In this document: in pieces, positions 1 through 64,000 of the stretch
Position numbering within the stretch: position 1 is the first letter of the stretch
How the letters are laid out: every line of letters begins with the position of its first letter
Assembly (NCBI GenBank): GCA_965243205.1
Contig: CBDEUK010000001.1
Location: 1-64,000, forward strand
Reading direction: 5' to 3'
Length of the DNA: 64,000 nt
Origin: Gammaproteobacteria bacterium
Lineage (GTDB): Bacteria; Pseudomonadota; Gammaproteobacteria; Eutrophobiales; Eutrophobiaceae
Notes under the pieces: generated by a model
Database searches by the model: none
The model's input: the letters and a program-made list of their open reading frames with translations, nothing else
Told to the model about the DNA's origin: nothing
Made by a program: the position numbers and the translations under genes

Positions 1-30
1 TTTGAACCTCCGACCCCCACAACCCCATTG
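1..30 (-). repeat. Partial copy of tRNA-Pro 3' half (att-like direct repeat), truncated by window edge
   Basis: 1-30 is identical to 1121-1150 inside tRNA-Pro; identity stops just past the anticodon loop. Confidence 0.9.
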
Positions 31-298
31 AATAGCAAAGCAATTTATTATCGTAATTATTTATTTTTACTTATAAAAAATTCACTAAATGTAATGCCCA
101 CTTATCTCACATTTAGTCATAGATTTTCCAGTCACCGAGGAATAAGCGATGTAGGAATTAAATCTTGGGCAAGGGACATTTTTACAAAGCAGTGTTTATA
201 GAGTATATTGCTGGCGTAGTTATAAAAATTATAATAATAATCCTGCCTCGTATCCTGCAATACAACTATTATTTTTCAAACAAGGAAATTTTATTTAA

Positions 299-907
299 AT
301 GAAAAAATATATAAAAAGTATTCTATATACAGGTTTTTTATCAGCTTTGCTTCTACCCAGTATTTCTCATGCTAATATAATTGTAAATACTGGACCAGGA
401 ACTGGGGCACAGTATTTACTTAATCATCAACAATGGCTAGCCGCCGAATTCATAACTAATCAATCATATAATATTACAGAAGTTTCAGGTTGGATTGGCA
501 CTGTAATAGAGGGTGATGTTACCTTTTCACTATATACTGATGGAGGTAATTTGCCAGGCAGTATTTTGTATTCATCTACTAAATCTTTGACACTATCGGA
601 TCCTCAATGGGAAACTATATCAGGACTTAATTGGGATATTGATGCAGGGAGTTATTGGATAGCCTTTACAACTATTGATGAGATATACAGAGGAATAATG
701 CCTGGCCAAGCTCCAAATCAACTTGGTAATGAAGCGCATACTGGAGTAATACCTGACCTTTGGTTCGACTCAAACGATGATAATAATGGAATTGGGGTGA
801 TGATTCAGGCTGAACCAATAGTTTCAACAGTTCCTGAACCCACCAATCTATTAATATTAGGCTCAGTTTTAATTGCATTAAATTCGTATAAGCGAAAACT
901 CCTCTAA
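299..907 (+). CDS. Secreted PEP-CTERM sorting-domain protein
   Basis: N-terminal signal peptide (..PSISHA); C-terminal VPEP + hydrophobic helix + KRK. Confidence 0.85.
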   Translation: MKKYIKSILYTGFLSALLLPSISHANIIVNTGPGTGAQYLLNHQQWLAAEFITNQSYNITEVSGWIGTVIEGDVTFSLYTDGGNLPGSILYSSTKSLTLSDPQWETISGLNWDIDAGSYWIAFTTIDEIYRGIMPGQAPNQLGNEAHTGVIPDLWFDSNDDNNGIGVMIQAEPIVSTVPEPTNLLILGSVLIALNSYKRKLL

Positions 908-1102
908 CTTATCTTGGTTAATTATTGATCTATAGATTAATTAATCCATAAAATAAATTGTAACCAGCTTGGCTGCGCTTTTTAGGTGTGGAGGGAATTG
1001 TTAATAGCCATTTAAACGGTACTGAATTGCCTATGCCGTTACACATGATATTTCAAAATATAAAAAACCTTCTTTCTTAAGATAGGTATTTTTTATTTTG
1101 AA

Positions 1103-1180
<78 letters not shown>

Positions 1181-1238
1181 ATCCAGACGATTGAGTATAG
1201 CTCTAGTTAAGAGCGAAGAAAATTAGAGATAGGCTTGA

Positions 1239-1595
1239 TTAACGACGTAAGATGTCGAGTACTTCTTCTAATTCGTTACGTAATTGACGAATGATTTGTT
1301 GGCTCTGGTTTGAATCTTCTTTCGCTTCATCACCAGATAATCTTTGACGCGCACCACCAATCGTAAAACCTTGTTCATATAACAAGCTGCGAATTTGACG
1401 AATTAAAATTACATCGTGACGTTGATAGTAACGTCGATTACCACGACGTTTTAGTGGTTTTAATTGTGGAAATTCTTGCTCCCAATAACGCAAGACATGC
1501 GGTTTTACCGCACAGAGATCACTCACCTCACCGATGGTGAAATATCGTTTACCAGGGATGGCTGGTAAATCAGGATTGTTCGACGCTTCCAGCAT
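1239..1595 (-). CDS. MerR-family transcriptional regulator
   Basis: [21 protein letters not shown] MerR HTH; conserved position after ihfA. Confidence 0.92.
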
Positions 1596-1875
1596 ATGCC
1601 TCTACCCGTGCTTTTAGTTTTTGTCCCGGTCTAAATGTAACTACCCGTCTGGCTGTTATAGGAATCTCTTCGCCAGTTTTAGGGTTACGACCAGGCCGTT
1701 GGTTTTTATCACGTAAATCAAAATTTCCAAATCCAGAAAGCTTAACCTGGTTCCCTGATTCTAGGGCCGCGCGCACTTCTTCGAAAAACATCTCCACGAT
1801 CTCTTTCGCTTCACGCTTATTCAACCCAAGTTCTTCGTAAAGGCGTTCTGCCATATCCGCTTTTGTCAGCGCCAT
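1570..1875 (-). CDS. ihfA: Integration host factor alpha
   Basis: [29 protein letters not shown]; start reassigned to ATG at 1875. Confidence 0.97.
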
Positions 1876-1879
1876 CTTT

Positions 1880-4249
1880 TTATTCTCGCAAGGTTGCTCC
1901 GAATTCTGTTTGGAGTTGTGCCAAAATATCTTCAATTAATGCATCAACTTCCGTATCTACAAGAGTGCTAGAAGATCTCTGAAAGGTCAAGCCAAAAGTG
2001 AGACTTTTTTTACCCAATTCAATACCTTCGCCCACATATACATCAAACAACTCTAGGTTTTTTAGCAATTCTGAGGCCGTTTTTTCAATGCAATCAGAGA
2101 CATGAGAAGCGTTAATTGTCCCATCTAACACCAATGAAAGGTCTCTTCTAATTGATGGAAATTTAGATATTTCGACGAATTTAATTGATTTTTCGCTACA
2201 AATAGCAGCAAGATCAAGCTCAAATGCATATATAGGTTTAGATATACCCAAATCAGCTTGGGTGCCAGGATGTAGTGCACCAATAACGCCAATATTTTTA
2301 TCACCTAGCAAAATTCTGGCAGTTTGGCCTGGATGAAAAGATTTTTCCTCAATTGGGATAAATTTCACATCATGGGGCTCAGAAAAAATCGATAAAACTG
2401 CTTCCACGTCATTTTTAAGGTCAAAAAAATCTGTTTTTGATGTGCGTTTGTCCCATTGTTCTGCCTCAATATCTCCATACACGATGCCAGCAAGCTTAGG
2501 AGTTTGGATTAATGAACCAGCTTGTTGGAATACCAAGCCGCTTTCAAATAAGCGTACGCGAGGTTGTTGGCGATTGATATTGTATTGAAGTGCTTGCACT
2601 AAACCAGGAATCAAACTCGTACGCATGACTGATAAGTCTGACGAAATAGGATTCGCTAAGGTGATGTAATCAGTGGTTGAAAACAAATCCGTCGATTTAG
2701 GATCAATAAAGCTATAGGTAATGACTTCGTAATAGCCTTTGCTCGTTAGTAATGAGCGCAGTTGTTTTAATGATTTAGTTTCAACCGATTCAGGTTTAAC
2801 CGTCGAAGATGCCATCAACGGTTTAACTTCAATATTGTCGTAACCGATGACTCGAGCCAACTCTTCGATTAAGTCCACTTCGATTTGAATATCAAAACGA
2901 TAGCTCGGAGGTGTAACTGTCCAACCATCATCGTTAGATTCGACCTTCATACCAAGTCGTTCAAAAATAGAAACCACTTTTGCGTCATCAACCTCTAAAC
3001 CGAGAACACGATGTATTTGTGGCTTTCTTAAATTAACGGCTAAACGTTGTGGAAGGTTTTGTTCATCGATATATTCTTGAACCGGGCCTGTTTCGCCGCC
3101 ACAAATATCAATGATTAATTCTGAAGCACGATTAATAGCATTAAGTTGTTGTTCATAATCAACACCGCGTTCAAAACGATGTGATGAATCCGTATGCAAT
3201 CCATAACGACGTGCATCACCGATTAATTTTTCAGGTATAAAAAACGCACACTCTAAAAAGATATTCTTGGTCTTATCCGTTACAGAACTGTCTAAGCCGC
3301 CCATAATGCCTGCAAGGGCCAATGCTTTATTGTCATCAGCAATAACTAATGAATTTTCATTGAGTTTAATTTCTTGTTCATCTAACAAAGTTAAAGATTC
3401 ATTCTTCTTTGCATAACGAACATGTACCGAACCTTCCAATAAATCGTTATCAAAAGCGTGCATAGGCAAGCCCATTTCAATCATCACGTAATTAGTGATA
3501 TCAACCACTGGACTAATAGAGCGAATGCTAGAGCGACGTAATTTTTCTTGCATCCACAAAGGTGTTTCAGCTTGAGTATTCACGTTAGTAATGACGCGTC
3601 CTGTATATTTTGGACAAGCATCAACCGCTTCTAAAATAACATCACGTTTTGAATCATGTTCAGATTTTATTTGTTTAAATTCGGTTGATTTAAACGGTAC
3701 ATCACAAAAGACTGCAACATCTCGCGCAATCCCCATAATGCTAAAACAATCACCGCGGTTGGGTGTTAATGATAATTCAATAATTTGATCATCTAGGTTT
3801 AAAGCTCTACGAATATCTTGCCCTACTTCTAAATCATCGGCTAATTCCATTAAACCATCAGCTTCTTCAACCATTCCAAGTTCAGCTGCTGAACAAAGCA
3901 TGCCAAATGATTCAACGCCACGCAGTTTGGATTTTTTTATTTTAAAATCACCAGGAAGCTTGGCGCCAATCGTTGCTAATGGAACTTTTAGATCAGGACG
4001 TACATTAGACGCACCACAAACAATCTGTAATGTTTCATCACCGTTATCGACAGAACAGACTCGTAACTTATCTGCATCAGGATGAGGTTCAACACTTTTA
4101 ACTTGTGCAACGACAACGCCAGAAAATTCAGCCGCAGCGGTCTCTACCCCATCCACTTCTAAACCCGACATTGTTAAACGGTCATATAAGCGTTCGCTTT
4201 CGACCGAACCATCTAACCATTCATTTAACCATTGTTCACTGAATTTCAT
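1880..4249 (-). CDS. pheT: Phenylalanyl-tRNA synthetase beta
   Basis: [37 protein letters not shown]-terminal FDX-ACB domain. Confidence 0.98.
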
Positions 4250-4255
4250 AATCTT

Positions 4256-5263
<1,008 letters not shown>

Positions 5264-5277
5264 TCACTGTAGAGTTA

Positions 5278-5304
5278 AAAAAGGGGAAAATGAATTCCCC
5301 TTTA
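5278..5304 (-). terminator. Intrinsic terminator after rplT
   Basis: AAGGGGAA..TTCCCCTT hairpin with T-run on the minus strand. Confidence 0.6.
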
Positions 5305-5329
5305 GTCGAGCTTTAAAAACAAGTACAAC

Positions 5330-5689
5330 TTAAGCTGCTAAACTTGCTTTCGCTTGCTCTGCTAAAGCAGTAAATGCTTCAGGGTTATGTACTGCTAAAT
5401 CGGCAAGTACTTTACGATCAATATCGATCTCTGCTTTGTTTAATCCGTCCATAAAACGACTATATGATAGACCGTTTAAACGGGCAGCAGCATTAATACG
5501 GGTAATCCATAAAGCACGAAACTGGCGTTTACGTTGTTTACGATCACGATAAGCGTATTGGCCTGCTTTGGTTACCGCTTGTTTAGCGACACGAAAGACA
5601 TTCTTACGACGACCGTAATAACCTTTCGCTTGTGAAATTACTTTTTTATGTTTGGCGTGGGCTGTTACACCGCGTTTTACTCTAGGCAT
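5330..5689 (-). CDS. rplT: 50S ribosomal protein L20
   Basis: [29 protein letters not shown]. Confidence 0.98.
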
Positions 5690-5701
5690 CTCAGTCTCCT
5701 C

Positions 5702-5899
5702 TTATACGTACGGTAACATTCTAGCGATCATTTTTTGATCGTTATCATGAACAGCAACAATACTTCTTAATTGACGTTTACGTTTGGTACTCTTTTTAGT
5801 CAAGATATGACTACGGTGAGACTGACGATGTTTAAATTTGCCGGACGCACTGCGAGAGAATCTCTTCGCCGCCCCGCGATTGGTTTTCATTTTAGGCAT
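5702..5899 (-). CDS. rpmI: 50S ribosomal protein L35
   Basis: [20 protein letters not shown]. Confidence 0.98.
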
Positions 5900-6044
5900 T
5901 GTATATAACTCCTGATCCTAATTTACTCTTACGAAGACTTTCTAAAAGTCTCGTTATCGTTTTATATTGTAAAAGTGTAATACCTCGGCAAGTTTAGGAT
6001 CGACTAACCAAGGCTACGGTAAAAACTACTATCTATTAATACAG

Positions 6045-6560
6045 CTATTTCTTAGGCGCTAACACCATGACCATTTGGCGGCCTTCCAGTTTTGGATATT
6101 GTTCAACGGTTCCAAGCTCTTCGAGGTCAGCCTCTACCCGTTTTAACATTTCCATACCCAATTCTTGGTGCGCCATTTCACGACCACGAAAACGTAAGGT
6201 TATTTTTACCTTATCGCCATGCTCCAAAAACTTGATGAGACTTCTCAGCTTCACTTGATAGTCTCCTTCTTCAGTACCCGGGCGAAACTTAATCTCTTTC
6301 ACCTGAATCTGCTTCTGATTTTTCTTGGCAGCGTGTTTCTTTTTATTCAGTTCAAATTGGTATTTGCCGTAATCCATCAAGCGACATACGGGTGGTTCAG
6401 CATTCGGCACGATTTCTACTAAATCTAAATCGGCTTCTTCGGCCATATCAAGTGCTTCATTCTTTGATACTATGCCTACTTGCTCACCTTCTTTACCAAT
6501 CAATCTGACTTCTGGTGCTACAATACTGTCATTAAGACGAGTCTGTTTATCGACAGAAAT
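6045..6560 (-). CDS. infC: Translation initiation factor IF-3 (ATT start)
   Basis: [23 protein letters not shown]; frame extends 19 codons upstream to ATT at 6560 preceded by GGAGG. Confidence 0.96.
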
Positions 6561-6587
6561 AAACTATACCTCCATAGGTAAAATAAA

Positions 6588-8498
6588 TTAGCCGCGGTTC
6601 GCAATCTCAGTGTTCATAAGCTCAATAAAAGCGGAAAGCTCCATCGAACCTAAATCTTCACCACTACGCGAACGCACGGCCACGGATTCATTTTCTTGCT
6701 CTTGCGCACCCACCACAATCTGGTAAGGAATGCGCTGCATACTGTGCTCGCGGATTTTAAGGCCGATCGTTTCATTTCTCAAGTCGGCATTGACTCTGAA
6801 ACCTTGTTTTTTCAAGGTTTTTGTGACTTTTTCGGCGTATTCGGCCTGTTTTTCTGAAATTGCGATAACAACAGCCTGTAAAGGCGCCAACCAGAGCGGA
6901 AATGCGCCAGTATAATGTTCAATCAAAATACCCGTAAATCGCTCCAGCGAACCGAACAATGCTCGGTGCAGCATGACTGGACGATGACGTTCGCCATCCT
7001 CGCCAATATACGAAATATCGAAACGTTCAGGTAAATTCATATCCACCTGCAACGTCCCACACTGCCAATCACGTCCAATCGCATCTCGTAAAACGAACTC
7101 AAGCTTAGGCCCATAAAATGCACCTTCACCAGGAAATAATTTATAGTCCTTGCCCATTACGTCCAATGCATTTTTAAGCGCACCTTCGAGCTTGTCCCAG
7201 ACTTCATCAGAACCGATACGATTTTCTGGTCGGTCGGAAAATTTAATGATGATGTCTTCAAAACCAAAATCTTTATAAATATCGAGTATCAATTCGATAA
7301 CATCGATGCACTCCTGTTGCATCTGTTCTTCTGTGCAATAAATGTGCGCATCGTCTTGAGTGAAATGACGCACACGCATAAGTCCATGTAATGCACCTGA
7401 AGGCTCGTAACGATGAACCTTACCAAACTCGGCCATACGTAGAGGTAAATCACGATAACTTTTAAGTCCTTGTGCAAACATTAATACTGAACCTGGGCAA
7501 TTCATTGGCTTTAAAGCGAAAACACGTTCATCCTCAGTGGTTGTGGTAAACATGTTTTCACGATAGTTACCCCAATGGCCTGAGGTTTCCCACAGACTTC
7601 GATCCATAACATCAGGCGTATTCACTTCAATGTAACCTGCATCATCTTGTCTTTTGCGCATGTAACTAATGAGAGTGTTAAACAGCGCCCAACCTTTCGG
7701 ATGCCAAAAAACCGAGCCTGGGGCCTGCTCCTGAAAATGAAATAAGTCCATCTTCTTAGCAAGCTTACGGTGGTCGCGTTTTTCCGCTTCCGCCAGCATA
7801 GTTAAGTGATTTTTTAAATCTTTTTTATCCGCAAACGCAATTCCGTAAATCCGTTGTAGCATTTCATTATCAGAATTACCGCGCCAATATGCGCCGGCTA
7901 TAGATGTTAATTTAAAGTGGCGTAGATGACGGGTATTCGGCACGTGAGGACCACGACACATATCTGTGTATTCTTCGTGATGATAGAGTTTGATAATTTC
8001 ATCATCAGGAATATCGGCAACTAATTGCAATTTATAATCTTCGCCACGTGCTTCAAATGCAGCACGAGCTTCTTCCTTGCTAACTACTTTCATATCAACG
8101 TTGTAGTCTTTTTTGATAAGCTCTTTGATGCGCTTTTCAATCGCCTCCAAGTCTTCAGGTGTTAATGAATGCTCTAAGGCAACATCATAATAGAAACCGT
8201 TTTCGATAACGGGACCAATCGCCATCTTAGTCTCAGGATAAAGTTGTTTAATAGCATGACCAATTAAATGCGCAAAGGAATGGCGTATGATTTCAACGCC
8301 CTCTTCGTCTTTAGCAGTGATGATTTGCAGAGAGGCATCGTCTTTAATCTCAACACTGGCATCAAGCAATTCATCATTTACACGACCTGCGATCGTTGCT
8401 TTTGCAAGCCCAGGCCCAATATCTTCAGCCACTTGCATGATGGTAACGGGATTATCAAACTGACGCTGACTGCCGTCAGGCAAAGTAATGGTAGGCAT
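6588..8498 (-). CDS. thrS: Threonyl-tRNA synthetase
   Basis: TGS domain, [37 protein letters not shown]. Confidence 0.98.
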
Positions 8499-8514
8499 TT
8501 TTAACTCCTCAGTG

Positions 8515-8535
8515 ATGACCCCTACAAAAGGTCAT
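8515..8535 (-). promoter_or_regulatory. thrS translational operator (tRNA-Thr anticodon-arm mimic)
   Basis: mRNA hairpin ATGACC-TTTTGTAGG-GGTCAT with UGU in the loop, just 5' of the GAGGAG RBS. Confidence 0.65.
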
Positions 8536-8592
8536 GTGTTTTAATAAAAAATAATTACCATTTAATAACCTTTATTTCATCTCGTTATTAAA

Positions 8593-8669
8593 TGGTAGGC
8601 GTGATTGGACTCGAACCAACGACCCCCACCATGTCAAGGTGGTGCTCTAACCAGCTGAGCTACACGCCT
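8593..8669 (-). tRNA. tRNA-Val(GAC)
   Basis: AGGCGTG..CACGCCTA-CCA, anticodon loop TTGACAT. Confidence 0.95.
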
Positions 8670-8768
8670 CCAGATGCTGAACAAATATTACAGCATTTCA
8701 AAGGCCGCATAGAATACTGATTTCATAGTGATTTCACAACAAATTAATCTCTGTATGTGGTAACGAAA

Positions 8769-9215
8769 CTAAAACAATAATTTAAATTGATGATCAGCAC
8801 GTCTTAATAGTTCTTCCTCATCAATTTCGGATTGTTCCCAGCCTAATCGACCATCTTCAGTATCTGATTTGTGGAACATTAATAAAGTGTCAGCGACTAT
8901 TTTAAAGTTCGTTGGATCTAATGGTCTGATCTTGCCAAGCGTTAGACTATATGCACAGACATCATGCCGAGGACGGTATTTTTCTGGATCCTGATTGAAT
9001 AAGGCGACCTGTTCTTCTGAAGTAAGATAATAGACTTTGCCTTTGTGCTCCACTGCAAATTCTGCATTACCTTTTTCGGGTTTACCGACAGTGAAATAAG
9101 AAACTGGACTATAACCGCTAATTGCAACATTGGGTGCAGCCATCGAAGTAGAAGACAATACTATTCCTAGTAAGAGTGTATTAATTAATAATAAATACGT
9201 TTTTTGAATTTTCAT
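8769..9215 (-). CDS. Exported YHS-domain-like protein
   Basis: Signal peptide; AISGYSPVSYF..GKVYY..F..DPEKYRP..CAY pattern. Confidence 0.75.
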   Translation of the reverse strand: MKIQKTYLLLINTLLLGIVLSSTSMAAPNVAISGYSPVSYFTVGKPEKGNAEFAVEHKGKVYYLTSEEQVALFNQDPEKYRPRHDVCAYSLTLGKIRPLDPTNFKIVADTLLMFHKSDTEDGRLGWEQSEIDEEELLRRADHQFKLLF

Positions 9216-9273
9216 TGGTTAATCACTATGCCGTTTAATTTCAAGATTAGTTATGACACCACATATCCAAAAA

Positions 9274-11283
9274 CTATCCCAACTCCATGCTTTTAGCTTT
9301 TACCTGTTGAATCTGATCTCTAATGCGTGCCGCATCTTCGAATTCCAGGTCTTTTGCATGTTGATACATCTTTTCTTCGAGTTCTTTGATTTGTTTCATC
9401 GCCTCTTGCGGATCTAACATAGAATATTTTTCAGCTTCCTCTGCAACCATCTGTCTTTTACCACCTTTACGTTTCGGATCGCTATGCGCGCCTTCCATGA
9501 TATCGGTAATCGCCTTAGTCACACCTTTCGGTGTAATGTTGTGTTCTTTGTTAAAAGCTTCTTGTTTTTCGCGACGTCGATCTGTTTCATCTAATGCTTT
9601 TTGCATAGAATCAGTGACTCGATCAGCATAGAGAATTGCTTTACCATTTAAATTACGCGCAGCACGCCCAATGGTTTGGATTAAAGTGGTTTCTGAACGC
9701 AAGAAACCTTCTTTATCGGCATCTAAGATTGCAACAAGTGACACTTCAGGCATGTCCAAACCTTCTCTTAACAAGTTGATACCAACCAAAACATCAAACT
9801 CGCCTAAACGTAAGTCACGGATGATCTCAACTCGTTCGACTGTATCAATATCCGAATGTAAATAACGCACTCGAATGCCTTGCTCAAGATAATAATCCGT
9901 TAAGTCTTCTGCCATACGTTTGGTTAATGTAGTCACTAACACACGTTCATTATTTTTAATTCGAAAATGTATTTCAGATAACAAATCATCCACTTGAGAA
10001 CTAACAGGTCTGATTTCTACAGTTGGATCGATTAAGCCCGTTGGTCTGACGACTTGTTCAACAGTTTGACCTGAATGATCTTTTTCATAATGGCTTGGTG
10101 TAGCGGACACAAAAATCGTTTGCGGTGCTAATTTTTCAAATTCATCGAACTTAAGCGGCCTGTTATCCAAAGCCGATGGCAATCGAAATCCATACTCAAC
10201 AAGATTTTCTTTACGTGATCGATCACCTTTATACATTGCACCTAATTGCGGAACCGTAACATGGCTTTCATCAATGATTAATAAGGCATCATCTGGCAGG
10301 TAATCAAATAATGTTGGTGGTGATTCGCCAGGTTGTCTTCCTGATAAATACCGAGAGTAGTTTTCAATACCAGAGCAGTAACCAATTTCATTGATCATCT
10401 CGATATCAAAACGCGTACGTTGTTCTAAACGTTGTGCTTCGACCAACTTATTTAAATCACGTAGTTGTTCCAAACGTTCTGCAAGTTCGACCTTAATTTT
10501 CTCTACGGCATCTAACATAGTCGAACGCTCGGTTACATAGTGGGTTTTGGGATGAATGGTTAAACGCGGGACTTTTTTTAGAATTTCACCCGTTAACGGA
10601 TCAAACCAAGCGAGGTTTTCTATCTCATCATCGAATAATTCTACCCGCACCGCTTCGCGTTCTGATTCAGCAGGAAATATATCAATCACTTCACCGCGGG
10701 CGCGATAGGTACCTCGATGCAATTCAACATCATTACGCGTGTATTGCATCTCTGCTAAACGTCTTAATAAAGTACGTTGATCGATTAAATCGCCACGTAC
10801 TAAATGCAAGACCATTTTGAAATACGATTCTGGTTCTCCTAAACCATAAATCGCTGAGACTGTTGCCACAACAATCGTATCAGGACGTTCTAATAGACCT
10901 TTAGTCGCCGATAGACGCATCTGCTCAATATGTTCGTTTACGGAAGCATCTTTTTCGATATAAGTATCCGAGGCTGGGACATAGGCTTCAGGCTGGTAAT
11001 AATCGTAATAAGAAACGAAATATTCCACTGAGTTATTCGGAAAAAACTCCTTCATCTCACCATAGAGCTGAGCCGCTAATGTTTTATTGGGAGCAAGCAT
11101 CATTGTGGGGCGTTGCACCGATTCGATGACATTTGCAACGGTATAAGTTTTGCCTGAACCTGTTACACCAAGCAACACTTGATGGGCTAAACCATCGTTT
11201 AAACCCTCGATTAATTGCTCAATTGCAACAGGTTGGTCGCCGGCTGGACTATATTTTGATATTAGTTGAAAATCTTTTGACAT
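9274..11283 (-). CDS. uvrB: Excinuclease ABC subunit B
   Basis: [37 protein letters not shown] domain; start probably MSKDF at 11283. Confidence 0.98.
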
Positions 11284-11361
11284 AAGTATTTTGTTGCTGT
11301 GCATTATGCAGTATATTACAGCGCCTTTTCTTTTTAACCTTCTAGATTTGGAGACCCTTAG

Positions 11362-12546
11362 TTGGACTATAAAATATCGCAGCGTGCAAAAAATGTGAAA
11401 CCTTCACCGACATTAGCCGTGACAGCTAGAGCGGCGGCATTACGAGCTGAAGGCAAGAAGATTATTGGTGTTGGAGCTGGAGAACCAGACTTTGACACGC
11501 CTGAACACATTAAACAAGCTGCGATTAAGGCCTTATCGGAAGGTATGACCAAATATACGCCGGTTGCAGGCACAGCTGAGTTAATTCAAGCGATTATCGA
11601 TAAATTTTCGAATGAAAATAATTTGGATTACGACAAAAGCCAAATTCTAGTTTCTTGTGGTGCCAAGCATAGCTGCTACAACATCATGCAGGCTTTGCTT
11701 AATGAGGGTGACGAAGTTGTTATCCCAGCACCATTTTGGGTATCGTATCCTGATATGGCTCGATTGGCTGGCGCTGAACCTGTGATTTTAAAATCGGGCA
11801 TCGAAGAAGGTTTTAAAATTACCAAAGAACAATTAAAAGGGGCGTTAACGGATAAGACTCGTTTAGTCATCCTGAACAGCCCTTCTAACCCTACAGGTGC
11901 CTGTTATTCAGAAGCTGAATTGAAAGAACTTGGCTCAGTATTGCTTGAGCGTCCTGATGTGATCGTGATGACCGACGATATTTATGAACACATTCTTTGG
12001 GGACAAGATAAATTCATTAATATAGTGAATGCATGCCCTGAATTGAAAGAACAAACCATTGTGGTCAATGGTGTTTCTAAGGCCTATTCGATGACCGGTT
12101 GGCGTATTGGCTATGTTGCAGGTCCTACAGAGATTGTAAAGGCTATGGCCAAAATTCAATCCCAAAGCACGTCTAACCCGACGTCGATTGCTCAGGCTGC
12201 AGCAGTGGCTGCTTTGACTGGCGATCAAAGCTATATTGAAGAAAGCACAGGGATCTTTAAAGAACGCCATGATTTTGTATTTGAATCGTTGAATAAATTA
12301 CCTGGCGTGAATTGCATAGCTTCCGATGGCACCTTTTACATATTCCCAGATTTCAATGGCGTAATTGCCAATATGGATGACATTAATAATGACATTGAAT
12401 TAGCCGAATATTTTCTGGAAAAAGCCGAGGTAGCCATGGTTCCTGGCTCAGCGTTTGGAGCGCCAGGCTATATGCGAATTTCATACGCAACCAGTATGGA
12501 AAACCTTGAAGAAGCTATGAGCCGATTGGCAAAAGCTTTGGGTTAA
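11362..12546 (+). CDS. Class I PLP-dependent (aspartate-type) aminotransferase
   Basis: [32 protein letters not shown]. Confidence 0.93.
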
Positions 12547-12563
12547 AAAATCCGCGTATGCTA

Positions 12564-12592
12564 TTGACCCATATATGATCGGTCAGTACTAT
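12564..12592 (+). promoter_or_regulatory. Sigma70 promoter of tRNA-Asn
   Basis: TTGACC-17 bp-TACTAT upstream of the tRNA. Confidence 0.65.
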
Positions 12593-12659
12593 ACGCATCC
12601 TTTACAAATAGAACTTTTAGTTCTAAATAATTAAGTACCATAAGTACTAATCAGATTAT

Positions 12660-12735
12660 TCCCCGATAGCTCAGTTGGTAGAGCGGGTGACTGTTAATCA
12701 CTAGGTCGGCAGTTCGAGCCTGTCTCGGGGAGCCA
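12660..12735 (+). tRNA. tRNA-Asn(GTT), prophage insertion target, intact
   Basis: TCCCCGA..TCGGGGA-G-CCA, anticodon loop CTGTTAA. Confidence 0.95.
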
Positions 12736-14265
12736 TACAACCTCCGATGGGAACTTTAGTTTCTTCGCGGTTAACATATCAGGCCTGAAGTAAATTATTG
12801 CTTTATCAGGCTTTAGTATAACTTCCTTCAGAACTATTTGAAGGAAGTTTCTTATTTTATTCACATTATTAGCTTCTTTAATAACATCAAATAAAAATAC
12901 TGCCATTTGATGAGCTTCTTCATTTGTTAAAGAAATATGCATTGGCTCTTCGTTCTCAAGCCTGTCTATGTTTGAACGAATTTTTACGATCTCTTGTTCG
13001 TTGTCATTCATATTTCTGACAAGCAGTATGCTATCAACCCCTTGTTGGTCTGACTGTAGAATTAAATCCATTAATTTTTTATTTCTAGTTTCTAATGTGT
13101 AAATTTTGGAATTTAACTTATCAATTTTTTCTTGTTGAAGAGCGGTCCAGTTTGCTGATTGGTTATTTAATTCATTAAAAACTTCTTGCATATTTTCTGG
13201 TGAAAATATTCTTTCGGTTACTTTGTTTATTAAAAAATTATCTAATTCTGAAGCCGTCACTCTTCTGTCTTCACAAGTTCCATTTTTTAAGTAGCCGCCA
13301 CAATTATAATAACTATATTTCCCAGACTTACCTGTTTCGATCATCATTGTTTTTCCACAACCATCACACCTAATTAATCCAGTAAAAAGATGGGAGCTAT
13401 GAGCCGAGCCGCATGAAGGTTTAGAAGGTGCAGCCTCGTCCATCATGGTTTGAACACGTATAAAAATATCATCATCGATAATAGCTTCATGTGATTTAAC
13501 TACTACCCATTCATCCTCTGGCTTTGGCCTTCCGGTTTTTTTATCTTTCTTATTAAAAACAATATATCCATTCACAGTTTTATTTCTTAATAACGAAGTA
13601 ATAGAGCATTTCTTCCATGTCTTACCTCTATTTGTTTTCTTTTGATCGTTTAAAATTTTAGCTATAGCTCGGGCTCCTAAACCTTCATAACGCATATTAA
13701 AAATTTCTTCTACTATATGGCGTTCATCCTCATTAACAGCTAACTTCTTTTTCTTTTTGCCAACTTCAACGGTTGCGTAACCAAAAGGAACGCCGCCGCC
13801 ATTATAAAAACCCTCGCGCGCATTACGAATCATTGACCTCATAGTGTCTTTTGATGTTTGCCTGGAATAATACTCATCCATTAATTCACGGAGACCGATA
13901 TTTAAAAATCTTGTGTCTGGATCGCTTCCAGCATCAAAAGATGCATAAACAATTTCAACACCAGCACACTCAAGACGGTGCCTGCATTGAACTGAAAAGC
14001 TTTGAGTTCTTGAAAACCTGCTGGTGGACCAGGTAATAAAATAATCAGGAAAACTTTTTTCGCAGTACTCAATTGCCTCCTCAAATTCAGGTCGATTTTT
14101 ATAAAACGCCGATTGACCGTCCTCCACAAACACGCGCAACACGTCAGCGTTCAAAGCTCTTGCCTTGTCTTTGCATCGTTCTATTTGTGAGTCTATTGGA
14201 AGCTCTTTTTCGGCCTGCTTCTGCGAGCTCACACGAACTTGAATAATCGCGGTCTTTCTAGTCAA
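12694..14265 (-). CDS. Large serine recombinase (integrase); 3' end crosses attL into the tRNA antisense strand
   Basis: VRVSSQKQ catalytic Ser, SRFSR, recombinase domain (PFGY), Zn ribbon LFTGLIRCDGCG..YYNC, coiled coil; TTG start after GAGG. Confidence 0.95.
   Translation of the reverse strand: MTRKTAIIQVRVSSQKQAEKELPIDSQIERCKDKARALNADVLRVFVEDGQSAFYKNRPEFEEAIEYCEKSFPDYFITWSTSRFSRTQSFSVQCRHRLECAGVEIVYASFDAGSDPDTRFLNIGLRELMDEYYSRQTSKDTMRSMIRNAREGFYNGGGVPFGYATVEVGKKKKKLAVNEDERHIVEEIFNMRYEGLGARAIAKILNDQKKTNRGKTWKKCSITSLLRNKTVNGYIVFNKKDKKTGRPKPEDEWVVVKSHEAIIDDDIFIRVQTMMDEAAPSKPSCGSAHSSHLFTGLIRCDGCGKTMMIETGKSGKYSYYNCGGYLKNGTCEDRRVTASELDNFLINKVTERIFSPENMQEVFNELNNQSANWTALQQEKIDKLNSKIYTLETRNKKLMDLILQSDQQGVDSILLVRNMNDNEQEIVKIRSNIDRLENEEPMHISLTNEEAHQMAVFLFDVIKEANNVNKIRNFLQIVLKEVILKPDKAIIYFRPDMLTAKKLKFPSEVVWLPETGSNCRPSD
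12720..12735 (+). repeat. attL core CTGTCTCGGGGAGCCA
   Basis: 15/16 identical to 59109-59124; equals the tRNA 3' end. Confidence 0.88.
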
Positions 14266-14708
14266 AGCCTGCGACCTCGATGCGCGAAAATTTTCGCGCG
14301 ATTTTTTAAAACCAAAACCTGAAGCCTATGTAGATATACAGGTACCCACCTAGGCATGTGAGAATGATTCTTATTACTGCCGAGCCCCCACCCCTTCAAC
14401 AAGCCAAGCATATCCAATGATTCTATGTATTGAACTGCGTAAAACTGAGAACAGAAGGAAGATAACTGGTTGATTCTACTAGTCAGTGATGCAAGTGAAC
14501 TGCGTATTATGTAATTACACGCAGTAAAGATTCTGTACCGTGAACTGTTATTGGCCGTTCTAAAGGAGATTTTCCAGAACCCGTGCAACCATCCCAAAAC
14601 ATCAGCAATACGTACACTATATATAATGTATAAGGGCACTCTATTAGATTTCTGTACCGTTAATGTAAACCGAAGCGCGTCTTTGGATAGGATATTTAGC
14701 ATTTAGTA

Positions 14709-15719
14709 TTACTTCTTGCGGAGTTCTTTGACTAAGTCTGTGACTGGTGTTTGAATCTTGTTGAGTGGATTGCCTTTATCTAAATCCTTTCGAAGCTTAC
14801 GCATGGCCATGTGGTTATATATATTTTGTGACTTAATATCTTGTTGACCCATGATGGTCATACGAACAGTCGGATCTATATCGCTTTCAGTAAGCTCAGT
14901 TCCGAATAGGTGGCGCACTGCATGCGGATGTAGCTGGTCCTCACGAATTCCCGCTGCAAGACCATGCTTTTTAATTATTCTATAAATACCTTTTCTACTT
15001 AAACGTGTGTTATCGCCATAGAATTCACTGGGCGGAATATTCCTGTCATGAGACTTTACAAATAACACCTGGTCGCCGTTAGGTAATAATCGGTTATAGT
15101 CTTCTAGCTCTGTACATCCAAGATATGCACGGACCATAGCCCATACCTCATCCGGTGCAGGTATCAACCTTTCGTTATCGCCTTTCTCATTAACCTTAAT
15201 AATGAGTCGTTCAATATCGTTCTCTTGAATAAAAACTAAACTCGAAACGTTCATATTCACTAGGCCTGATACACGCATACCGCAACCACCAAGAATAGAA
15301 ATAATCGCTGTATCTCTTATAGCCATAAAAGATCCGAGGCCTGGCTGCATTAACAACTTCTCGAAGTTCTTAAGGTGTATCTGGTTACCGACTCGGCGCC
15401 CTGCTTTTGGATGTTCTAAATGCTTAGAAGGATTTGACTTGATAAGCTTTCGTTTAGCCAAGTAGTCGTAAAATTTACGGATACACGAAACAACGATCTT
15501 CCTCGATGAAGGTTGCAAGCCAGCCTTATGCATGTGAATGCCAGTAAAGTACTCCAAGGTTTCATACGTCGCGGCCAGCATTGTTAGTTCTTCGCCCTGA
15601 CAATATGCATCCAACCTTTCAAGGTAGCCGCGGTATTTTCTGCTTGTTTCAATAGACAAACCTTCGCTGGTTTCAATGTAATTGCAGAAATGATTAATTA
15701 ATTTCATCGACTCATCCAT
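14709..15719 (-). CDS. Tyrosine recombinase (XerC/D-like, with core-binding domain)
   Basis: RDTAII..GCGMRVSGL, EKG, HPHAVRH, MGQ, NIY; start at 15719 after GGAG. Confidence 0.9.
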   Translation of the reverse strand: MDESMKLINHFCNYIETSEGLSIETSRKYRGYLERLDAYCQGEELTMLAATYETLEYFTGIHMHKAGLQPSSRKIVVSCIRKFYDYLAKRKLIKSNPSKHLEHPKAGRRVGNQIHLKNFEKLLMQPGLGSFMAIRDTAIISILGGCGMRVSGLVNMNVSSLVFIQENDIERLIIKVNEKGDNERLIPAPDEVWAMVRAYLGCTELEDYNRLLPNGDQVLFVKSHDRNIPPSEFYGDNTRLSRKGIYRIIKKHGLAAGIREDQLHPHAVRHLFGTELTESDIDPTVRMTIMGQQDIKSQNIYNHMAMRKLRKDLDKGNPLNKIQTPVTDLVKELRKK

Positions 15720-15769
15720 GTGAGGTTTCTCCAAAATTCACATCAAAAAAAATGGGACGGGGGTATTTT

Positions 15770-16140
15770 TGTGTCGGATTGTCGGATGGCAATGCAGCAA
15801 CCATGTAAGTGCATGAGTTTAAAGGTAATTGTTCAGAACGAAACATCCGACAAAAACGTTGGAAGATTATTGTTTTTGTTGGAATAAAATTTAACCAGTG
15901 GATAACTCTGTTGGAGTTAATTTCTTTGTATATCCCTATACTCTCTCTCTCTATCTCTTTATTTTTAAAAGAAAAAGAAGGATATAACCATAGTGCAACC
16001 GTAATATCCCTCAGTTGTATATATATATAATGTATGTTGTAGAAAAACAGAGAAATGTTGTAGATTTTTGCAAAAATGTTGGATTGAAAAATGTTTTCAA
16101 TCAAACACTTAACGTCAAAATAGTGGCATATCCAACAAAA
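15770..16140. other. Putative phage replication origin (iterons around an AT-rich core)
   Basis: About 10 TGTYG(G/T)A motifs flanking (CT)n/(TA)n DNA, directly downstream of the primase-helicase gene. Confidence 0.55.
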
Positions 16141-16245
16141 TAAGCTATAGCCTCCGATTCCAAAATGTAAAAAGTGGCTCGATTCGTGCCAATGCGCCCT
16201 GGCTGGTGTGTTTTTTCGGGTTTTCATTTTAAGGGGTCACAGGGG

Positions 16246-18972
16246 TTAAGGAAGAAGTTCTTCGGTAGCCTTTGGTGATGGATCCAGGCCGAACTTCTTT
16301 AGTTTATCTATATCGAGGGCTAACATACGCCCCACACGCGCTTTATTAATGGTCTTCTCTACTTTATCCGTGATAACTACGTTAGCGCTAATCATCTGCT
16401 CTTTTAAGATGCTAGAACTCTTCACTGGAAATGAATTAGCAAAGTCGCGTAAGTGCATATTCGTTTTAATATGATTCATCATATCGGTAGCACGAATAAA
16501 TAAAGCCTGATGCGACACGCCTTCTACTGCATGACTATCCCAAGTGTAATGATGGCGATATCGCCCTGTATCGATCTCTGAAAGGATGACTTCCATTGCC
16601 CAAACCCAAGGCTCACGCTCGGCCTCAGTACTGGCAATGTGGTTATTCATTTCTTTTACTAAACCATCAAAAAAACCGTGCTCAGAAGGGTTTATGTCAG
16701 CGAAATCGCATAGTAACCACCAAGAAGTAAGCACAGCAGCGTAGTTTGTCGTCATCCTACGCGCGCCATCATCGTTATCCTTGGCCATAGATTTATGTAA
16801 CATCTTGCCGCAGCACTGACGGTGCATTTTTAACACACGCTCTTTACTTAACGACGTTAAATACTGCAGCCACTCAAGAACTGGAAAGCACGACAAATTA
16901 TCTGGCAACATATCGCCTTTTTTATTCGATAAATTGGTACGTACCACCTTACCGATCAAACTTTTAACAGGAACATCCTCGCCAGCTAATAACACAGGTG
17001 CGCATAGCAAGAATTCCGTCATTTTTGAGCCACGTTTAGTACTTGTATATTGGTAAGCCTGCTGTAGTGCGCTCACTGCTTCATCAATTCGTTCTTGCTT
17101 TCCTGCTGAAATTTCTTCCCAGCCGACCGGATGCGAAGTGTGACTTAATGTAGTTAATATTCTAAAAGCAGAAAGCATCGATTGTTGGCCAAACACTGTC
17201 ATACCCAACGTGCCTTCGATACGCTTGCACAACGTGGACTTACCGGCGCCCTTATTTGCTTGCATGATGCAATGAGGGTAATAACCTAAGAACGCTTTTA
17301 AATGGCCACCCAAGCCCCAAACTAAAGGAATTAAAGCAGCACAATCTTTAAATGTATCGGCATAAGCTTTAATAACGTTTTTGGCTTGGTATTCTGGTGC
17401 TGAAGGAAAACTGAGTGAAGAGTAAGGGCATTGTTGGTCAGGGTCTGTAAAATAGCTATCCTTGCCTTCATTTACGGTCAATTTCCCATTCAACCACCCT
17501 AATCCAACAAAGTTAATGGCCTCTCGTGCACCTAAATGTGCTCCACGTTCCATGATACTCACTAAACGTGAGAATGCTTTCTTATTCCAAACGCTGCCAA
17601 ACTTGGTCCAATGATCAATGTTATGAAGCTGCTCATCTTCATACACTTTGCGTTTCAAATCGTAACCATGCCTTGGTATCTGCACACTGACAGCAAATAA
17701 TATTCGTGGCATTAAATCAGGCTGACCAGAGAGAACACTGGCAGAGCCCGCTACTTTTACTCGAGATAAACTGGCAATTCGAAAACCGCAGACATCTGCA
17801 TAAGTAAATTTTTCACCACCTTGATCATCTTTATCAACATTAGCAACAAAAGTTGTAAAGTCTTCTTTAACACGATACCGCCAGTACTGGCCCCAATCGA
17901 GCGCAGGCAGAAACACTTTTGCTCTACCCATCATTTGATCAAAATCACCAGGTAAACCTTGGAAGGCCCACGGCTCAATTTTTTTCAAGAGGCTTTTTAA
18001 TTCAACAAGATCTTGATTCTGCAAAATCTCATTAACGTCGTTATATTCCCACTCACCCTGGTCCACCATCATCGCGGAAATATTGTGACCAGTTAATATG
18101 TCATAAAGACTGTAAGCAGCTTCCCTACCTGGTGATCGATTTTTATCATTTGGCTCATCGTTATCAAAACAAATATAAATTTGTTTACCTTGGAACCATC
18201 GCCAATCAATACCATCGAGGCCGCTGGCCATGCGCACAGCAATAGCGGAGGTATAAGGCATCTTGCATGCCTCGATCGATAAAGCATTAATGGAAGACTC
18301 TACAACATAAACCGTTTTAGCTTGCGTTAAGCGCTGCAGATCCATAAACCACGGGTAACCAAACTTATCACCTTTGGTTTGTGTTTTTACATTGCCATTC
18401 AAACTAGGATCTATATATCGGTTATCAACCGCTACTACCTTGCCAGGGTTTAATGTACGAACAATAAATGAAACAGCATTGCCGCCATAACCTACTTCAT
18501 TAGGCTTTACTTTCGGGTTAGTCCATTCATTAAAACCAACTGAGCCACAATTAAGCGCTAGGCGCACGGTTTCTTCAGGAATATTTCTTTCTTCAACTAA
18601 ATAATTAATCGCTTTGTCTTTATATTTTAAACATTGGTCCGCCAACCATTCGATGGTGTCCTTTTGTTTTGGGGTCACAGGGGCGCGTGATTGCTCGATA
18701 CCAAACATATCATGCAGTTGTTTCATTGCTTCTTTAAAATCACAACCCATGACGTACATATAAAGATCAATGCAACTGCCATGCGCATCGTCATCATCAC
18801 CCTGAGAATAATCTCGCCAGTACTTACCATCCTTTTTAATTTCTAAGGACGGGCTTTTGTCATCATGATGAGGGGATTTGTAATTACCTTTGTTGCCAGG
18901 ACGTTCTATACCTAATTGCTCGGCTAAATCATGGCAGTTAATGATTTTTTTTAATTCTTCTGCAGTTGCCAT
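16246..18972 (-). CDS. Primase-helicase (Zn-finger-like + TOPRIM + P-loop)
   Basis: SPHHDDKSPSL..GSCIDL; VYVVESSINALS and CFDND TOPRIM motifs; ANKGAGKST Walker A. Confidence 0.88.
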   Translation of the reverse strand: MATAEELKKIINCHDLAEQLGIERPGNKGNYKSPHHDDKSPSLEIKKDGKYWRDYSQGDDDDAHGSCIDLYMYVMGCDFKEAMKQLHDMFGIEQSRAPVTPKQKDTIEWLADQCLKYKDKAINYLVEERNIPEETVRLALNCGSVGFNEWTNPKVKPNEVGYGGNAVSFIVRTLNPGKVVAVDNRYIDPSLNGNVKTQTKGDKFGYPWFMDLQRLTQAKTVYVVESSINALSIEACKMPYTSAIAVRMASGLDGIDWRWFQGKQIYICFDNDEPNDKNRSPGREAAYSLYDILTGHNISAMMVDQGEWEYNDVNEILQNQDLVELKSLLKKIEPWAFQGLPGDFDQMMGRAKVFLPALDWGQYWRYRVKEDFTTFVANVDKDDQGGEKFTYADVCGFRIASLSRVKVAGSASVLSGQPDLMPRILFAVSVQIPRHGYDLKRKVYEDEQLHNIDHWTKFGSVWNKKAFSRLVSIMERGAHLGAREAINFVGLGWLNGKLTVNEGKDSYFTDPDQQCPYSSLSFPSAPEYQAKNVIKAYADTFKDCAALIPLVWGLGGHLKAFLGYYPHCIMQANKGAGKSTLCKRIEGTLGMTVFGQQSMLSAFRILTTLSHTSHPVGWEEISAGKQERIDEAVSALQQAYQYTSTKRGSKMTEFLLCAPVLLAGEDVPVKSLIGKVVRTNLSNKKGDMLPDNLSCFPVLEWLQYLTSLSKERVLKMHRQCCGKMLHKSMAKDNDDGARRMTTNYAAVLTSWWLLCDFADINPSEHGFFDGLVKEMNNHIASTEAEREPWVWAMEVILSEIDTGRYRHHYTWDSHAVEGVSHQALFIRATDMMNHIKTNMHLRDFANSFPVKSSSILKEQMISANVVITDKVEKTINKARVGRMLALDIDKLKKFGLDPSPKATEELLP

Positions 18973-20090
18973 TATTGAGTACTTTTATTAGTTGCGGTTT
19001 GGTCACCTTCGGTTTGATTTTCGATATGCATAATCGCTCTACCAATTAGCTCTGGTATTTGTGGAACTACTGCATTACCTAACGCTTTCAATCTAGCCAC
19101 CCTTTGGGAAATCCCATCATCTCTGTGACAAAGTGCGGGTTCAGTCGGTAGTTCGATATGTCGGAATCCGTCGAAAAGTTGATCGCATCCTCTAAGGTAT
19201 TCGTCATGGGATTGCGTCCTGTCTTCTCCATTGCCTCCTTGCTTCTCGCCCCCTTGTGATCTCGAGTTGTTGGAGTTGGTAATAACTTCACTGCTGTTGG
19301 TAAGTCGCACTCCTGCCCTTTCAAACTCCTGCCTGAACTTCCCTTGTAATCCCTCGCTTGAGGGGTTGGTAACATCTTTAATGCTGTTATTAATCCGTTT
19401 CCACTTTTCTTGCTTGAGCCCTTCTTGTTGTAGTTGCCGTGTAAGGTTGGCGTAGGTATCAATTGTCGACAAACTTGATCTCTCAAGTTGCTGTGCTTGG
19501 CTCTGCCTGGCCGTGTTTCCGTCATTTCTTTTTCTATGGCCTTGTCTGACTTCGGCGGTAGACTGTCCATCGTATTGGGCGTTGCCAATAATCCAAACTC
19601 TGTCTCGTCTATGGATGGCATTGACGGCACAAGCTGGAATAACAAACGTTTGCCAGGTGTAGTTCGCGTCTTCCAAGTTAGATAACACATTGTCGAGCCC
19701 CATATTGATGTGGCCAGCAACATTCTCGGCAATAACCCATCGAGGTCTGATACTTTTAATAAGTCGATACATTTCCGGCCAGAGATGACGGTCATCTTCT
19801 TGGCCTCTTTGCTTTCCGGCAACACTGAAGGGTTGGCATGGGTATCCCCCGCAAATAAGTCCGATGTCATTGATGCCGTCATTAATTAATTTCTCTTTAG
19901 TAAGCTGTTTAACATCTTCATAAATTGGAACGTTAGGCCAATGCTTTTTAATGATGGATTGCGGATACTTTTCAATTTCACAAAACGCAACTGTTTTAAA
20001 TCCTGCTCGTTCAAGACCAAGACTAAATCCACCAATACCACTAAACAAATCAAGAACATTAATCGCTAACAACCTCAGTTTGAAAAACAT
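18972..20090 (-). CDS. C5 cytosine DNA methyltransferase, alpha frame (motifs I-VIII and X)
   Basis: DLFSGIGG, GGYPCQPFS, ENV, HRRDRVW, LKALGNAVVPQ; motif IX absent from this frame; true start may be a few codons downstream. Confidence 0.9.
   Translation of the reverse strand: MFFKLRLLAINVLDLFSGIGGFSLGLERAGFKTVAFCEIEKYPQSIIKKHWPNVPIYEDVKQLTKEKLINDGINDIGLICGGYPCQPFSVAGKQRGQEDDRHLWPEMYRLIKSIRPRWVIAENVAGHINMGLDNVLSNLEDANYTWQTFVIPACAVNAIHRRDRVWIIGNAQYDGQSTAEVRQGHRKRNDGNTARQSQAQQLERSSLSTIDTYANLTRQLQQEGLKQEKWKRINNSIKDVTNPSSEGLQGKFRQEFERAGVRLTNSSEVITNSNNSRSQGGEKQGGNGEDRTQSHDEYLRGCDQLFDGFRHIELPTEPALCHRDDGISQRVARLKALGNAVVPQIPELIGRAIMHIENQTEGDQTATNKSTQ
19088..19882 (-). CDS. Nested alternative-frame polypeptide of the methyltransferase (TRD-like repeats + motif IX)
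   Basis: 264 open codons nested in the MTase gene; LPTP..RDxKG repeats; RLNPHFVTEMMGFPKGW resembles motif IX. Confidence 0.7.
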   Translation of the reverse strand: MTASMTSDLFAGDTHANPSVLPESKEAKKMTVISGRKCIDLLKVSDLDGLLPRMLLATSIWGSTMCYLTWKTRTTPGKRLLFQLVPSMPSIDETEFGLLATPNTMDSLPPKSDKAIEKEMTETRPGRAKHSNLRDQVCRQLIPTPTLHGNYNKKGSSKKSGNGLITALKMLPTPQARDYKGSSGRSLKGQECDLPTAVKLLPTPTTRDHKGARSKEAMEKTGRNPMTNTLEDAINFSTDSDISNYRLNPHFVTEMMGFPKGWLD

Positions 20091-20352
20091 TAAGACCGTT
20101 TATTAATCTTTCATAATAATGCTCTCGCATTAACAAATGATTTTCACAATCTACTTCCCCGGTTATGTCGTAGTACCTTCCATCAATTAAAGTAATAACA
20201 TGATCGCAATCGTAATAAGCTTCTGCTTGAGGAAAAAATCGTTTCAATATCCAAAAGAAATCTAAGCACTGACCCTTTGTATACTTGTCGATCGCCTCTG
20301 GCACTATCGTCCGTATCTGTTCACAAAATTGTTCTGGTGTTTCGAATGTCAT
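20059..20352 (-). CDS. Phage hypothetical protein (GQC..HV..YYDI pattern)
   Basis: Coupled ORF in the early operon. Confidence 0.6.
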   Translation of the reverse strand: MTFETPEQFCEQIRTIVPEAIDKYTKGQCLDFFWILKRFFPQAEAYYDCDHVITLIDGRYYDITGEVDCENHLLMREHYYERLINGLNVFQTEVVSD

Positions 20353-20540
20353 TTCTTATTTTTAAATCTTTTTGAGTTCAAAAATTCACGTAGTACATCT
20401 TGGCAATTGCCATATCTAAGTTTCATGGCGTAAGCAAACGCTGGATCGTATTGTTTATCTTTAACCCACTGCATGTATTGCTCATCACAGTAATCAACTA
20501 ACTCTTGAATCTGTTTGTGCGTCGTGTAACCTTTTGGCAT
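20349..20540 (-). CDS. Phage hypothetical protein
   Basis: TAATG/ATGA coupling to neighbours. Confidence 0.55.
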   Translation of the reverse strand: MPKGYTTHKQIQELVDYCDEQYMQWVKDKQYDPAFAYAMKLRYGNCQDVLREFLNSKRFKNKK

Positions 20541-21094
20541 TAAGCAATGACACTTAAATGCTTTCTGTCAACGGACTGCATATCAACATGAAATTGAACA
20601 TGCTCATCAATATATTGCTTTGGCCACATTTCTAAATCACCTGCGCGTTCACAATATTCTTGAGCTTCTTCTTTTGTCCATACTCTTGCCTGACGCACAT
20701 CACAAACATATCCACAATTATCAAACTTCCACCAAACCATGCTATTACCGACATAGCCTCTAGTTTTATCGTGGAGGTAGTACAATTCTTCCCTAGTGTG
20801 TTCGATGGCTTTGCCAGGTTCAGCCTTTCTCCAATCAGGCCAATCACGATTCTTATTTTTTTCTAATTTTGCTTTTAACTGCTCTGCAATTTCTTCTGGC
20901 TCAAACCCTGCCCGCCAAGCTCCATCCAAAGCCAACATAACTAAATCGATCCACTCTTCGAGATCGAGAGGTGTTTTCTTTATTTCTTCTAGTTCCTTTT
21001 TTATATGATCAATCAAGCCATCGGTTCTAACTCCTGGACCAAAAGTCTTACAAGAAAACTCTCTTTGTTCTTTTAAATGTTCAATTAAATTCAT
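20540..21094 (-). CDS. DUF550/MazG-like dATP/dGTP pyrophosphohydrolase domain protein
   Basis: FSCKTFGPG..IDHIKKELEEI..LEEWID..DGAWR..KNKNRDWPDWR. Confidence 0.75.
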   Translation of the reverse strand: MNLIEHLKEQREFSCKTFGPGVRTDGLIDHIKKELEEIKKTPLDLEEWIDLVMLALDGAWRAGFEPEEIAEQLKAKLEKNKNRDWPDWRKAEPGKAIEHTREELYYLHDKTRGYVGNSMVWWKFDNCGYVCDVRQARVWTKEEAQEYCERAGDLEMWPKQYIDEHVQFHVDMQSVDRKHLSVIA

Positions 21095-21426
21095 ACAGAC
21101 CCCTTAGAAAAATGATTAAACAAACGTCGAAAAAAATAACGTCTAACAATAGAAACAACCGTAAAAATACAAGTAAAAATAAAAGCTTCTTTCTCGTCTT
21201 TTATGTTAAGAAAATTACTTAAGTACATTGTTAGATACCAAGCGATAACAAAACCAGTTCCTAGATCGGCAACTGTTTCGAGGAATGATTCCAGGCGTGT
21301 CTGAACGCCTTTTGTCACTTTAACTTCATCTTTACAATCATTAGGACAATACCAATTTGCAGAGTGAGCGCTATGCCCTGCAAGACATTCCAACCTTGAT
21401 CCGCAATGATTACAAACTAATTTCAT
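21091..21426 (-). CDS. Phage membrane protein with N-terminal Cys cluster
   Basis: CNHC..CPNDC then two hydrophobic helices ending RRYFFRRLFN. Confidence 0.6.
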   Translation of the reverse strand: MKLVCNHCGSRLECLAGHSAHSANWYCPNDCKDEVKVTKGVQTRLESFLETVADLGTGFVIAWYLTMYLSNFLNIKDEKEAFIFTCIFTVVSIVRRYFFRRLFNHFSKGSV

Positions 21427-21660
21427 TTTTTTTGTTTCCTCTTAATTAAAGCTCTATCTACCTTGTCGATTAAACTGTCGTCACGTTAGCCCTAAAGGTA
21501 TTGATAGAAGCGGTTTATAGGGTCTACACCAAGAAGGATAGCCTCGTGTTATTCAAGTTTAACTAGGCCTCCCCTTCTAATCTGGTACTTGCAATATTGT
21601 TCAAAGCTTGACCTTCTAATAAATATTGCATTTTCCCTTCGAGTAACCGACTTACAGACT

Positions 21661-22098
21661 CTATCGATATTTTCTCATCTGCGCTGTCCAACGCAGCTTT
21701 TCTTTGGTTGACTTGTTTTTGTTTTTATCGTTAATAAAATTCATCATTAATATTTTTTTTCTCTGTTTGCTGATACGGTATGAGTTATAAGTTTTTCTTG
21801 TGCCATTAAAGCCTCGCGGCTTAATAGCGTTCGAATGGAATAACGGCTGCCTAGCCTCTTGGTAATAATTAAGCCACCAACAACGGCCTCTGCTTTCTTC
21901 CCATTCAATTAAAATCTGCTCGATAGATTTGCCGGTATGCTTGGCATAATGTGCGGCTCTATAAATTACCCATTGAAAATGGGTATATAATTCTTTCTTG
22001 TCTCGAAAACTTCTTTTGTCAGTAACATCGCGGATATAAGATGCCTTTAAAGACTTATAGCCTTCTGACTGCGATATTTTTTTCCAATCAAGCTGCAT
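21661..22098 (-). CDS. Phage hypothetical protein
   Basis: 145-aa ORF in the operon direction. Confidence 0.6.
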   Translation of the reverse strand: MQLDWKKISQSEGYKSLKASYIRDVTDKRSFRDKKELYTHFQWVIYRAAHYAKHTGKSIEQILIEWEESRGRCWWLNYYQEARQPLFHSNAIKPRGFNGTRKTYNSYRISKQRKKILMMNFINDKNKNKSTKEKLRWTAQMRKYR

Positions 22099-22100
22099 AC

Positions 22101-22367
22101 TTAATGCTTATTAATATCGCCAAGTATTTTTTGATCTATCTCTTGCCCAAAAGAGGCAATCTCGTTGTTTATGTCAGTCATCAACTTCATATCCCTGTCT
22201 GTAGGTTCAGAGTCATCTGACATGTGCATCAATATGGCGTTAAACAAAACAGAAGCTCCGGCAAAAAAGGCCTGTCTTGTTTCGTTAACTTGGGTTTCGC
22301 TTGCATCATTTGGCACAGCCAATAATCTATATTTTTCCCACGCCTTCTCTATATGTTTTTTCATCAC
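22101..22367 (-). CDS. Phage hypothetical protein
   Basis: Coupled ORF; Q..ETRQAFFAGA pattern typical of small phage early proteins. Confidence 0.6.
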   Translation of the reverse strand: MMKKHIEKAWEKYRLLAVPNDASETQVNETRQAFFAGASVLFNAILMHMSDDSEPTDRDMKLMTDINNEIASFGQEIDQKILGDINKH

Positions 22368-22714
22368 ATTACCCTCATTTCTTTAAGATCTAATACAACT
22401 TGATTGATTAATAAGTCATTCATATTGAACGAACGAGTATTTACCTGGTTGAACCGTCTGTCATAACCAACAATCGTTAAATATCTAGTTTGTGGCTGTA
22501 TACTCACTACATTCAAACACCAGTAAATTGCACAGTTACTTTTTAAATATTTTTCAAGACCAGGTGTTAAACCCATTCTTGAGCGGTCGTAACATCGCAC
22601 TTGCATTAAACCAACATGGTCATAAACTTTTACTTCAAAACAATTATCATCTACCGCATACATACAAAAATGCATCACGCATGAAATTAACCAATTAGCA
22701 AAAACTTCATTCAT
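22364..22714 (-). CDS. Phage hypothetical protein
   Basis: ATGA overlaps on both sides. Confidence 0.55.
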   Translation of the reverse strand: MNEVFANWLISCVMHFCMYAVDDNCFEVKVYDHVGLMQVRCYDRSRMGLTPGLEKYLKSNCAIYWCLNVVSIQPQTRYLTIVGYDRRFNQVNTRSFNMNDLLINQVVLDLKEMRVM

Positions 22715-23013
22715 ATAGTTTCACCTGGTTTAATCTGGTAGTTATATTTTTGTTTCTTATTTTTTGATTTCGCGATTCGCGTCATAACGATTTTAGGATT
22801 TAGACCTGAAGAACGAGGGTTCTTTCGATGTGCTCGTATTTCTTTTGCGATAACCGGCAACTGATATTTGTGTTCTAAAACATAAGAAATAAAATCAAGC
22901 TGCTCATCAGCAACATCATCGGCAATTCTTTCAATAGTTGTGGGTGTAATAGTTTCTTGGGCAAGAGACCAAAAACGTATGATTGACTTAATATAATCTG
23001 AATCGAGTCTCAT
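22711..23013 (-). CDS. Phage hypothetical protein
   Basis: Coupled ORF. Confidence 0.55.
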   Translation of the reverse strand: MRLDSDYIKSIIRFWSLAQETITPTTIERIADDVADEQLDFISYVLEHKYQLPVIAKEIRAHRKNPRSSGLNPKIVMTRIAKSKNKKQKYNYQIKPGETI

Positions 23014-23018
23014 GATGG

Positions 23019-24674
23019 TTAATCTAAAAACAAAATAGACAAAGCTTTAACGCAGCCAGACTGAGGGTACTCAATTAAGCCTAAAGTTTTTAAACTACTC
23101 ACAGCATTATTAAAACTGCCGCTACCAAATGAATAATTAGATGCAATAGCAACGTCGTCTTTATCTATTTTTTCTGGATATGCATCTAATATCGGCTTGA
23201 GTACACGTTGCTGCGGGCCAGATAAACGCATCATGATTTTCAGGTGTAAAGCTTCAGTAGTAACTTCTGAATCTGGCATTTCTGCTTCATCCCTGCCTAA
23301 CGCTGTTAAGGCAACAGTGCTAGGCTTTGGATATTCGATCTTCCCTGCAGTACGTAGTGAACTCACTGCGTTATTAAAACTGCCGCTACCTGGTTTATAA
23401 GAAGCAATGAACGCTACCTGTACCTTTGAATAAGGAGGCTCTATGCCAGTAGACTCCCACCAGGCAATCGCATCGAGTATTCGTTTTTGTGGTCCGCCAG
23501 TTACTGCTGTAGCTCTAGTGAAAACACTAGGGCTTTCGATTTTGTTTATTGTTTGACTGGGAGTGTCTAGTAATGCGACAGCATTTTTAGCAGTTACTTG
23601 TATCTTGTTGAGTGCTTTTATAAGTGATTCTGTGGATGAGTCACGAGAACTCAAACCTTCTAAAGCTTCTTTAACTTTTTTCTGAACTTCTGCCTCGCTG
23701 TATCCATTGGCTTTTTTATTAGCTTTATTGAGCTCACGCTCAAGACTTTTTATTTTCCGCTTTAAGGCTTCAGGATCGTTATCTTTTGCTTTATCGATCA
23801 CTTCTTGCATCGCGCCTTCAAGCTTTTGCAAATCAACCGGCTTAAGCTCAACAGACTGCCTAACCTCGCTAGTCGGAGTAGCAGAACCGTCAAAAGTTAT
23901 TTTTTTATTAAAACGGGTTTTCTTAAAATTATTCACCCAAGCTGGGGACCAGAAAAAACAGTCCCCGTTTTTTAGTTCAGCTAATTCGTTAAGCTGTTCT
24001 TTTACATTTGCGCCGGCATAACTAACCCAATCTTGAATGGCCTTTCTTTCGTGAGCTCCCACCAATTGAAATACGATCAATGGCTCCACCTGGTTCAGCA
24101 CTTCTTTATTAACAGATTGCGGCCGCTGCGAAATCAAACTTACACCAATGCCATAATTACGACCTAAGCGAACAATATCCTCTAAGGCTCCAAGCATACG
24201 TTCTTCACCCTTCGCGCAACGTTGAGGAATAAAAACTTGAGATTCTTCAATGAATAAATGAAGTGGAATACGTCGAGATTTTTGTCTGAAAAATAGTTCT
24301 TCTGCAAAATCAGTAACAAATACTTTGCGCTGATTTTTGCGAAACATTGAAACATCAATAACTGCAGAAGAGCCCGTGTTCAAAACAAAATCCGCTACTA
24401 ATTTTCCTGATGTATGCTCTAAAGGTATATCGCCATGATTCCCACCAAGCACAGGGATATCAAAGTTGCTAGCTTTCTTACCGGTTTTATCTAAACGTAA
24501 TCCGTACCAATTACCCACAGGATCTAGAACAATAACTTGTTGCTTGGCAATTAAAAACGATTCAGCCATTTTCATTGAGCCATATGTCTTGCCGCTACCC
24601 TTTCGACCAATAAAACCAAAAGTTTGAGTAATAGCATCATCAGGCAAAGCAATATTTTTAAATGCGTATTTCAT
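23019..24674 (-). CDS. HerA/FtsK-like (DUF87) ATPase with coiled coil and duplicated C-terminal winged-helix-like domains
   Basis: GRKGSGKT, VLDPVG, FIEESQ, GRNYGIG..SQRP; repeated GSGSFNNAVSSL..G.IEYP. Confidence 0.8.
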   Translation of the reverse strand: MKYAFKNIALPDDAITQTFGFIGRKGSGKTYGSMKMAESFLIAKQQVIVLDPVGNWYGLRLDKTGKKASNFDIPVLGGNHGDIPLEHTSGKLVADFVLNTGSSAVIDVSMFRKNQRKVFVTDFAEELFFRQKSRRIPLHLFIEESQVFIPQRCAKGEERMLGALEDIVRLGRNYGIGVSLISQRPQSVNKEVLNQVEPLIVFQLVGAHERKAIQDWVSYAGANVKEQLNELAELKNGDCFFWSPAWVNNFKKTRFNKKITFDGSATPTSEVRQSVELKPVDLQKLEGAMQEVIDKAKDNDPEALKRKIKSLERELNKANKKANGYSEAEVQKKVKEALEGLSSRDSSTESLIKALNKIQVTAKNAVALLDTPSQTINKIESPSVFTRATAVTGGPQKRILDAIAWWESTGIEPPYSKVQVAFIASYKPGSGSFNNAVSSLRTAGKIEYPKPSTVALTALGRDEAEMPDSEVTTEALHLKIMMRLSGPQQRVLKPILDAYPEKIDKDDVAIASNYSFGSGSFNNAVSSLKTLGLIEYPQSGCVKALSILFLD

Positions 24675-25129
24675 TATTTTCTGAGCCTTCTTTTTTCTTC
24701 TTCGTACTCGTGTCTTATATTGTTAAAAATGGCGCGTATCATGGCCCATTCATCTTCCCAATCTTCAACAGGGTAAGTTCTCATATCAAAAGCCTCTTGC
24801 CTGATAACATTGGATAATAGTTTTTGATATTCAGGCGTTGCCGGCTCATATAAAATGTCGTCCATATCTTTTTCTAACCACGGAAACATGTGTTTAAACC
24901 TTTCAGGGTTAGAGGCCGCTTTAAACGCTAAAACTAAACGAGTAATTCTGTTGGTACCAACTGATCGACGTGTTCTTAAAACGAAGACCATAATTAAACA
25001 ACCAATCACTGCGTTAACCATTAGGGAAACCAAAGCCACCAGAGCAGCTAACAAAAGAAGGGCTATACCTCCCCAATAGAAAACTTTTAAAATCAATTCA
25101 TATTCCATACAGTTCAAACTCTTTTTCAA
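24674..25129 (-). CDS. Phage membrane protein
   Basis: Long N-terminal hydrophobic segment. Confidence 0.55.
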   Translation of the reverse strand: MKKSLNCMEYELILKVFYWGGIALLLLAALVALVSLMVNAVIGCLIMVFVLRTRRSVGTNRITRLVLAFKAASNPERFKHMFPWLEKDMDDILYEPATPEYQKLLSNVIRQEAFDMRTYPVEDWEDEWAMIRAIFNNIRHEYEEEKRRLRK

Positions 25130-25295
25130 AATCTTTTTGGGTCCATATTTTTTTTAACTTGCTGCGTTCCTGTTGTTGTTCACTGGTCCGCAAAATAACC
25201 TCGGGTGTGGGGCCATGCGTGTTAGCCATTAGCTCTAATAAGTCACCAGTTTTTATATGCTGGTATGTGGCACCGACATTGAGAGTTAGCATCAT
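25098..25295 (-). CDS. Phage hypothetical protein
   Basis: VGATYQHIKTG; coupled ORF. Confidence 0.5.
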   Translation of the reverse strand: MMLTLNVGATYQHIKTGDLLELMANTHGPTPEVILRTSEQQQERSKLKKIWTQKDFEKEFELYGI

Positions 25296-25738
25296 TAATA
25301 ACCGGCTGTAACTTCAACGCGCATTGGGAGCCTGTCTTTTGCTAATGAATCAATGTCACGAGCCAATCCTATTAACCACTGTAAATTAGGTATTATGTTT
25401 CTTGGTAAGTAATCAGGAAGGCCTATAAATAAAATTTCATCTGTCTTGGACTCAGCTTTCCTAATGTCAGCCGTCGAATAAAAACAATAAACAATATCTG
25501 CTGGTATATCGTTGGTTTTATCGAACTGCATTGATGTATAATAAGTCCACTCATCGACATTGAGTCCGCATTCTTCGTGAAACTCTCGAACCATAGCCTC
25601 ATGATGACTCTCTCCAAGCTCTACTTTTCCACCTAAACCATTAAGCTTCCCTTTTTGCCAGTCAGGATAATTTTTCTTAATAAGTAAAACTTCATTCATA
25701 TCTTTGTTAAAACAAAATCCTAAAACATATTCATTCAT
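25295..25738 (-). CDS. NUDIX hydrolase
   Basis: Nudix box GGKVELGESHHEAMVREFHEECGL. Confidence 0.9.
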   Translation of the reverse strand: MNEYVLGFCFNKDMNEVLLIKKNYPDWQKGKLNGLGGKVELGESHHEAMVREFHEECGLNVDEWTYYTSMQFDKTNDIPADIVYCFYSTADIRKAESKTDEILFIGLPDYLPRNIIPNLQWLIGLARDIDSLAKDRLPMRVEVTAGY

Positions 25739-25756
25739 AATAGATTCCTCGATTAA

Positions 25757-26425
25757 TCAAGCTGCTGCTTTTTGTTTCTCATTGACGCTTTGTCTAAAAT
25801 ACTCAGGAGTTACCCAACAAGAATGCTCTTCCAGTGTTAAGGTGTTTCCATGAACAACGACTGCAGGGACGCCCGTTAAAACTAATTGAATGTAAGCCAT
25901 GTGAACGCATCGCAAATCGACATCCACACAGGTAACACTCAATCGTTCACGATAATCCACATCTAATTTATGTAAGCGCTCAGCTGCAGCCAAAACAATT
26001 CCGCCAGAACCGACAGCAGGCTCATTTAAAGTAATTTTCTTATCGTCTTTATTAAGAGATATTTCATCGCTTATAGTCATGGAAGCCATTAACTGAGATA
26101 AGGTATAAGGAGTGAAGAACTGACCCGAATCTTTATTAGAAATTTCCATTTCCATAAACAATTCACCCAGCCAATCATTAAAGCCATGCTCTTGAAACAA
26201 AAGAACTAACTTCGACAAACAAAAACAAAATTTATCCAGCTCCTCTCTTTTATAATTGCCGGTTATATTAAGGTAAGCATCCTCACGTTCTTGCCAATAC
26301 TCTGTTTTTATCTGGTTTGCAAAAGCAATTGCGGCCATTTCTACCCAATCACGAAACACGGCATGAAGATCACGGGAATGAGCTATACCCTTTAGCGCTT
26401 TAATGATCTCGTTCTTAAGATGCAT
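25757..26425 (-). CDS. Short N6-methylase/HsdM-like protein lacking the NPP(Y/F) motif
   Basis: [22 protein letters not shown], then the protein ends. Confidence 0.8.
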
Positions 26426-26693
26426 GGCTTCTAAGGCTTAACGTGTTTTCAGTTTTAACGTGATGCGGCTTGTGATTATCGGTTCTTCCATTACCATGCC
26501 CCTTCTCTCCAGTTTTTAATTTTCCATCGTTTTCATTGCGAATACGTTCGGCTATTTCTTCACGATGCACGGGCACTTCTTTTGGTGCGTCAACACCAAT
26601 GCGCACCTGGTTGCCTCGAATAGCTAATACAGTGACGTTTATATCATCACCAATACAAAGTGTTTCGCCTGTTCGTCTAGTTAATATCAGCAT
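26415..26693 (-). CDS. csrA: Phage-encoded CsrA/RsmA RNA-binding protein with C-terminal extension
   Basis: [44 protein letters not shown]. Confidence 0.93.
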
Positions 26694-26704
26694 ATTGTTC
26701 TCCT

Positions 26705-26956
26705 TTATAAATTGTTTACTACATCTTTGGGTTTATTTAAATTTTCATCACTCTGTTCTTGTTGTTGTTTCTTCAATTCTTCTGCAGACAAGAGAATTAA
26801 TTTGTTTTGTTTGGCTGCATCTGAATTTAAAAAATCTTTTGCAACGTATGCATTAGTATGGGCATCGGTCTCATCAAGACCTTTTTTGTTTTGCATTTCT
26901 TTTGCAAAATCTGCTAAAGCTTTTTTTAGTTGCGATTCGTTAAAACACCAATACAT
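26705..26956 (-). CDS. Phage hypothetical protein
   Basis: ORF in the operon direction. Confidence 0.55.
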
Positions 26957-27218
26957 TTTTAGGCACCGTTACCATTGTTTTTATTTCTGGAAATTCTTCT
27001 AACAAAGCTGCTTTTAACTTTAAGAACTCTGGCTCCTGCAGCATTTTTTTAAGTTGAGGCTTTTCATTTTTTATATATTTCCAAGCCAATTTTTTATTTT
27101 CTTCACTTAGATCTTCTAACGTGACAAAAACATCACCACTGCGAACTGGGAGCTTATAAACCTTGACAGGCAAAGGTTTGCCTTCTGTGTCTTCACTGGA
27201 ATCTTTAAATTTGCTCAT
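26940..27218 (-). CDS. Phage hypothetical protein
   Basis: Likely start MSKFKD at 27218. Confidence 0.5.
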   Translation of the reverse strand: MSKFKDSSEDTEGKPLPVKVYKLPVRSGDVFVTLEDLSEENKKLAWKYIKNEKPQLKKMLQEPEFLKLKAALLEEFPEIKTMVTVPKNVLVF

Positions 27219-27453
27219 TCTGTTTTTCCATTTGAAATACATAACGATCAGTTTCATTCCAAAACAGGTAATAAATAAATGCGTAATAGATCAGCACTGG
27301 AACAAAGAACACGATATAAAAAAACATCACAAAAATATTACGTTCAAAAGGCAAATGTGCTGGCATAAAATGAAAAATCTTTAGTGAGGCAGCGCCAATC
27401 ACAAACCAATAAAAAAGAACAATGCATGTCACAATGAATTCAAAAGTACTCAT
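27205..27453 (-). CDS. Small two-TM membrane protein
   Basis: AGGAGG RBS before MSTFEF at 27453; two hydrophobic helices. Confidence 0.55.
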   Translation of the reverse strand: MSTFEFIVTCIVLFYWFVIGAASLKIFHFMPAHLPFERNIFVMFFYIVFFVPVLIYYAFIYYLFWNETDRYVFQMEKQNEQI

Positions 27454-27678
27454 ACGCCCTCCTTTAAAATAAAGCCGAGCTTGTACACAACGGGGAGGCA
27501 TTTATCTAAACCAATCGTGTGGGTCTGCTCGGCAACAATCACACTTGTAACTATCATGTCATTGCCCCTGCCCCAGTTGTTTCATATCCATAAGCCTTAT
27601 TACTGAAGCGGAGCAAGAAATGCATAAGGCGTACGAGAGAACGCAAGACCAGGGCTGCTCGCATTCTGCTTGCAAAAT

Positions 27679-28275
27679 TCACGATGCTTGCTCCAAAGCA
27701 AGTTCAACCTCTTCTTTATCTGGTGCGGTATAAATCGTGGTGGAATTAATACTGGCATGACCAAGAGCTTCTTTAGCGATAAGCAAAGCAGAGTCAGAAG
27801 TTGAATATTTAAGGATCCGTTTAGCGAAAGTGTGGCGCCACCAATGAGGCGAGGCTTTAAACTCAAAACCTGCTTGTTCACACCAGTAATGCATACGGTC
27901 CTGATAACTGCGAACAGATAACGCTTGCCCTCTACGACTCATAACTAATGGTCGTGAAGGTATTAAGGCGTAACCTTGTTTCTTTAAAACCTTTAATAAA
28001 TCTGTAAGCGCTTCGCGAGCACTTTTGGTTACATACAGTTCATGTTTCTTGGCTCGCTTTTGGATCTCGCCTTCTAACTTTATGTAATTAGTACGAATCG
28101 CTTCTTGGGCATGACCAACCGTTAATAAAGAAAAAGCATTAATACGCAAACCGGTATGACGTAAAGCCCGCATCCAAGCGTAATCACGCTTAGCATGAAT
28201 ATCGTTAACACGCTTAACAGTGTTAAGTAATTTCTTTTCTTCAGCTTCGGTAAAATAGGTTCTAAATGATTTCAT
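27679..28275 (-). CDS. Small tyrosine recombinase (catalytic domain only, FimB/FimE-sized)
   Basis: RDYAW..TGLR, QKR, PHWWRHTF, LGH, TTIY. Confidence 0.9.
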   Translation of the reverse strand: MKSFRTYFTEAEEKKLLNTVKRVNDIHAKRDYAWMRALRHTGLRINAFSLLTVGHAQEAIRTNYIKLEGEIQKRAKKHELYVTKSAREALTDLLKVLKKQGYALIPSRPLVMSRRGQALSVRSYQDRMHYWCEQAGFEFKASPHWWRHTFAKRILKYSTSDSALLIAKEALGHASINSTTIYTAPDKEEVELALEQAS

Positions 28276-28277
28276 AA

Positions 28278-28658
28278 TTATGCATTAATAATTTCATCGT
28301 TCATTTCTGCAGCTTCCTCTGAACCTATAAATTCAATAAAAGCTTCAATGGGTTTAGTACCGCGCACTTTCACAGCGCGAACTGTTACCAAACAAGGCGC
28401 GCCGTATACTCTTAAATCAAAATATTTTTTCGGGATGGGAATGCGTGAACGACCGTTTAAATGATCATCGATAATTAATACCGGTACGATTTGACCTTGT
28501 ATAACCACAACAAAAATTTCTAATGAAGTACGACTGTTGATTCTTATCTCTTGCAGAAGAGGAACAAAGTAACGAGACAGAGAGCCTTTAGGTTTATAAG
28601 TGCTAGATGTTACGTGAATGACTTCATTTCTATCTTTCATTAGAAGCATCTCCGCCAA
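28278..28658 (-). CDS. Phage hypothetical protein
   Basis: ORF in the operon; start uncertain. Confidence 0.5.
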   Translation of the reverse strand: MAEMLLMKDRNEVIHVTSSTYKPKGSLSRYFVPLLQEIRINSRTSLEIFVVVIQGQIVPVLIIDDHLNGRSRIPIPKKYFDLRVYGAPCLVTVRAVKVRGTKPIEAFIEFIGSEEAAEMNDEIINA

Positions 28659-28818
28659 TTAAAAACTTTTCACAAAGCTCTTCTTTAAAGCAAGCGAAGA
28701 TAATCGAACCGCAATTCACATATTGATCATCGCCAACATTATCTTCAACGCTGTTAATGCCACGCTTGTTTAGTGACTTAGGAACTGGGTTTTTGACTTT
28801 CACTTGTTTAGATCCCAT
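28630..28818 (-). CDS. Phage hypothetical protein
   Basis: Overlaps the cII stop. Confidence 0.4.
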   Translation of the reverse strand: MGSKQVKVKNPVPKSLNKRGINSVEDNVGDDQYVNCGSIIFACFKEELCEKFLIGGDASNER

Positions 28819-29299
28819 TAATCACCATGCCTTCAACCAAGCGATCTAGTTGAATCATTAACTGAATATCCTCATGAAACTCACGCTTAATATTTCGGTA
28901 ATGCTTTTCTGTGATCCTTCCTTCGATGATTACCTTTCTTAGCTCAGCAGCGGTTTCGCCCTGGTCCTCCACTAGATGTAAATATTTTTCAAATAAGTTC
29001 TCTTTTGAAAGCTTTCCAAGCTCGCTATCCAAAGGGATAACAACGTGTGGTTTATTTATTTCACGAGCAAAAGCGTTAAGAATTGAATAGTTGTCACGCA
29101 AGTCCATGACAGCGACTAATTCATCCGGTGATAAATGAGCGCCCTCACAAGTAGCTGAGCACTTATTGCTAAAATAGTGGGGGTCGCGTTTGAGTTGCAG
29201 CGCTAGAGCTTTATACCCTTTATGCTCAACGCCATCTTCATCAACATAACGATGCTTGCGCAAATCCATATCGATGAACATTGATAAATCACTAGCCAT
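28808..29299 (-). CDS. Phage regulatory CII-family protein (186/P2-type)
   Basis: GYKALALQL..FSNK..HLSPDEL..SILNAFA; C-terminal GRIT..I..E pattern; GGAGG RBS. Confidence 0.75.
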   Translation of the reverse strand: MASDLSMFIDMDLRKHRYVDEDGVEHKGYKALALQLKRDPHYFSNKCSATCEGAHLSPDELVAVMDLRDNYSILNAFAREINKPHVVIPLDSELGKLSKENLFEKYLHLVEDQGETAAELRKVIIEGRITEKHYRNIKREFHEDIQLMIQLDRLVEGMVINGI

Positions 29300-29352
29300 T
29301 GTGATTAGCCTCCAAAGTTCACATTGTGTGTAATGAGGCGACTGGCTATATT
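29298..29352 (+). promoter_or_regulatory. Putative CII-activated establishment promoter (pE-like)
   Basis: Inverted half-sites ATTGTGA (29298) and TCACATT (29319) 21 bp apart; TTGTGT-17-TATATT. Confidence 0.5.
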
Positions 29353-29515
29353 TATACAGGCTAGAAATGTTATCCTAGCGCTGAGGTGAAACGGTGACCT
29401 AACCAGTAACCTCGCCTTCTCTGTGCCGGAGTTGCAGCTTCGGCACAGAACCTAAAAATCTAAACGATCAATCTGTCAAACTTATGGCTAAAAAAGCCAA
29501 ATTTAATTATTAAAT

Positions 29516-29668
29516 CTATGCGGTTTGAGCTAATCCCCGCTCTATCACCCTATCCGCTTCCTTAGTTAATGAGCGGCCATTATTTTCAGCTTGCTTCATT
29601 AATTTACGCTTTGTAGTTTTGCTTATGCGAATAACGTCTGTTTGGTTTTTCTTGTCTTTTAAGATCAT
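29516..29668 (-). CDS. Arc-like ribbon-helix-helix protein (Cro position)
   Basis: DVIRISKTTKRKLMKQAENNGRSLTKEA; likely start MILKD at 29668. Confidence 0.7.
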   Translation of the reverse strand: MILKDKKNQTDVIRISKTTKRKLMKQAENNGRSLTKEADRVIERGLAQTA

Positions 29669-29670
29669 GT

Positions 29671-29753
29671 TGTTACATTCTGTTACTATATGTAACATTA
29701 TGTTACTAATCTGTTACTACACTGTCAACATTTTTTTGACTACAATCTGTTAC
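29671..29753. promoter_or_regulatory. Operator array (TGTTAC repeats) and leftward early promoter
   Basis: TGTTAC at 29671, 29681, 29701, 29712, 29748 and TGTAAC at 29691; minus-strand TTGACA(29728)-17-TAACAT. Confidence 0.75.
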
Positions 29754-29754
29754 T

Positions 29755-30174
29755 ATGACAAAACAGTCTGACATTAACCCCATCGGCGTACGAATGGACG
29801 ACGAGCTTAAGCAAGCTCTCAAGAAATCTGCCGAGGCGAAAAAGCTGAGTTTGAACACAGAAATAACCAACCGACTTAAAGCTTCCTTGAAAGCGGACGA
29901 AATCGCCGAAGGCGCCGAATCGGGAGATCCCTACCAGGCGATTCTTGCGGCCACCCAAACAATTCACGTATCTGAGAAAGTCATCAACAATGCGGTAATG
30001 CTGATCGCTAAAGACAAGGGCAATGTCAAAGTAAAAGAAGAAAAATCTCTTCTTGATCAATTTGGAAAAGAAATGATTGACGCAATGAAAGCAATAAGCG
30101 AAATGCCCGCAGATATGAAAGACAATCTCATTGCACTCGTTAACGAGTTTTCTAAAAATAAACTTAAAAAATAA
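29755..30174 (+). CDS. Arc/Mnt-family ribbon-helix-helix repressor (CI position)
   Basis: PIGVRMDDELKQALKKSAEAKKLSLNTEITNRL; divergent from the early operon; no SD visible. Confidence 0.8.
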   Translation: MTKQSDINPIGVRMDDELKQALKKSAEAKKLSLNTEITNRLKASLKADEIAEGAESGDPYQAILAATQTIHVSEKVINNAVMLIAKDKGNVKVKEEKSLLDQFGKEMIDAMKAISEMPADMKDNLIALVNEFSKNKLKK

Positions 30175-30342
30175 CAATTCCATTTCGGCCTACCTGCCTA
30201 TAATTAAAAACTTATATTCCTATACAAAACCACTTTTCATTTAAACTGTAAATCGATTCTTAAAAACTCCTAAAGTTTCCTTATTTCATTCCGATGAATT
30301 TAGAAACATACCCTATATGGGTTAACCCAAATAGAGGAATTT

Positions 30343-30696
30343 ATGGTAAACAAACAATTAAAAAAAATTCATGAACGCATAAAATGGGCGATTGAAAACA
30401 GCTTTGGCTATGAAAGAGTTGCTGAGAAAATGCATAAAGCACCGTCGACGATATACAACTATTGCACAGAGGGCGGAGCGCCAGACAAATTCAGTGTACT
30501 CAAACAAATTGCAAAAGTCACTGGGTTTTCATGGATCTGGATAGTAACCGGTAAAGGTAACCCTAAAGATCCCATTCCTTGGCTCAGTAAAACGCACACA
30601 AATATTTTACGGTTCTATGAAAACATGACCGATGAAAAAAAATACCACTTCTATAATTTTTTTATTATGGGCGACAAACCCTCCCCACAGTTCTAA
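30343..30696 (+). CDS. XRE-like HTH regulator
   Basis: ERVAEKMHKAPSTIYNY..LKQIAKVTGFSWIWIVTGKG; GAGG RBS. Confidence 0.75.
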   Translation: MVNKQLKKIHERIKWAIENSFGYERVAEKMHKAPSTIYNYCTEGGAPDKFSVLKQIAKVTGFSWIWIVTGKGNPKDPIPWLSKTHTNILRFYENMTDEKKYHFYNFFIMGDKPSPQF

Positions 30697-30745
30697 AGGA
30701 CAGGGAATGTTGCCAGACGATACCCAATGATAAAAGTTTTTCCTT

Positions 30746-32950
30746 TTACAAAACAACTTGTGGCTGTAATAGGTACTCAGGATGGATAGGGTTTTGCGCT
30801 GTCCCTAAACCGCCATTACCATTATAACCACAAGCATCAGAGTGACCATCATCATAAAGAACTTGTAGTGCGGTGTATTGGTTATGGCCATTAATGACAT
30901 AATCCGTAATGGTTCCACTAATACCAATTATTTTTGTGAATACATTTCTAGCAACGGCGTCGCCTAAACTTAACTGCCCATAACCGTTATAACCTGCAGC
31001 AAATAAATCATTGCCTGCCTTCACAATCGTTGAAGAATAATTGACATTTCCTCCGATCCGAATGGAATCAATGCTTCCTTGAAAATCACCAGCAGGTGTT
31101 ATTAAAGAAGTTTGGTTCGCAGTAGCACCCGAACCTAATTGACCTTGTCCATTATAACCACAAGCTCTTAACTCATTCGTATCAGTGAGAGCGTATAATG
31201 AGCCGTAATAACCATCAAACAAATCAATATGCGTGAATACCTCTGGAGATGTTATATTTAAAAAAGAAGTTAACTGCGTTAGGTTACCATGACCTAGCTG
31301 ACCATAATTATTAGAGCCAACCGTCCAAATAACTCCACTGGTATCTAATGTGGCACCCCATCCGTTACCCCCAGCTCCTGCAGTGGTATATCCAGCCGCG
31401 CACTTGATATCAGCAACATTATCTTGAGTTGGATGGTTAACAGGAGAGTTGCGTTGAGTTGTATCACCCATGCCTAATTGTCCATTAGCGTTATAACCCC
31501 ATACCCATAAGTCATTGTTACTATCAATCGCGTAACAAAAATGTGGCAAACCCGAACAAACTAACTTAGTAATACCACTAAGCTCAGGAATTTTTTCAGG
31601 CGTAGTTCTATTGATGGCATCCCCTAAGCCTAAATTCCCTTGCCCATTATAGCCTGTAGCATAAACATCTCCTGTATCAGAGATAAAATAGGTGCATGAA
31701 TAACCAAAGCCATGATAGTTATTAGGCGAACAAATCACATCAACAATATTAATGCTATTTGTAAAAAAATATTCTATTCGAGTAGCCACGTACTTTGAGG
31801 CAGTATCACCATGCCCTAAGTTACCAGCTGCGTTGTGTCCCCATGAATAAACATTGCCGTCTGCAGCGATAGCAAAACCCTGGAAATAACCGCCTATATA
31901 TTTAGATATAACTCCAGGGTTGGTATTAAAATTAATTCTTCGAAATTTATATGCATTATTACCCGTTGGATTACCGGCCCACGGCCCTTGATTATTAGAG
32001 TAACCACAAGCTTTTAAGACATTGTTTGCTAAAAGAACACCGCTTTGGCCAGAACCGAAATTGCGAACAATTTGCACAACTTTCCTATCATTAGGTATGT
32101 CGCTAACACTACCTAATTGATCGGTGCCAAACAAAATAGTGCTAGATAACCTTTCGTCAGTAATCTCGTTATTAGTGATTGTGCTTTGTCCTGGCGCCAA
32201 AGAAACTTTACATAAAGGTCGTCGACCTGATGGAATGCTCGGCGGCTGTGGCGACGCCGCTTCGTTACCAGAGCGAACTTCAATTGCACCAGTAGCAATA
32301 ACTAAAACAACACGATCAATACGAGGATTAGTGGTTGGCGCAGTAATAATAGAAGTATTTTGCGCATCGATTTCAGTAACATCACTACCATCCCAAATAG
32401 CACCAGCATCTACACGCACTGTCATATTCAGCGTTGATTGTTCATGGCAAGAAAAAGCACTAGCAGTTCGATCAAGCTTAGGATCCTTACCATGGAAATC
32501 ATAAAAACCAACCTCATCTGTTCCATAATTACGGCTATGCTCTACCCAGTCATTACCAACTCGACGCAAAACAATTTCCTTGTCTAATGCATCAAGAATA
32601 AAATCCTTATTTTTCTTTAACAGTATCTGCCCGTTACCGCCATTCCCGTGAACAACAGTAACGACTTGAGAAATATCTGAAGCTTGCAACGATATCAACT
32701 GCCCTTCCCAAGTGTTCGTTAGCAAAACAGTTGTTAAGTCATCGGCTACAATATCACTCTCAGTGCTAATAGTATGAGTGCCGCCATCGACTGCAGGTAT
32801 AGTGATAGCACCACTTGTTATATTCAAAACACTAACAGCAGAAGAGCCTGGTAACATGGAAGTATGATCGCGCTGCTGTTTAATTAACGGTCTCATTACT
32901 GGATGTTTAATACTTACATTGGTCATTTCACCGGAAGTAGGTAAGGTCAT
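30746..32950 (-). CDS. Tail fibre/receptor-binding protein with RCC1-like beta-propeller
   Basis: NPRIDRVV tail-fibre-type segment; at least 7 repeats of xWGYNxxGQLGxG; last late gene. Confidence 0.75.
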   Translation of the reverse strand: MTLPTSGEMTNVSIKHPVMRPLIKQQRDHTSMLPGSSAVSVLNITSGAITIPAVDGGTHTISTESDIVADDLTTVLLTNTWEGQLISLQASDISQVVTVVHGNGGNGQILLKKNKDFILDALDKEIVLRRVGNDWVEHSRNYGTDEVGFYDFHGKDPKLDRTASAFSCHEQSTLNMTVRVDAGAIWDGSDVTEIDAQNTSIITAPTTNPRIDRVVLVIATGAIEVRSGNEAASPQPPSIPSGRRPLCKVSLAPGQSTITNNEITDERLSSTILFGTDQLGSVSDIPNDRKVVQIVRNFGSGQSGVLLANNVLKACGYSNNQGPWAGNPTGNNAYKFRRINFNTNPGVISKYIGGYFQGFAIAADGNVYSWGHNAAGNLGHGDTASKYVATRIEYFFTNSINIVDVICSPNNYHGFGYSCTYFISDTGDVYATGYNGQGNLGLGDAINRTTPEKIPELSGITKLVCSGLPHFCYAIDSNNDLWVWGYNANGQLGMGDTTQRNSPVNHPTQDNVADIKCAAGYTTAGAGGNGWGATLDTSGVIWTVGSNNYGQLGHGNLTQLTSFLNITSPEVFTHIDLFDGYYGSLYALTDTNELRACGYNGQGQLGSGATANQTSLITPAGDFQGSIDSIRIGGNVNYSSTIVKAGNDLFAAGYNGYGQLSLGDAVARNVFTKIIGISGTITDYVINGHNQYTALQVLYDDGHSDACGYNGNGGLGTAQNPIHPEYLLQPQVVL

Positions 32951-32952
32951 AA

Positions 32953-35900
32953 CTAATACCCCTGTATAGTTGCGTCTATTAATGCGCTGGTAGGATTGCC
33001 AGCATTATCAAAAGCCCTTATCAATGGGCCTAGAGAAAAATCTTTATCAATGATCTGAGTTTCAACAGAAGATCCACCATCATCCTGGCGGGTAATTTGA
33101 ATATTTTTAATTGAGCGATAAGCTTTAGTGATCGGCAAACGAGTTCCTGCTGCCGAAATAACAATGTCATTTAAACTTTCGGTTATATCATCAACGTCGA
33201 TCTTGATTTTAAATTGTTTGATAGCGCCTTGTTGGGTCCCAGGTAATACTACGACCCTAAAAAAATAATATGTATTATTAATCGGTCTTAGTACACCAGG
33301 CCAAGGCACCCAGTCGCCTTTATCGGACCAAAACAGTTCATTTGGATCTTCGGACCAAAATAATTCATCTGGGTCTTCAGACCAAAACAATGCGGACTGT
33401 ACCTCTTTATACTCAATATAAAAATCACCATCAATGTCGTACTCCAATAATAAAGAGGCATTTTCTATTTTATCTTGTTCGGGTTGGAACTCAGTCTCAT
33501 AGGTTAGAGTTAAATAGGTATCATCCCAAAACATGTCATCAGGATCTTCAGACCAAAATAATTCATTTGGGTCTTCAGACCAAAAATTAGAATCGGAATT
33601 AGCCTTTAAATCACCAGCATCAACAAAACCGTTAGTAATATCACCTGTCCATCCAAGTGAACGATGATCGGTTTCGAATACTAAATTTTTAAAAATAGGA
33701 TCGCCTAAATTAATGGTAAGCGTAGCAGCTGTTTCAGAATAAAGCCCTGCAATATCTACGGCTTTAATTAAATAGGTTCGTGTATAAACGCCGCTAGTAT
33801 CAAAAAGAAAAGAAGAGGTTTTTATAACATCAGCATGCAGTTTTATTGCGGTATCCCAATTCGATGAGTTACCAAAGTTCATGCGAATTTCAAACCCAGC
33901 TAAATCAATCGGCGGGTTTGGATAGGACCATATTAATTTATCATCTTGACGTAAAAAGGTTAGAACATCAGGCGGCAAGCTAAACTTACCTACCACCAAA
34001 TAATTATTTTCTTCAGTCCAATCACTAGTTAAACCAGGGAAAGGTGAGCCAACTGATACATATCGAAATGATAAGTCGTAACGCTTATTATCAGCTACAT
34101 CACTAAATATTATGGAGTCCGATGAACCAAGAATATCAATTAAATATTTCCACTCCCCAGGTTCTTCGTCAGACAATAAGCTTCCTGATAATCTATATCG
34201 TGCCTGCAGTCTCAATAAGTCTAAATTAAGTCCTGTTGGTGGGGCTATATAAGCAATAATTCTTGGTTGAAAATTCCCACCCGTCAACTGAAGCATTACT
34301 GTTTCATCAGAAATCAAATCTAATATAACAGGTGGATTTATAGTATTATTTAATACTGGGCCTTGTGTAATATTCGTTTTAAATTCTGGAATCTCACCGC
34401 TGTCAGCATTATGTATTTCTGGTGATGCGTCTTGTAAAAAAACCTGCGCATTATAATCTTGCGTTGGTTTAACGCTTTGAACAACTGCATTAAAACTTTC
34501 CAAACCTGCTTCACCAAACATGACTATGCCGTCTATCCATAACTGATCATTAGGCACTAAGCTTTGAACGATAGGGTTAGAAAAGTTTAGCTTGCTCGTG
34601 CTGTCGTTAGTGTTGTTGACGGCTTCAATAGTACGGGTTGCATCTAAAAACCAAACGCGAACACCGTAATTTTTACCCTCTTCAAATGTAAAAATTTCAT
34701 CACATACAATACTAACAATGTCATTATTATTGTTGCGAATAACTTGTTTAACACGGCCTTGCGACAATCCGACCAATAAAACATCATGCGCCACTTCCAC
34801 CATGTCGCCACGAGTTGCAATTAGATGCTCTGGATCCATGAATAGTGAATAAGTTTCTGGCCTTAACTTTGATGTGGCTAAATGGAAACGACCATGCCGC
34901 CAAACTAATTCAGGGTTGGTGTAGTTAGGCATTTCCATTCCTTCAAACTTGCTTGCATTACTTTCGTTATAACCATCGTCATATACAATACGTTGGTCTT
35001 GTTGGTAATCTTCTTCAGCATTCACGAAACGAATTTTTAATGCATGAACATCTTCAGGAAATATTTTTTCAGAAGAAAAGCCCCAAGAATTTTTTGGCGT
35101 AATACGTTGCACAGGAACCGTTTGAGGCTCATCGATCGCGACACCAATTTGATTATCAATCCAAGTACGAGAGGCGCGGCCACCTGCAGCAACATCTTTC
35201 AATTGCTCATCGATAGTGGTTCGAAAATCTATAACGCCATTAAAACTAAAATTATTTAATTCGTTATATTCATGCCAATACTCAAGCTTTGGTAAATCAA
35301 CCAAAGTATCTGGTTGGGCATTTTTGTTTGCGTCACCTTGTAACACATAACGATATAAACTTGCGGGGTTGTTACTAAACCGCTTAACCCATGTCTGAGA
35401 AGTTTTATCCCAATCATCAACCACACTACCCGCTATACAATTTAACTGATCAACAATACCGTTTAATTGTTCACTTGCGCGAATACGTAACTCAATCGTG
35501 GCAAGCGGATGAGGAAAACGAATAGGCTCAACATCTTTAACTGATCGCAGTACTGTCCAAATAGTTTTTTGAATAATATTCAGTACTGGATCTTTTGAAT
35601 TTATTAAATTAAATGCATTGAAGAAACGGACTCGTACGTCATACTGACCAAGAGGCACCTTTACGAGAGAGCTACGAGAGACACGATCGAATCCAGCTCC
35701 TTGAGCAACAATCCAAGGAGCTGTAATCCATCCTGAATCACCACTACCAACTGGACGGTATTGCCATTGAACAGTTACTCTTCGACCAGTTTCACCATCA
35801 GGATTACTACCAGATAAACCTCCTGGCCAAACAATATCGATAGAGATTTCTTTACAGTCAGGCTCTGACGTTCGTGTTGCCCAGGTTCCTGCGCCTGAAG

Positions 35901-36726
35901 GCGAAAGACCAGACGCACCGTTAGGAGGTTTAGGCGCCAAATCAACCGTTAACGATTGTTCATCAACTGTATCAGTAAATATGCTTAACGGTGGATCATC
36001 ATCGCGACCTTTGCGAACAATGTATTCTACTTCAGTAAAATTATCGATCGGTGTGTTACCAATCTTAATATCATTAATTTCAAGCTCACCATAACCCACC
36101 ACAAACAAAGCTCTTAAAAACTGATTATTTCCAGCTCTCTCTGTAAATGTAGGCGCGCCAAACGGCGGGTAAATTTTATGCTGCCCTAACACAACAGGAA
36201 CTGGACCAAATTTATTGATCGAGTTTCGAATACCCGTAATCGAATAAGTACGACTGGTATTTTGTTGACCAGAAACCTGAGAAAGCTGCTGTTTAGGCGG
36301 CGGAGCTATGGCTGAAACAATTAAACGGCTTACAATACCTAAACCAGCTTTAACAATGCCGCTAGCGATACCAAGCTTACCGGCAAGAAAAGGGGCTGCT
36401 TTAAACGCAGCAACACTTAGCGCGATTGTGAGTATTGTTGCAAAGGGATTTTTTTTGCCACGGCCACCGCCACCTTGAGGCACAACCCTAGCGGTAATAT
36501 GTTGACCAGGCTTAACGTAATACTTATCCAGCATCGATTTCCCGACTGGTTCCCCATCGACACAAACAGAAATACTGGCGCTTGGTTTTAAAAGGCAGGC
36601 ATCTAATACGTCACGAATGGTTTTGTCATCTGCCTCAATTAATCGAGTAACACGAGCGTCACGCAAAGGAACCGGACAAAAGGTAACTTTAATCTTGTCT
36701 AAGGACATGAAAGCCACCTTTTTCAA
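32953..36726 (-). CDS. Tail tip/host-specificity protein (lambda gpJ-like, fused gpI-like N-terminus)
   Basis: VVPQGGG, GPVPVVLG, SNNPA, FN3-like PPDV segments; start probably ~36708. Confidence 0.85.
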   Translation of the reverse strand: MKKVAFMSLDKIKVTFCPVPLRDARVTRLIEADDKTIRDVLDACLLKPSASISVCVDGEPVGKSMLDKYYVKPGQHITARVVPQGGGGRGKKNPFATILTIALSVAAFKAAPFLAGKLGIASGIVKAGLGIVSRLIVSAIAPPPKQQLSQVSGQQNTSRTYSITGIRNSINKFGPVPVVLGQHKIYPPFGAPTFTERAGNNQFLRALFVVGYGELEINDIKIGNTPIDNFTEVEYIVRKGRDDDPPLSIFTDTVDEQSLTVDLAPKPPNGASGLSPSGAGTWATRTSEPDCKEISIDIVWPGGLSGSNPDGETGRRVTVQWQYRPVGSGDSGWITAPWIVAQGAGFDRVSRSSLVKVPLGQYDVRVRFFNAFNLINSKDPVLNIIQKTIWTVLRSVKDVEPIRFPHPLATIELRIRASEQLNGIVDQLNCIAGSVVDDWDKTSQTWVKRFSNNPASLYRYVLQGDANKNAQPDTLVDLPKLEYWHEYNELNNFSFNGVIDFRTTIDEQLKDVAAGGRASRTWIDNQIGVAIDEPQTVPVQRITPKNSWGFSSEKIFPEDVHALKIRFVNAEEDYQQDQRIVYDDGYNESNASKFEGMEMPNYTNPELVWRHGRFHLATSKLRPETYSLFMDPEHLIATRGDMVEVAHDVLLVGLSQGRVKQVIRNNNNDIVSIVCDEIFTFEEGKNYGVRVWFLDATRTIEAVNNTNDSTSKLNFSNPIVQSLVPNDQLWIDGIVMFGEAGLESFNAVVQSVKPTQDYNAQVFLQDASPEIHNADSGEIPEFKTNITQGPVLNNTINPPVILDLISDETVMLQLTGGNFQPRIIAYIAPPTGLNLDLLRLQARYRLSGSLLSDEEPGEWKYLIDILGSSDSIIFSDVADNKRYDLSFRYVSVGSPFPGLTSDWTEENNYLVVGKFSLPPDVLTFLRQDDKLIWSYPNPPIDLAGFEIRMNFGNSSNWDTAIKLHADVIKTSSFLFDTSGVYTRTYLIKAVDIAGLYSETAATLTINLGDPIFKNLVFETDHRSLGWTGDITNGFVDAGDLKANSDSNFWSEDPNELFWSEDPDDMFWDDTYLTLTYETEFQPEQDKIENASLLLEYDIDGDFYIEYKEVQSALFWSEDPDELFWSEDPNELFWSDKGDWVPWPGVLRPINNTYYFFRVVVLPGTQQGAIKQFKIKIDVDDITESLNDIVISAAGTRLPITKAYRSIKNIQITRQDDGGSSVETQIIDKDFSLGPLIRAFDNAGNPTSALIDATIQGY
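33322..33586 (-). repeat. Two clusters of 27-bp tandem repeats encoding FWSEDP(N/D)EL
   Basis: 35-bp block at 33353 and 33551 differs at one base. Confidence 0.85.
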
Positions 36727-37102
36727 TGCGTTTTACCCAGCGAGCTTCCGTGTATCGTTCTACTGCAACATAAGTTTCTTCGCTTGCATGAACCATTAGG
36801 CCGCGAGCAACAACTAACCCTAAATGCCAAGGCAAACCCTGCATGTAAATTAAAATTAAATCAAAAGGCTGTTCTCGACCTTCACGTTTTATCCATTGGT
36901 CTCGGTTTGCATTCACTAAATCACCAATAGAGTGGCTGTCCGCGGTATCATCATAACCATGAACATAAGTAGGTAACTCAATACCTAATTCACATTCATA
37001 AATAAGTTTCACCAAACCCCAGCAGTCCACGCCACTAAAGTCACGACCGTGTTCTTTAAAAGGGATTTGCATGTAAGGTTCTAACCAGGCAGGAGCTCTC
37101 AT
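36689..37102 (-). CDS. NlpC/P60 tail assembly protein (gpK-like)
   Basis: GRDFSGVDCWGLV..HLGL..MVHA. Confidence 0.88.
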   Translation of the reverse strand: MRAPAWLEPYMQIPFKEHGRDFSGVDCWGLVKLIYECELGIELPTYVHGYDDTADSHSIGDLVNANRDQWIKREGREQPFDLILIYMQGLPWHLGLVVARGLMVHASEETYVAVERYTEARWVKRIEKGGFHVLRQD

Positions 37103-37110
37103 ACTATCAC

Positions 37111-37581
37111 CTAAAATAATGCCGGAAATTTATCAGGTGTAAATGAATCACCAGGAAACTGTTCTATTAAAAAATTAGGCCCAACAAGTTCGCCGGTAAT
37201 CTGCAAAGCATCATAATTGATTTGCTCTAAGCCTAAACCAAGCCACTCTGTTTCTACACTATCAGGGTCGCTAGCTAATACCATTTTTATATTTACGGTT
37301 GCCCGTCCACTCATAGAGCGAATAGTTTTCCCAATTTGACGATCGACATTATCAATTTTTAAACTTGCGATAGGTACCGAGTCAGCAGATTCCTCTGGTA
37401 AGGTTAACTCGTATGGCAATCCTATATATTCATTGCCGTTACTAGTATGATTAACTCCATCGTTTACAACCCGTATAGGCTCACTTAAGGAGCTATGATA
37501 AATTTCAATTAAAAACAAAAAGACTTCGTCTGTATTTTGTTTAAGCAGCTCTCTTTTAAGTTTTTCGCTTAGGTTTCTCAT
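37111..37581 (-). CDS. Tail tip protein (DUF1833-like)
   Basis: LIEIYH..PIRVVND..LKIDNV..FTPDKFPALF; synteny. Confidence 0.75.
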   Translation of the reverse strand: MRNLSEKLKRELLKQNTDEVFLFLIEIYHSSLSEPIRVVNDGVNHTSNGNEYIGLPYELTLPEESADSVPIASLKIDNVDRQIGKTIRSMSGRATVNIKMVLASDPDSVETEWLGLGLEQINYDALQITGELVGPNFLIEQFPGDSFTPDKFPALF

Positions 37582-37587
37582 ACAAAA

Positions 37588-38022
37588 CTAACTCTCATTT
37601 GCATCAAACATGACAATATCGCCATCACCATAAACATCATCATCGTATATACCAGGCAACACACTTTCTGGTGTCATTTTAAGTTTTAAGTTTGCTCGCC
37701 AAATATTGCCGCGAACCAAACTGATATCTGGCTCTTCATCAATAAAAAATGTTGCAGGGCTATGTGTGCGAGGATGTATCCAGTCAAATGGAAGTGAGCC
37801 GCTAGCCAAAGTGTTGGTATAAAAATCGTCTAGAATAGCAGTCTCGTCATTTGTTAATTGAATGTGGCAATTAATTTCCCGTTCGCCAGCCGTGTATCGT
37901 CGCCTTCGTTTTGGCCCTCCGGCATCCATATCCGTTTTCAAAGTAAGCTCAGGAGGCTTTTCGCTTAAACCTTCAGAGGAAACATACTGAGGTAAAGTTA
38001 ATGGCCAAACCGCATTAGCCAC
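37588..38022 (-). CDS. Distal/minor tail protein
   Basis: WPLTLP..TDMDAGGPKRRRR..GSLPFDWIHP; follows the tape measure. Confidence 0.75.
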   Translation of the reverse strand: MANAVWPLTLPQYVSSEGLSEKPPELTLKTDMDAGGPKRRRRYTAGEREINCHIQLTNDETAILDDFYTNTLASGSLPFDWIHPRTHSPATFFIDEEPDISLVRGNIWRANLKLKMTPESVLPGIYDDDVYGDGDIVMFDANES

Positions 38023-40345
38023 GGTTAATCACCTCTGGCTTATTGAAGTTTTCAAGCCGGCCTTGTCGTTTCTGACGCCCTAGCGAATTCGATACTTCAA
38101 GATCAATGATCTGTTCATTATTAGGACCAGTTGACTCGCCAGTTTTCTCTACTTTCGAATCCGAATTGTTAGTAATGTTAATAATGACATTACCTTTACC
38201 CAAGGCCTTCATTTGCCCTTTTGTAAATACCCCTTCGTCTTCATGAATAATCGCGCGCATTTCTTTTGGCATTAAACCTTGATGGAAACGTGGAGCATTA
38301 TTAAAGTTAGCTAGATTGTCTGGACGTGAAACACTGCCTTCACTGGCAAGACCACCACTATGAAAAAGTGGTATATGTGTAATTAAATTGGAAACGGGAT
38401 CGGTGCTAGTACCGCTTAAAACAAAACGATCAGGATCGTTACCTGAACCAAAAATACTTCCAAAACCACCTTCTAATAAATCACCTAACATATTAAAGCC
38501 AGGTTCGAATAATTTTGTTAAAGCTAGCTTCTCTATCTGCTTTAACAGACTTCCAATAAAATCAGAAAAATTGCCTTCCGATTCAACCAACTCATCAGCA
38601 AACGAACGACTCCACCCTTCAACGGCACGGCGTAAATCTTTAAATGTCTCTTCACCTTCTTTATCGATATCATCAAATTGTTTTTTGTGAATGTCGCTCA
38701 TACGCTCAGAATGCTGAAGCATTAAACGTTCTTTTAATTGAATGTATTCAGAATCACTGATTTCAGCCGTTGCATAAAAGCGATCAATCATGGCCAAAGT
38801 TTCATCGTAATGAGCGCGCTGCAATTCTTCTTCGGTAGCTAAGCCACGTCGCACTGTCTCTAAGTTTCTTTCTACTGCTTTGCGACGTTCTTCATATTCA
38901 CGCTTTAAATCTATATCAAGTTGCTGAAGAATTCTTTCATCTTCTAATGCATCTTGCTTAGCTTCACGCTCTGCTTTTAAACGTTCACGTTCAGCTTTAG
39001 AAGCATTTCGTTTAGCATCTTCTAAGGCTTTGACTTGATCTATTTCATCAGCTAACTGCAATAACCGTGTCGCATGTTGCGAACTAATTCCTCTAAGGGA
39101 ACCACTCTCGATTTCATTTCGAATACGCGCAGCCTCACTGACATTATTTAACGCAAACACCTGGCGTTCATATTTATCAATTAACTTAGCGCTTTGCTCA
39201 TCCAGCTTAGAAAGAGAGCCGCTTAGTCGTTGAGGCGTATCATCAAACTCAATATTGGAACCATTTAAAACATCCAAATGTTTTTTGAGTTCTACAGCTT
39301 CTTTTTTAAGCTCGGTAAGATTTTTTAATAATTGAGGGCGTCCACGAGTACGCTTTTGACTTAATCGATTTTCGATGCTGGCTATTTGAGACTCAACTTC
39401 TTTGAGTTTGTTTTCTGAAGCGCTTTGACTGAGTTCATTGATCTCAATATCAATCAAACCAATTTTGTCAGCAAGCGTCGTAAAGTTTTCAATTAAAGAA
39501 GTGGTAAACACTAATGTTTTATTGAATGCTGGAATTAATTCTTCGCCAAGCTCACTGGCTAGAATGAAAAAAGAATTTTTTAATCTATTTACATTAGCAT
39601 CAGTGCTATCCATTGCTGTTTCAAGATTCTCGCCAAAGGTGTTGCGAAGTTCCACAGCCATCTTAGGTAATAAATCATCCGCTAAGACAGAGCCCGAATC
39701 TAACATATCGTTAAGCTCTTGCGTGGTGACGCCCATAGCACGGGCAGCAATTTGGAATGCACCAGGTATACGCTCACCTAACTGACCACGTAATTCTTCA
39801 GCTTGAACATTACCCTTAGACATCATTTGCTCTATCGCACGAAGAGCGCCTTCAGTGTCGTAAGCACTAAGCTGTAAAGTACGTGAAGCCTCCATAACGG
39901 CTGTAAAAATTTCGCGTGTGGCTTCGCCTTCTAAGTTCGTCCCTTTACTTGCTGCAGTTAATTTAGCATAAGCACTAGCAGTGCTCTGTAATTCAAGACC
40001 TAAGCGTTCGGCTTCGCTTTTTACAAACAACATATTCGCTGCAGCTTCACCAGTATTATCGGAAGCAGCTAGCATTTGATTGTTCAAGCGCTCCATTTCA
40101 ATCGCTACAGGGATGACAGCATCAGCGTATCGCTTAAAAACTAAAGCAGCGGCACCTATGCCACCAGCCACCAAGCCAACACCAATAGCTAGCTTGGCCA
40201 TTCGGCTTTTTAAAACATTCGTTTTGCCGGCTAGGTTATCGCTTTCATTGGATAGACGCTTAGTTTCGCCAGTAGCCTTATCAATCTCCGTTGCGTACTG
40301 CTGACCATCCATAGTCAAAACCACTTTAATCTTTTTGTCTGCCAT
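38015..40345 (-). CDS. Tail tape measure protein
   Basis: QMMSKGNVQAEELRGQLGERIPG tape-measure motif; coiled coil; FHSGG; start MADKK at 40345. Confidence 0.92.
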   Translation of the reverse strand: MADKKIKVVLTMDGQQYATEIDKATGETKRLSNESDNLAGKTNVLKSRMAKLAIGVGLVAGGIGAAALVFKRYADAVIPVAIEMERLNNQMLAASDNTGEAAANMLFVKSEAERLGLELQSTASAYAKLTAASKGTNLEGEATREIFTAVMEASRTLQLSAYDTEGALRAIEQMMSKGNVQAEELRGQLGERIPGAFQIAARAMGVTTQELNDMLDSGSVLADDLLPKMAVELRNTFGENLETAMDSTDANVNRLKNSFFILASELGEELIPAFNKTLVFTTSLIENFTTLADKIGLIDIEINELSQSASENKLKEVESQIASIENRLSQKRTRGRPQLLKNLTELKKEAVELKKHLDVLNGSNIEFDDTPQRLSGSLSKLDEQSAKLIDKYERQVFALNNVSEAARIRNEIESGSLRGISSQHATRLLQLADEIDQVKALEDAKRNASKAERERLKAEREAKQDALEDERILQQLDIDLKREYEERRKAVERNLETVRRGLATEEELQRAHYDETLAMIDRFYATAEISDSEYIQLKERLMLQHSERMSDIHKKQFDDIDKEGEETFKDLRRAVEGWSRSFADELVESEGNFSDFIGSLLKQIEKLALTKLFEPGFNMLGDLLEGGFGSIFGSGNDPDRFVLSGTSTDPVSNLITHIPLFHSGGLASEGSVSRPDNLANFNNAPRFHQGLMPKEMRAIIHEDEGVFTKGQMKALGKGNVIINITNNSDSKVEKTGESTGPNNEQIIDLEVSNSLGRQKRQGRLENFNKPEVINRG

Positions 40346-40354
40346 ATAAATTCC

Positions 40355-40426
40355 ACGCATAAAAAAAGCCGGAGCCCCTTTCGAGGATCCGGCTTTTCGC
40401 TTTAAATACGTTATGCCTTAGTTCAG
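40355..40426 (-). repeat. Duplicated leader/terminator element, copy 1 (before tape measure)
   Basis: Near-identical to 52449-52516; GCCGGA..GAAA..TCCGGC hairpin followed by T-run. Confidence 0.88.
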
Positions 40427-40441
40427 TAAATTATAGCAAGA

Positions 40442-40711
40442 TTATTTCAAATCAGACCCGCAATATTTACATTTTATTGCTGCTTTTTTAATGATTTCAG
40501 CACAATAAGGGCATTCTTTCATGTCGCCATCTTGAACCCGCTGCTGTTCCAATTTTTCAGTATTCGTTTTTAACGCTGCTACGATAACAAGACCGAGTAA
40601 GGGAGATATGAACAAACACATGATGAAGGCTTTCAGCCCTGAGCGCCCTTTTTTATGAGCAAACACCGCTACAGCTGCAGACAACAAAAACCATAAAAAG
40701 AGAAATTCCAT
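40442..40711 (-). CDS. Moron: membrane protein with C-terminal zinc ribbon
   Basis: Two TM helices, KKGRSG, CPYCAE..CKYCG; own AAGGAGG RBS and downstream terminator. Confidence 0.8.
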   Translation of the reverse strand: MEFLFLWFLLSAAVAVFAHKKGRSGLKAFIMCLFISPLLGLVIVAALKTNTEKLEQQRVQDGDMKECPYCAEIIKKAAIKCKYCGSDLK

Positions 40712-40751
40712 AAACGCCTCCTTACTGCGTATTTCTAGACTATATCATGGT

Positions 40752-41413
40752 TTAATCTGTGGGTTCACCACCAAACATCACATGCTCAATTTCAGAAAGC
40801 AATACCAACGACAAGTCTAAACGCCACCCTTTTGCCTCGATAACAGGAATATACACATTAAAATCTAAGCCAGTGACACCAGATAGATTGTTGCGCACTT
40901 GTCGCCAAAATTGACAAAATAAATCCCATACTGGTTTTTCCCATTTTAACTCAGGCGGCAGATCCTCCGGTTCTGGTTCCCAGCCTAAATCAAGAATATC
41001 TCTTAAGGCTTTGTCTCCGCCCCTGCGGTACCATCCTGCAAGGGCGGCGAGCCTTCCTTTGCTTGCGCTTCCTCTTTAACTACATGCATTTGCAAGGCTT
41101 TAACTTTGCCCATGATAAAATCTCGCGCTTTACCGACTTTCATTAATCGCGCGATGTTTACATCATTACATTCAGCAGGCTGCTCACGCTCATCAACAAC
41201 GCCTGTCCATTGTTTAATGCAATGCAAACCGACTAGCTCTGCATATTTATCTTGATCAACTTTTATATCAACAATGCGATCGTTTTTAACTTCCCGTTCG
41301 GTAGATTGTTCTCTAAACAAAGAATCCATGTCTTCTAAAAGAGGCTTCAATGTAAAAACGATGTCAGCCTCTTCCCATTTGGTCTTGACAGTAAAATCGC
41401 CAATCCGGAGCAT
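40752..41413 (-). CDS. Tail assembly chaperone, -1 frameshifted form (gpGT-like)
   Basis: -1 frame is open from ~41075 to TAA at 40752 and encodes WDLF..QVR..GVTGLDF; not in the ORF track. Confidence 0.7.
41003..41413 (-). CDS. Tail assembly chaperone (gpG-like)
   Basis: IKQWTGVVDE; lies between tail tube and tape measure. Confidence 0.75.
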   Translation of the reverse strand: MLRIGDFTVKTKWEEADIVFTLKPLLEDMDSLFREQSTEREVKNDRIVDIKVDQDKYAELVGLHCIKQWTGVVDEREQPAECNDVNIARLMKVGKARDFIMGKVKALQMHVVKEEAQAKEGSPPLQDGTAGAETKP

Positions 41414-41631
41414 TAAACGCTCACCTTTTCAAAGCCGTACGCATCTTCAAGCGCTTTAATAAGCTTCGGATCGGACGTAGAGACAATTCCATTTTGAATA
41501 ACAACATCATGCTCACCTACTTTCATTTTGCATTGCTCATAAGCAGAGGATTTAAAGGTGACTTCCTTGTCTTTAACGGCTTCCTTATCTTTAGTACCCA
41601 CGGCCCCTGCAGTCGTGTTTTCTTTTGACAT
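41413..41631 (-). CDS. Phage hypothetical protein
   Basis: GAGG RBS, TAATG coupling. Confidence 0.6.
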   Translation of the reverse strand: MSKENTTAGAVGTKDKEAVKDKEVTFKSSAYEQCKMKVGEHDVVIQNGIVSTSDPKLIKALEDAYGFEKVSV

Positions 41632-41739
41632 AAGCTTTACCTCTTTTTAAAAGTGTTTTCTTTACTTAAACAATATTTTAAAAACAAAACATTATTAAGA
41701 AATTGTTTTATATAAAAATATTTCTTGATTCAGTTTTGA

Positions 41740-42696
41740 TTAATAACTCGGAATTGAGTTAACCAACTCAATCGTTGGCGGGTTTGCATTAGAGTGCGCG
41801 CGCCAGTTAGTATCAATATGTAAACCTTTAGATGATTGAATTTCGTGTGGCATCTCTTCGAATTCAACGGCTGGTAAAATTAATTTCAAACTAGCATCGC
41901 CAGCTGCATTTTTACTTTCTAAGGTAAGTGGCAATGAAGTATGGTTCTTACCATAATCACGAATAGCTTCAGCAGTGTCTAAAATAAATCTTGCACTCCC
42001 ACTAATGGCAGGCTGGCCAACTAATACACGGCCATAGCCCTCTAATCCATCAGCTAACGTTTGACCTTCAAGATCGTTCGTTATTTCTACGCTTGCCTCA
42101 ACAACATCCCCCAATGTGCTAGCGCCTACCACATCATAAACATTACCTTGTCGGCCTTGCGCACGGTTCTTTGCGTAAACCGTTGGCGCAGCATCCCATG
42201 GCGTGGTTGGAGCAGGTTCAACTTCTTCGGCTCCGATCAATTCAAGACTCATGTTTTGTTCAGCCTCGATCACATTCCAACTTAATTTGCTTACCATCAT
42301 GCCTAGCCAGCGCTCGTAATCTGCTGGAGCGCCTAAATAACCTAACTCCATTAAAGCCGAAGGACGATCATTTAAATCGCATGTAAAAACATGAGTGTAC
42401 GGACCAGCGCCAGTAGTTGATGGAGCTCCCCATAACAAAGTTAACCATTGTCCAATTTCGTTTAAACATAAAATAGAACTTAAGCCACCTGTGACCATGG
42501 CATCGGCTGTATCGGTTTTTTCCTCCATAGGAGTAGCCTTTACAGTCGGATCTTGAACTCGAACCGGATTACGACCTATTTTTAAGCCTGGATTAAACTT
42601 CATAGAAAAAGCAGCGGCAGCACCTGGCGCAGTTCGATAAGTGCTTTCGCGTTGTAAAAGTAATTGCGTATTACGACCGTGTCTAACTTCTGCCAT
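41740..42696 (-). CDS. Major tail tube protein
   Basis: ESTYRT..P, GPYTHVF, ITNDLE; size and position. Confidence 0.8.
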   Translation of the reverse strand: MAEVRHGRNTQLLLQRESTYRTAPGAAAAFSMKFNPGLKIGRNPVRVQDPTVKATPMEEKTDTADAMVTGGLSSILCLNEIGQWLTLLWGAPSTTGAGPYTHVFTCDLNDRPSALMELGYLGAPADYERWLGMMVSKLSWNVIEAEQNMSLELIGAEEVEPAPTTPWDAAPTVYAKNRAQGRQGNVYDVVGASTLGDVVEASVEITNDLEGQTLADGLEGYGRVLVGQPAISGSARFILDTAEAIRDYGKNHTSLPLTLESKNAAGDASLKLILPAVEFEEMPHEIQSSKGLHIDTNWRAHSNANPPTIELVNSIPSY

Positions 42697-42708
42697 TGTA
42701 TTTCTCCA

Positions 42709-43125
42709 CTAATCTAATTCTTTCCACGTTAAACTGAATGCAACAAAACCATAAGGCGCTTCTAACTGCGCAGATTGCACATAGCTATTAAAATCAAAAC
42801 ATCTTGATGTACCGGTTGCTTGGTCCAGGATGTCTACCAAGTCATTGACTGCTTGCAGCTCTCTATTTTCTATCTCGATACCTTCCGAACCTTCAGGCAA
42901 AAGAAACATAAAAATGACATGAGCGCCAAGCTCTCCAGACATCTCCCGTAAAGTAATAGGTGAATTAAAACTGCTGCCACCATTCGCCATAACAATCCAA
43001 TAACCTTTAACTAAATCTTCATTACTAATGTTATGACGTTCTTTAAAGCTTCTTTTTACGACTTCATTCGGCTTAGCGTTTTGAATATCAACCGATAACG
43101 CATCTAAGACTTGAGAAAAATTCAT
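42709..43125 (-). CDS. Putative tail terminator
   Basis: Position before tail tube; 138 aa. Confidence 0.55.
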   Translation of the reverse strand: MNFSQVLDALSVDIQNAKPNEVVKRSFKERHNISNEDLVKGYWIVMANGGSSFNSPITLREMSGELGAHVIFMFLLPEGSEGIEIENRELQAVNDLVDILDQATGTSRCFDFNSYVQSAQLEAPYGFVAFSLTWKELD

Positions 43126-43622
43126 GCAAACACCTCTTTAAGCCCTTCATTGACACCTTGATCAAGTAAAGCAGTAATTCGATCGCTTTTACTTTCTAAT
43201 GCAGGTAACACAAAAGGTTTGGCTTTAATTCCTTCTTCATAAATAGCGCGCTGAATTAAAAATGCTAAACTATCCAAACTCACACCTTCACGCGGTTGAA
43301 TACGTTTTACTTTTATCCAGTCCTTCAATGTTCTAATGCTTGGCGCACCACCAGGTTTTGTACCTTCTTCAACAAAAATTGCATGGCGTGCTCCCACGGT
43401 AACTTCAACTTCTGGCTTCAATAAAGTGCCGGTCTCTTTAACTTGGCCAGAGCTTATTAATTGTGAATAAGCAACGCTTTTATTCTTTCGAAGATGACGC
43501 TGCATCTCCCGCCACAGTTCATGGCCAGCACGCATCATTTTTGAAACGATCTTACGATTCATTACGCGAGGCGATTTACTAAAAGCATCTAGAACTTCTT
43601 TGGCGTCGAACTTAACACTCAT
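43122..43622 (-). CDS. HK97 gp10-like tail completion protein
   Basis: HAIFVEEGT..GIKAKPFVLPALE. Confidence 0.75.
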   Translation of the reverse strand: MSVKFDAKEVLDAFSKSPRVMNRKIVSKMMRAGHELWREMQRHLRKNKSVAYSQLISSGQVKETGTLLKPEVEVTVGARHAIFVEEGTKPGGAPSIRTLKDWIKVKRIQPREGVSLDSLAFLIQRAIYEEGIKAKPFVLPALESKSDRITALLDQGVNEGLKEVFA

Positions 43623-44248
43623 GCTGTCTGCCTATAAAATTCGTTCATTAAATCTTTATACAACGCGTTCGGAGTCGAATTGCGCGGTGTACCAGAAATG
43701 CCATCTCGGATACTGACTGGTTTATGGCTATTACGCATAGCAACCGTTTTCATTACTTCTGCTTGGCATCGCAATAAAAACAACCCTTTGTCTTCTGCTC
43801 TTATAGTGGTGTTATTGGCAGTATCCGATAACACATGAAGTTTGGAGCACATAAAAGTAAAATCCGTGCCACAACAATTAATTAAATGCGCATCCGGCGT
43901 AGGCGTTAATAATAAAATTATTTGGTTATTGGTAGGATCGTGTAACTCTTTAACTTCAGGGATAATCTTTGGATAGTTCTGCTCCCAAGGCTTACGAGTA
44001 CTGATTTCATTCATACCGTAAACGACATGAATCATATGCATAAACGATTGCGGAGCAATATAGTCTGCCTTGCCAGCCTCGATGGTTACGGAATCCTGTA
44101 CCCTATAAAGACGATAACGACTAAAATCAGGAAGCGCGCCCGCAATAACTGAATCATAGTCGTCGCTATTATCTTTGACGAAAACACTAGCAACATCCTT
44201 GAGAGAATCTTTTAGTTCCGTTATGAAAGCATTCTTAGTAAAACTCAT
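43619..44248 (-). CDS. Putative head-tail connector
   Basis: Position; LLTPTPD motif. Confidence 0.5.
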   Translation of the reverse strand: MSFTKNAFITELKDSLKDVASVFVKDNSDDYDSVIAGALPDFSRYRLYRVQDSVTIEAGKADYIAPQSFMHMIHVVYGMNEISTRKPWEQNYPKIIPEVKELHDPTNNQIILLLTPTPDAHLINCCGTDFTFMCSKLHVLSDTANNTTIRAEDKGLFLLRCQAEVMKTVAMRNSHKPVSIRDGISGTPRNSTPNALYKDLMNEFYRQTA

Positions 44249-44254
44249 TACAAT

Positions 44255-44791
44255 TTACTTAAAATGAGTTGCTGGATGAGGCATTGGTTTAGACGCTACA
44301 GGCTCAGGGATACCCATAGCTTCTTTCAGACCGGTTAAACAATTTTGAGCGTAAGCCAATAACTGTTCATTTGTGACCAAGTTATGTTTAGCCAAACCAG
44401 ACACATACGATAAGTTAGCTCTACATGTACACTGTTTATCTTCTTTAGTAGTTAGCAAACCAAGTGACACGGCACCACCTGCAGCAGCACTGCCACCAAC
44501 ATTGGCAAAGCATGTTAAGTTTGATACGCCACCAAATATAGAAGGCGCTATTGCTGGCTCAGCCTCAATTTTATCACTACCGTTACCTGGTGCGACAGGA
44601 TGTTGAATGCTAATAGAATTGTCTAGGTTATTTGTATTATCTGAGCTTGCTACAGTGCTAACATCAATCGGCGCATTTACTTTTGCTTTGACAGTATCAC
44701 TACGATGAGAACTATCAGCATTAGCAGCTAACGAGTAAACAAAAAACATTCCGACAACACAAAGTAAAGTAATAAATTTTGAAATATTCAT
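44255..44791 (-). CDS. Exported Cys-containing phage protein
   Basis: GAGGA RBS, signal peptide MNISK..AANA, APSI..C..G..D..C.C. Confidence 0.6.
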   Translation of the reverse strand: MNISKFITLLCVVGMFFVYSLAANADSSHRSDTVKAKVNAPIDVSTVASSDNTNNLDNSISIQHPVAPGNGSDKIEAEPAIAPSIFGGVSNLTCFANVGGSAAAGGAVSLGLLTTKEDKQCTCRANLSYVSGLAKHNLVTNEQLLAYAQNCLTGLKEAMGIPEPVASKPMPHPATHFK

Positions 44792-44795
44792 GATA

Positions 44796-45050
44796 TTAAT
44801 CCTCTTTAAATTTTGATGCTTTATGCATTTCTTTAGCCTCATAACAATCATTTGCGCCATGCTCATTCATGTAATATTCGCAATTATTTTCGGCTATCTG
44901 TTGCTTCCCTTCGTCACTCAAAACCTTTTTATCCTGTTCCGATAAATAAACAGGATCGAACCACAAAGATTCCTCCGAAATAGTCTTATAACAACAGCCG
45001 TTAAATAAGATCGTCAATGTCAGGGTCAGACATATTTTCAATATCGACAT
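44796..45050 (-). CDS. Putative outer-membrane spanin (Rz1-like lipoprotein)
   Basis: Lipobox-like LFNGC; overlaps the 3' end of the i-spanin gene in another frame. Confidence 0.65.
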   Translation of the reverse strand: MSILKICLTLTLTILFNGCCYKTISEESLWFDPVYLSEQDKKVLSDEGKQQIAENNCEYYMNEHGANDCYEAKEMHKASKFKED

Positions 45051-45195
45051 TAGCCTTTCTCTTATTGTCTATAGCTTGGGTCTGTTTTTTATTTTGAGAT
45101 TTAATCGTATTTACTTGTTTGGACTTCTTGCCGTAAGAATAAGCAAGGCCTATTAACACAACAAGAAGCCCAAAGATGACAGCAAGTGCAGTCAT
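45001..45195 (-). CDS. Putative inner-membrane spanin (Rz-like)
   Basis: N-terminal TM then helical periplasmic tail; follows the endolysin. Confidence 0.6.
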   Translation of the reverse strand: MTALAVIFGLLVVLIGLAYSYGKKSKQVNTIKSQNKKQTQAIDNKRKANVDIENMSDPDIDDLI

Positions 45196-45530
45196 TACTT
45201 CTTAACCGAATACCATCCCATCATTCGAATGATCTTAATAAACCAGTTAACGGCTTCATCGTCCCAAGTGTTTTTTGTCCATCGAGCAATTGACTGAAAT
45301 ATCAAAACGAGAGTAGGTAGCAACACCACTACATAAGCAACCCACTGAGGAATAAAGCTTGGGAGAACTACTGTATTTGGATCGGCAATCTCTTGAGCAG
45401 AAGCTAAACCAGGAATCAATACAAAAACCAACGTAAGCAATATAGAAAAGACAAGAAAAAATACAATATTTGATAACTGACTCAAAAAATTATCATACTT
45501 ACTAAAATCAATATTAAACATAATGATCAC
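45195..45530 (-). CDS. Holin-like membrane protein
   Basis: Hydrophobic helices, TKNTWDD motif, adjacent to the endolysin. Confidence 0.55.
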   Translation of the reverse strand: MIIMFNIDFSKYDNFLSQLSNIVFFLVFSILLTLVFVLIPGLASAQEIADPNTVVLPSFIPQWVAYVVVLLPTLVLIFQSIARWTKNTWDDEAVNWFIKIIRMMGWYSVKK

Positions 45531-45547
45531 CTTTATAAGTTAAAAAA

Positions 45548-46117
45548 TTAAGCTGCCTGCAAATCAGGCGCATACCTCTTTAAAAACGCATTAATATCAA
45601 AGCTAGGGCAGTCCTTTAACCATTCGTGTTTTTTTATTACACCATCACCATCTTTGTCTGGTGATAATTCTCTATGGCTAGTAATTACCGCATCAGGCCA
45701 TCGCAGTTTGCTCATTCGAATGCAAGTAATTAAAGCCCACTTCTGTTTAGTAGTAACTATCGCGCTTGGTTTATTATTCATATCCAAGCCACCTATATAA
45801 ACTATTCCAATAGAGTCCGTGTTATGCCCGTAAGTGTGTGCGCCAGGTATTGAAACCGGTCGCCCTGCCTGCACTAATCCATTTCGCGGAACTACATAGT
45901 GGTAAGCAATGTCATCCCAACCATTGCCGCGTAAGTTTTGCCATTCTGTTGGCAAATCCTCGATCGAAAGATATACTTTTCCTTGAAAATAAAAGGTGCC
46001 GTCCGGCTTTTCTTTTGGTGCAATATGAAACTGTCTAATCTCTTCTACACCATAGCCACTTGATACGTTTGGTCTATTAGCAGAACAATGAACAATTATT
46101 TTTTTTATAGACCTCAC
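45548..46117 (-). CDS. Endolysin, N-acetylmuramoyl-L-alanine amidase (T7 lysozyme-like)
   Basis: IIVHCSA, GWDDIAYHYVV, GAHTYGHN..SIGI, SHR..KDCPSFD. Confidence 0.93.
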   Translation of the reverse strand: MRSIKKIIVHCSANRPNVSSGYGVEEIRQFHIAPKEKPDGTFYFQGKVYLSIEDLPTEWQNLRGNGWDDIAYHYVVPRNGLVQAGRPVSIPGAHTYGHNTDSIGIVYIGGLDMNNKPSAIVTTKQKWALITCIRMSKLRWPDAVITSHRELSPDKDGDGVIKKHEWLKDCPSFDINAFLKRYAPDLQAA

Positions 46118-46341
46118 TTTAAAACCTTCTTAACTTTATCCAGTAACTGATTCGTTTTATTTATATGCTCTTTATTATCAGATACTCTTTTTGATATTAA
46201 CTTTTGAGCTGCTTCGGAGCTATCGGCCACGCGCTTAGCTAACACTTTAAAGTCTTTGCATTGTTTGTTAATGGTTTCAAGACTATTATCAAGCTCAGTC
46301 TGATCATCTTTGGGTAAAAAAGGAACAACTATAGCGTTCAC
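46114..46341 (-). CDS. Phage hypothetical coiled-coil protein
   Basis: Coupled ORF in the lysis cassette. Confidence 0.5.
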   Translation of the reverse strand: MNAIVVPFLPKDDQTELDNSLETINKQCKDFKVLAKRVADSSEAAQKLISKRVSDNKEHINKTNQLLDKVKKVLK

Positions 46342-46559
46342 TATTTCCCACCATTTTTTTCAATTTTCAAAACTGTCAAAATCAAAGCCATGTCTTTCGT
46401 TAACTCAGATATATTACTTATAATGAATTTAACCAGCTCTCGATTAGCTTTAAACTGCAAAATGTTTGCGACTATTGAAGAAAACAAACATAAAGCTAAA
46501 ACAGCGATAGCGACGTTGTCGTATGTAAACAACCAATCAAAATATTTAGTTTCTGGCAT
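46341..46559 (-). CDS. Small single-TM protein (holin/antiholin candidate)
   Basis: One TM segment; upstream of the endolysin. Confidence 0.5.
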   Translation of the reverse strand: MPETKYFDWLFTYDNVAIAVLALCLFSSIVANILQFKANRELVKFIISNISELTKDMALILTVLKIEKNGGK

Positions 46560-46595
46560 TGCATTTGTCTTTATAAGTAATCTGTCATTTAAAAA

Positions 46596-47498
46596 TTAAT
46601 ATAAGGATTGCAAATAGATAATTACTTTTCTCAAGAAATTTCTTTGTGTTTCATCTTCATACTCTTGTTTAGATTTTTCTATCTTTGCCAAATATTTATC
46701 AACCCATTCTTTATTAGACCAATCATAGTTTGGCCCACTCCAAATAATGACTTTGTTAGTCATTGATAAAACAAAATCAATTTGCATCGAAAAAAAATCG
46801 TGTTCTATGGGCGTATTCCGTAAAGCTTTGTCTCCTTTGTCATGATAAGTCGGCATAAGAATAGGAATAACTTCTTTACCGCCTAAGAATTGGCGCGACT
46901 GATAAATATTTTCAAAGGCATAACGCTGCCATTGTTCGCGTAAACCATAGAAGGTATAAAGAGAGGGAAATATTGCATCAACCTCATCTACAAGGCGTTG
47001 CATTGACTTGTTTCTATCGTACCAATCGAAATAATCTTGTCGTCTACCTAGATCTTTAGGATGCGCAATACCAGTCGCAGGCCAGAAAGCGCGCTCTGGT
47101 ACCATTGAATAGATGCCGACCTTAAAACGTTCTCCATAAACTTCTTTAAATTGTTTTACAATAGGGATTAATGCGTCAGCTAACTCTTTTCCGCCTTTTA
47201 ATATTTTACCTTTATCATCCTTATAGTGTTCGATGTTTATGCAAACATAATTAACATCTTCACTACTAATATTTCCGCCTTCAAAATCAAATATAGAGCC
47301 GAATTTGTTTGATAGAACACCAGGCGCAGGCCATTCGCCATTTATTTTTTGTTTCCATATATCCCAAACACCAACAACAACAATCTTTTCAAAGTTAACA
47401 TCAGGTTTATTAGGATGATTATTTGTTGCGTCGAATATTTCAGCCGAAGCAAAGAACGTAAAGCTTAGAAAGAAAAATAAAATGATTTTCTTAAACAT
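46596..47498 (-). CDS. Secreted glycoside-hydrolase-like protein
   Basis: Signal peptide MFKK..FASA; CINIEH and VDAIFPSLY resemble GH56/TIM-barrel hydrolase motifs. Confidence 0.5.
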   Translation of the reverse strand: MFKKIILFFFLSFTFFASAEIFDATNNHPNKPDVNFEKIVVVGVWDIWKQKINGEWPAPGVLSNKFGSIFDFEGGNISSEDVNYVCINIEHYKDDKGKILKGGKELADALIPIVKQFKEVYGERFKVGIYSMVPERAFWPATGIAHPKDLGRRQDYFDWYDRNKSMQRLVDEVDAIFPSLYTFYGLREQWQRYAFENIYQSRQFLGGKEVIPILMPTYHDKGDKALRNTPIEHDFFSMQIDFVLSMTNKVIIWSGPNYDWSNKEWVDKYLAKIEKSKQEYEDETQRNFLRKVIIYLQSLY

Positions 47499-47506
47499 AA
47501 GGGATC

Positions 47507-49222
47507 TTAATTGTTCGAGAAGCATCGCTGAATCACGTCATCCGCAACAGCAAGATGACCAATGTTTGTTAAATGAGAAGCGTCTGCGTAATAAGAAGGA
47601 TCTGTAATATTTCCTCCAGCAGGATCCATTATCCATCCCAAATCAATCATTGCGGTATTGTCACGCTCTAAGGCTATCTCTCGATCGGCTTCTCGATACT
47701 GTTGCAATAGTGAGTTGTCAGATGTATGCGATTCGCGATGAGATGGCATTAAAACAAAGCTAACGTTTTGAGAAGCAATGCCCTTTGCTGCGCAAGCTGC
47801 TAATAGCTTATCCATAATGGCTTGCGAATTATTTTTATAAGTTTCCTTGGTTTGCGAGCCGCTTCGTTCGTTCATTCCAGAGTTAATCCAAAAGTTAACT
47901 TTTGGTTCAACAGCAGGTGCCAAATCAAGCTGACGCCTAACACCTTGATCGGCAAAGAAACCGATTTTTTCATTAGTTGAAGCATTAAAATAAGCTAAAG
48001 TATTATCCAGCGAATGACCGCCAAACGAATAATGCCCTTGCACAGATGAGCCGTAGCTAAGATCGGTCCTCATAATCTCAGCCCCAATAAGACATGCCAA
48101 GCCAGCATGGTTTCTAACTTCGAATAGAGTTTGGTCTTGAGGGTGACGAACACCACCCGCGCCAAACGTGTCAGGAATAACAAGCCTATCTATAAAATAT
48201 TCATTCACGTTATGAACATTTCGGGTTTCATTTACGATTGTATATGGAGCTTTTTGTACTCTTGCCCATAAATCATAAGTACCACCGCCTGCGTCAAAAC
48301 CGATTTGATGAATTCTTAGCTCTGATGACCCTTGACCAGGCATCCAATTACATTTGGTTACACGAATCGCATCGCCAAAGCTTATAGTATTGTTCGTGCC
48401 GCCTTGTAAACTTGCAACTGTGTAAGTGTTGGCGCCGTTGGCTGTAATAAAACCAAATGAACCATCTGTTTCATTCGTTAAGATACCACCTACGAAACTA
48501 TCAGGCGTTGAGCTCAAGCCTGTTTCTGTAGCAGTCAGCACACCGTTAGCACCATCATGAACGACTCGCTGATAGTCTCCAGAAGTTAATCGCCATACAT
48601 TACCGCCTAAAGCAAAAGCTGTATCGTGCGCGTAATCTTCCTCCCAGTTGGCATTGTTTAAATCAGGAAAAAGGGCCGTAATTAAGGATGGAGGGTTGGT
48701 ATGTTCTCCAATATTAACCCCATCCCCTATTCGATTACCTGAAAGATTTGGCTCAACAAAATATCCGCGTTGGTTATTTAGAAATGTTTCAGGATTAATT
48801 CCAATATAACCCTCGCCAGTAAAAGCGCCATTGTTATTATTGAAAGTATGTAAAGGGCTTGAGTAAATGTTGCCGTTGTTTTGTTGGAAAGCCGAGATTA
48901 AAGCGTCCAGCCAACCTACACCTCCTATTTTGCCATTTGAGTCAGCAACAAGATGATTGTCAACAAAGCCATTACCAGAAAATGCGCGCTGGATTGCTGC
49001 GGTAACATTAGAATCCATAACACCATAAAGCTGATCGCTTTTGACGTTATTAGCAGTAATTCCTGTTAAATCCGCTGCCGTTAAATTTCTATAAACAGGG
49101 TTACCAGTAACTTGATCTACTCCGTCTTGAATTTTCATTACAGAGCTGCCGTCCCAAGGAACAAAATCACCCTGCCCCCCGTTAGCAGATTGATCGAAAA
49201 TATGAAGTCTAACCTTACTCAT
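47507..49222 (-). CDS. Protein with SGNH/GDSL esterase domain, possibly virion-associated
   Basis: VADSN, FGGHS, NSGMNE, DASHL match SGNH blocks I, II, III, V. Confidence 0.65.
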   Translation of the reverse strand: MSKVRLHIFDQSANGGQGDFVPWDGSSVMKIQDGVDQVTGNPVYRNLTAADLTGITANNVKSDQLYGVMDSNVTAAIQRAFSGNGFVDNHLVADSNGKIGGVGWLDALISAFQQNNGNIYSSPLHTFNNNNGAFTGEGYIGINPETFLNNQRGYFVEPNLSGNRIGDGVNIGEHTNPPSLITALFPDLNNANWEEDYAHDTAFALGGNVWRLTSGDYQRVVHDGANGVLTATETGLSSTPDSFVGGILTNETDGSFGFITANGANTYTVASLQGGTNNTISFGDAIRVTKCNWMPGQGSSELRIHQIGFDAGGGTYDLWARVQKAPYTIVNETRNVHNVNEYFIDRLVIPDTFGAGGVRHPQDQTLFEVRNHAGLACLIGAEIMRTDLSYGSSVQGHYSFGGHSLDNTLAYFNASTNEKIGFFADQGVRRQLDLAPAVEPKVNFWINSGMNERSGSQTKETYKNNSQAIMDKLLAACAAKGIASQNVSFVLMPSHRESHTSDNSLLQQYREADREIALERDNTAMIDLGWIMDPAGGNITDPSYYADASHLTNIGHLAVADDVIQRCFSNN

Positions 49223-49224
49223 AA

Positions 49225-49776
49225 TTATTCTTGATCGTCTTGTTCGTCTTCGGCAGCTAACTCGCTAAGACGTGCTTGAAGCAATTCAATGATATCTTCA
49301 CGTTGTTGAAACTCACGCTCATGTTCAAGCATTTCAGCAACGTCCCAACCATCAAGATCGGCAATATACTCTTTCATTTCATCAGCTTTCATGCCGAGTA
49401 CTTCTTGTATCTCTGCAGCACGTTTAATAATTGCTTCTTTCAATGGAGTAACAACACCAGTTCGATTCTTGTCGGACTCTTCTAATTCAAGAATTTCTTG
49501 AAGTGAAGTAACTGGTAATGGTGTTACAGATAATCGTTCAACTACTTTGCCAACCGCTTGATCAAGTAAAGTAACAAATTCGGGGTTCGGCTCAGTTGAA
49601 TCACTCGAAGTAGTTTCTTCTTTTGTTTCGCTCAACTCAGCTTCTTTAGCTTCGGCTTTTGCAATTGAATCAGCTGATTTAACGACATCACACCAGCGGC
49701 CCTCGCCAGGAGGAATCATCATTCCGCCAACAAACATATTGGATTTGCTGTCATTCTTTACAAATTCTTTACCCAT
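49225..49776 (-). CDS. Acidic phage protein after the capsid gene
   Basis: GGAG RBS; MFVGGMMIPPGE, E..KNR.GV pattern. Confidence 0.6.
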   Translation of the reverse strand: MGKEFVKNDSKSNMFVGGMMIPPGEGRWCDVVKSADSIAKAEAKEAELSETKEETTSSDSTEPNPEFVTLLDQAVGKVVERLSVTPLPVTSLQEILELEESDKNRTGVVTPLKEAIIKRAAEIQEVLGMKADEMKEYIADLDGWDVAEMLEHEREFQQREDIIELLQARLSELAAEDEQDDQE

Positions 49777-49788
49777 GTAATATCTCCA

Positions 49789-49812
49789 AAAAAGTTAGCC
49801 TTCCTTGGCTAA
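49789..49812 (-). terminator. Hairpin + T-run after the capsid gene, with AAGGAA loop
   Basis: mRNA TTAGCC-AAGGAA-GGCTAA then C and a T-run. Confidence 0.55.
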
Positions 49813-49832
49813 AGGTTTGCTGATGAAGCCGG

Positions 49833-52433
49833 TTATATAGCTCTAACGACTCTCGCGCTTGAGCTGTATTGCATGATGGCTGTGTTAGCAGCTTTTAATT
49901 GAGTCGGTGTATGGCACACAACAAATTGGTCGCCATAAGCTTCTTTCTCGCCTGTGAAATCGCCATTTGCATCGCGAGCGTCTTGCAGTTGACCCATTTG
50001 CCAAGGTTTCATCATGCGGAACCTAGTAGTGTTACGTTCGCCGATCACTAAGTAACGATCACCCATGTGCAAGCCAGGCGCGTTCGATTCAAAGATAGGT
50101 ACGCCTTTTACCTTACCCAATGAACCCATTTCATTTAGGCTGGTGCCAGCTCTCGCAAAGTTTGCTGAAAAATCTCGGGCTTGCTCGACCGCCGTTTTAT
50201 AGGTTTCACTCATGATGCCAAGATCAGCGTTGTAGTAACGTTGGTTTTTGATCATGGATTTACGCAAACCAAGTCGATACAACCATTTACTCCAGTGGTC
50301 TTTAACATCAACTCCACCTGGCAAATCAGTATCAAACGCATAAAGGTTAGTTGCGTATGAATAGCTAACAACGATAGCAGTGGCATTGGCAGGAGTTTGA
50401 ACAACTCCATCTTCGTTAACCACGCTTAGCTCACCTAAGTCATAATCAAGCAAGTAATAATTACCTGCAGCTTGCTCACCAGTACCGTCATACTCAGATA
50501 ACTGTGAACCGCCCACGCTTACCGTCACAGGATTAACCGTATTGCCAACTTGATTACCTTTAAGATCAAACTCACTGCGAGGACGAACAACAGGGAAGTT
50601 ATCAAGGAGAAAAACATTATTGGTGCCGTTAACGTCGCCGCCAATGGCTTCGTTGGTAACAGCAACCGCTTGAAACTCTAGACACGCTTTCAAAATTTCA
50701 TTCATGATGATGTCTTCGAGATCTTCACGAATAATACGGATTGCATTTAAAGCGTTCTCTTGAACGATATCCCAGTTATAAATACTGGCTGCGGTCAAAT
50801 AACGAAGTTCATCAGAAATCTTGAAAGATAACTTTTGAGGGATTGGACGCGCTTCTTCACTGGTTTGAATCATGCCGCTTCGTTTAATGCCCTGCCCTTC
50901 ATACTTGCGGACTTTTCCTTTGCCAGCAGCAGAGGTGTCGCGATAAGAATAAGGAAGGTTTGCAATCGCATTAAAAGGGTATGTGCCAATATTAACAAAC
51001 CTTAATGCGTTAAGATCGTATAAGGCTTCACGAATAACGGTACGTTCGAAAATAGCTGGCACATCAACATCTGGTGTTTGAGCTTGGCCTCCAGCCAATG
51101 CAACAGCCTCTTCATGCAGTCGACCTGCATTTTCGGCGTCATACATAGCGACAGAACCTTCAACAAGATTGCGAACTTCAGGAGAAACGTTATCCATATC
51201 GCGCGCGCTTAAGCCTAAACGCCGGTCTGTAGTTTCTTGTAGTTCACGAATCGCATTTGAATCATCAATACTGATATGAGTATTTCCGTGAGGGCCGTTA
51301 AAACCTCGGTCAGCCAACTGCTGTGTTACTGACAATTGATTAGCAATCTTTAATTGGCTCTCTGCAAATTTCTTGACTTGTTCCTCAGTCATATCAGCAG
51401 TAATAAGATCGCTATCATTTAGCATGGCTTGATTTTCTTCACTCAAAGAAGTGAAGGTATCCGACGCACTTAATGTGTCGCTAAACAATTGCACATTGGC
51501 GTCTAAACGTTCCTGAGCTTGATCAGCTTCTGCAGCGGCTCGATTACGTTCATCTTCCATGAGTTGAAGAACTTCTTCTTGAGACAGGCCAGTCGTAACA
51601 GATAGATTGATAGGCTGACTAGGGTCGACAGAGCCTTCATTGATTTGCTCGGCAAGCAATAAGGCTGACTCTTCGATTGAATCTGCTAACGCTTGTGCCT
51701 GAGCTTCTTCAGTAAAGCCACTGCATTTGTTGATGAACTGATCGCAAAGTTTCTTAATCAGATCCTCGGATAAACCTTTAGCCCGCAGATTCTCTGCCAG
51801 CTTTTTGCGAATAATTTCCCACATCTTAGTAATCTCCTCTGAGAGAGCAATTTTAAATTGAGGCGAAACAGCGTATTCATCACCTTCTTCAAACTCGAAG
51901 CCGATGTTTTCTGAAAGACCTACCTCATCAGGATTAATAGGATCTAAACGTTTGACGCGGGGACGTATCGTTAACGCTGCGCCAACCAGTAAAGTGCCTT
52001 TTTTATCTTCGGTTTCGGGGTCTTTGTAGTCGTTGATAAACTCGACAGAGAAATAACGGAAGCCTTTATTGTGAATGGCATCTACGCCCAGCGCAGTCCA
52101 TTCAATATCACCGAATAATTTATTTCCGCTTCGAATATGCAGCTTATTAATGAACCCAGCGGCACCGTGCATGTCGCTATGAGAGATATTGATCGCAATA
52201 CGCTGACCATAAACATCTTCATTAAAGTTCTTAACCATTTCGCGCAGCATCGCGCGATCGATTTTTAACTCGCCATAAAACGGATCATCGGGATAAGTAA
52301 AAACACGAGTCAACATCACAGTACTGGTCTTACTGCCTTCGGCAAGGTCAACACGATCGGTGTACAAACGAATTGCATCACCCGCATAGTCTTCGAGACA
52401 GATTACCACTTGTGCTAAATGTGACTTGGTCAC
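49833..52433 (-). CDS. Fused prohead protease/scaffold/major capsid protein
   Basis: Mu gpI-like H..AAG..IEWT..G..FRYFSVEF..GAALTIRP; acidic scaffold-like middle; capsid-like C-terminus; no other MCP candidate. Confidence 0.8.
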   Translation of the reverse strand: MTKSHLAQVVICLEDYAGDAIRLYTDRVDLAEGSKTSTVMLTRVFTYPDDPFYGELKIDRAMLREMVKNFNEDVYGQRIAINISHSDMHGAAGFINKLHIRSGNKLFGDIEWTALGVDAIHNKGFRYFSVEFINDYKDPETEDKKGTLLVGAALTIRPRVKRLDPINPDEVGLSENIGFEFEEGDEYAVSPQFKIALSEEITKMWEIIRKKLAENLRAKGLSEDLIKKLCDQFINKCSGFTEEAQAQALADSIEESALLLAEQINEGSVDPSQPINLSVTTGLSQEEVLQLMEDERNRAAAEADQAQERLDANVQLFSDTLSASDTFTSLSEENQAMLNDSDLITADMTEEQVKKFAESQLKIANQLSVTQQLADRGFNGPHGNTHISIDDSNAIRELQETTDRRLGLSARDMDNVSPEVRNLVEGSVAMYDAENAGRLHEEAVALAGGQAQTPDVDVPAIFERTVIREALYDLNALRFVNIGTYPFNAIANLPYSYRDTSAAGKGKVRKYEGQGIKRSGMIQTSEEARPIPQKLSFKISDELRYLTAASIYNWDIVQENALNAIRIIREDLEDIIMNEILKACLEFQAVAVTNEAIGGDVNGTNNVFLLDNFPVVRPRSEFDLKGNQVGNTVNPVTVSVGGSQLSEYDGTGEQAAGNYYLLDYDLGELSVVNEDGVVQTPANATAIVVSYSYATNLYAFDTDLPGGVDVKDHWSKWLYRLGLRKSMIKNQRYYNADLGIMSETYKTAVEQARDFSANFARAGTSLNEMGSLGKVKGVPIFESNAPGLHMGDRYLVIGERNTTRFRMMKPWQMGQLQDARDANGDFTGEKEAYGDQFVVCHTPTQLKAANTAIMQYSSSARVVRAI

Positions 52434-52448
52434 TTTTCATTTCTCCAA

Positions 52449-52516
52449 ACGCAAAAAAGCCGGAGCCTCTTTCGAGGATCCGGCTTTTCGCTTGAATACG
52501 TTATGCCTTAGTTCAG
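52449..52516 (-). repeat. Duplicated leader/terminator element, copy 2 (before capsid gene)
   Basis: Near-identical to 40355-40426. Confidence 0.88.
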
Positions 52517-52538
52517 ATTAAATAATTAGCTTATTTGA

Positions 52539-52769
52539 TTAAGAAGTCAAGGGTTCTATCTTAATCTGTAGAGCTTTCTTTATGCGAGACTTATACTTTT
52601 CACACATGCTTTCATAGCTCTCAAGAATTTCGTCCTCATCATCAATATTTATAAATACATGAAATATATTTTCTTGCGTTTGATTAGAAGGGTTATAATT
52701 AATCAGATAAGTCGCTCCGTTCTGAACGACCCAAAAGCTAACAACAACATTATATCCGTCTATATTCAT
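52539..52769 (-). CDS. Hypothetical protein
   Basis: ATGA overlap with the upstream zinc-finger gene at 52766-52769. Confidence 0.5.
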   Translation of the reverse strand: MNIDGYNVVVSFWVVQNGATYLINYNPSNQTQENIFHVFINIDDEDEILESYESMCEKYKSRIKKALQIKIEPLTS

Positions 52770-52957
52770 AATGGCTGATATTGTAATGGAACTGTCACCC
52801 ATTTAGTACAACGACATTTAGCATTAGCTTGTCCATCAGGGTTAATACGAATTACTCGGGACTTAACCACTATGCCGTCAAATAATTCCCTATCACAATA
52901 AGGGCAATTAACTTTTGGTCTTGGGCCTGACTCAATTAGATTATTCACCGTCGTCAT
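52766..52957 (-). CDS. Small zinc-finger protein (Mu Com-like)
   Basis: VNCPYCDRELF..AKCRCTKW; GGAGG upstream of ATG at 52957. Confidence 0.6.
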   Translation of the reverse strand: MTTVNNLIESGPRPKVNCPYCDRELFDGIVVKSRVIRINPDGQANAKCRCTKWVTVPLQYQPL

Positions 52958-53081
52958 CAACTTCCTCCAAATCACCTTCTACTTCACCAACTTCTTGCAA
53001 ATAAGCAAGCTCGGCGTTATCTCTTGTCAAACCAAACGCTTTCATGAGTTCGTTTATACGTTTTTCTTTTTCTTCGATCAT
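52941..53081 (-). CDS. 46-aa acidic protein, candidate MuF immunity protein
   Basis: MIEEKEKRINELMKAFGLTRDNAELAYLQEVGEVEGDLEEVDDDGE; ATGA overlap with the MuF stop; not in the ORF track. Confidence 0.55.
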   Translation of the reverse strand: MIEEKEKRINELMKAFGLTRDNAELAYLQEVGEVEGDLEEVDDDGE

Positions 53082-54829
53082 TTTAGCCATCCTTTTTTTA
53101 TAAAAAGCCTATCCATTGCATCGGCAATTGGTTGAAAATCATCTTCATCCCATTGGGTCATAATAGGGATAGGGCTGCGCTTTCTTGCGTCTATCTCAGC
53201 TTTTGTTTGTTCTAACAAAAACTCATCCCCTGAGCGAATTGCGATGTATTGAGAATAGCTCCGCGCCCATAATTCCTCGGTCTCCAAAAGATATTTTAAA
53301 TGCTTTTTAGGTACTGTTAAGCCATCAATTCTCCGAGGCCCCCGAAATAAACTAACTAGCCCTTTGATCGCTTTAGATTTCGCAACCGATTCTCTCCAGT
53401 CATTAAAATCGCTGTCATGCGTAGAAGAGAAGTCTTTTGACCCAAAAGCTTGATGATCAATAAAATGGCCTATCTCATGAACTAAAGTAAGCTCCTTATG
53501 TTCGCCGGAACTTCTTATTTCAATATCGATAGCTCTTCCATTCGTCATATATCGGTAACTACCAAAAGATTTACGTTTTCGAGATTTAACAATTTCAATA
53601 ACCGGTAAATCACCATCACCATGAACACTGTCAATAGCCTTAAGAACTCTGTCCGTTTCACGCTTAAAAGCCTTTGCCTGCAGTGCCCCAGAAACTGGAG
53701 CTCCAAGAGTCGCAAATGTTTTAGGTTGCGCCAAATCTAAAGGCACTGGTGCGACATTAAGATTATTAGTGTTAATGCCTTTTTTCTCAAAACGGACTTT
53801 TAAAATTTTCCACGGCGTGGTTATTTGATTTGTTTTAAGTAAACCAGCCTCAAGCGCTGCGCGTTTTTTTCTACCAAGTATTTGCTCTTGTGTAGTACCA
53901 GATTGCCGTTTTAACCAAGCAATAGGATCTTCTTTAGTTTTACGATCGATATCATCTACTTCGTCAGTAAAAACAACTTCGATAAAGCTTAAGGTATTCG
54001 GGTGAGCGGGATAAGGGTTTTTGCCTTTAGGGTAAACGCCATTACCTAAACCATAACGATTTATGTTCGCATGCATGTCACATATATCTGGACGTGGGTG
54101 TAAATGTGATAATAAAAAACGTGTGCCAGCTGTATCATCTAATTCAAACACTGACTCTTCATAGGCTTTGTTATGTGCTCGGTTTATTTCAGTACGAAAC
54201 ACACGCAAAACATTATTGTATGGATTACCCTCACCGGTCATTAATAGCTTGCCAACTTCATCAGCAATGCTTGAAGATTTAGCTTTTTTTAATTTTTGTT
54301 GAACATCAAAAGGAATAGACTCCCCGCGACTTAAAAAACTTTGCGCAGCTTCGCTAGCAGAGGTGCCTTGTATAACGGCAGATTGAATTGCCGTTCCAAT
54401 AATCTCTCGTGCATGATTATCAATACGCCATAAACGATCGGATAACTGTAAACCATCATCAGCAATAAAATTTTGCACAAATAAAACAGCGTCTTCAGCA
54501 ATGCCTCCAAGATCAACATTTATCGGCTCATCAATGACAGGCTCAACTCCTAACCTAGCCGCGGCAACCATCTTATCTGTTAAAAGTTCGTTACGTGAAA
54601 CGTATAACTGATTTAATCTGGAATTAACATTGTTAAGCAGCTGCTGCAGCTGCTCGCGTCGCACCGTATCACCGGCGGATTCAATTTGTTGTTTTATATC
54701 GTCGCGCGCCTGTTCATAAGAGCGAGCGAGTTCGTTGATAGTGTCAGAATCAAGTTGATCAATTTGATCTTGAGCAAATTGAGAAGCGCGTTTTATTTTT
54801 GCTTTTCTAGCTGTCGGCCCGCTTTCCAT
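53078..54829 (-). CDS. Head morphogenesis protein (MuF/SPP1 gp7-like) with C-terminal HExxH metallopeptidase-like domain
   Basis: LSDRLW, RVFRTEINRA, DICD, PAHPN; LVHEIGH..EELWARSY; start probably MESG at 54829. Confidence 0.8.
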   Translation of the reverse strand: MESGPTARKAKIKRASQFAQDQIDQLDSDTINELARSYEQARDDIKQQIESAGDTVRREQLQQLLNNVNSRLNQLYVSRNELLTDKMVAAARLGVEPVIDEPINVDLGGIAEDAVLFVQNFIADDGLQLSDRLWRIDNHAREIIGTAIQSAVIQGTSASEAAQSFLSRGESIPFDVQQKLKKAKSSSIADEVGKLLMTGEGNPYNNVLRVFRTEINRAHNKAYEESVFELDDTAGTRFLLSHLHPRPDICDMHANINRYGLGNGVYPKGKNPYPAHPNTLSFIEVVFTDEVDDIDRKTKEDPIAWLKRQSGTTQEQILGRKKRAALEAGLLKTNQITTPWKILKVRFEKKGINTNNLNVAPVPLDLAQPKTFATLGAPVSGALQAKAFKRETDRVLKAIDSVHGDGDLPVIEIVKSRKRKSFGSYRYMTNGRAIDIEIRSSGEHKELTLVHEIGHFIDHQAFGSKDFSSTHDSDFNDWRESVAKSKAIKGLVSLFRGPRRIDGLTVPKKHLKYLLETEELWARSYSQYIAIRSGDEFLLEQTKAEIDARKRSPIPIMTQWDEDDFQPIADAMDRLFIKKGWLK

Positions 54830-54857
54830 GAGCACAACAGCCGCATGACCGTACAAG

Positions 54858-55103
54858 CTAATGACTAAAGCTATTATTAGAAAACACGCAAAGCTCTTCA
54901 GCCATTTCAGGGTTTTCTGCAATTGACTTAAAAGTCTTGTCTATATTCAAAATAGATTCCTGTCTGTGCTTCCTAACCTCATTAAAGGCATCTAAAATTT
55001 CTTGTTTCATTTCAGGAATCATTAAATCAGGCTGTTCACTAAGGATACTTAAATATTGTGATAAAGCCTTTTCGCATATATTCAATGTTCTATCGGTTAT
55101 CAT
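54858..55103 (-). CDS. Phage hypothetical protein
   Basis: AGGAG RBS; between portal and MuF. Confidence 0.55.
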   Translation of the reverse strand: MITDRTLNICEKALSQYLSILSEQPDLMIPEMKQEILDAFNEVRKHRQESILNIDKTFKSIAENPEMAEELCVFSNNSFSH

Positions 55104-55111
55104 ATTAACTC

Positions 55112-56494
55112 CTATTTATTACTCACATCGGTCGCACTTTCTTTTTTCTTCGCGTTCCCTGGTGTTATTTTCACACTACGCGACCCAATTCCGTCTTCAT
55201 AAGTTGGGTAAGGATCTCCCCCTTCGAGCTCATCTGTCAAACGTTGCTTTTCTTTAGCTGGAACAAGTCCCATAGTTTCAAAAACAGTGGTTTTACTTGC
55301 GCCGCCCGCTTGCTGTTTCAAGGCTCTGTCGGTTGCCTGGTTAAGAGTTTCAGTAACTCGTTCGTTAAACTCAACTTTTACACCATGATTACGTGGATCA
55401 ATATTGTTTAACAACAACTCAAGCTCAAAACCTTCTTGATAAACTGCAGACAGCTCGTCTTGCATGGAATCCACTTCTTCAAAAAAATCACGTTTCATGT
55501 CTTCTAGTACATCACGCGAAATATTTTGCGCGTAACCAAACAAGGCCTTTGGAGCAGGCGCACCAGTAAAAAAAGTATCAACTAAATAAAGAACATCGTT
55601 TATCTGATCTAAGTTTTCATCGCCTTGTAATGCGCCTACAGCACCTTTTTTATTTAGAAAATAATCGAGATCAATAGCTTGAGTTTTTCTTCTCTGTTCG
55701 ACGTCGTTTTTGTAGGCTTCCAATTCTGCTTCAGTAGCTCCTTCAAGCACATGAACTTTTTGAGATGGAGCTCTGTCGTGTCTTCGAATAACTAAATCTT
55801 CATCCGTCAAAGTCATTTTCTTAAATATTGTCATTGCTGCATCGAGCATCGGTCTACCCATGCAACCTAAATCATCATAGTTATCTGGATCCAGCCTACC
55901 GTGAGATATTTGCCATAAAGGAAAAGAAGCTATCTTCTCGCTAGTCATAGCATCTAGTTGATGGTAAGCAGTTTGTATGTCTTTAAATATGCCATTCTCA
56001 CTCACATCAGGAATCATTGTTTCGCTGGGCATGCGCACCGCATTCCATATTTTATTATCTGCGCCTAAAACCCACTGCAAAAACAAATTGCCTTCCTTTA
56101 TGTAGCCACTAGCATCAGACATAAGTTTGGCTCTGTTACCAAGGCCTAGTCGATATGAAAAGTCATCCCAAATTTTTAATACTCGTTTATTATTGTCTTT
56201 AACGTTGCAACGTAATCCTGACTTTGTCATAACAGTACTAGTTTTTCTGTGAATCCGTTTGCAACGCGGATCCTTCCGGTCCATATCTCTAATAGACAAA
56301 ACAATATTACGAAAATTAGAATCGACCCAAAGGAGACGATATAAATACTGCATTCGATTTTCAGGATTTGGACGGTAACCAAGTTCGCCAGGTAAGTTAT
56401 TAACCTGGTTAGAAATCTTTGAGTCACTAATGGACTTATTACCAACTTTAAACAGCTCTCTTAACTGTCGAAATTGAGAAGAATAACTTTTCAT
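55112..56494 (-). CDS. Portal protein
   Basis: 460 aa after terL; EGNLFL, GRPMLD, EDLVIRR..RAP, PKALFG. Confidence 0.8.
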   Translation of the reverse strand: MKSYSSQFRQLRELFKVGNKSISDSKISNQVNNLPGELGYRPNPENRMQYLYRLLWVDSNFRNIVLSIRDMDRKDPRCKRIHRKTSTVMTKSGLRCNVKDNNKRVLKIWDDFSYRLGLGNRAKLMSDASGYIKEGNLFLQWVLGADNKIWNAVRMPSETMIPDVSENGIFKDIQTAYHQLDAMTSEKIASFPLWQISHGRLDPDNYDDLGCMGRPMLDAAMTIFKKMTLTDEDLVIRRHDRAPSQKVHVLEGATEAELEAYKNDVEQRRKTQAIDLDYFLNKKGAVGALQGDENLDQINDVLYLVDTFFTGAPAPKALFGYAQNISRDVLEDMKRDFFEEVDSMQDELSAVYQEGFELELLLNNIDPRNHGVKVEFNERVTETLNQATDRALKQQAGGASKTTVFETMGLVPAKEKQRLTDELEGGDPYPTYEDGIGSRSVKITPGNAKKKESATDVSNK

Positions 56495-56497
56495 AAC

Positions 56498-58096
56498 TTA
56501 CCCCGTACCGGCGTTTGGTAAAGCCGGTGTTTTTTCAATCATATTTTCTCGTGTAGTACTACTATTTAAGATCACAGTTTGAATTGTAGCAATACCACGA
56601 GTATATAAAGCCCAGTAAGCGACAATGAAGGCATCAAACAAATCATCGCCAACTTTTGAATTTACCATCTTATAACTTGCATAAGTTGCTTTTGTTTCTT
56701 CAGCTCTAATATTAGCCAATTGTCTAACCAATAACACTAACCCAGATAAAGCTGGATCGTTTGCATGAAAATCTTCAAAGTATGGAATCGCAATTTGTCT
56801 ATTACGGAATGCCTGGCTAGCAACAACTGCCATAGAATGTTTTTGCATACCTTGAAACTGCACAGGAGAAAAAGCCCACTCATTCCATGAACTAGCGGTG
56901 CTATTACCATCATTTATAGCTTGGCGATTGATGTTAATTAAATTTTCATTGAACAAAACATCATTAACATGCCCGATTAAACCTATGCCAAAGGCATCGC
57001 CCATACCGTAATCTGGATTAAAATATCGCCACAACTCAACCAAATCTCTTTCAATAACCGCCTCATCTGTACCAGGTGGCCATGTGCGCGCATAGATAAC
57101 ACAAGTAAAACTTCCTAGTTGCTCTAAAATAATAACGGCTGATTTAGATGACTCTGGTTTTTCACCATGCCCTGTATGGTCATAACCAATTGAAATAAGT
57201 CCTCGTTTTTTATACTTCACACCTGGCAATGGTTCTGCGAGCTGTATATCAGCCATTAAACCAGTCACCATTGCAATACGAATAAACTTCTCCCAAATTA
57301 AATTTCGTGATGTGACATTTTTACAAAGTAGCTGACGAATATATTCTTCTGAGGAAAGTTCTTTACGCATATCTTCCATAAAGTTTTTATGCAGTATCCC
57401 CATCTCTATACCAAGATGAACGTTAACTAATGGCAGCTGACGATATAAACCAGAATCAATTAAACCTTGCAAAGTATCAGCGCCTTTAAAAACGCCAGTA
57501 ATCCGAATTTGAGGCGGCTCATCGGCTGAGCTTTCAATAGCGCCTAATCTTCTTGTTGAGCCCAGCATTAAAAGGAAGCGCGAATACAAGCGATCGCTAG
57601 GCATGTCATCAACTTCTTCTAGTGATGCGCAAGTTAAATCGCCGCCATCCACATTAGCCATGATGCCGTAACAATGCGCACGCGACTGATTTGCAAACAT
57701 ATAGTATGTGTCTGCGATTTGCCTGCGTCCGCCTTTATGATCGATATAAGCCTCTAAAATCTGTGAGCGACGAATAGCATCCAAATGATAATCAAGGTTT
57801 ACCTTAGACTGGGCCTCGCGTGGAGCGACAATCCCTAATGACTGATCGGGCTGCGTTGAATTTTTCTTAAGACAGTACAGTTCTTTTATTGCTGTTTTAC
57901 CCGTCCGCCTACAAGAGTTATCCACGGTGTTAGGGCTTTCGTCCATTTCAATGCACTTAAGGATTTGCATGGGATCTAAGGTCACATTATGGACATACTT
58001 GTGCCACAAAGCATGATCGTGTTTATATTTTTGAACCTCGACTTCAGCAAGGTTACGCATTTCAATTCGTTTGGTACGTGAAATACGATTAGCCAT
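56498..58096 (-). CDS. Terminase large subunit
   Basis: CRRTGKT Walker A, LEEVDD Walker B, IGYD and GDDLFDA RNase H-type nuclease motifs. Confidence 0.85.
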   Translation of the reverse strand: MANRISRTKRIEMRNLAEVEVQKYKHDHALWHKYVHNVTLDPMQILKCIEMDESPNTVDNSCRRTGKTAIKELYCLKKNSTQPDQSLGIVAPREAQSKVNLDYHLDAIRRSQILEAYIDHKGGRRQIADTYYMFANQSRAHCYGIMANVDGGDLTCASLEEVDDMPSDRLYSRFLLMLGSTRRLGAIESSADEPPQIRITGVFKGADTLQGLIDSGLYRQLPLVNVHLGIEMGILHKNFMEDMRKELSSEEYIRQLLCKNVTSRNLIWEKFIRIAMVTGLMADIQLAEPLPGVKYKKRGLISIGYDHTGHGEKPESSKSAVIILEQLGSFTCVIYARTWPPGTDEAVIERDLVELWRYFNPDYGMGDAFGIGLIGHVNDVLFNENLININRQAINDGNSTASSWNEWAFSPVQFQGMQKHSMAVVASQAFRNRQIAIPYFEDFHANDPALSGLVLLVRQLANIRAEETKATYASYKMVNSKVGDDLFDAFIVAYWALYTRGIATIQTVILNSSTTRENMIEKTPALPNAGTG

Positions 58097-59042
58097 TCCC
58101 TTCGCTCTGCTCGTGCTCGATTAATATCGGGTCGTTATTTGTAGCTTCCTGGCTTTTTTTAATCAAAGCTTTCATGTCGTCCATAACGCCTAATGTTTTT
58201 TGACTAAAATCTTCTAATGATTCATTAGCGTTTGGTTTAGCTGCATCAAGAAAACCTTTCATAGCTTCTTGCTCATCCTGAACTTTTGGCGTCATTTCCA
58301 TATCCGCTAAAGTCATAGAGTTTTTATTAATAAAATCGATTAATGGTTTTAGTAGAGGGTGAGCTTTCTTTTCAGTTACTCTAACCATGCGCCCAAGGCC
58401 AGCATCGTAATATGAGACCAACTGAAAGCCTTCGTCCTTAACATAAGTCCATACAGGATCCTCTACTCGTGGCCCGCCATCCTGAGCAATGGTCAAAATC
58501 ATATCGTTTATTAAACCCTGAATAGCCGCTTGAGTATCAGCGCGCAATCCCATCAACATGCTAGGGTCTTTAGTGTCGAAAGCGATATGATGCTTCATGA
58601 ATAATTCGACTCGCTTCAAGCAGGCCACTTCTTGACTGCAAATACTCTCTCTTAATTCACAGCCATCACATTGAGGATATTTGCCAGGTCTGGCGGGAAA
58701 ATAGTCGGCAACCTTTGCATGCAACCCGTGCTTCATAGCATTGAAACGAGTAATCAGAGTTTCCTCTGGAGTAGGATGCCCTTCGAGATTAGCTGCTGAC
58801 GCCGCCTTGCCCGCTACAGTCTTAGGTCCGGTCGCGTGCGCATGAGCTTTTAAAAGGTTTTGATCCCAGTAAGCCTGTTCGCATTGCTCTTTGCATTGAG
58901 GACAATTCCCATAATAGAAATAAGGATGGTAATCCCGTTCGGGATATTCCTCGATAAGATCGGGCTTTTTCTTGAAACTAATTTTGCAGTCAGGACAATA
59001 AAAAGTTACCTGATTACGTACCGAAATGTTAGAATTATCCAT
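58089..59042 (-). CDS. Putative terminase small subunit (Cys-rich)
   Basis: Directly upstream of terL; TGPKT..GK..SA.N and NAMKHGL motifs; CxxC pairs. Confidence 0.65.
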   Translation of the reverse strand: MDNSNISVRNQVTFYCPDCKISFKKKPDLIEEYPERDYHPYFYYGNCPQCKEQCEQAYWDQNLLKAHAHATGPKTVAGKAASAANLEGHPTPEETLITRFNAMKHGLHAKVADYFPARPGKYPQCDGCELRESICSQEVACLKRVELFMKHHIAFDTKDPSMLMGLRADTQAAIQGLINDMILTIAQDGGPRVEDPVWTYVKDEGFQLVSYYDAGLGRMVRVTEKKAHPLLKPLIDFINKNSMTLADMEMTPKVQDEQEAMKGFLDAAKPNANESLEDFSQKTLGVMDDMKALIKKSQEATNNDPILIEHEQSEGNG

Positions 59043-59108
59043 ACCTTAGAGCAGGCGGATACAAATTAACCGGCAAAGGTATAACAATAGATTTTGTTCC
59101 TAGTGTGG

Positions 59109-59124
59109 CTGTCTTGGGGAGCCA
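59109..59124 (+). repeat. attR core CTGTCTTGGGGAGCCA (displaced tRNA-Asn 3' end)
   Basis: 15/16 match to 12720-12735; followed by a terminator; phage genes end here. Confidence 0.88.
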
Positions 59125-59128
59125 AATT

Positions 59129-59165
59129 AAAAAAGGGTTTCATAATGAAACCCTTTCTTGTTTTA
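59129..59165. terminator. Bidirectional intrinsic terminator (original tRNA-Asn terminator)
   Basis: AAAGGGTTTCAT-A-ATGAAACCCTTT with flanking A and T runs. Confidence 0.8.
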
Positions 59166-59224
59166 TAAACTCAGTATTTTTTAAAAATACCTGCTTTGAG
59201 ATTTACTAAAAGTGCTCTGCCTCC

Positions 59225-59626
59225 TTAATTATAATTACTAATTGAATCGCAGTATGAGGGTGCAAGCAATAATGTGCTATTTTTATTGAAATTAATTATT
59301 AATAATTCATGATTTTTTGTATATTTTCCTTTCAATAAAGTATCAAACAATCTTGGTTTTAAATATTCATTTTTTAAATGATGTGGAAATTTATATTCAA
59401 AAAGTTTTTTTTCAGCGGTTTTTATCCTAAAACAATCAAAATTAAAAGGGACCTCTTTTTGTTCTCCTGAATTAATAGAATCTAGTTTAACTTTAGAATA
59501 TATAGAAATAATAAAAATTTCTTTATTAGTTTCATTAGCTAAAATTAACTTAGAATTAATGGCACACCCAGACAGTAATATAAATAAAAACCAAATAGAC
59601 ATTAAATGTTTAGCAAATAAATACAT
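59225..59626 (-). CDS. Lipoprotein, putative RHS immunity protein
   Basis: Lipobox LLSGC; very AT-rich; TAATG coupling to the RHS gene. Confidence 0.7.
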   Translation of the reverse strand: MYLFAKHLMSIWFLFILLSGCAINSKLILANETNKEIFIISIYSKVKLDSINSGEQKEVPFNFDCFRIKTAEKKLFEYKFPHHLKNEYLKPRLFDTLLKGKYTKNHELLIINFNKNSTLLLAPSYCDSISNYN

Positions 59627-62600
59627 TAAAACACTGTATCTTGCATCGGCCCTGTTTCCATAAAATTATTTTGATGCCATTTATCAACTGGATGCAATAA
59701 ATCAGGATGTGGTTCTCTAAAAATTGAAGTCATCCCACCAATAATATGAGAAGGGAAATAAGCTGGGCCCAGAATCTGAGATTGTAAGGTATGTCTGAAC
59801 TCCTCACCATAAACTGTAAAATCTGTTGGAGTTTTTAAGAAATGAACATTCGATGAATCAGGTGATACATTCTGTCCATAAATAACAGCATTTCCAAATG
59901 TCATAGCTGTTGCCATCAGTGGATTATTTGTAAATTGCACAGCATTATTCTCAAATGTGATATTAGGATTAGTATTCATTGCTAATCCTACAAGATGACC
60001 AATACCTCCGTAAGTTAAACCTACAATTGTATTTGGCCCTGCCCATATTTTACTAGCAACGTCTAATGATCCTCTAAAAACTTTTCCTTCAAAATTATAA
60101 CCACTATTTGTACCATCTAATTGCAATGTAGAATTATATTTAAATGCTGCATTTGCAAATGAAAATGCGGTAGATGATTTGAAGCCATCTAAGAAGTCAC
60201 CACCTTCTAGCTCCGAACGAGCACCACCAATTGTACCATTAGCCAATACTCTAGAAGCACTCCATGTATTTCCAAAATATGATTTTACTCCGCCTAAAGC
60301 CGCTCCAGATAAACCACCTAATACTCCACTCTCTAAATCTCCACCTGTAATTGCTCCAAACACAAACCCACCTGTTGCGCCACCAATAATATTTGCTACA
60401 GTAAACGCGGCCTCTAAAGTTATTGCACTACCAGATGCAATAGCCCCAGCAGCAAAATCTAATGCTGCATTATAAGCTAACCCTCCCGTATACCATGCAG
60501 TAACGCCTATAACTAATGCATTTATTAATGAGTTCCCTCCTGTAATTTTATTTAATGTGCTATTTATAAAACCAAGAACTCCATCTATCACATCAGTTAC
60601 AAAATCAATTATATCATCCCCGATTGTTACAGCTACAATAGCAGCAGCAATAAGACCAATAATGAAATGCCCGCTTGGATCGGTAAAACTCAACGGATTA
60701 TTATTTACATAAGTGTATCGATTAAAGTTTTGCTGAACTTCTGGGTATTGTATAAATGGATCTGGACTTAAGAAGCGCCCTAAGTCAGGGTCATACACAC
60801 GACCACCCATGTGAATGAGACCCACATCATCTAAGTATTGATGCCCAGTAAAACATCGGTTGGTTTCACTCGAGAACACTTGTGCTATGGCATCATCCCA
60901 GGTCGGTTGACGACGCTTACCATGTGGGTCATAACTTAAACTCTCAGCAACACCTGCCGTCTCATCCGTAATAGCTGTTATCGAACCTAAATGGTCTCGA
61001 TGTAAATAACGCGTCTCTTCTGTATCATTGTTAGTACTCGAAATATCATCAATCGATTTAAACAGGCCAATCGTTTGACCACCCGCTTTTAAATAATGAA
61101 TATAAGTGGTTTTACCTACCTTGCCGTCTATCTCAAACACCGAGTTCACATACGTACGGATTTCAGATGGATTCGAACCATTCGTCACCGTTTGTTGCAC
61201 CATCTCCCGACTCGCACCGTACTTAAACGCAATGTTGGTAGAACCTTGATCGATTTGTAATGGCTTGTTGTAACTGCTCCACGTTATGGTGCGCGTAGCG
61301 CTTGCAGTAAAATTATAGTTTTGTGTGACGTTACCGTTCGCATCATAGAGAACGTTATGACCACCGATCGATGTCACCGCATGTGGACGTGGACCACCAT
61401 AAATATACGTACCACTGACACCCGTCTTAGTTTTAATATTACCTAACGCATCATAGGTGTAGTTTTTTATCGTCCCGTTAAGAACGCTTTGTTTAATACG
61501 ATTCAAATCGTCGTATAAAAAACTTTCTGTATTGGTCTGAGTAATGTCTTCACGTTCAGTTAAGTTACCAATGACATCAAATGTGAACGTTAAGTCTTGA
61601 ATGTTATTGACCAACGCAGGTGAGCTCGTACCAATCGCATTCACCAAACCCGTCTCCGGTGTATACCCCATGTTGGTGATCACACCATTGTCGTATTTTT
61701 GTTTGGTCACCTTACCTTCGGCATCCATCAACATCACGGTGTAATACTCTTCCGTGATGTCATCGGCGTTATAAACCAAATCCAGATAACCGCGTGCATT
61801 GTATTGATGTTTGACTTTCAAACGGCCACTATCATGCGCCCGTTGTGGATAGGTAATGACATCGACTCTGCCTGAACTGTCGTAGGTTTGTTCTTGAACA
61901 TGTGTACCCACCACACCCGTGATGGTGGTTGAGGTCGAACTCAACCGACCGTAACCATCGTACACATAACTCTCATCTTTGCCTTCAGCCGAACTGACAC
62001 TAATGAGTTTGCCAATCGAGTGTGCTGTTTGACCCGCCGCGTAGTTACTGCCACTCGCATAGTCATACACCCATGTTGATGTTCCTTCGGCTTCGACTCT
62101 CTGCGTCATGCGACCTAACTTATCATAGGTCATTGTCACCGTTTGACTCTTTGCATCCGTTTGACTCACCAACTCACCTAAGGCGTTGTAGGTATAACTC
62201 CAGATACCCATATCCGGGTCATCCATACCCGTCTTACGACCGCGTAAGTCATATAGATTCGTCGTTGTGTTGTTATTGCTATCGGTTAGCGTCCTTAAGT
62301 TACCAAAGGGTTCATATTCATAGGTAGCGATATTGTTGAGATTGTCTTCAGTTGATACCAACTGTCCAATCGCATTATTGGTACGAGTATTAGTTTGACT
62401 TAAAAAAACATTGGTCTCGCTGACCGACAAACCGACATAACTCGTAGTAGTTTCAACACCGTTCACATGATCTGGATGCGGCGCGATGCGTTTAACTGAA
62501 CGACCCACCACATCGTATTCAATTGCGTGCCAGTAACTGGTACTACCCGCGTAGTATGGACGAGATTTGGCCACTACTTGACCCAACTGATTGTATTCCG

Positions 62601-63516
62601 TATCAACGTATATCAACGTACCATCAAAGCCTTGGCTTTGAACTCTCAACTCACGACCTAAGGCATCTGAATACGCCACACTAGTTGGAGCACCACTAGC
62701 TTGAGTCGTAACCGATAATGCACCGTTCAATGGACATGCAGTATTGCCACTTTCTCCCTGGAAGCCATGACACCATTCTCGCGTCACGGTGGTCGACGTG
62801 CCATCGGCCCTAACCTCACTCGTTTGACGGCCAAATGAGTCATAAACCCATGTCGTCATTAATTGATTTGGACCTGTTAAGGTCTTCATCACACCAAACT
62901 TCGCATCATAGGTTCGAGTTTCATTGTGGCCCAACGCATTTGTCGTGCTAATTGCAAATTGACCACGCGCATCATACATTGTCGTTGTCGTACGTGATGC
63001 AATAGCAGTAGCTCCGCTTCCACCAGTTACTGTCACACTGGTTTTATTACCAAATGCCACAGTATCGTATCCATAAGTTGTTTCCAGTCGTAATGACGGA
63101 GTGTCAGGTTCGATAATTTCTTTACTTAATAAACCATTTGCGTTGTATTCAAAACTCGATGTACGAGTACCGCAGGTTCCTGTCGTTGGATCAGAATTTG
63201 AACACGTACCGTCTCTCGGATCACCATTGCTTGGTAGATACTGAGTCACCTCGGTTCTTTGCAGCCTATCTAAAAACCATTGAGTTTCATTAGGCGGATA
63301 ATACTGATTAGCCGTATAAGTAGTGTGCGTATCACCATTGCATGTCGTATCTTTACATGTAGTTGAAACCGTAATGGTAGTGGGATTACCGTGATCATCA
63401 TAACTAGTGGTAGTTACCACCTCACTTACTTTGCTACTGGTCGCTGCAAACACTTGCCCTGCAAATAAGAAAAGTAAAGCAATAATAAATTGAGTAACTA
63501 GATTATAGCGTTGCAT
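59626..63516 (-). CDS. RHS/YD-repeat protein with C-terminal toxin-like region and its own signal peptide
   Basis: YD repeats, DHLGS, RVYDPDLGRFLSPDP, NPLSFTDPSG; AAGGAG RBS before MQRYN at 63516. Confidence 0.88.
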   Translation of the reverse strand: MQRYNLVTQFIIALLFLFAGQVFAATSSKVSEVVTTTSYDDHGNPTTITVSTTCKDTTCNGDTHTTYTANQYYPPNETQWFLDRLQRTEVTQYLPSNGDPRDGTCSNSDPTTGTCGTRTSSFEYNANGLLSKEIIEPDTPSLRLETTYGYDTVAFGNKTSVTVTGGSGATAIASRTTTTMYDARGQFAISTTNALGHNETRTYDAKFGVMKTLTGPNQLMTTWVYDSFGRQTSEVRADGTSTTVTREWCHGFQGESGNTACPLNGALSVTTQASGAPTSVAYSDALGRELRVQSQGFDGTLIYVDTEYNQLGQVVAKSRPYYAGSTSYWHAIEYDVVGRSVKRIAPHPDHVNGVETTTSYVGLSVSETNVFLSQTNTRTNNAIGQLVSTEDNLNNIATYEYEPFGNLRTLTDSNNNTTTNLYDLRGRKTGMDDPDMGIWSYTYNALGELVSQTDAKSQTVTMTYDKLGRMTQRVEAEGTSTWVYDYASGSNYAAGQTAHSIGKLISVSSAEGKDESYVYDGYGRLSSTSTTITGVVGTHVQEQTYDSSGRVDVITYPQRAHDSGRLKVKHQYNARGYLDLVYNADDITEEYYTVMLMDAEGKVTKQKYDNGVITNMGYTPETGLVNAIGTSSPALVNNIQDLTFTFDVIGNLTEREDITQTNTESFLYDDLNRIKQSVLNGTIKNYTYDALGNIKTKTGVSGTYIYGGPRPHAVTSIGGHNVLYDANGNVTQNYNFTASATRTITWSSYNKPLQIDQGSTNIAFKYGASREMVQQTVTNGSNPSEIRTYVNSVFEIDGKVGKTTYIHYLKAGGQTIGLFKSIDDISSTNNDTEETRYLHRDHLGSITAITDETAGVAESLSYDPHGKRRQPTWDDAIAQVFSSETNRCFTGHQYLDDVGLIHMGGRVYDPDLGRFLSPDPFIQYPEVQQNFNRYTYVNNNPLSFTDPSGHFIIGLIAAAIVAVTIGDDIIDFVTDVIDGVLGFINSTLNKITGGNSLINALVIGVTAWYTGGLAYNAALDFAAGAIASGSAITLEAAFTVANIIGGATGGFVFGAITGGDLESGVLGGLSGAALGGVKSYFGNTWSASRVLANGTIGGARSELEGGDFLDGFKSSTAFSFANAAFKYNSTLQLDGTNSGYNFEGKVFRGSLDVASKIWAGPNTIVGLTYGGIGHLVGLAMNTNPNITFENNAVQFTNNPLMATAMTFGNAVIYGQNVSPDSSNVHFLKTPTDFTVYGEEFRHTLQSQILGPAYFPSHIIGGMTSIFREPHPDLLHPVDKWHQNNFMETGPMQDTVF

Positions 63517-63634
63517 AGCGTCTCTCCTTAAGACCGGTGCTGTTGCAAATACATTTTTAATAACATTAAATTGAAAAAATGATTGGGCTTTAAAAATCAA
63601 ATCCAGTGTATTAAGTGAGTTCTGTTTCATGACA

Positions 63635-64000
63635 TTAATCCAATTCATAGTCTGTTTTCGTCACACTTGATGCATAGGGAAACAATACACCAGGATGTGG
63701 ATCGTATAATGGTAATGTTGAACTCGTCTTAATCGTCTCAACACCATCCTGCGTCTTCTTATTCGCAAAGGCCGTTATGACTTTACTTAATGGTGCACCG
63801 TCATATTCCTGTTTCGTCTCTTTCACCATACCCACATATGGATAAGCTTGTTCATACGTCGTAGTGGTAATGATGTTGGTATCAACATTAGTACTCGTCA
63901 TTGTTTGAAATCCTAAGAAACCTCTAAAATAAGAACTCTTTGCAATACTATATTGATACGTCGTTTCCGATTGATGAGGAACAATCAAACCACCAGCAAG
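63635..64000 (-). CDS. 3' end of an upstream TcdB-middle/RHS-shell-like gene (partial)
   Basis: Frame open to the window edge; TTYQY..RGFLGF.TMT motif. Confidence 0.7.
   Translation of the reverse strand, partial: LAGGLIVPHQSETTYQYSIAKSSYFRGFLGFQTMTSTNVDTNIITTTTYEQAYPYVGMVKETKQEYDGAPLSKVITAFANKKTQDGVETIKTSSTLPLYDPHPGVLFPYASSVTKTDYELD

What the first reader, a model, noticed from the sequence alone, without database searches (positions are those of the whole stretch)
12694..12760. Attachment site inside the serine integrase gene: recombination swaps the integrase C-terminus
Seen: the integrase frame runs through attL and stops inside tRNA-Asn (antisense), ending ..VVWLPET-GSNCRPSD* (523 aa). 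Joining attL to attR (59109-59124) gives ..VVWLP(E/K)T-ATLGTKSIVIPLPVNLYPPALRYG* (539 aa), stop at 59035-59037. Known: attP within int occurs for tyrosine integrases (Myxococcus phage Mx8, archaeal SSV1); tRNA targets are more typical of tyrosine integrases. Inference: a serine integrase with two state-specific isoforms that could set stability or directionality. No directionality factor gene was recognised.
Basis: partly seen in the sequence, partly recalled or inferred. Interest (0 to 1): 0.85.

Follow-up and report, generated by a model that had tools for sequence, protein, structure and literature searches.

The report
Serine integrase that rewrites its own tail
A phage integrase of the serine type carries its own attachment site inside the end of its gene, so inserting into the host's asparagine tRNA gene swaps the enzyme's tail, and the same arrangement recurs in over a hundred related phages.

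Summary
A 523-aa large serine recombinase (LSR; 12694..14265, minus) ends antisense inside tRNA-Asn (12660-12735). The far prophage end (59109-59124) repeats the tRNA 3' end and continues, in frame, with a 29-residue tail. It is family-wide. Of 129 related loci, 63 carry the short antisense-tRNA tail; in 40 of these a tRNA-Asn CCA lies exactly opposite the TGG of an invariant Trp-Leu-Pro. Another 47 carry a long tail and no tRNA; 32 of 46 distinct long tails end in Ala-Ala. Integrases 99.2% identical occur in both forms. Five of five related prophages tested keep the far-end tail open.

A Xer-like tyrosine recombinase sits 0.4 kb upstream and is co-conserved, but the site architecture points to the LSR:
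- The phage site is a 49-bp inverted repeat with a GTTC-containing motif 16-24 bp from the axis.
- The same motif in the tRNA T-loop lies exactly 5 bp closer, as in solved LSR sites.
- No tyrosine-type inner repeat exists.

The crossover is bounded to 9 bp (tRNA positions 68-76). What the swap does is inferred; stability or directionality are the candidates. Nothing was tested at the bench. I rate it a new variant of a known kind, of high interest.

The parts
12660..12735 (+). tRNA-Asn(GTT), intact in the lysogen. By the predicted crossover, its last few nucleotides are phage-supplied.
   Evidence: ARAGORN. Nine related genomes have the same gene downstream of the same aminotransferase.
12694..14265 (-). 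Large serine recombinase, prophage isoform (523 aa). Its last 13 residues, WLPETGSNCRPSD, are coded by the antisense of the tRNA.
   Evidence: ORF. Pfam PF00239, PF07508 and PF13408. phrog_95 integrase, E 1.7e-89. AF2 model: mean pLDDT 85.4, residues 500-523 below 50.
12727..12735 (.). attL copy of the 9-bp common core (GGGGAGCCA in tRNA sense, TGGCTCCCC in int sense). The crossover is bounded to this stretch, with the predicted central dinucleotide at 12730-12731.
   Evidence: attL/attR comparison in six prophages. attL/attP comparison in near-identical pairs. Symmetry axis.
12711..12755 (.). Predicted attL. The B arm carries the T-loop motif AGTTCGAG at 12711-12718. The P' arm carries the motif ATGGGAACT at 12747-12755, inside the int coding sequence.
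   Evidence: Family consensus and 5-bp motif shift. Window bases read.
59116..59124 (.). attR copy of the 9-bp common core.
59095..59138 (.). Predicted attR. The P arm carries the motif TGTTCCTAG at 59095-59103. The B' arm is host DNA after the CCA, with no recognisable motif.
59035..59124 (-). Tail-coding segment of the phage-form integrase (WLPKTATLGTKSIVIPLPVNLYPPALRYG, then stop). It joins the int frame only in the excised circle.
   Evidence: Translation. It fits the family pattern WLP-x4-L-x-T-x6-LP.
58089..59042 (-). 317-aa gene of unknown function. It is the first gene after int in the circular form, and its ATG overlaps the tail's stop by 8 nt.
   Evidence: ORF. No Pfam, PHROG or NCBIfam hit. 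A homologue lies just downstream of int in 32 of 40 phage-form loci with flank and in 0 of 34 prophage-form loci.
12736..59115 (-). Prophage body (repeat-to-repeat spacing 46,389 bp), siphovirus-like, with nearly all genes on the minus strand.
   Evidence: Primase, C5 methyltransferase, portal and head morphogenesis. Tape measure, central tail fibre J, minor tail proteins and a CII-like activator.
14709..15734 (-). Xer-like tyrosine recombinase (341 aa), the rival integrase. It is co-conserved upstream of the LSR.
   Evidence: PF00589 and PF02899. Aligns end to end with the XerD model but below its cut-off. A homologue is present in 102 of 129 loci.
27679..28275 (-). Second, short tyrosine recombinase (198 aa, catalytic domain only).
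   Evidence: phrog_216 and phrog_1. XerC-like.
59125..59165 (+). Host hairpin plus T-run after the displaced tRNA end, taken to be the original tRNA-Asn terminator.
   Evidence: Read. A near-identical hairpin sits at the same place beside the closest related prophage (L147).

Best explanation
This is a 46.4-kb siphovirus-like prophage integrated by its large serine recombinase (LSR) into the 3' end of tRNA-Asn.

**Site architecture.** The phage attachment site (about 49 bp) lies inside the 3' end of the LSR gene. Its two outer arms code the conserved residues V-(H/P/R)-S and L-L-(R/G)-T, and its core codes the invariant W-L-P. TGG is the antisense of the tRNA's CCA. Strand exchange takes place within the 9-bp core TGGCTCCCC (tRNA positions 68-76), and the predicted central dinucleotide is TC (GA in tRNA sense).

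**What integration changes.** Integration cuts the gene in two. In the prophage the enzyme ends in 10 residues read from the antisense of the tRNA, and the anticodon loop supplies the stop. In the excised circle it regains a tail of about 25 residues, whose distal part (LP-x-R..R/K-A-A in most relatives) is under protein-level selection.

**Shown and inferred.**
- Shown from sequence: the junctions, the two gene forms, their family-wide occurrence and the site architecture.
- Inferred: that the LSR rather than the neighbouring Xer-like recombinase catalyses the reaction, and that the two isoforms differ in function.

The most likely functional difference is that the phage-form tail docks on the enzyme and/or acts as a C-terminal Ala-Ala degradation signal. 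Integration would then change the stability or directionality of the enzyme.
For: 1. **Anatomy in the window:**
2. **Two tail classes.**
   - 111 of 129 related loci could be anchored at W-L-[PL]: 63 short antisense-tRNA tails, 47 long tails and 1 cut off.
   - Of the 63 short tails, 40 have tRNA-Asn(gtt) with its CCA exactly opposite TGG, 18 loci end too early and 5 have only a 46-nt tRNA fragment.
   - Of the 47 long tails, 0 have a tRNA within 120 nt.
   - An orf317 homologue follows int in 32 of 40 long-tail loci with flank, against 0 of 34 short-tail loci.
3. **Same enzyme in both states.** L092, L094 and L101 against L113 are 99.2% identical over 500 aa. Their DNA is identical through TGGCTCCCC and unrelated from position +9.
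4. **Related prophages.** Five of five tested have TGGCTCCCC plus an open in-frame tail at the far end, and four of the five end in (K/R)AA. Uninterrupted attL/attR identity is 9-14 bp and always includes the core.
5. **LSR-type sites.**
   - In 46 distinct phage-form sites the outer arms, 11-24 nt from an axis at +5, are 68% complementary. The next best axis gives 40%.
   - Inner arms show no symmetry (0.44 at most).
   - GAACC lies at +25..+29 in attP and at +20..+24 in the tRNA arm, a 5-bp shift. Rutherford 2013 describes this for LI integrase, base pairs 16-24 against 11-19 (passages read).
6. **Enzyme family.** The protein has all three LSR domains. The model of homologue P0004 matches solved LSR-DNA complexes, Foldseek E 2e-21.
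7. **The distal tail is selected as protein.** 32 of 46 distinct tails end AA and 42 end A, written with 20 different codon and stop combinations. The LP motif is written with 23 codon pairs.
8. **Fold of the tail.** In the AF2 model of P0004 the attP-coded linker 505-525 is below pLDDT 50, but the block 531-540 reaches 85. The prophage-form tail 500-523 is below 50.
9. **Docking test.** Body against tail gave a score of 0.55 with a best control of 0.02. The verdict was weak support, with runs agreeing in at least 73% of contacts and a partner pLDDT of at least 48. The mark was reached by 58 of 80 solved complexes and 2 of 110 mismatched pairs; at 0.60 or under, only 7 of the 80 and both mismatches passed.
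10. **The mismatch base.** Nine related genomes have C at the mismatch position of the tRNA, so the T at 59115 is phage-derived. This puts the crossover 3' of it.
Against: - Nothing was tested at the bench, and no read crosses a circle or empty-site junction.
- The host-side arm of attR (B') shows no recognisable motif in 6 of 6 prophages.
- A Xer-like tyrosine recombinase is co-conserved: a tblastn hit in 102 of 129 loci. All 5 records that lacked one nearby still hold a PF00589 gene somewhere. Its involvement therefore cannot be excluded.
- The family symmetry axis falls on a base (+5.0) rather than between two. In the window and its closest relative it is +4.5 (my reading).
- Arm co-variation is thin: 3 G-C against 35 T-A pairs, with 8 mismatched.
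- The window's own tail ends ..LRYG, not -AA, and 14 of 46 distinct tails do not end AA.
- The docking prediction is only weak support.
- No directionality factor was identified.
Confidence: 0.72

Rival explanations
1. The Xer-like tyrosine recombinase (14709..15734) is the integrase, as is usual for tRNA targets. The site merely happens to lie in the end of the LSR gene, and the LSR has another role (inversion, resolution or excision only).
For: - Tyrosine integrases are the known tRNA-targeting enzymes. [quoted passage not shown]
- The tyrosine recombinase is co-conserved with the LSR in 102 of 129 loci, and every complete record checked has one (5 of 5).
- A 9-bp identical core could in principle hold a 6-8-bp overlap region.
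Against: - attP shows no conserved inverted repeat next to the core: inner-arm complementarity is 0.44 at most, at unrelated axes.
- The conserved arms are 21-27 bp apart, spanning 49 bp, which is LSR size.
- The 5-bp motif shift between the phage arm and the tRNA arm is an LSR hallmark.
- The enzyme is Xer-like without an arm-binding domain, and its gene is about 2 kb from the site, whereas the LSR gene contains it.
- The tRNA copy carried by the phage is only 9-16 nt. Tyrosine-type islands at this tRNA carry 45-46 nt.
Confidence: 0.08
2. The LSR is the integrase and attP is inside its gene, but the tail swap is a neutral by-product. The conserved tail residues reflect only DNA constraints of attP and of the junction with the next gene, and both isoforms behave alike.
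For: - The proximal tail (LL[RG]T) and the upstream V[HP]S are coded by the attP arms and vary with them.
- The prophage isoform must be active for excision without the tail.
- The window's tail lacks the -AA end.
- In 13 of the 33 phage-form loci with a downstream ORF called, the int stop overlaps that ORF's start.
Against: - The distal tail lies beyond the attP arms yet keeps LP and a terminal Ala-Ala through many synonymous codons (20 combinations for A-A-stop), at variable distance from the next gene (-32 to +286 nt).
- AF2 gives it pLDDT 85, against below 50 for the linker.
- The tail stays open in 5 of 5 related prophages, where it is not translated as part of int.
Confidence: 0.15
3. 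The repeat at 59109-59124 is a chance match, the true prophage end lies elsewhere, and the int ORF simply runs on into the tRNA.
For: The repeat is short, 16 nt with a mismatch, and the repeat finder did not list it among its 20 largest families.
Against: - The host terminator hairpin follows it, as beside the closest related prophage.
- The phage gene that follows int in free phage genomes starts 82 nt inside it.
- The frame gives the family's conserved tail pattern.
- The same arrangement is found in five other prophages.
Confidence: 0.02

Closest known systems
Myxococcus phage Mx8 IntP/IntX (tyrosine integrase with attP inside int)
   Same: attP lies in the coding sequence of int. Integration creates a new 3' end of the gene and a changed enzyme (passages read in PMC6070905; also named in PMC4383910).
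   Different: Mx8 Int is a tyrosine recombinase, whereas this one is a large serine recombinase with a simple 49-bp site. Here the replacement tail is read from the antisense of a tRNA, and the arrangement is shared by more than 100 loci.
Canonical phage large serine integrases (phiC31, Bxb1, A118/LI, SPbeta)
   Same: Same domain set and fold. attP is about 50 bp and attB about 40 bp, with the outer motif 5 bp closer in attB.
   Different: From memory, their attP lies outside the int reading frame and their targets are mostly protein-coding genes. Here attP is inside int, the target is a tRNA 3' end, and the enzyme's C-terminus depends on the integration state.
Integration-dependent immunity of mycobacteriophages BPs and Brujita
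   Same: attP lies inside a reading frame, so the viral and prophage proteins differ. Integration removes a C-terminal degradation tag, and Int is also tagged there (passages read in PMC3694055).
   Different: There the interrupted gene is the repressor and the integrase is a tyrosine enzyme. Here the interrupted gene is the integrase itself, and the tag role of -AA is only inferred.
Sulfolobus virus SSV1 integrase
   Same: Its integrase gene extends across attP (passage in PMC4383910). PMC8371274 was seen only in a search listing.
   Different: It is an archaeal tyrosine recombinase, and from memory the gene is split and inactivated by integration. Here a complete serine recombinase remains.
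Paracoccus phage vB_PamS_Pami6
   Same: It is a phage with a serine recombinase for which a tRNA (tRNA-Met) site was predicted (passages read in PMC6536676).
   Different: The passages I read say nothing of attP inside int or of two isoforms. I did not compare its sequence.

Membership tests
Large serine recombinase (phage serine integrase) | N-terminal resolvase-type catalytic domain with the serine nucleophile | tested here: met
   PF00239, E 7e-20, residues 7-152. R11-V12-S13 are nearly invariant in 42 sequences.
Large serine recombinase (phage serine integrase) | Recombinase domain, zinc ribbon domain with cysteines, and a coiled-coil insertion | tested here: met
   PF07508 and PF13408. 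C300, C303 and C322 are conserved. The AF2 model has long paired helices at 356-408 and 412-437.
Large serine recombinase (phage serine integrase) | Fold like solved LSR-DNA complexes | tested here: met
   The model of homologue P0004 matches serine integrase, Bxb1, phiC31 and LI complexes, Foldseek E 2e-21 to 3e-12. By sequence alone the match is only weak.
Large serine recombinase (phage serine integrase) | attP of about 50 bp as an imperfect inverted repeat; attB shorter, with the outer (ZD) motif 5 bp closer to the centre | tested here: met
   This holds for the P, P' and B arms, with the criterion taken from PMC3783163. The B' arm shows no motif in 6 of 6 attR sites.
Large serine recombinase (phage serine integrase) | Identical, non-palindromic central dinucleotide in attP and attB | tested here: inconclusive
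   The crossover is bounded to the 9-bp core. The axis predicts TC, but the exact pair is not shown.
Large serine recombinase (phage serine integrase) | Catalyses attP x attB alone; needs a directionality factor for attL x attR | not testable with these tools
   No assay was possible and no RDF was recognised. ORF 14262..14702 has no homologue in the 129 loci.
attP-within-int systems (Mx8 type) | The crossover site lies inside the int reading frame, and integration changes the C-terminus | tested here: met
attP-within-int systems (Mx8 type) | The integrase is a tyrosine recombinase | tested here: not met
   The interrupted gene is a serine recombinase.
Integration-dependent tag removal (BPs type) | The viral form carries a C-terminal degradation tag that integration removes | tested here: inconclusive
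   32 of 46 distinct phage-form tails end AA. The window's own tail ends YG. No stability data exist.
tRNA-targeting tyrosine-integrase islands (Islander type) | A tyrosine integrase with a core site at the junction, and a long tRNA fragment carried by the element | tested here: not met
   No inner inverted repeat. Only 9 bp are uninterrupted. The tyrosine recombinase is Xer-like and about 2 kb from the site.

The most novel reading that the evidence does not exclude
The recombination reaction itself toggles the enzyme. The circle encodes an integration-form integrase whose docked, Ala-Ala-ended tail keeps it short-lived or locked in the attP x attB mode. The prophage encodes a tail-less form that is stable and competent, or primed, for attL x attR. 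Directionality would then be written into the integrase gene by the last reaction it performed, with little or no need for a separate directionality factor.
Probability: 0.2. Interest if true: 0.92.

Novelty: new variant of a known kind. Interest (0 to 1): 0.8.

Why it matters
Serine integrases are major genome-engineering tools, and how their direction is controlled is an active structural question. This family adds three things.

- **A tRNA target.** The Islander paper (2015) said serine integrases were not known to use tRNA genes. My ten full-text searches found only one predicted case, in Paracoccus.
- **An attachment site that doubles as coding sequence.** The DNA-binding arms spell conserved residues, and a disordered linker absorbs the constraint.
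- **A built-in isoform switch.** It could set enzyme stability or direction.

The target, the last 25 or so nucleotides of tRNA-Asn, is nearly invariant across Beta- and Gammaproteobacteria. These enzymes might therefore integrate DNA into many bacteria without a pre-installed landing pad.

Tried and rejected
- **Close-relative scan.** A scan of genome contigs with the single protein found nothing. The alignment-based scan did find relatives.
- **Sequencing runs.** Only Logan contigs were on offer, and no RNA holder was listed. I laid four runs on 11800-13800. The contigs break inside the tRNA, which is shared with other organisms in the sample. The loose end at 12735 belongs to a contig with 7 other letters, so it comes from another organism. 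This gives no evidence for or against a circle or an empty site.
- **Phage-supplied terminator.** I looked for a terminator for the re-formed tRNA across the family. A hairpin plus T-run turned up in only 25 of 63 prophage-form and 14 of 47 phage-form loci, at scattered offsets, so it is not a family feature.
- **Directionality factor.** ORF 14262..14702 has no Pfam or PHROG hit and no homologue in the 129 loci, so it is probably not a gene.
- **B' arm.** I found no motif in it.
- **Literature.** Ten full-text searches (one search failed on syntax) found no description of a serine integrase with attP inside its own gene at a tRNA. The Paracoccus paper's Supplementary Table S3 and Fig. S1 may bear on the Pami6 case.
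- **Recalled, not taken from a call.** That ClpXP recognises C-terminal Ala-Ala; that canonical LSR attP sites lie outside int; and what integration does to the SSV1 gene.
Full report
**What is in the window.** ARAGORN finds tRNA-Asn(gtt) at 12660-12735 on the plus strand. On the minus strand an ORF of 523 aa runs from 14265 to 12694. It has the three domains of a large serine recombinase (LSR): Resolvase, Recombinase and Zn_ribbon_recom. It also matches the PHROG integrase family phrog_95, E 1.7e-89. Its last 42 nt are the antisense of the tRNA. The Trp codon TGG is the antisense of the CCA end, and the TAA stop is the antisense of the anticodon loop (read).

At 59109-59124 the last 16 nt of the tRNA recur with one mismatch, followed by a hairpin and a T-run. 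Read on the minus strand from 59124, the frame continues WLPKTATLGTKSIVIPLPVNLYPPALRYG and stops at 59035-59037. That stop overlaps by 8 nt the ATG of a 317-aa ORF, 58089..59042. Between the two repeats lies a siphovirus-like prophage. It carries a primase, a C5 methyltransferase, a CII-like activator, a tape measure protein, a J-like tail fibre, a portal and head morphogenesis proteins.

**The pattern is family-wide.** A protein search gave 160 homologues. In an alignment of the best 42, Trp-Leu-Pro is nearly invariant. After it the sequences split into a short class (..GSNCRPSD-like) and a long class with a conserved pattern. I then fetched 129 related loci, 49 from genomes and 80 from IMG/VR.

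- 111 loci could be anchored at W-L-[PL]. The other 18 run off a contig, are truncated or have other tails.
- Of the anchored loci, 63 have the short tail, 47 the long tail and one is cut off.
- Among the 63 short-tail loci, 40 have tRNA-Asn(gtt) on the opposite strand with its CCA exactly opposite the TGG. Another 18 end before a tRNA could fit, and 5 have only a 46-nt 3' fragment of tRNA-Asn.
- Among the 47 long-tail loci, none has a tRNA within 120 nt.
- A homologue of the 317-aa gene follows int in 32 of 40 long-tail loci with enough flank, against 0 of 34 short-tail loci.

The short class is therefore the integrated state and the long class the phage state.

**The same enzyme occurs in both states.** L092, L094 and L101 (short tail) are 99.2% identical over 500 aa to L113 (long tail). 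Their DNA is identical through TGGCTCCCC and unrelated from position +9.

**Related prophages keep the far-end tail.** For five integrated relatives I located the other prophage end, using the 317-aa protein as a probe. All five have TGGCTCCCC followed by an open, in-frame tail. Four of these fit the family pattern and end in (K/R)AA.

**Where the crossover is.** Comparing attL with attR in six prophages, the window included, the uninterrupted identity is 9-14 bp and always contains TGGCTCCCC (the window's attR was read with the corrected coordinate 59124). Comparing attL with attP in near-identical pairs, the identity ends at +8 in the four Alteromonas-type pairs and at +10 or +15 in the other two pairs. 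The exchange is therefore bounded to the 9-bp core, which corresponds to tRNA positions 68-76.

In the window the single mismatch (C at 12726, T at 59115) lies just outside the core. Nine related genomes all have C there in their tRNA-Asn. The T is therefore phage sequence, and the phage-form enzyme reads WLPK.

**Which recombinase does it.** A second, short tyrosine recombinase lies at 27679..28275. The first has a homologue upstream of the LSR in 102 of 129 loci. Five records that lacked one nearby each still hold a PF00589 gene somewhere. Gene content therefore cannot decide between the two enzymes. The site architecture can.

- In 46 distinct phage-form sites there is a conserved inverted repeat, GGTTCNNAG(TAAGG) and (CCTTA)CTNNGAACC. 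It lies 11-24 nt on either side of an axis at position +5 of TGGCTCCCC.
- These outer arms are 68% complementary. The next best axis gives 40%.
- No inner inverted repeat exists (0.44 at most, at unrelated axes).
- The site spans 49 bp.
- In the tRNA arm the same GAACC, the antisense of the T-loop, lies at +20..+24 instead of +25..+29. That is exactly 5 bp closer to the axis.

This matches what Rutherford et al. (2013) found for the Listeria LI integrase, where the zinc-ribbon motif sits at base pairs 16-24 in attP and 11-19 in attB (passages read). A tyrosine recombinase of the Xer type would need two roughly 11-bp arms around a 6-8-bp spacer, and none is conserved here.

Some points weigh against the LSR reading:
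- The host-side arm of attR shows no motif in 6 of 6 cases.
- The family axis falls on a base, although in the window and its closest relative it falls between T and C (my reading).
- Arm co-variation is thin: 3 G-C pairs against 35 T-A, with 8 mismatched.

**What the coding overlap means.** The conserved residues V-(H/P/R)-S before WLP and L-L-(R/G)-T after it are spelled by the two attP arms, and WLP by the core. They are conserved because the DNA is a binding site. In the AF2 model of a phage-form homologue (P0004, mean pLDDT 85.3) this stretch, 505-525, is below pLDDT 50. It is a disordered linker that can absorb the DNA constraint.

**The distal tail is selected as protein.** Beyond the attP arms the tail behaves differently.
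- 32 of 46 distinct tails end in Ala-Ala and 42 end in Ala. These are written with 20 different codon and stop combinations.
- The Leu/hydrophobic-Pro motif is written with 23 codon pairs.
- The distance to the next gene varies from -32 to +286 nt.

That pattern is selection on the protein. AF2 gives the block 531-540 a pLDDT of 85, with a short strand at 528-532. The window's own prophage-form tail, 500-523, is below 50.

A body-against-tail complex prediction gave a score of 0.55 against a best control of 0.02. The verdict was weak support, with runs agreeing in at least 73% of contacts and a partner pLDDT of at least 48. The mark was reached by 58 of 80 solved complexes and 2 of 110 mismatched pairs. 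At 0.60 or under it was reached by only 7 of the 80 solved complexes and by both mismatches. No interface was given, so I cannot say where the tail docks.

**Mechanism, with its status.**
- Shown from sequence: the phage form encodes an LSR with a roughly 25-residue tail. Integration at tRNA positions 68-76 replaces everything after WLP with 10 residues of antisense tRNA, and excision restores the tail.
- Inferred with good support: the LSR performs both reactions on LSR-type sites.
- Inferred with moderate support: the distal tail is a functional module that exists only before integration.

Two non-exclusive readings of the tail are open. First, a terminal Ala-Ala resembles ssrA-type ClpXP signals (recalled, not from a call). 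In mycobacteriophages of the BPs type, integration removes such a tag from the repressor, and Int is tagged too (passages read). Second, the tail may dock on the enzyme and influence the coiled-coil control of direction. The window's own tail ends ..LRYG, so the tag reading may not apply to this particular phage.

**Comparison with what is known.** attP inside int with a changed C-terminus is known for the tyrosine integrase of Mx8 (passages), and integrases that extend across attP are noted for Mx8 and SSV. [quoted passage not shown] One Paracoccus phage with a serine recombinase has a predicted tRNA-Met site. My ten full-text searches found no description of the arrangement seen here.

The cultured Microcystis phage vB_MaeS-yong1 has the same Xer-like / small gene / LSR module and a tail of the same build..VRSRVNWRPEGAMLRT... 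I rate this a new variant of a known kind.

**Limits.** Everything here is computational. The public runs were contigs only and uninformative. The roles of the two tyrosine recombinases and the identity of any directionality factor remain open.

Noticed in passing
window 14709-15734 and 27679-28275 (minus): The prophage carries two tyrosine recombinases besides the LSR: one Xer-like of 341 aa and one of 198 aa with the catalytic domain only. The first is co-conserved upstream of the LSR in 102 of 129 loci, and the Microcystis phage yong1 has both. Their role is unknown.
   Followed up: partly
L028, L046, L109; L152 (MT855965): Some family members end antisense in other tRNAs: Leu(caa), Arg(cct) and Met(cat). 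In L046 and in yong1 the core codes WRP instead of WLP. The family has been retargeted while keeping attP inside int.
   Followed up: partly
L031, L085, L093, L110, L121: Five prophage-form loci abut only a 46-nt 3' fragment of tRNA-Asn. In L110 the DNA beyond it holds large reverse-strand ORFs that are not the 317-aa phage gene; I did not search them. This looks like tandem islands at one tRNA.
   Followed up: partly
G007:C1:249293-249375 and 277820-277864: A genome of a related genus has an intact tRNA-Asn and, 28.5 kb further on, a 45-nt copy of its 3' end at 98% identity. This is probably another island at the same tRNA, of the long-repeat kind.
   Followed up: no
window 12820-12849 (plus): A 13-bp-stem hairpin with a T-run sits inside the int coding sequence, on the tRNA's strand, 85 nt after the CCA. 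It could end tRNA-Asn transcription in the lysogen. Comparable hairpins occur in only 25 of 63 and 14 of 47 related loci.
   Followed up: partly
window 14262-14702 (minus): The 146-aa ORF between the tyrosine recombinase and the LSR has no family hit and no homologue in the 129 loci, so it is probably not a gene. yong1 has a gene annotated as 'middle operon regulator' at that position.
   Followed up: partly
window 40362-40405 and 52453-52496: Two copies, 95% alike, of a 44-nt element with a GC-rich hairpin flanked by A- and T-runs lie inside the prophage. They look like bidirectional terminators.
   Followed up: no
window 30746-32950 and 33294-33612: A 734-aa tail-region protein has repeats of a 165-nt period that match PHROG families labelled 'regulator of chromosome condensation'. 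The 3' part of the J-like gene (its N-terminal coding end) has 27-nt tandem repeats.
   Followed up: no
window 58089-59042 (minus) and phage-form loci: In the phage form, int is followed directly by a conserved gene of about 315 aa and unknown function. In 13 of the 33 loci with such an ORF called, its start overlaps the int stop. Integration separates the two genes to opposite prophage ends.
   Followed up: partly

Follow-up and report, generated by a model that had tools for sequence, protein, structure and literature searches.

A nested pair of reading frames in a prophage-like element probably encodes a two-chain C5 cytosine methyltransferase

In a stretch of 64,000 nucleotides from a gammaproteobacterial genome (positions 1 to 64,000 of contig CBDEUK010000001.1; hereinafter the window), a gene of a prophage-like element contains a stretch of ~1.1 kb in which, according to the ORF listing of the minus strand, one frame (B) is nested wholly within another (A). 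This raises the question of whether the two frames jointly specify one DNA-methylating enzyme. The nested layout has been proven once, in E. coli, for the methyltransferase M.EcoHK31I, which was reportedly described by Lee, Kam and Shaw in 1995. We propose that the window's gene very probably encodes a heterodimeric alpha/beta C5 cytosine methyltransferase like M.EcoHK31I.

Motifs and domains of the two frames

The start of B lies 208 nt past that of A, which places it in the +1 frame relative to A. The features of the pair are listed below, with the invariant residues of alpha taken from a 47-sequence alignment.

18972..20090, minus strand: frame A, the alpha chain, 372 aa (ORF list; PF00145, TIGR00675 and phrog_363 matches)
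19088..19882, minus strand: frame B, the proposed beta chain, 264 aa, +1 frame (ORF list; phrog_1008 match)
20016..20051, minus strand: motif I of A, AdoMet binding (motif placement; G18 and G21 invariant)
19824..19850, minus strand: motif IV of A, catalytic Pro-Cys (P84, C85 and Q86 invariant)
19719..19727, minus strand: motif VI (ENV) of A (motif placement; E122, N123 and V124 invariant)
19584..19613, minus strand: motif VIII of A (motif placement)
19584..19727, minus strand: motifs VI to VIII of A, whole span (E122, N123, V124, R162 and R164 invariant)
19622..19798, minus strand: N-terminal core of B, residues 29-87, over motifs V-VIII of A (conserved residues; model contacts)
19152..19574, minus strand: spacer ("filler") of A, residues 173-313 (open, unconserved, predicted mostly disordered)
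19250..19591, minus strand: four tandem TP units of B, whole span (starts at 19591, 19462, 19375 and 19285)
19565-19591, 19436-19462, 19340-19375 and 19250-19285, minus strand: sequences of the TP units in B (the four modules of the original prediction)
19097..19147, minus strand: motif IX of B, over the conserved stretch of A that precedes motif X (V252, M256, G257 and P259 invariant)
19059..19082, minus strand: motif X of A (G338, N339 and P343 invariant)

Profile searches with frame A recovered PF00145 of Pfam (E 1.3e-45), TIGR00675 of NCBIfam (E 6.3e-38) and, among the PHROG families, phrog_363. Its residues 6-168 align with residues 8-169 of M.HhaI, and a Foldseek comparison of its structure model with 2uz4_A (E 3.4e-15) extends over 167 columns only. 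Motifs I, IV (Pro-Cys), VI (ENV), VIII and X of the C5 methyltransferases are thus present in one chain, but the TRD and motif IX are absent between motifs VIII and X, and motif IX and the TP units are found in frame B. Judged from these motifs, frame A specifies the large domain of a C5 cytosine methyltransferase, which binds AdoMet and carries out catalysis, followed by a spacer and motif X. When A is modelled alone the pLDDT is at least 86 over most of residues 11-170 (about 70 for residues 81-100) and over residues 341-360, and falls below 50 in the filler at residues 176-213 and 238-311. Furthermore, tblastn detected no similarity to the filler in any of 82 loci. The model suggests that this variable region of alpha is most likely a disordered spacer.

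Frame B has no match in Pfam or NCBIfam profile searches, and matches phrog_1008, described as "DNA methyltransferase" (E 2.9e-36). Its homologs number 563 at E<=1e-3; a search of the ESM Atlas returned only unnamed viral clusters, and the B profile had 0 matches to PDB sequences at E<=1. As B folded alone gives a weak model (pLDDT 66.9, pTM 0.35), for which Foldseek found nothing in the PDB at E<=0.001, no fold was assigned to it. In the beta alignment G35, S63 and W70 of its N-terminal core are invariant and W61, L68, T69 and L84 almost so, and this core resembles an addition specific to the lineage, overprinted on motifs V-VIII, which are universal. B was not found in the 40 genomes of relatives that were searched, so that the element offers no within-lineage comparison. 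The bases of motif IV of A, with a G5 run among them, also encode residues 12-20 of B, and motif X of A is found directly 3' of the stop codon of B (19090..19088). The original prediction had described A as bearing motifs I-VIII and X with polar filler instead of the TRD and motif IX, and the nested B (19088-19882) as supplying four modules and a motif IX-like stretch; all of these elements could be located, with residues 173-313 of A being polar.

Selection keeps the two frames open and conserved

An open frame B could conceivably be an untranslated by-product of the sequence or composition of A, and annotation, which usually lists only A (as in plasmid records and also in phage HB10c2), would fit this view. 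We examined the +1 frame over residues 73-170 of A in 53 non-redundant relatives (<80% identical). Over the catalytic core of A these relatives show 2 B-frame stops in all, both at the edge residue 73, as against a mean of 77.1 and a minimum of 61 in 200 synonymous shuffles of A. The +2 frame over the same core contains 287 stops, and an upstream control region contains 111, distributed over 41 of the 53 sequences. In the same relatives B-frame identity is 0.459, far above the 0.304 +/- 0.002 of the shuffles, and the identity of the third codon positions of A is 0.55 in the overlap versus 0.334 in the part encoding A only. The B profile, moreover, matches 31,616 cluster representatives at E<=1e-10 and 45,926 at E<=1e-3. 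The shuffles and the upstream control already contradict the view that B is untranslated, and the abundance of B homologs in sequence collections also speaks against it; we attach next to no probability to this view.

Across 78 loci the filler of A contains 1 A-frame stop, against an expected mean of 299 and a minimum of 262 in 100 shuffles, and only 2.7% of the locus-shuffles of the filler were free of stops. Together these comparisons show that selection keeps both A and B open and conserved. We also considered selection for a polar linker in the filler and rejected it: the Kyte-Doolittle value is -1.221 versus -1.189 in shuffles, and since the hydrophilicity is no greater than the codons of B dictate, the idea was dropped, with stop avoidance alone being demonstrated. 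The earlier expectation that the modules vary as both frames stay open agrees with the 1-5 units per beta seen in 83 ORFs and with fillers of 65-173 codons that hold a single stop in 78 loci. Interruption of B by stops in homologs, named beforehand as an outcome that would refute the original prediction, was not observed, the 53 relatives showing just the two edge stops.

Spread, start signals and natural variants

A set of 82 viral or phage loci was scored together with the window; 4 lacked a match, and of the remaining 79 the nested layout is present in 78. It is likewise present in 74 of 80 loci on genome contigs from many phyla. The nested layout therefore recurs widely in phages and bacteria, and our literature searches found no description of this widespread occurrence. 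Pairs in Paenibacillus larvae phages, such as BLOOM_56 and BLOOM_57 (MH454077), represent the same nested pair as that of the window: A and B match the same phage DNA (39% identity for frame A and 34% for frame B), and both products are annotated, each as "DNA cytosine methyltransferase". In the available part of PMC6070908 two methyltransferase gene products are listed and their overlap is passed over without comment.

In 75 of 78 loci, motif IV is preceded at a distance of 15-75 nt by a B-frame start. A Shine-Dalgarno match of 5 nt or more accompanies the B start in 45 of the 78; among 1212 control starts out of frame, 4.9% have one. No such match precedes the B start of the window itself. 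This is hardly informative, given that 22 of the 27 neighbouring ORF starts also lack a match of this length and 5 have one.

Natural variants exist in which the parts of the methylase are not nested or are fused again. In the relative L025, A ends after motif VIII and B bears motifs IX and X; in P0141 and P0143 a filler-less A is followed by B in the same frame; P0146 is a conventional one-chain methylase that has TP units and motifs IX and X, motif IX being in frame before motif X; and L071 has another beta after the nested pair, the two betas having different units. The in-frame order of IX and X in P0146 and L025 supports the identification of the corresponding stretch of B as motif IX. 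In four further sequences (P0039, P0046, P0123 and P0176) the N-terminus of A is joined in frame to B, these being either frameshifted or fused products, or errors.

Such A-to-B joins, known in a few database proteins, are what one might expect if a single polypeptide were made by two programmed frameshifts, with A read through motif VIII, a +1 shift giving access to the TP units and motif IX of B, and a -1 shift back for motif X. This would restore the order I-VIII, TRD, IX, X, as in the single-chain P0146, and the G5 run at motif IV could be counted in its favor. However, B is open and conserved for ~100 codons upstream of the needed shift and has its own start and Shine-Dalgarno sequence, and the filler stays open although frameshifting would not require that. 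L025, L071 and the permuted fusions P0141 and P0143 also fit separate domains rather than a frameshift, and M.EcoHK31I functions as two expressed chains. We consider frameshifting very unlikely.

The proposed heterodimer and its recognition units

Models of A and B in complex scored ipSAE 0.89, 0.89 and 0.88, whereas the best control scored 0.00; 58 of 80 solved complexes and 2 of 110 mismatched pairs attain the mark used for this score. These results favor the two-chain enzyme that had been proposed from the sequence. At least 52% of contacts are common to the runs, with partner pLDDT of at least 51, and the modelled contacts include residues 49-66 and 73-86 of B with residues 147-170 of A, and motif IX of B with motifs X and I of A. 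With respect to the IX-X contact, the score may partly mirror the model's memory of single-chain methylases.

An alternative is that B is a real protein but no methylase subunit, e.g. a regulator or an anti-defence protein that simply happens to be encoded by the same DNA as A, and the lack of a Pfam, NCBIfam or PDB relative of B might be adduced in its support. Against it, single-chain and L025-type relatives have the motif IX of B in the same frame as motif X, A itself has neither TRD nor motif IX, B is fused to the domain of A in P0141 and P0143, and in the complex model motif IX of B packs on motifs X and I of A. This alternative appears improbable.

We accordingly prefer a heterodimeric methyltransferase, which could be constituted as follows. 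Frame A would yield an alpha chain comprising the complete large domain (motifs I-VIII), a spacer of ~140 residues whose only clear constraint is the absence of stops, and a motif X helix closing the large domain. Translation of B would begin at a separate start, ~14 codons before the catalytic Pro-Cys, and give beta as the small domain. The N-terminal core of beta, overprinted on motifs V-VIII of alpha, would dock on the motif VIII strand of alpha, its tandem TP units of ~40 residues would read DNA, and its motif IX would pack on motifs X and I of alpha. The recognition region of the enzyme is most likely located in beta. B is presumably translated in this organism and both chains are probably needed for activity; the context suggests that the methylase might protect phage DNA from restriction.

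M.EcoHK31I (E. coli HK31, recognizing YGGCCR) is an alpha/beta C5 methyltransferase, whose predicted TRD is assigned to alpha in the available excerpts of PMC2836561 and PMC3404938. As reported in the accessible portion of PMC2836561, silencing of the beta starts left alpha without methylation, and the N-terminus of beta is required for association with alpha. Compared by this published description rather than by sequence, the two systems share a beta gene contained, in a different frame, entirely within that of alpha, and a distribution of motifs in which alpha has I-VIII and X and beta has IX; the N-terminal association part of the E. coli beta is comparable, as far as those excerpts go, to the modelled contacts at residues 49-86 of B. 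They differ in that the TRD that these excerpts place on alpha of M.EcoHK31I has as its counterpart in the window an unconserved, predicted disordered spacer, with recognition-like units on beta. In another split enzyme, M.AquI, the chains are encoded by separate, successive genes. M.AquI (CYCGRG) is described in the excerpted text of PMC3404938 as a two-subunit C5 methyltransferase. Its chains must assemble, as those of the window's enzyme presumably do, and the relative L025 is divided in the manner of M.AquI, one chain having motifs I-VIII and the other IX and X; unlike M.AquI, the window keeps motif X on alpha and has nested rather than successive genes.

Multispecific Bacillus phage methylases of the SPR, phi3T and SPbeta type carry tandem TRDs. 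They are reminiscent of the window's pair in having tandem recognition-sized units of ~40 aa between motifs VIII and IX, in a number that varies among relatives, but are single chains. Between beta and the 444-aa SPbeta enzyme there was no detectable similarity (the best BLASTP E was 4.3, and hhalign gave a probability of 0.24%), and the multispecificity raised as possible in the original prediction found no support in this comparison. The number of TP units per beta ranges from 1 to 6 among relatives, their median length is 40 aa, and one similarity component holds 361 of 440 units from 163 ORFs. P0123 and L025, two sequences ~40% identical overall to the window, each contain a nearly exact copy of the window unit at residues 170-199 of B. 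The variable number of units, the two betas of L071, this near-identical unit and the seemingly added core of B suggest a tentative reading, possible though on balance unlikely, in which the TP units are exchangeable DNA-recognition cassettes overprinted on the part of alpha that need only be stop-free. As that stretch only has to lack stops, units could be gained, lost or swapped without harm to the catalytic chain. If so, one alpha could be re-aimed, or given several targets or betas, and the nested layout would be a device for fast change of the methylation specificity of phages.

Bacteria and phages rarely have long same-strand overlaps in which selection acts on both frames, and the nested methylase provides one that is old, widespread and functionally interpretable. 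Standard annotation lists alpha alone, and beta consequently has no Pfam or NCBIfam model. A codon-optimized or otherwise re-coded "methylase ORF" would destroy beta, probably leaving the enzyme inactive, and a prediction of specificity from alpha alone would examine a spacer. The nested pair also offers a clean natural system for the co-evolution of two proteins on shared bases.

The nested frames and their prophage-like setting

The original prediction held that a cytosine methyltransferase is encoded in the window by two nested frames, and this description was borne out by our analysis.

20090..18972, minus strand: ORF A, 372 aa, the catalytic (alpha) chain
19882..19088, minus strand: ORF B, 264 aa, the beta chain, entirely within A

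As B is offset by one base from A it occupies the +1 frame. Three libraries identified frame A as a C5 cytosine methyltransferase (PF00145, 1.3e-45; TIGR00675; phrog_363), and motifs I, IV, VI, VIII and X were all located in it. Residues 8-169 of M.HhaI align with A residues 6-168, leaving the rest of A unaligned, and a Foldseek comparison of A with HhaI aligned 167 columns only. Frame B found no match in Pfam or NCBIfam and matches phrog_1008 (2.9e-36), which PHROG labels "DNA methyltransferase". The four TP units (candidate DNA-recognition modules) and the motif IX-like stretch quoted in the prediction are present in B, and with the above matches the earlier observation was right as stated. 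A 57-codon ORF in B's frame (19886-20059, minus strand) stops one codon ahead of B's ATG, and its start overlaps the stop of an upstream 97-aa gene as TAATG. It is probably not a gene; ribosomes terminating on the 97-aa gene could restart in B's frame via this ORF.

The gene is located in a prophage-like element. The window forms the beginning of contig 1 of a 2.79-Mb genome that has a single copy of the gene; a search of 40 relatives' genomes did not find B. Its neighbours in the element include:

Primase (phrog_5629), 908 aa
Helicase-like protein
Terminase-like protein
12694-15734, minus strand: serine recombinase (phrog_95, 523 aa) and tyrosine integrase (phrog_1, 341 aa), mutually adjacent and adjoining the primase
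25757-26425, minus strand: 222-aa protein, phrog_5696 (unknown function; 1.4e-70), with a weak match to phrog_1071 (DNA methyltransferase; 3.2e-10)

With the serine recombinase and tyrosine integrase side by side, the element carries two integrase types, and the 222-aa protein may be its second methylase-like gene. The 15 neighbouring ORFs scanned included no restriction gene, and hence the enzyme looks like an orphan phage methylase.

Recurrence of the layout and selection on both frames

In tblastn searches A and B matched the same Paenibacillus larvae phage DNA in different frames, and in phage Bloom both frames are annotated, with BLOOM_57 (234 aa) nested in BLOOM_56 (351 aa); these phage products are 39% (A) and 34% (B) identical to those of the window. 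We assembled a set of 83 loci: the window's own, two from phages and 80 from viral contigs to which B could be aligned. In 79 of them the N-terminal and C-terminal parts of A and also B were matched in a scorable order. A is stop-free from motif VIII to motif X in 78 of these 79, and an equal number (78/79) have their best B match in the +1 frame, the exceptions in the set being L055, with one stop, and L071, where a second copy of B matches best. Genome assemblies of bacteria and archaea gave 80 loci, and 74 of these show the same nesting (8 of the 74 extend past a contig edge); of the other six, four have an interrupted or discontinuous A and two are cut by the contig end. Record titles assign the genome-assembly loci to Bacillota, Bacteroidota, Pseudomonadota, Verrucomicrobiota, Acidobacteriota, Actinomycetes, Chlorobiota and Nitrospirales, as well as to candidate-phyla-radiation groups and two methanogen MAGs. 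A single 4.5-Mb Roseovarius MAG chromosome carries five loci with the same match statistics (L107-L111), apparently five copies of the nested-gene element. Run against 1.84 billion entries, a B profile matched 45,926 cluster representatives with a cutoff of E<=0.001; tightening the cutoff to E<=1e-10 left 31,616, and E<=1e-30 left 5,573. A pattern search of the best 150 matches found 146 without any in-frame A motif; the weaker matches may include single-chain enzymes.

To assess selection on frame B where it overlies the catalytic core of A, we used 53 A sequences less than 80% identical, drawn from 75 eligible ones after exclusion of three with a stop inside the match and of the remainder with an incomplete match. 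Amino-acid identity of A differs little between the stretch that codes for A only (residues 10-58; 0.561) and the overlap (73-170; 0.595), and third-codon-position identity is far higher in the overlap (0.55 versus 0.334). Over the overlap the +1 frame has two stops, both at edge residue 73 (in L007 and L025, directly upstream of the B start), against a mean of 77.1 and a minimum of 61 in 200 synonymous-codon permutations of A; B-frame identity is 0.459 against 0.304 +/- 0.002 (shuffle maximum 0.311). An upstream control region shows 111 +1-frame stops across 41 of the 53 sequences, similar to its own shuffles (119), and the +2 frame has 287 stops in the 53 sequences.

The spacer of A (residues 173-313), which runs over B's units, matched no locus as a tblastn query and ranges from 65 to 173 codons across loci. 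It carries one A-frame stop across 78 loci, as against a mean of 299 and a minimum of 262 in 100 synonymous-codon permutations of B, in which 2.7% of locus-shuffles were without a stop. Its Kyte-Doolittle value is -1.221 versus -1.189 in the shuffles; its polarity is thus a product of B's codons, and staying open is the sole constraint shown for it. An open spacer would let translation reach motif X of A. When A was modelled alone, pLDDT was at least 86 for most of residues 11-170 (about 70 at 81-100) and for 341-360, and below 50 at 176-213 and 238-311.

B is provided with a start of its own. In 75 of 78 loci a start codon in the B frame precedes the motif IV Pro codon by 15-75 nt, and in 45 of 78 a Shine-Dalgarno match of 5 nt or more is present 3-13 nt ahead of this start. 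For comparison, out-of-frame starts in the rest of A's core have such a match in 4.9% of cases (n=1212), the chance rate for the locus count being nearer one in ten because the best of 1-5 candidates was taken per locus. The window's B start is without a Shine-Dalgarno match, as are 22 of the 27 surrounding ORF starts. TAG serves as the B stop in 115 of 158 related loci, and its commonest position is within the Leu-Gly codons of A's motif X (64 of 158), so that the end of beta is set by alpha's most conserved C-terminal codons; the window's B stop lies 11 nt upstream of the motif X Gly codon. The window locus is a genuine dual-coding gene.

Candidate recognition units and natural variants

By motif count, 83 B ORFs have one to five TP units (in 12, 24, 31, 13 and 3 of the 83 ORFs, respectively), the window's B having four. 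When 163 B ORFs were cut at the units, 361 of the 440 pieces (median 40 aa) fell into one single-linkage similarity component and, with the caveat that single linkage can chain, are repeats of one unit. Similarity of B to the multispecific SPbeta enzyme was looked for and none was detected. The third unit (19286-19375, B residues 170-199) is nearly letter-identical in the database protein P0123 and close in L025, both of which are only about 40% identical to the window's B overall. This is a hint that cassettes have been exchanged or that the unit is very strongly constrained.

Several variants rearrange the two modules. P0146 has the conventional one-chain form: motifs I-VIII, TP units, IX and X share a frame, and the N-terminal core of B is lacking. 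In the database proteins P0141 and P0143, motif VIII of the A domain is joined almost directly to X, and a B-like region with about ten TP units continues in the same frame; these are circularly permuted methylases, fusions of an A domain and a B-like region. In L025 (1287-2466) A terminates directly after motif VIII (169 aa), and the overlapping B (328 aa) has IX and X in one frame. With both motifs on beta the spacer is unnecessary; the split is like that of the two-subunit M.AquI, yet the frames still overlap. In L071 (187-1955), from a viral contig, a further beta comes after the nested pair (987-1955; five units in 322 aa), overlying a 5'-truncated A remnant with a broken motif X. This arrangement, found in one of 163 loci, may provide two alternative recognition chains for one catalytic chain. 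Taken together, these variants mark the A domain and B as separable partner modules. Furthermore, in the database proteins P0039, P0046, P0123 and P0176 the alpha N-terminus (motif I, or I-IV) is joined in frame to beta, in P0046 at the motif IV G-run (in the window, G5 at about 19846-19850); these joins may stem from errors in sequencing, from pseudogenes or from genuine frameshifting.

The modelled pair and known two-chain methylases

The complex was modelled from alignments of A (47 sequences) and B in three runs with three controls, yielding ipSAE values of 0.89, 0.89 and 0.88 (best control 0.00); for comparison, 58 of 80 complexes of solved structure attained the score mark, as did 2 of 110 mismatched pairs. 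The runs have at least 52% of their contacts in common, and partner pLDDT is at least 51. Two contacts are confidently predicted. In the first, B motif IX (243-263) would pack against the motif X region and motif I of A; as this resembles the solved single-chain fold, the model may be recalling it. In the second, the N-terminal core of B (49-66, 73-86) would meet A 147-170. No solved counterpart of this contact was found, and it fits the reported need of the beta subunit of M.EcoHK31I, an E. coli methyltransferase, for its N-terminus in binding alpha (PMC2836561).

According to PMC2836561 and PMC3404938, the beta of M.EcoHK31I lies entirely in another frame of alpha and supplies motif IX, and alpha has motifs I-VIII, X and a predicted TRD. 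Going by this published description, the window gene equals M.EcoHK31I in layout and motif split but differs in where the putative recognition region is placed. Literature searches found no paper presenting the nested layout as widespread. The window gene very probably encodes a two-chain methylase, and it adds a member to an already known kind of such enzymes.

Follow-up and report, generated by a model that had tools for sequence, protein, structure and literature searches.

Possible excision-dependent expression of a phage packaging module through a serine integrase gene that spans attP

The window, the 64,000-nt stretch of DNA analysed here, holds a 46.4-kb prophage (12736-59108) inserted at the 3' end of a tRNA-Asn gene. 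The features at its two ends are:

12660-12735, plus strand: tRNA-Asn (GTT), detected with ARAGORN and Rfam (tRNA, 65.7 bits), ending at its 3' side in the attL core
12720-12735: attL core CTGTCTCGGGGAGCCA, from core comparison
12694-14265, minus strand: large serine integrase (Int), prophage form, 523 aa, TTG start, from Pfam and translation
59035-59108, minus strand: phage arm of attR, encoding the tail of the circle form of Int, 26 residues beyond WLP, and the TAA stop (59037-59035), from a simulated circle
59109-59124: attR core CTGTCTTGGGGAGCCA, the displaced 3' end of tRNA-Asn, from core comparison
59124-59156: native tRNA-Asn terminator (hairpin 59132-59156) with T-runs on both strands, from folding

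The attL and attR cores have 16 nt in common with 1 mismatch; because of this mismatch, an exact-repeat search did not recover the core, which was found by eye and via the tRNA. Four more lysogens were present among 5 genomes searched, each in tRNA-Asn with a matching swap of the Int tail. A look for sequencing runs that contain the stretch gave 4 runs, all from one sample, and no RNA run. The contigs from these runs pass through attR without a break, joint or loose end and show the integrated form alone; they are uninformative on expression or excision.

Judged by its Pfam matches, the integrase is a large serine recombinase with the resolvase catalytic (PF00239, 7.1e-20), recombinase (PF07508, 1.1e-22) and zinc-ribbon (Zn_ribbon_recom, PF13408, 4.8e-14) domains all present, and its translation carries a VRVSSQKQ motif near the N-terminus. 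Serine integrases of this type use short attP and attB sites with a central crossover dinucleotide and need a separate directionality factor to excise; no such factor was recognised here. The int reading frame traverses the att core, giving 523 aa in the prophage and 539 aa in the simulated circle. Beyond WLP the prophage form ends in 10 residues that, like its stop codon, come from the antisense strand of tRNA-Asn, and this tail, WLP(G/R/E)TGSN(C/R)RPSD followed by a stop, is also found in 4 other lysogens. A start of g1, the first gene inside attR, could be assigned in 79 loci; 35 of them, plus the window, conserve the circle-form tail (WLP-x5-L(R/G)T-...-(L/F)P-...-AA, then a stop) at the protein level, and this conservation extends to loci where the tail does not overlap g1. 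Integration swaps a conserved 26-residue Int tail for 10 residues off the back of the tRNA.

Beyond attR lies a host RHS operon that is co-directional with g1. The hairpin at 59132-59156 folds on the minus strand with -19.5 kcal/mol (z -4.86, a value reached by none of 200 shuffles; TTTTTTAATTT comes directly after it) and on the plus strand with -14.0 kcal/mol (z -2.76), and a nearly identical hairpin flanks the lysogen L003. The hairpin is host-derived, being the native terminator of tRNA-Asn, and not encoded by the element. From its position and folding, this terminator is predicted to insulate g1 from the RHS operon, in agreement with the first-pass annotation, which had described a bidirectional terminator shielding the late genes from the host.

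Inward from attR, the minus-strand genes between 59042 and 30746 (~28 kb) share one orientation and bear signatures of packaging, head, lysis and tail functions, as had been claimed for a late block in this place. We refer to the first 6.5 kb (59042-52539) as segment 1:

58089-59042, minus strand: g1, a 317-aa Cys-rich protein of unassigned family, always just upstream of TerL
56498-58096, minus strand: TerL, large terminase subunit, from the predicted fold (pLDDT 80.5)
52539-56494, minus strand: the rest of segment 1, from Pfam Portal_T4, PHROG head morphogenesis and ORF spacing, made up of the following
55112-56494, minus strand: portal (Pfam Portal_T4)
minus strand, listed between the portal and the head-morphogenesis protein: an 81-aa ORF
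53078-54922, minus strand: head-morphogenesis protein (PHROG)
52976-53077, minus strand: an apparent gap with a small conserved ORF
52766-52975, minus strand: p69, a 69-aa Zn-finger protein of a conserved family
minus strand, listed last, after p69: an 87-aa ORF

These genes are tightly packed, and ORF spacing leaves no intergenic room for a promoter. The product of 56498-58096 yielded no Pfam, PHROG or PDB sequence match; its predicted structure is that of a large terminase, with 60 Foldseek matches at E <= 0.001 including T4 gp17 (1.7e-15), D6E (1.6e-13), Sf6 gp2 (8.1e-13) and HK97 (1.7e-12). We found 621 homologues of g1, and the order g1-TerL-portal is kept in nearly all of 80 loci. The first-pass annotation had called g1 terS. 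Its place fits that name, since it adjoins TerL on the upstream side and overlaps it (g1 ends at 58089, TerL starts at 58096); its family does not, with no Pfam or PHROG match, no PDB profile match below E 0.024, and no fold match for the g1 model, the best Foldseek hits having E 0.21 (PDB) and 0.017 (viral, TM 0.15). This fold-search negative is weakened by the low confidence of the model (pLDDT 62), and g1 is a candidate TerS by position alone.

Between the g1 ATG (59042-59040) and the attR core are 66 nt (59043-59108), and the late genes do start close to attR as first described. The lack of a good Shine-Dalgarno (SD) sequence at the first gene also held on inspection: the context is CTAAGGTATGGATAA, with AAGG 1 nt from the ATG. 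A TAA sits 3 nt before this ATG in the g1 frame, and g1 therefore has no earlier start. When the circle is simulated, the int frame continues through the core without a stop and ends at the TAA at 59037-59035 within ATGGATAA, on the g1 start and 5 nt past its ATG. This agrees with the overlap of stop and start codons that had been reported for the circle. Unintegrated relatives show the junction directly, the int stop abutting the g1 start at -2 (L005), -6 (L011) and +5 (L063). Where the core is recognisable (35 relatives), 7 relatives (plus the window) have the int stop within -6 to +5 of the g1 start, and 26 have it 45-113 nt upstream of g1; in L006 the g1 frame opens immediately past the int stop. 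GGAGG Shine-Dalgarno motifs lie inside the int tail of L004 and L005. Judged from sequence, a stop abutting the next start, with the SD inside the preceding gene, is the arrangement of a gene within an operon, and the occurrence of the junction in unintegrated relatives together with the conservation of the Int tail as protein argues that it exceeds chance.

We scanned the 59043-59108 arm for sigma-70 promoters and obtained no match at 9 of 12 consensus positions; with an approximate sigma-70 matrix the best score was 4.3-4.7 bits, short of the 5.3 bits that mark the 99th percentile of the window, and no sigma-70-like site stands out. Prophage-wide, simple promoter-like matches numbered 33, 29 and 37 as compared with 49.8, 38.1 and 36.6 in shuffles, and because they are no commoner than in shuffles, such scans weigh little either way. 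Consensus and PWM scans are also blind to activator-dependent, alternative-sigma or intragenic promoters, and minus-strand sigma-70-like sites of 9.6-10.4 bits do occur within segment 1 (53790, 53320 and 55240). As far as these scans reach, the first 6.5 kb (59042-52539) appears to be without a recognisable promoter and to lie behind the tRNA terminator.

Possible sources of transcription lie at the other end of the prophage, where the genes for Int and a XerD-like recombinase are both oriented toward attL:

14329-14505, minus strand: a family-wide conserved non-coding element downstream of the Xer341 gene
14709-15734, minus strand: Xer341, a XerD-like tyrosine recombinase of 341 aa (Pfam Phage_integrase, 4.4e-21)
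16164-16192, minus strand: TTGGCA-17-TACATT, a candidate promoter within 508 nt of non-coding sequence that precede the XerD-like gene
29700-29728, minus strand: TTGACA-17-TAACAT, which scores best among promoter-like sites on the window's minus strand and heads the early operon, beside repressor-like genes

Relatives keep the XerD-like gene upstream of the serine integrase. The candidate promoter at 16192-16164 scores 12.5 bits with the approximate matrix, the 3rd best of all minus-strand positions in the window. In 5 of 14 relatives, the top-scoring site of the whole locus falls in the corresponding region. On the circle, this candidate promoter precedes Xer341, int and g1. Neighbours of the site at 29700-29728 have Arc-like and repressor PHROG matches and a CII Pfam match. 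With these two candidate promoters, int is more likely to be the last cistron of an upstream unit than the first late cistron as originally proposed. The conserved element at 14329-14505 comprises ACGCAGTTCA repeats (14505-14496 and 14440-14431), box1 GGGGTGGGGGCTCGGCA (14394-14378) and box2 (14351-14329); an RNA structure was considered for it and dropped, with no consensus structure and no Rfam match.

Upstream of g1, relatives carry a promoter-like element (68 sequences) with CCCC at -40 to -37, a T-rich stretch at -35 to -30 and an A/T-rich stretch at -12 to -7, followed by the ATG. It exceeds 18.9 bits in 38 of these 68 upstream sequences. At the window's g1 it scores -3.2 bits, the best score in the whole window is 13.5 bits (training median 18.6, shuffled-window maximum averaging 14.1), and the relatives of set A score -17.7 to +6.7 bits. 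Among relatives whose g1 start could be assigned, about half carry a promoter-like element between int and g1, which the window's clade lacks. In L004 the arm is GC-rich and has no A/T-rich stretch fit for a -10. With the int stop 45-113 nt upstream of g1 in 26 of 35 relatives and the element in 38 of 68, much of the family is not dependent on read-through. An RNA structure was rejected for this element, RNAalifold giving 0 pairs on 56 sequences. Its mean MFE is -7.2 kcal/mol versus -2.8 and -2.1 in flanking controls, and z is below -1.5 in 39% of 66 sequences versus 12% and 0%; single-sequence folding places a hairpin at or over the ATG.

Relatives also have a small HTH gene between the Xer and int genes, of which the window has no homologue (tblastn, 6 queries, E > 0.1); its absence could be a sign of regulatory decay. 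The 6 relatives' HTH proteins gave weak generic HTH matches only, and a Mu Mor/C-type activator was discarded as an identity, with 0 of 6 matching Pfam Mor at E <= 1. The label "middle operon regulator" in MT855965 is the depositor's.

Within the late genes, a covariance model matched two nearly identical copies of a promoter-box-terminator module:

52453-52550, minus strand: late module 1, with promoter TTGACT-17-AATTAT (52550-52522), box CTGAACTAAGGCATAACGTAT (52516-52496) and intrinsic terminator (52488-52453), 79.5 bits
40361-40438, minus strand: late module 2, with extended -10 TGCTATAAT (40438-40430), the module-1 box (40426-40406) and a terminator (40397-40361), 86.4 bits

Module 1 is followed by the protease/capsid gene (ATG about 52439), and the 90-nt stretch containing its terminator folds with -31.4 kcal/mol; module 2 is followed by the tape-measure gene. 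The module is kept at the nucleotide level in L003, L005, L006, L008 and L010, and by eye the terminator stems vary in sequence between copies while complementarity is kept. A third copy was sought in front of int, Xer341 and g1, and the model matched none in the window beyond these two. The 28-kb block is thus, as its sequence reads, not a single operon, the head-lysis and tail genes appearing to form separate units with their own promoters in the prophage. This runs against the initial proposal, by which nothing but the circle would reconnect the genes for head, lysis and tail to upstream input, the modules lying before the protease/capsid and tape-measure genes. Because the two promoter/terminator modules lie within the block, direct read-through gating is confined to the first 6.5 kb, and about three quarters of the block, as the modules place it, is not wired to attP.

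The order of promoter, box and terminator suggests lambda-Q-like antitermination, by which the modules would act. No Q-family antiterminator was matched among 68 ORFs (Pfam, PHROG), and the Zn-finger protein p69 upstream of module 1 has no family match. Accordingly p69 was set aside as speculation for this role, L017 moreover having p69 and no R1 match. The head gene of L017 is instead preceded by a stretch that we read as the other type of element.

We consider it plausible, with a probability of about 0.45, that expression of the packaging module depends on excision. In the excised circle, int and g1 would form one translationally coupled unit, with the int frame running through attP. Integration would leave the 6.5-kb module (g1, TerL, portal, head-morphogenesis protein and small ORFs, 59042-52539), if it has no cryptic promoter, promoterless behind the tRNA terminator. 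Excision would rejoin it to transcription through int, from a candidate promoter in front of the XerD-like gene or from the early one, by transcripts crossing attP, and the module would probably be expressed only then. No terminase would then be produced before the phage DNA has left the chromosome. The head-lysis and tail units would each be headed by their own sigma-70-type promoter, conserved box and terminator. Of the first-pass claim that integration severs the coupling between int and the packaging genes, the part that stands is that int is parted from g1 and that the circle layout resembles the coupled cistrons of one operon; its extension to the head-lysis and tail genes is not supported, as these keep their promoter modules.

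It is rather unlikely, though it deserves serious weight, that the packaging module has an unrecognised promoter in the 66-nt arm, in g1 or beyond, dependent on an activator or an alternative sigma factor, and that the int/g1 overlap is ordinary compaction with no gating. More than half of the relatives' upstream sequences (38 of 68 above 18.9 bits) do have a promoter-like element just downstream of attP, segment 1 contains the 9.6-10.4-bit sites, and consensus scans are insensitive. However, neither the window's g1 (-3.2 bits) nor set A (-17.7 to +6.7 bits) has the element of the relatives, the L004 arm offers no possible -10, and the abutting stop and start with an embedded SD look operon-internal. 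The version first proposed, in which the entire 28-kb head-lysis-tail block is one operon that begins with int and has no input but that through attP, draws on the common orientation of the genes from 59042 to 30746 and on the int stop falling on the first start codon in the circle; we regard it as hardly tenable, as a transcript from attP must pass both terminators of two conserved modules that have promoters of their own.

Decay of the prophage, with the HTH regulator and the g1 promoter element lost and a layout without present function, seems very unlikely to us. It would account for the missing HTH homologue (tblastn E > 0.1 with 6 queries) and for the ORFs at 14262-14702 and 15712-16227, which are low-complexity junk with no family match. 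However, the same architecture, without the HTH gene and with int abutting g1, is shared by the unintegrated relatives L005 (from a 40.8-kb contig) and L011 and by lysogens found in different hosts; compared with relatives, TerL, portal and g1 have their full length; and the integrase has all three domains, with the VRVSS motif, read from the translation, where the catalytic serine is expected.

Should excision-dependent expression of the packaging module be true, it would protect the host chromosome from being cut and packaged by way of a prophage that is still in place, and it would be a phage counterpart of the logic of Tn916. Lateral transduction rests on the reverse strategy, in which excision is delayed. 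An extended version, in which a phage lineage dropped its packaging promoter and wired these genes to int across attP, p69 or g1, encoded in the gated segment, may override the two late terminators and so carry the gating on to all head-lysis-tail genes by an antitermination cascade, the recombination that frees the phage also toggles the conserved Int tail, and the site reports its state to both recombination and morphogenesis, is improbable. The phage family is widespread and uncharacterised (621 g1 homologues, with loci in Gamma- and Betaproteobacteria), and it offers a natural comparison between a promoter-like element of leaderless-mRNA geometry before g1 and direct int-g1 coupling.

Among known systems, lambda late control works through Q, pR', the 6S RNA and tR'. 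Modules 1 and 2 have the same order of promoter, short conserved leader, terminator and late genes; they differ in being two modules rather than one, and no Q homologue was found among 68 ORFs. Retroregulation by sib lowers Int expression in lambda, and there as here the sequence 3' of int differs between circle and prophage, whereas here downstream genes would gain expression.

In a literature search of limited reach, no phage turned up in which transcription of packaging or late genes requires excision. In PMC11658703, which cites Celli and Trieu-Cuot 1998, the conjugation genes of Tn916 are described as promoterless when integrated, Porf7 reads across the joint after excision, T1 serves as an insulator, and circle-dependent transcription also involves the canT antiterminator. 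Tn916 and the window prophage share outward-pointing recombinase genes at one end, excision that joins the ends, and a terminator at the gated end that blocks host read-through (here, as predicted, the hairpin at 59132-59156). They would also share outward transcription through the recombinase genes, for which the window has the candidate promoter at 16192-16164, and far-end genes that are promoterless when integrated. They differ in that Tn916 is an ICE with a tyrosine recombinase that gates DNA-processing and conjugation genes, whereas here the element is a tailed phage with a serine integrase, its insulating terminator is host-derived and int overlaps the first gene of the module proposed to be gated.

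The Int of phage Mx8 is a tyrosine recombinase, and we know of no link between its attP-in-int arrangement and packaging genes. PMC6070905 (IntP/IntX) places attP inside the coding sequence of int, which gains a new 3' end on integration; in this Mx8 resembles the window prophage, where the att core is also inside the int ORF and the C-terminus is altered on integration. For the Dehalococcoides ssrA islands, PMC3146451 reports that the 3' end of the serine recombinase gene dsiB always overlaps the att repeat, and its authors suggest that DsiB is perhaps fully functional only on the circle. As there described, DsiB is like the window's int in being a large serine recombinase whose gene overlaps att; unlike it, the islands are genomic islands in tmRNA with a divergent tail and no downstream packaging genes, and here the tail is conserved in 35 loci. 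Transcription units formed or restored only by excision are reported for ICEclc, where Pcirc drives the integrase itself (PMC5812530), and for helper-embedded PICIs, which interrupt a late gene of the helper phage (PMC10111431); in their dependence on excision both resemble the proposed int-g1 unit. By analogy, the nearest precedents for the proposed gating would be the circle-dependent transcription of Tn916 and the attP-inside-int arrangement of Mx8 and DsiB.

Nearly all genes between the two att copies of the prophage are on the minus strand; their order was assigned by Pfam and PHROG scans. The window covers the opening 64 kb of contig 1 in a genome of 2.79 Mb and two contigs, and its main features are:

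12660-12735, plus strand: tRNA-Asn (GTT)
about 12736-59108: prophage, 46.4 kb
12694-14265: large serine recombinase (int), by Pfam/PHROG
14709-15734: XerD-like recombinase (Xer341), by Pfam/PHROG
beyond the XerD-like recombinase: primase-helicase, methylases, CsrA, second small tyrosine recombinase, CII
plus strand: Arc-like and repressor-like genes
59042 down to 30746: late block, starting with g1, a 532-aa protein, portal and head-morphogenesis protein, then a Mu-like protease fusion, amidase and spanins, tail tube and tape measure, and last a J-like protein and an RCC1-repeat fibre
59132-59156: hairpin, native terminator of the displaced tRNA end

The last 16 nt of tRNA-Asn (CTGTCTCGGGGAGCCA) recur at 59109-59124 with one mismatch, because of which an exact-repeat search did not find the att core. 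Four runs contain the stretch, all DNA-type and from a single sample, and their contigs span attR intact. Two runs gave contigs (51,536 nt) that start at about 12695, inside tRNA-Asn, probably at an assembly-graph branch caused by the repeated tRNA; these were not counted as evidence of excision. Cargo and oddities of the prophage (26415-26693, 27679-28275, 30746-32950 and 49833-52433) comprise a homologue of CsrA, a second tyrosine recombinase, short at 198 aa, a tail fibre with RCC1 repeats and a Mu-like protease fusion of 866 aa.

The int frame is open up to the att core, with no stop. In the prophage it runs on through the antisense strand of the tRNA to end ...WLPETGSNCRPSD* after 523 aa, whereas in the circle, with the ends joined in silico, it ends ...WLP(E/K)TATLGTKSIVIPLPVNLYPPALRYG* (539 aa), its TAA at 59037-59035 lying within ATGGATAA and overlapping the g1 ATG at 59042. 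The start of g1 has just AAGG, 1 nt ahead of the ATG, and the g1 frame is open from only 3 nt upstream. In three unintegrated relatives the int stop lies at -2 (L005), -6 (L011) and +5 (L063) from the g1 start. This is the arrangement expected in the circle of the window, which is thus not chance. The att sites, this overlap, the poor SD and the terminator, all listed by the first-pass annotation, proved real in our sequence checks.

Of 1045 candidate g1 homologues, 621 pass E <= 0.001, none of them named. With each species represented by one genome, 175 pattern matches yielded 119 relatives, whereas g1 was found in none of 60 genomes of the window's own family and class. The best 80 loci were compared, and in them g1-TerL-portal synteny is kept nearly throughout. 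The 532-aa protein had no sequence-level family match (Pfam, PHROG, PDB sequence), and its structural model (pLDDT 80.5) matches T4 gp17 (E 1.7e-15) and other large terminases, a predicted fold that identifies it as TerL. For the Cys-rich 317-aa g1 product, neither a family nor a fold match was found (Pfam, PHROG, PDB profile, structure search), and its earlier label, terS, is a positional guess. Among phage records, homologues of g1 and TerL (38.5% and 56.6% identity) occur only in Microcystis phage vB_MaeS-yong1 (L001, MT855965), in which g1 comes after SSB and the serine-integrase module is located elsewhere. Its phage family was otherwise seen here in Proteobacteria genomes, and the assignment to a cyanobacterial host may merit re-examination.

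Nine of the 80 loci have a homologue of the serine integrase upstream of g1 on the same strand; in L012, L013 and L029 a serine integrase is directly upstream on the opposite strand. Of the 79 loci in which a g1 start was assigned, 35 have TGGCTCC, which is both the WLP codons and the reverse complement of the tRNA end, no more than 220 nt upstream of g1, and the frame after it encodes a conserved tail, WLP-x5-L(R/G)T-...-(L/F)P-...-(R/K)(K/R)AA* (35/79). The integrase end was found in four of five lysogen genomes searched, each time in tRNA-Asn, with the prophage-form tail WLP(G/R/E)TGSN(C/R)RPSD* and a stop supplied by the antisense strand within the tRNA gene. Counting the window (12694-12735) with L083-L086, the prophage form ends 13 codons past the WLP start in 5/5 lysogens, with a TAA that lies within the tRNA-Asn gene, read antisense. 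By our reading this TAA would sit in the anticodon-loop region; if so placed, any tRNA-Asn target would yield the identical short tail. Integration therefore swaps a conserved Int tail, as the tails of lysogens and relatives show.

The first-pass annotation had proposed that head, lysis and tail genes form a single late operon, reconnected to upstream input only by excision. The single operon was not borne out. Comparison of intergenic gaps brought to light a promoter-box-terminator module within the block, which occurs twice:

52550-52522, minus strand: module 1 promoter, TTGACT-17-AATTAT
52516-52496, minus strand: module 1 box, CTGAACTAAGGCATAACGTAT
52488-52453, minus strand: module 1 intrinsic terminator, 14 nt ahead of the protease/capsid SD and ATG
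40438-40361, minus strand: module 2, near-identical copy directly ahead of the tape-measure gene

Module 2 has an extended -10 (TGCTATAAT). The modules (52550-52453 and 40438-40361) are conserved at nucleotide level in L003, L005, L006, L008 and L010, whose GC contents differ widely, and by eye the terminator stems vary between copies yet stay complementary. A covariance model trained on seven copies matched exactly these two sites in the window and nothing near int, the Xer341 gene or g1; in 73 sources it gave 23 matches at E <= 1, with the 7 training copies and 4 more at E < 0.01. The modules had no Rfam match. In lambda pR'-tR' the order is promoter, short leader, terminator, late genes. 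The modules share this order, a layout that by analogy points to antitermination control, and they resemble antitermination sites of the Q type or small terminated RNAs; the window ORFs include no Q homologue by Pfam and PHROG. Just upstream of module 1 the window, L003, L005, L006 and L010 encode a conserved 62-69-aa Zn-finger protein (p69) without a family match.

The head-lysis and tail genes therefore have their own promoters in the prophage, which makes gating of the whole late block by excision very improbable. What stands of the proposal is narrowed to the packaging module, the first 6.5 kb (59042-52539). This segment is densely packed with genes (an apparent 102-nt gap contains a small conserved ORF) and no promoter can be recognised at its 5' end: 59043-59108 contains no 9-of-12 sigma-70 match, and its top score with an approximate matrix (4.3-4.7 bits) is below the window's 99th percentile (5.3). 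The hairpin beyond attR folds at -19.5 kcal/mol on the g1-facing strand (z -4.86) and -14.0 kcal/mol on the opposite strand. Immediately outside attR (59225-63648, minus strand, co-directional with g1) are a 1340-aa RHS-repeat protein and then a 133-aa ORF, possibly an immunity gene. After excision, the apparently promoterless module would be read across the joint from an upstream input, for which there are two candidates:

16192-16164: TTGGCA-17-TACATT, 12.5 bits, third best on the strand
29728-29700: TTGACA-17-TAACAT, 14.3 bits, the strand's best, heading the early operon

The former is inside a 508-nt non-coding stretch ahead of the Xer341 gene; in 5 of 14 relatives the top-scoring site of the whole locus falls in the region upstream of that gene, and in 10 of the 14 this region exceeds the 99.9th percentile.

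The XerD-like gene is flanked by 14266-14708 and 15738-16245 (about 440 and 510 nt), with junk-like ORFs only (146 and 171 aa, no family), and a GC hairpin (CGCGCGAAAATTTTCGCGCA, 14281-14300) lies 16 nt ahead of the int TTG start. Downstream of this gene is a family-wide feature:

14329-14505, minus strand: non-coding element

It is also present in L001, L005, L011, L019, L021, L033, L036, L039, L045, L048, L052, L061, L062, L072-L074, L077, L079 and L081, with ACGCAGTTCA-type repeats and two boxes at a spacing of exactly 44-45 nt, first box1 GGGGTGGGGGCTCGGCA, then box2 GGTGGGTACC...CTGCAC. Its frame is inconsistent among loci, many with in-frame stops, and no consensus RNA structure was found; it may serve protein binding, as an origin or recombinase site.

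Roughly half of the relatives whose g1 start was assigned have their own element before g1, and the absence of a promoter in the window is an in-silico negative. We put excision-dependent expression of the packaging module at about 0.45, and a hidden promoter driving it is the less likely reading. In 26 of 35 loci the int stop is 45-113 nt ahead of g1. We aligned 68 distinct upstream sequences of relatives on the g1 ATG, and the profile has a CCCC peak at -40..-37 (C at -38 in 58/68), T-rich -35..-30, A/T-rich -12..-7 and GGCAGC at -6..-1, with no Shine-Dalgarno (examples, -44..+3: L021:7927-7973, L022, L027). We infer the geometry of a promoter with its transcript starting at or near the ATG, which suggests a late promoter producing leaderless g1 mRNA. 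A hairpin often covers this ATG; RNAalifold gave no consensus structure for the element. In L021, L036 and L017 the stretch ahead of the protease/capsid gene resembles, in an unscored comparison by eye, the g1 upstream motif of the same locus, which fits a repeated late-promoter motif. The element is absent from the window, its closest relatives (L003-L006, L008, L011) and L031, L063 and L082. The window's g1 upstream scores -3.2 bits and element-less relatives -17.7 to +6.7 (training median 18.6), and the top match window-wide (13.5 bits) is below the shuffled-window maximum (mean 14.1). In element-less loci int abuts g1, with GGAGG embedded in the int tail of L004 and L005. The window lacks a small HTH gene whose place in relatives is between Xer and int or just ahead of g1; MT855965 labels it "middle operon regulator", an identity we rejected as it has no Pfam Mor match. 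Decay of the prophage is a more doubtful explanation still.

Excision-dependent expression of the packaging module is thus a partly supported, tentative reading. Our literature search found no phage case of such gating. In Tn916, genes promoterless when integrated are transcribed from Porf7 through the joint once excision has occurred, with a terminator insulating that end (PMC11658703); the window's layout would be an instance of this design. ICEclc Pcirc is described as another circle-specific fusion (PMC5812530), and the int tail swap layout is already known from Mx8 (PMC6070905) and Dehalococcoides DsiB (PMC3146451). New here is the occurrence of Tn916-type gating, if confirmed, and attP-inside-int, both known, within a large uncharacterised phage family.
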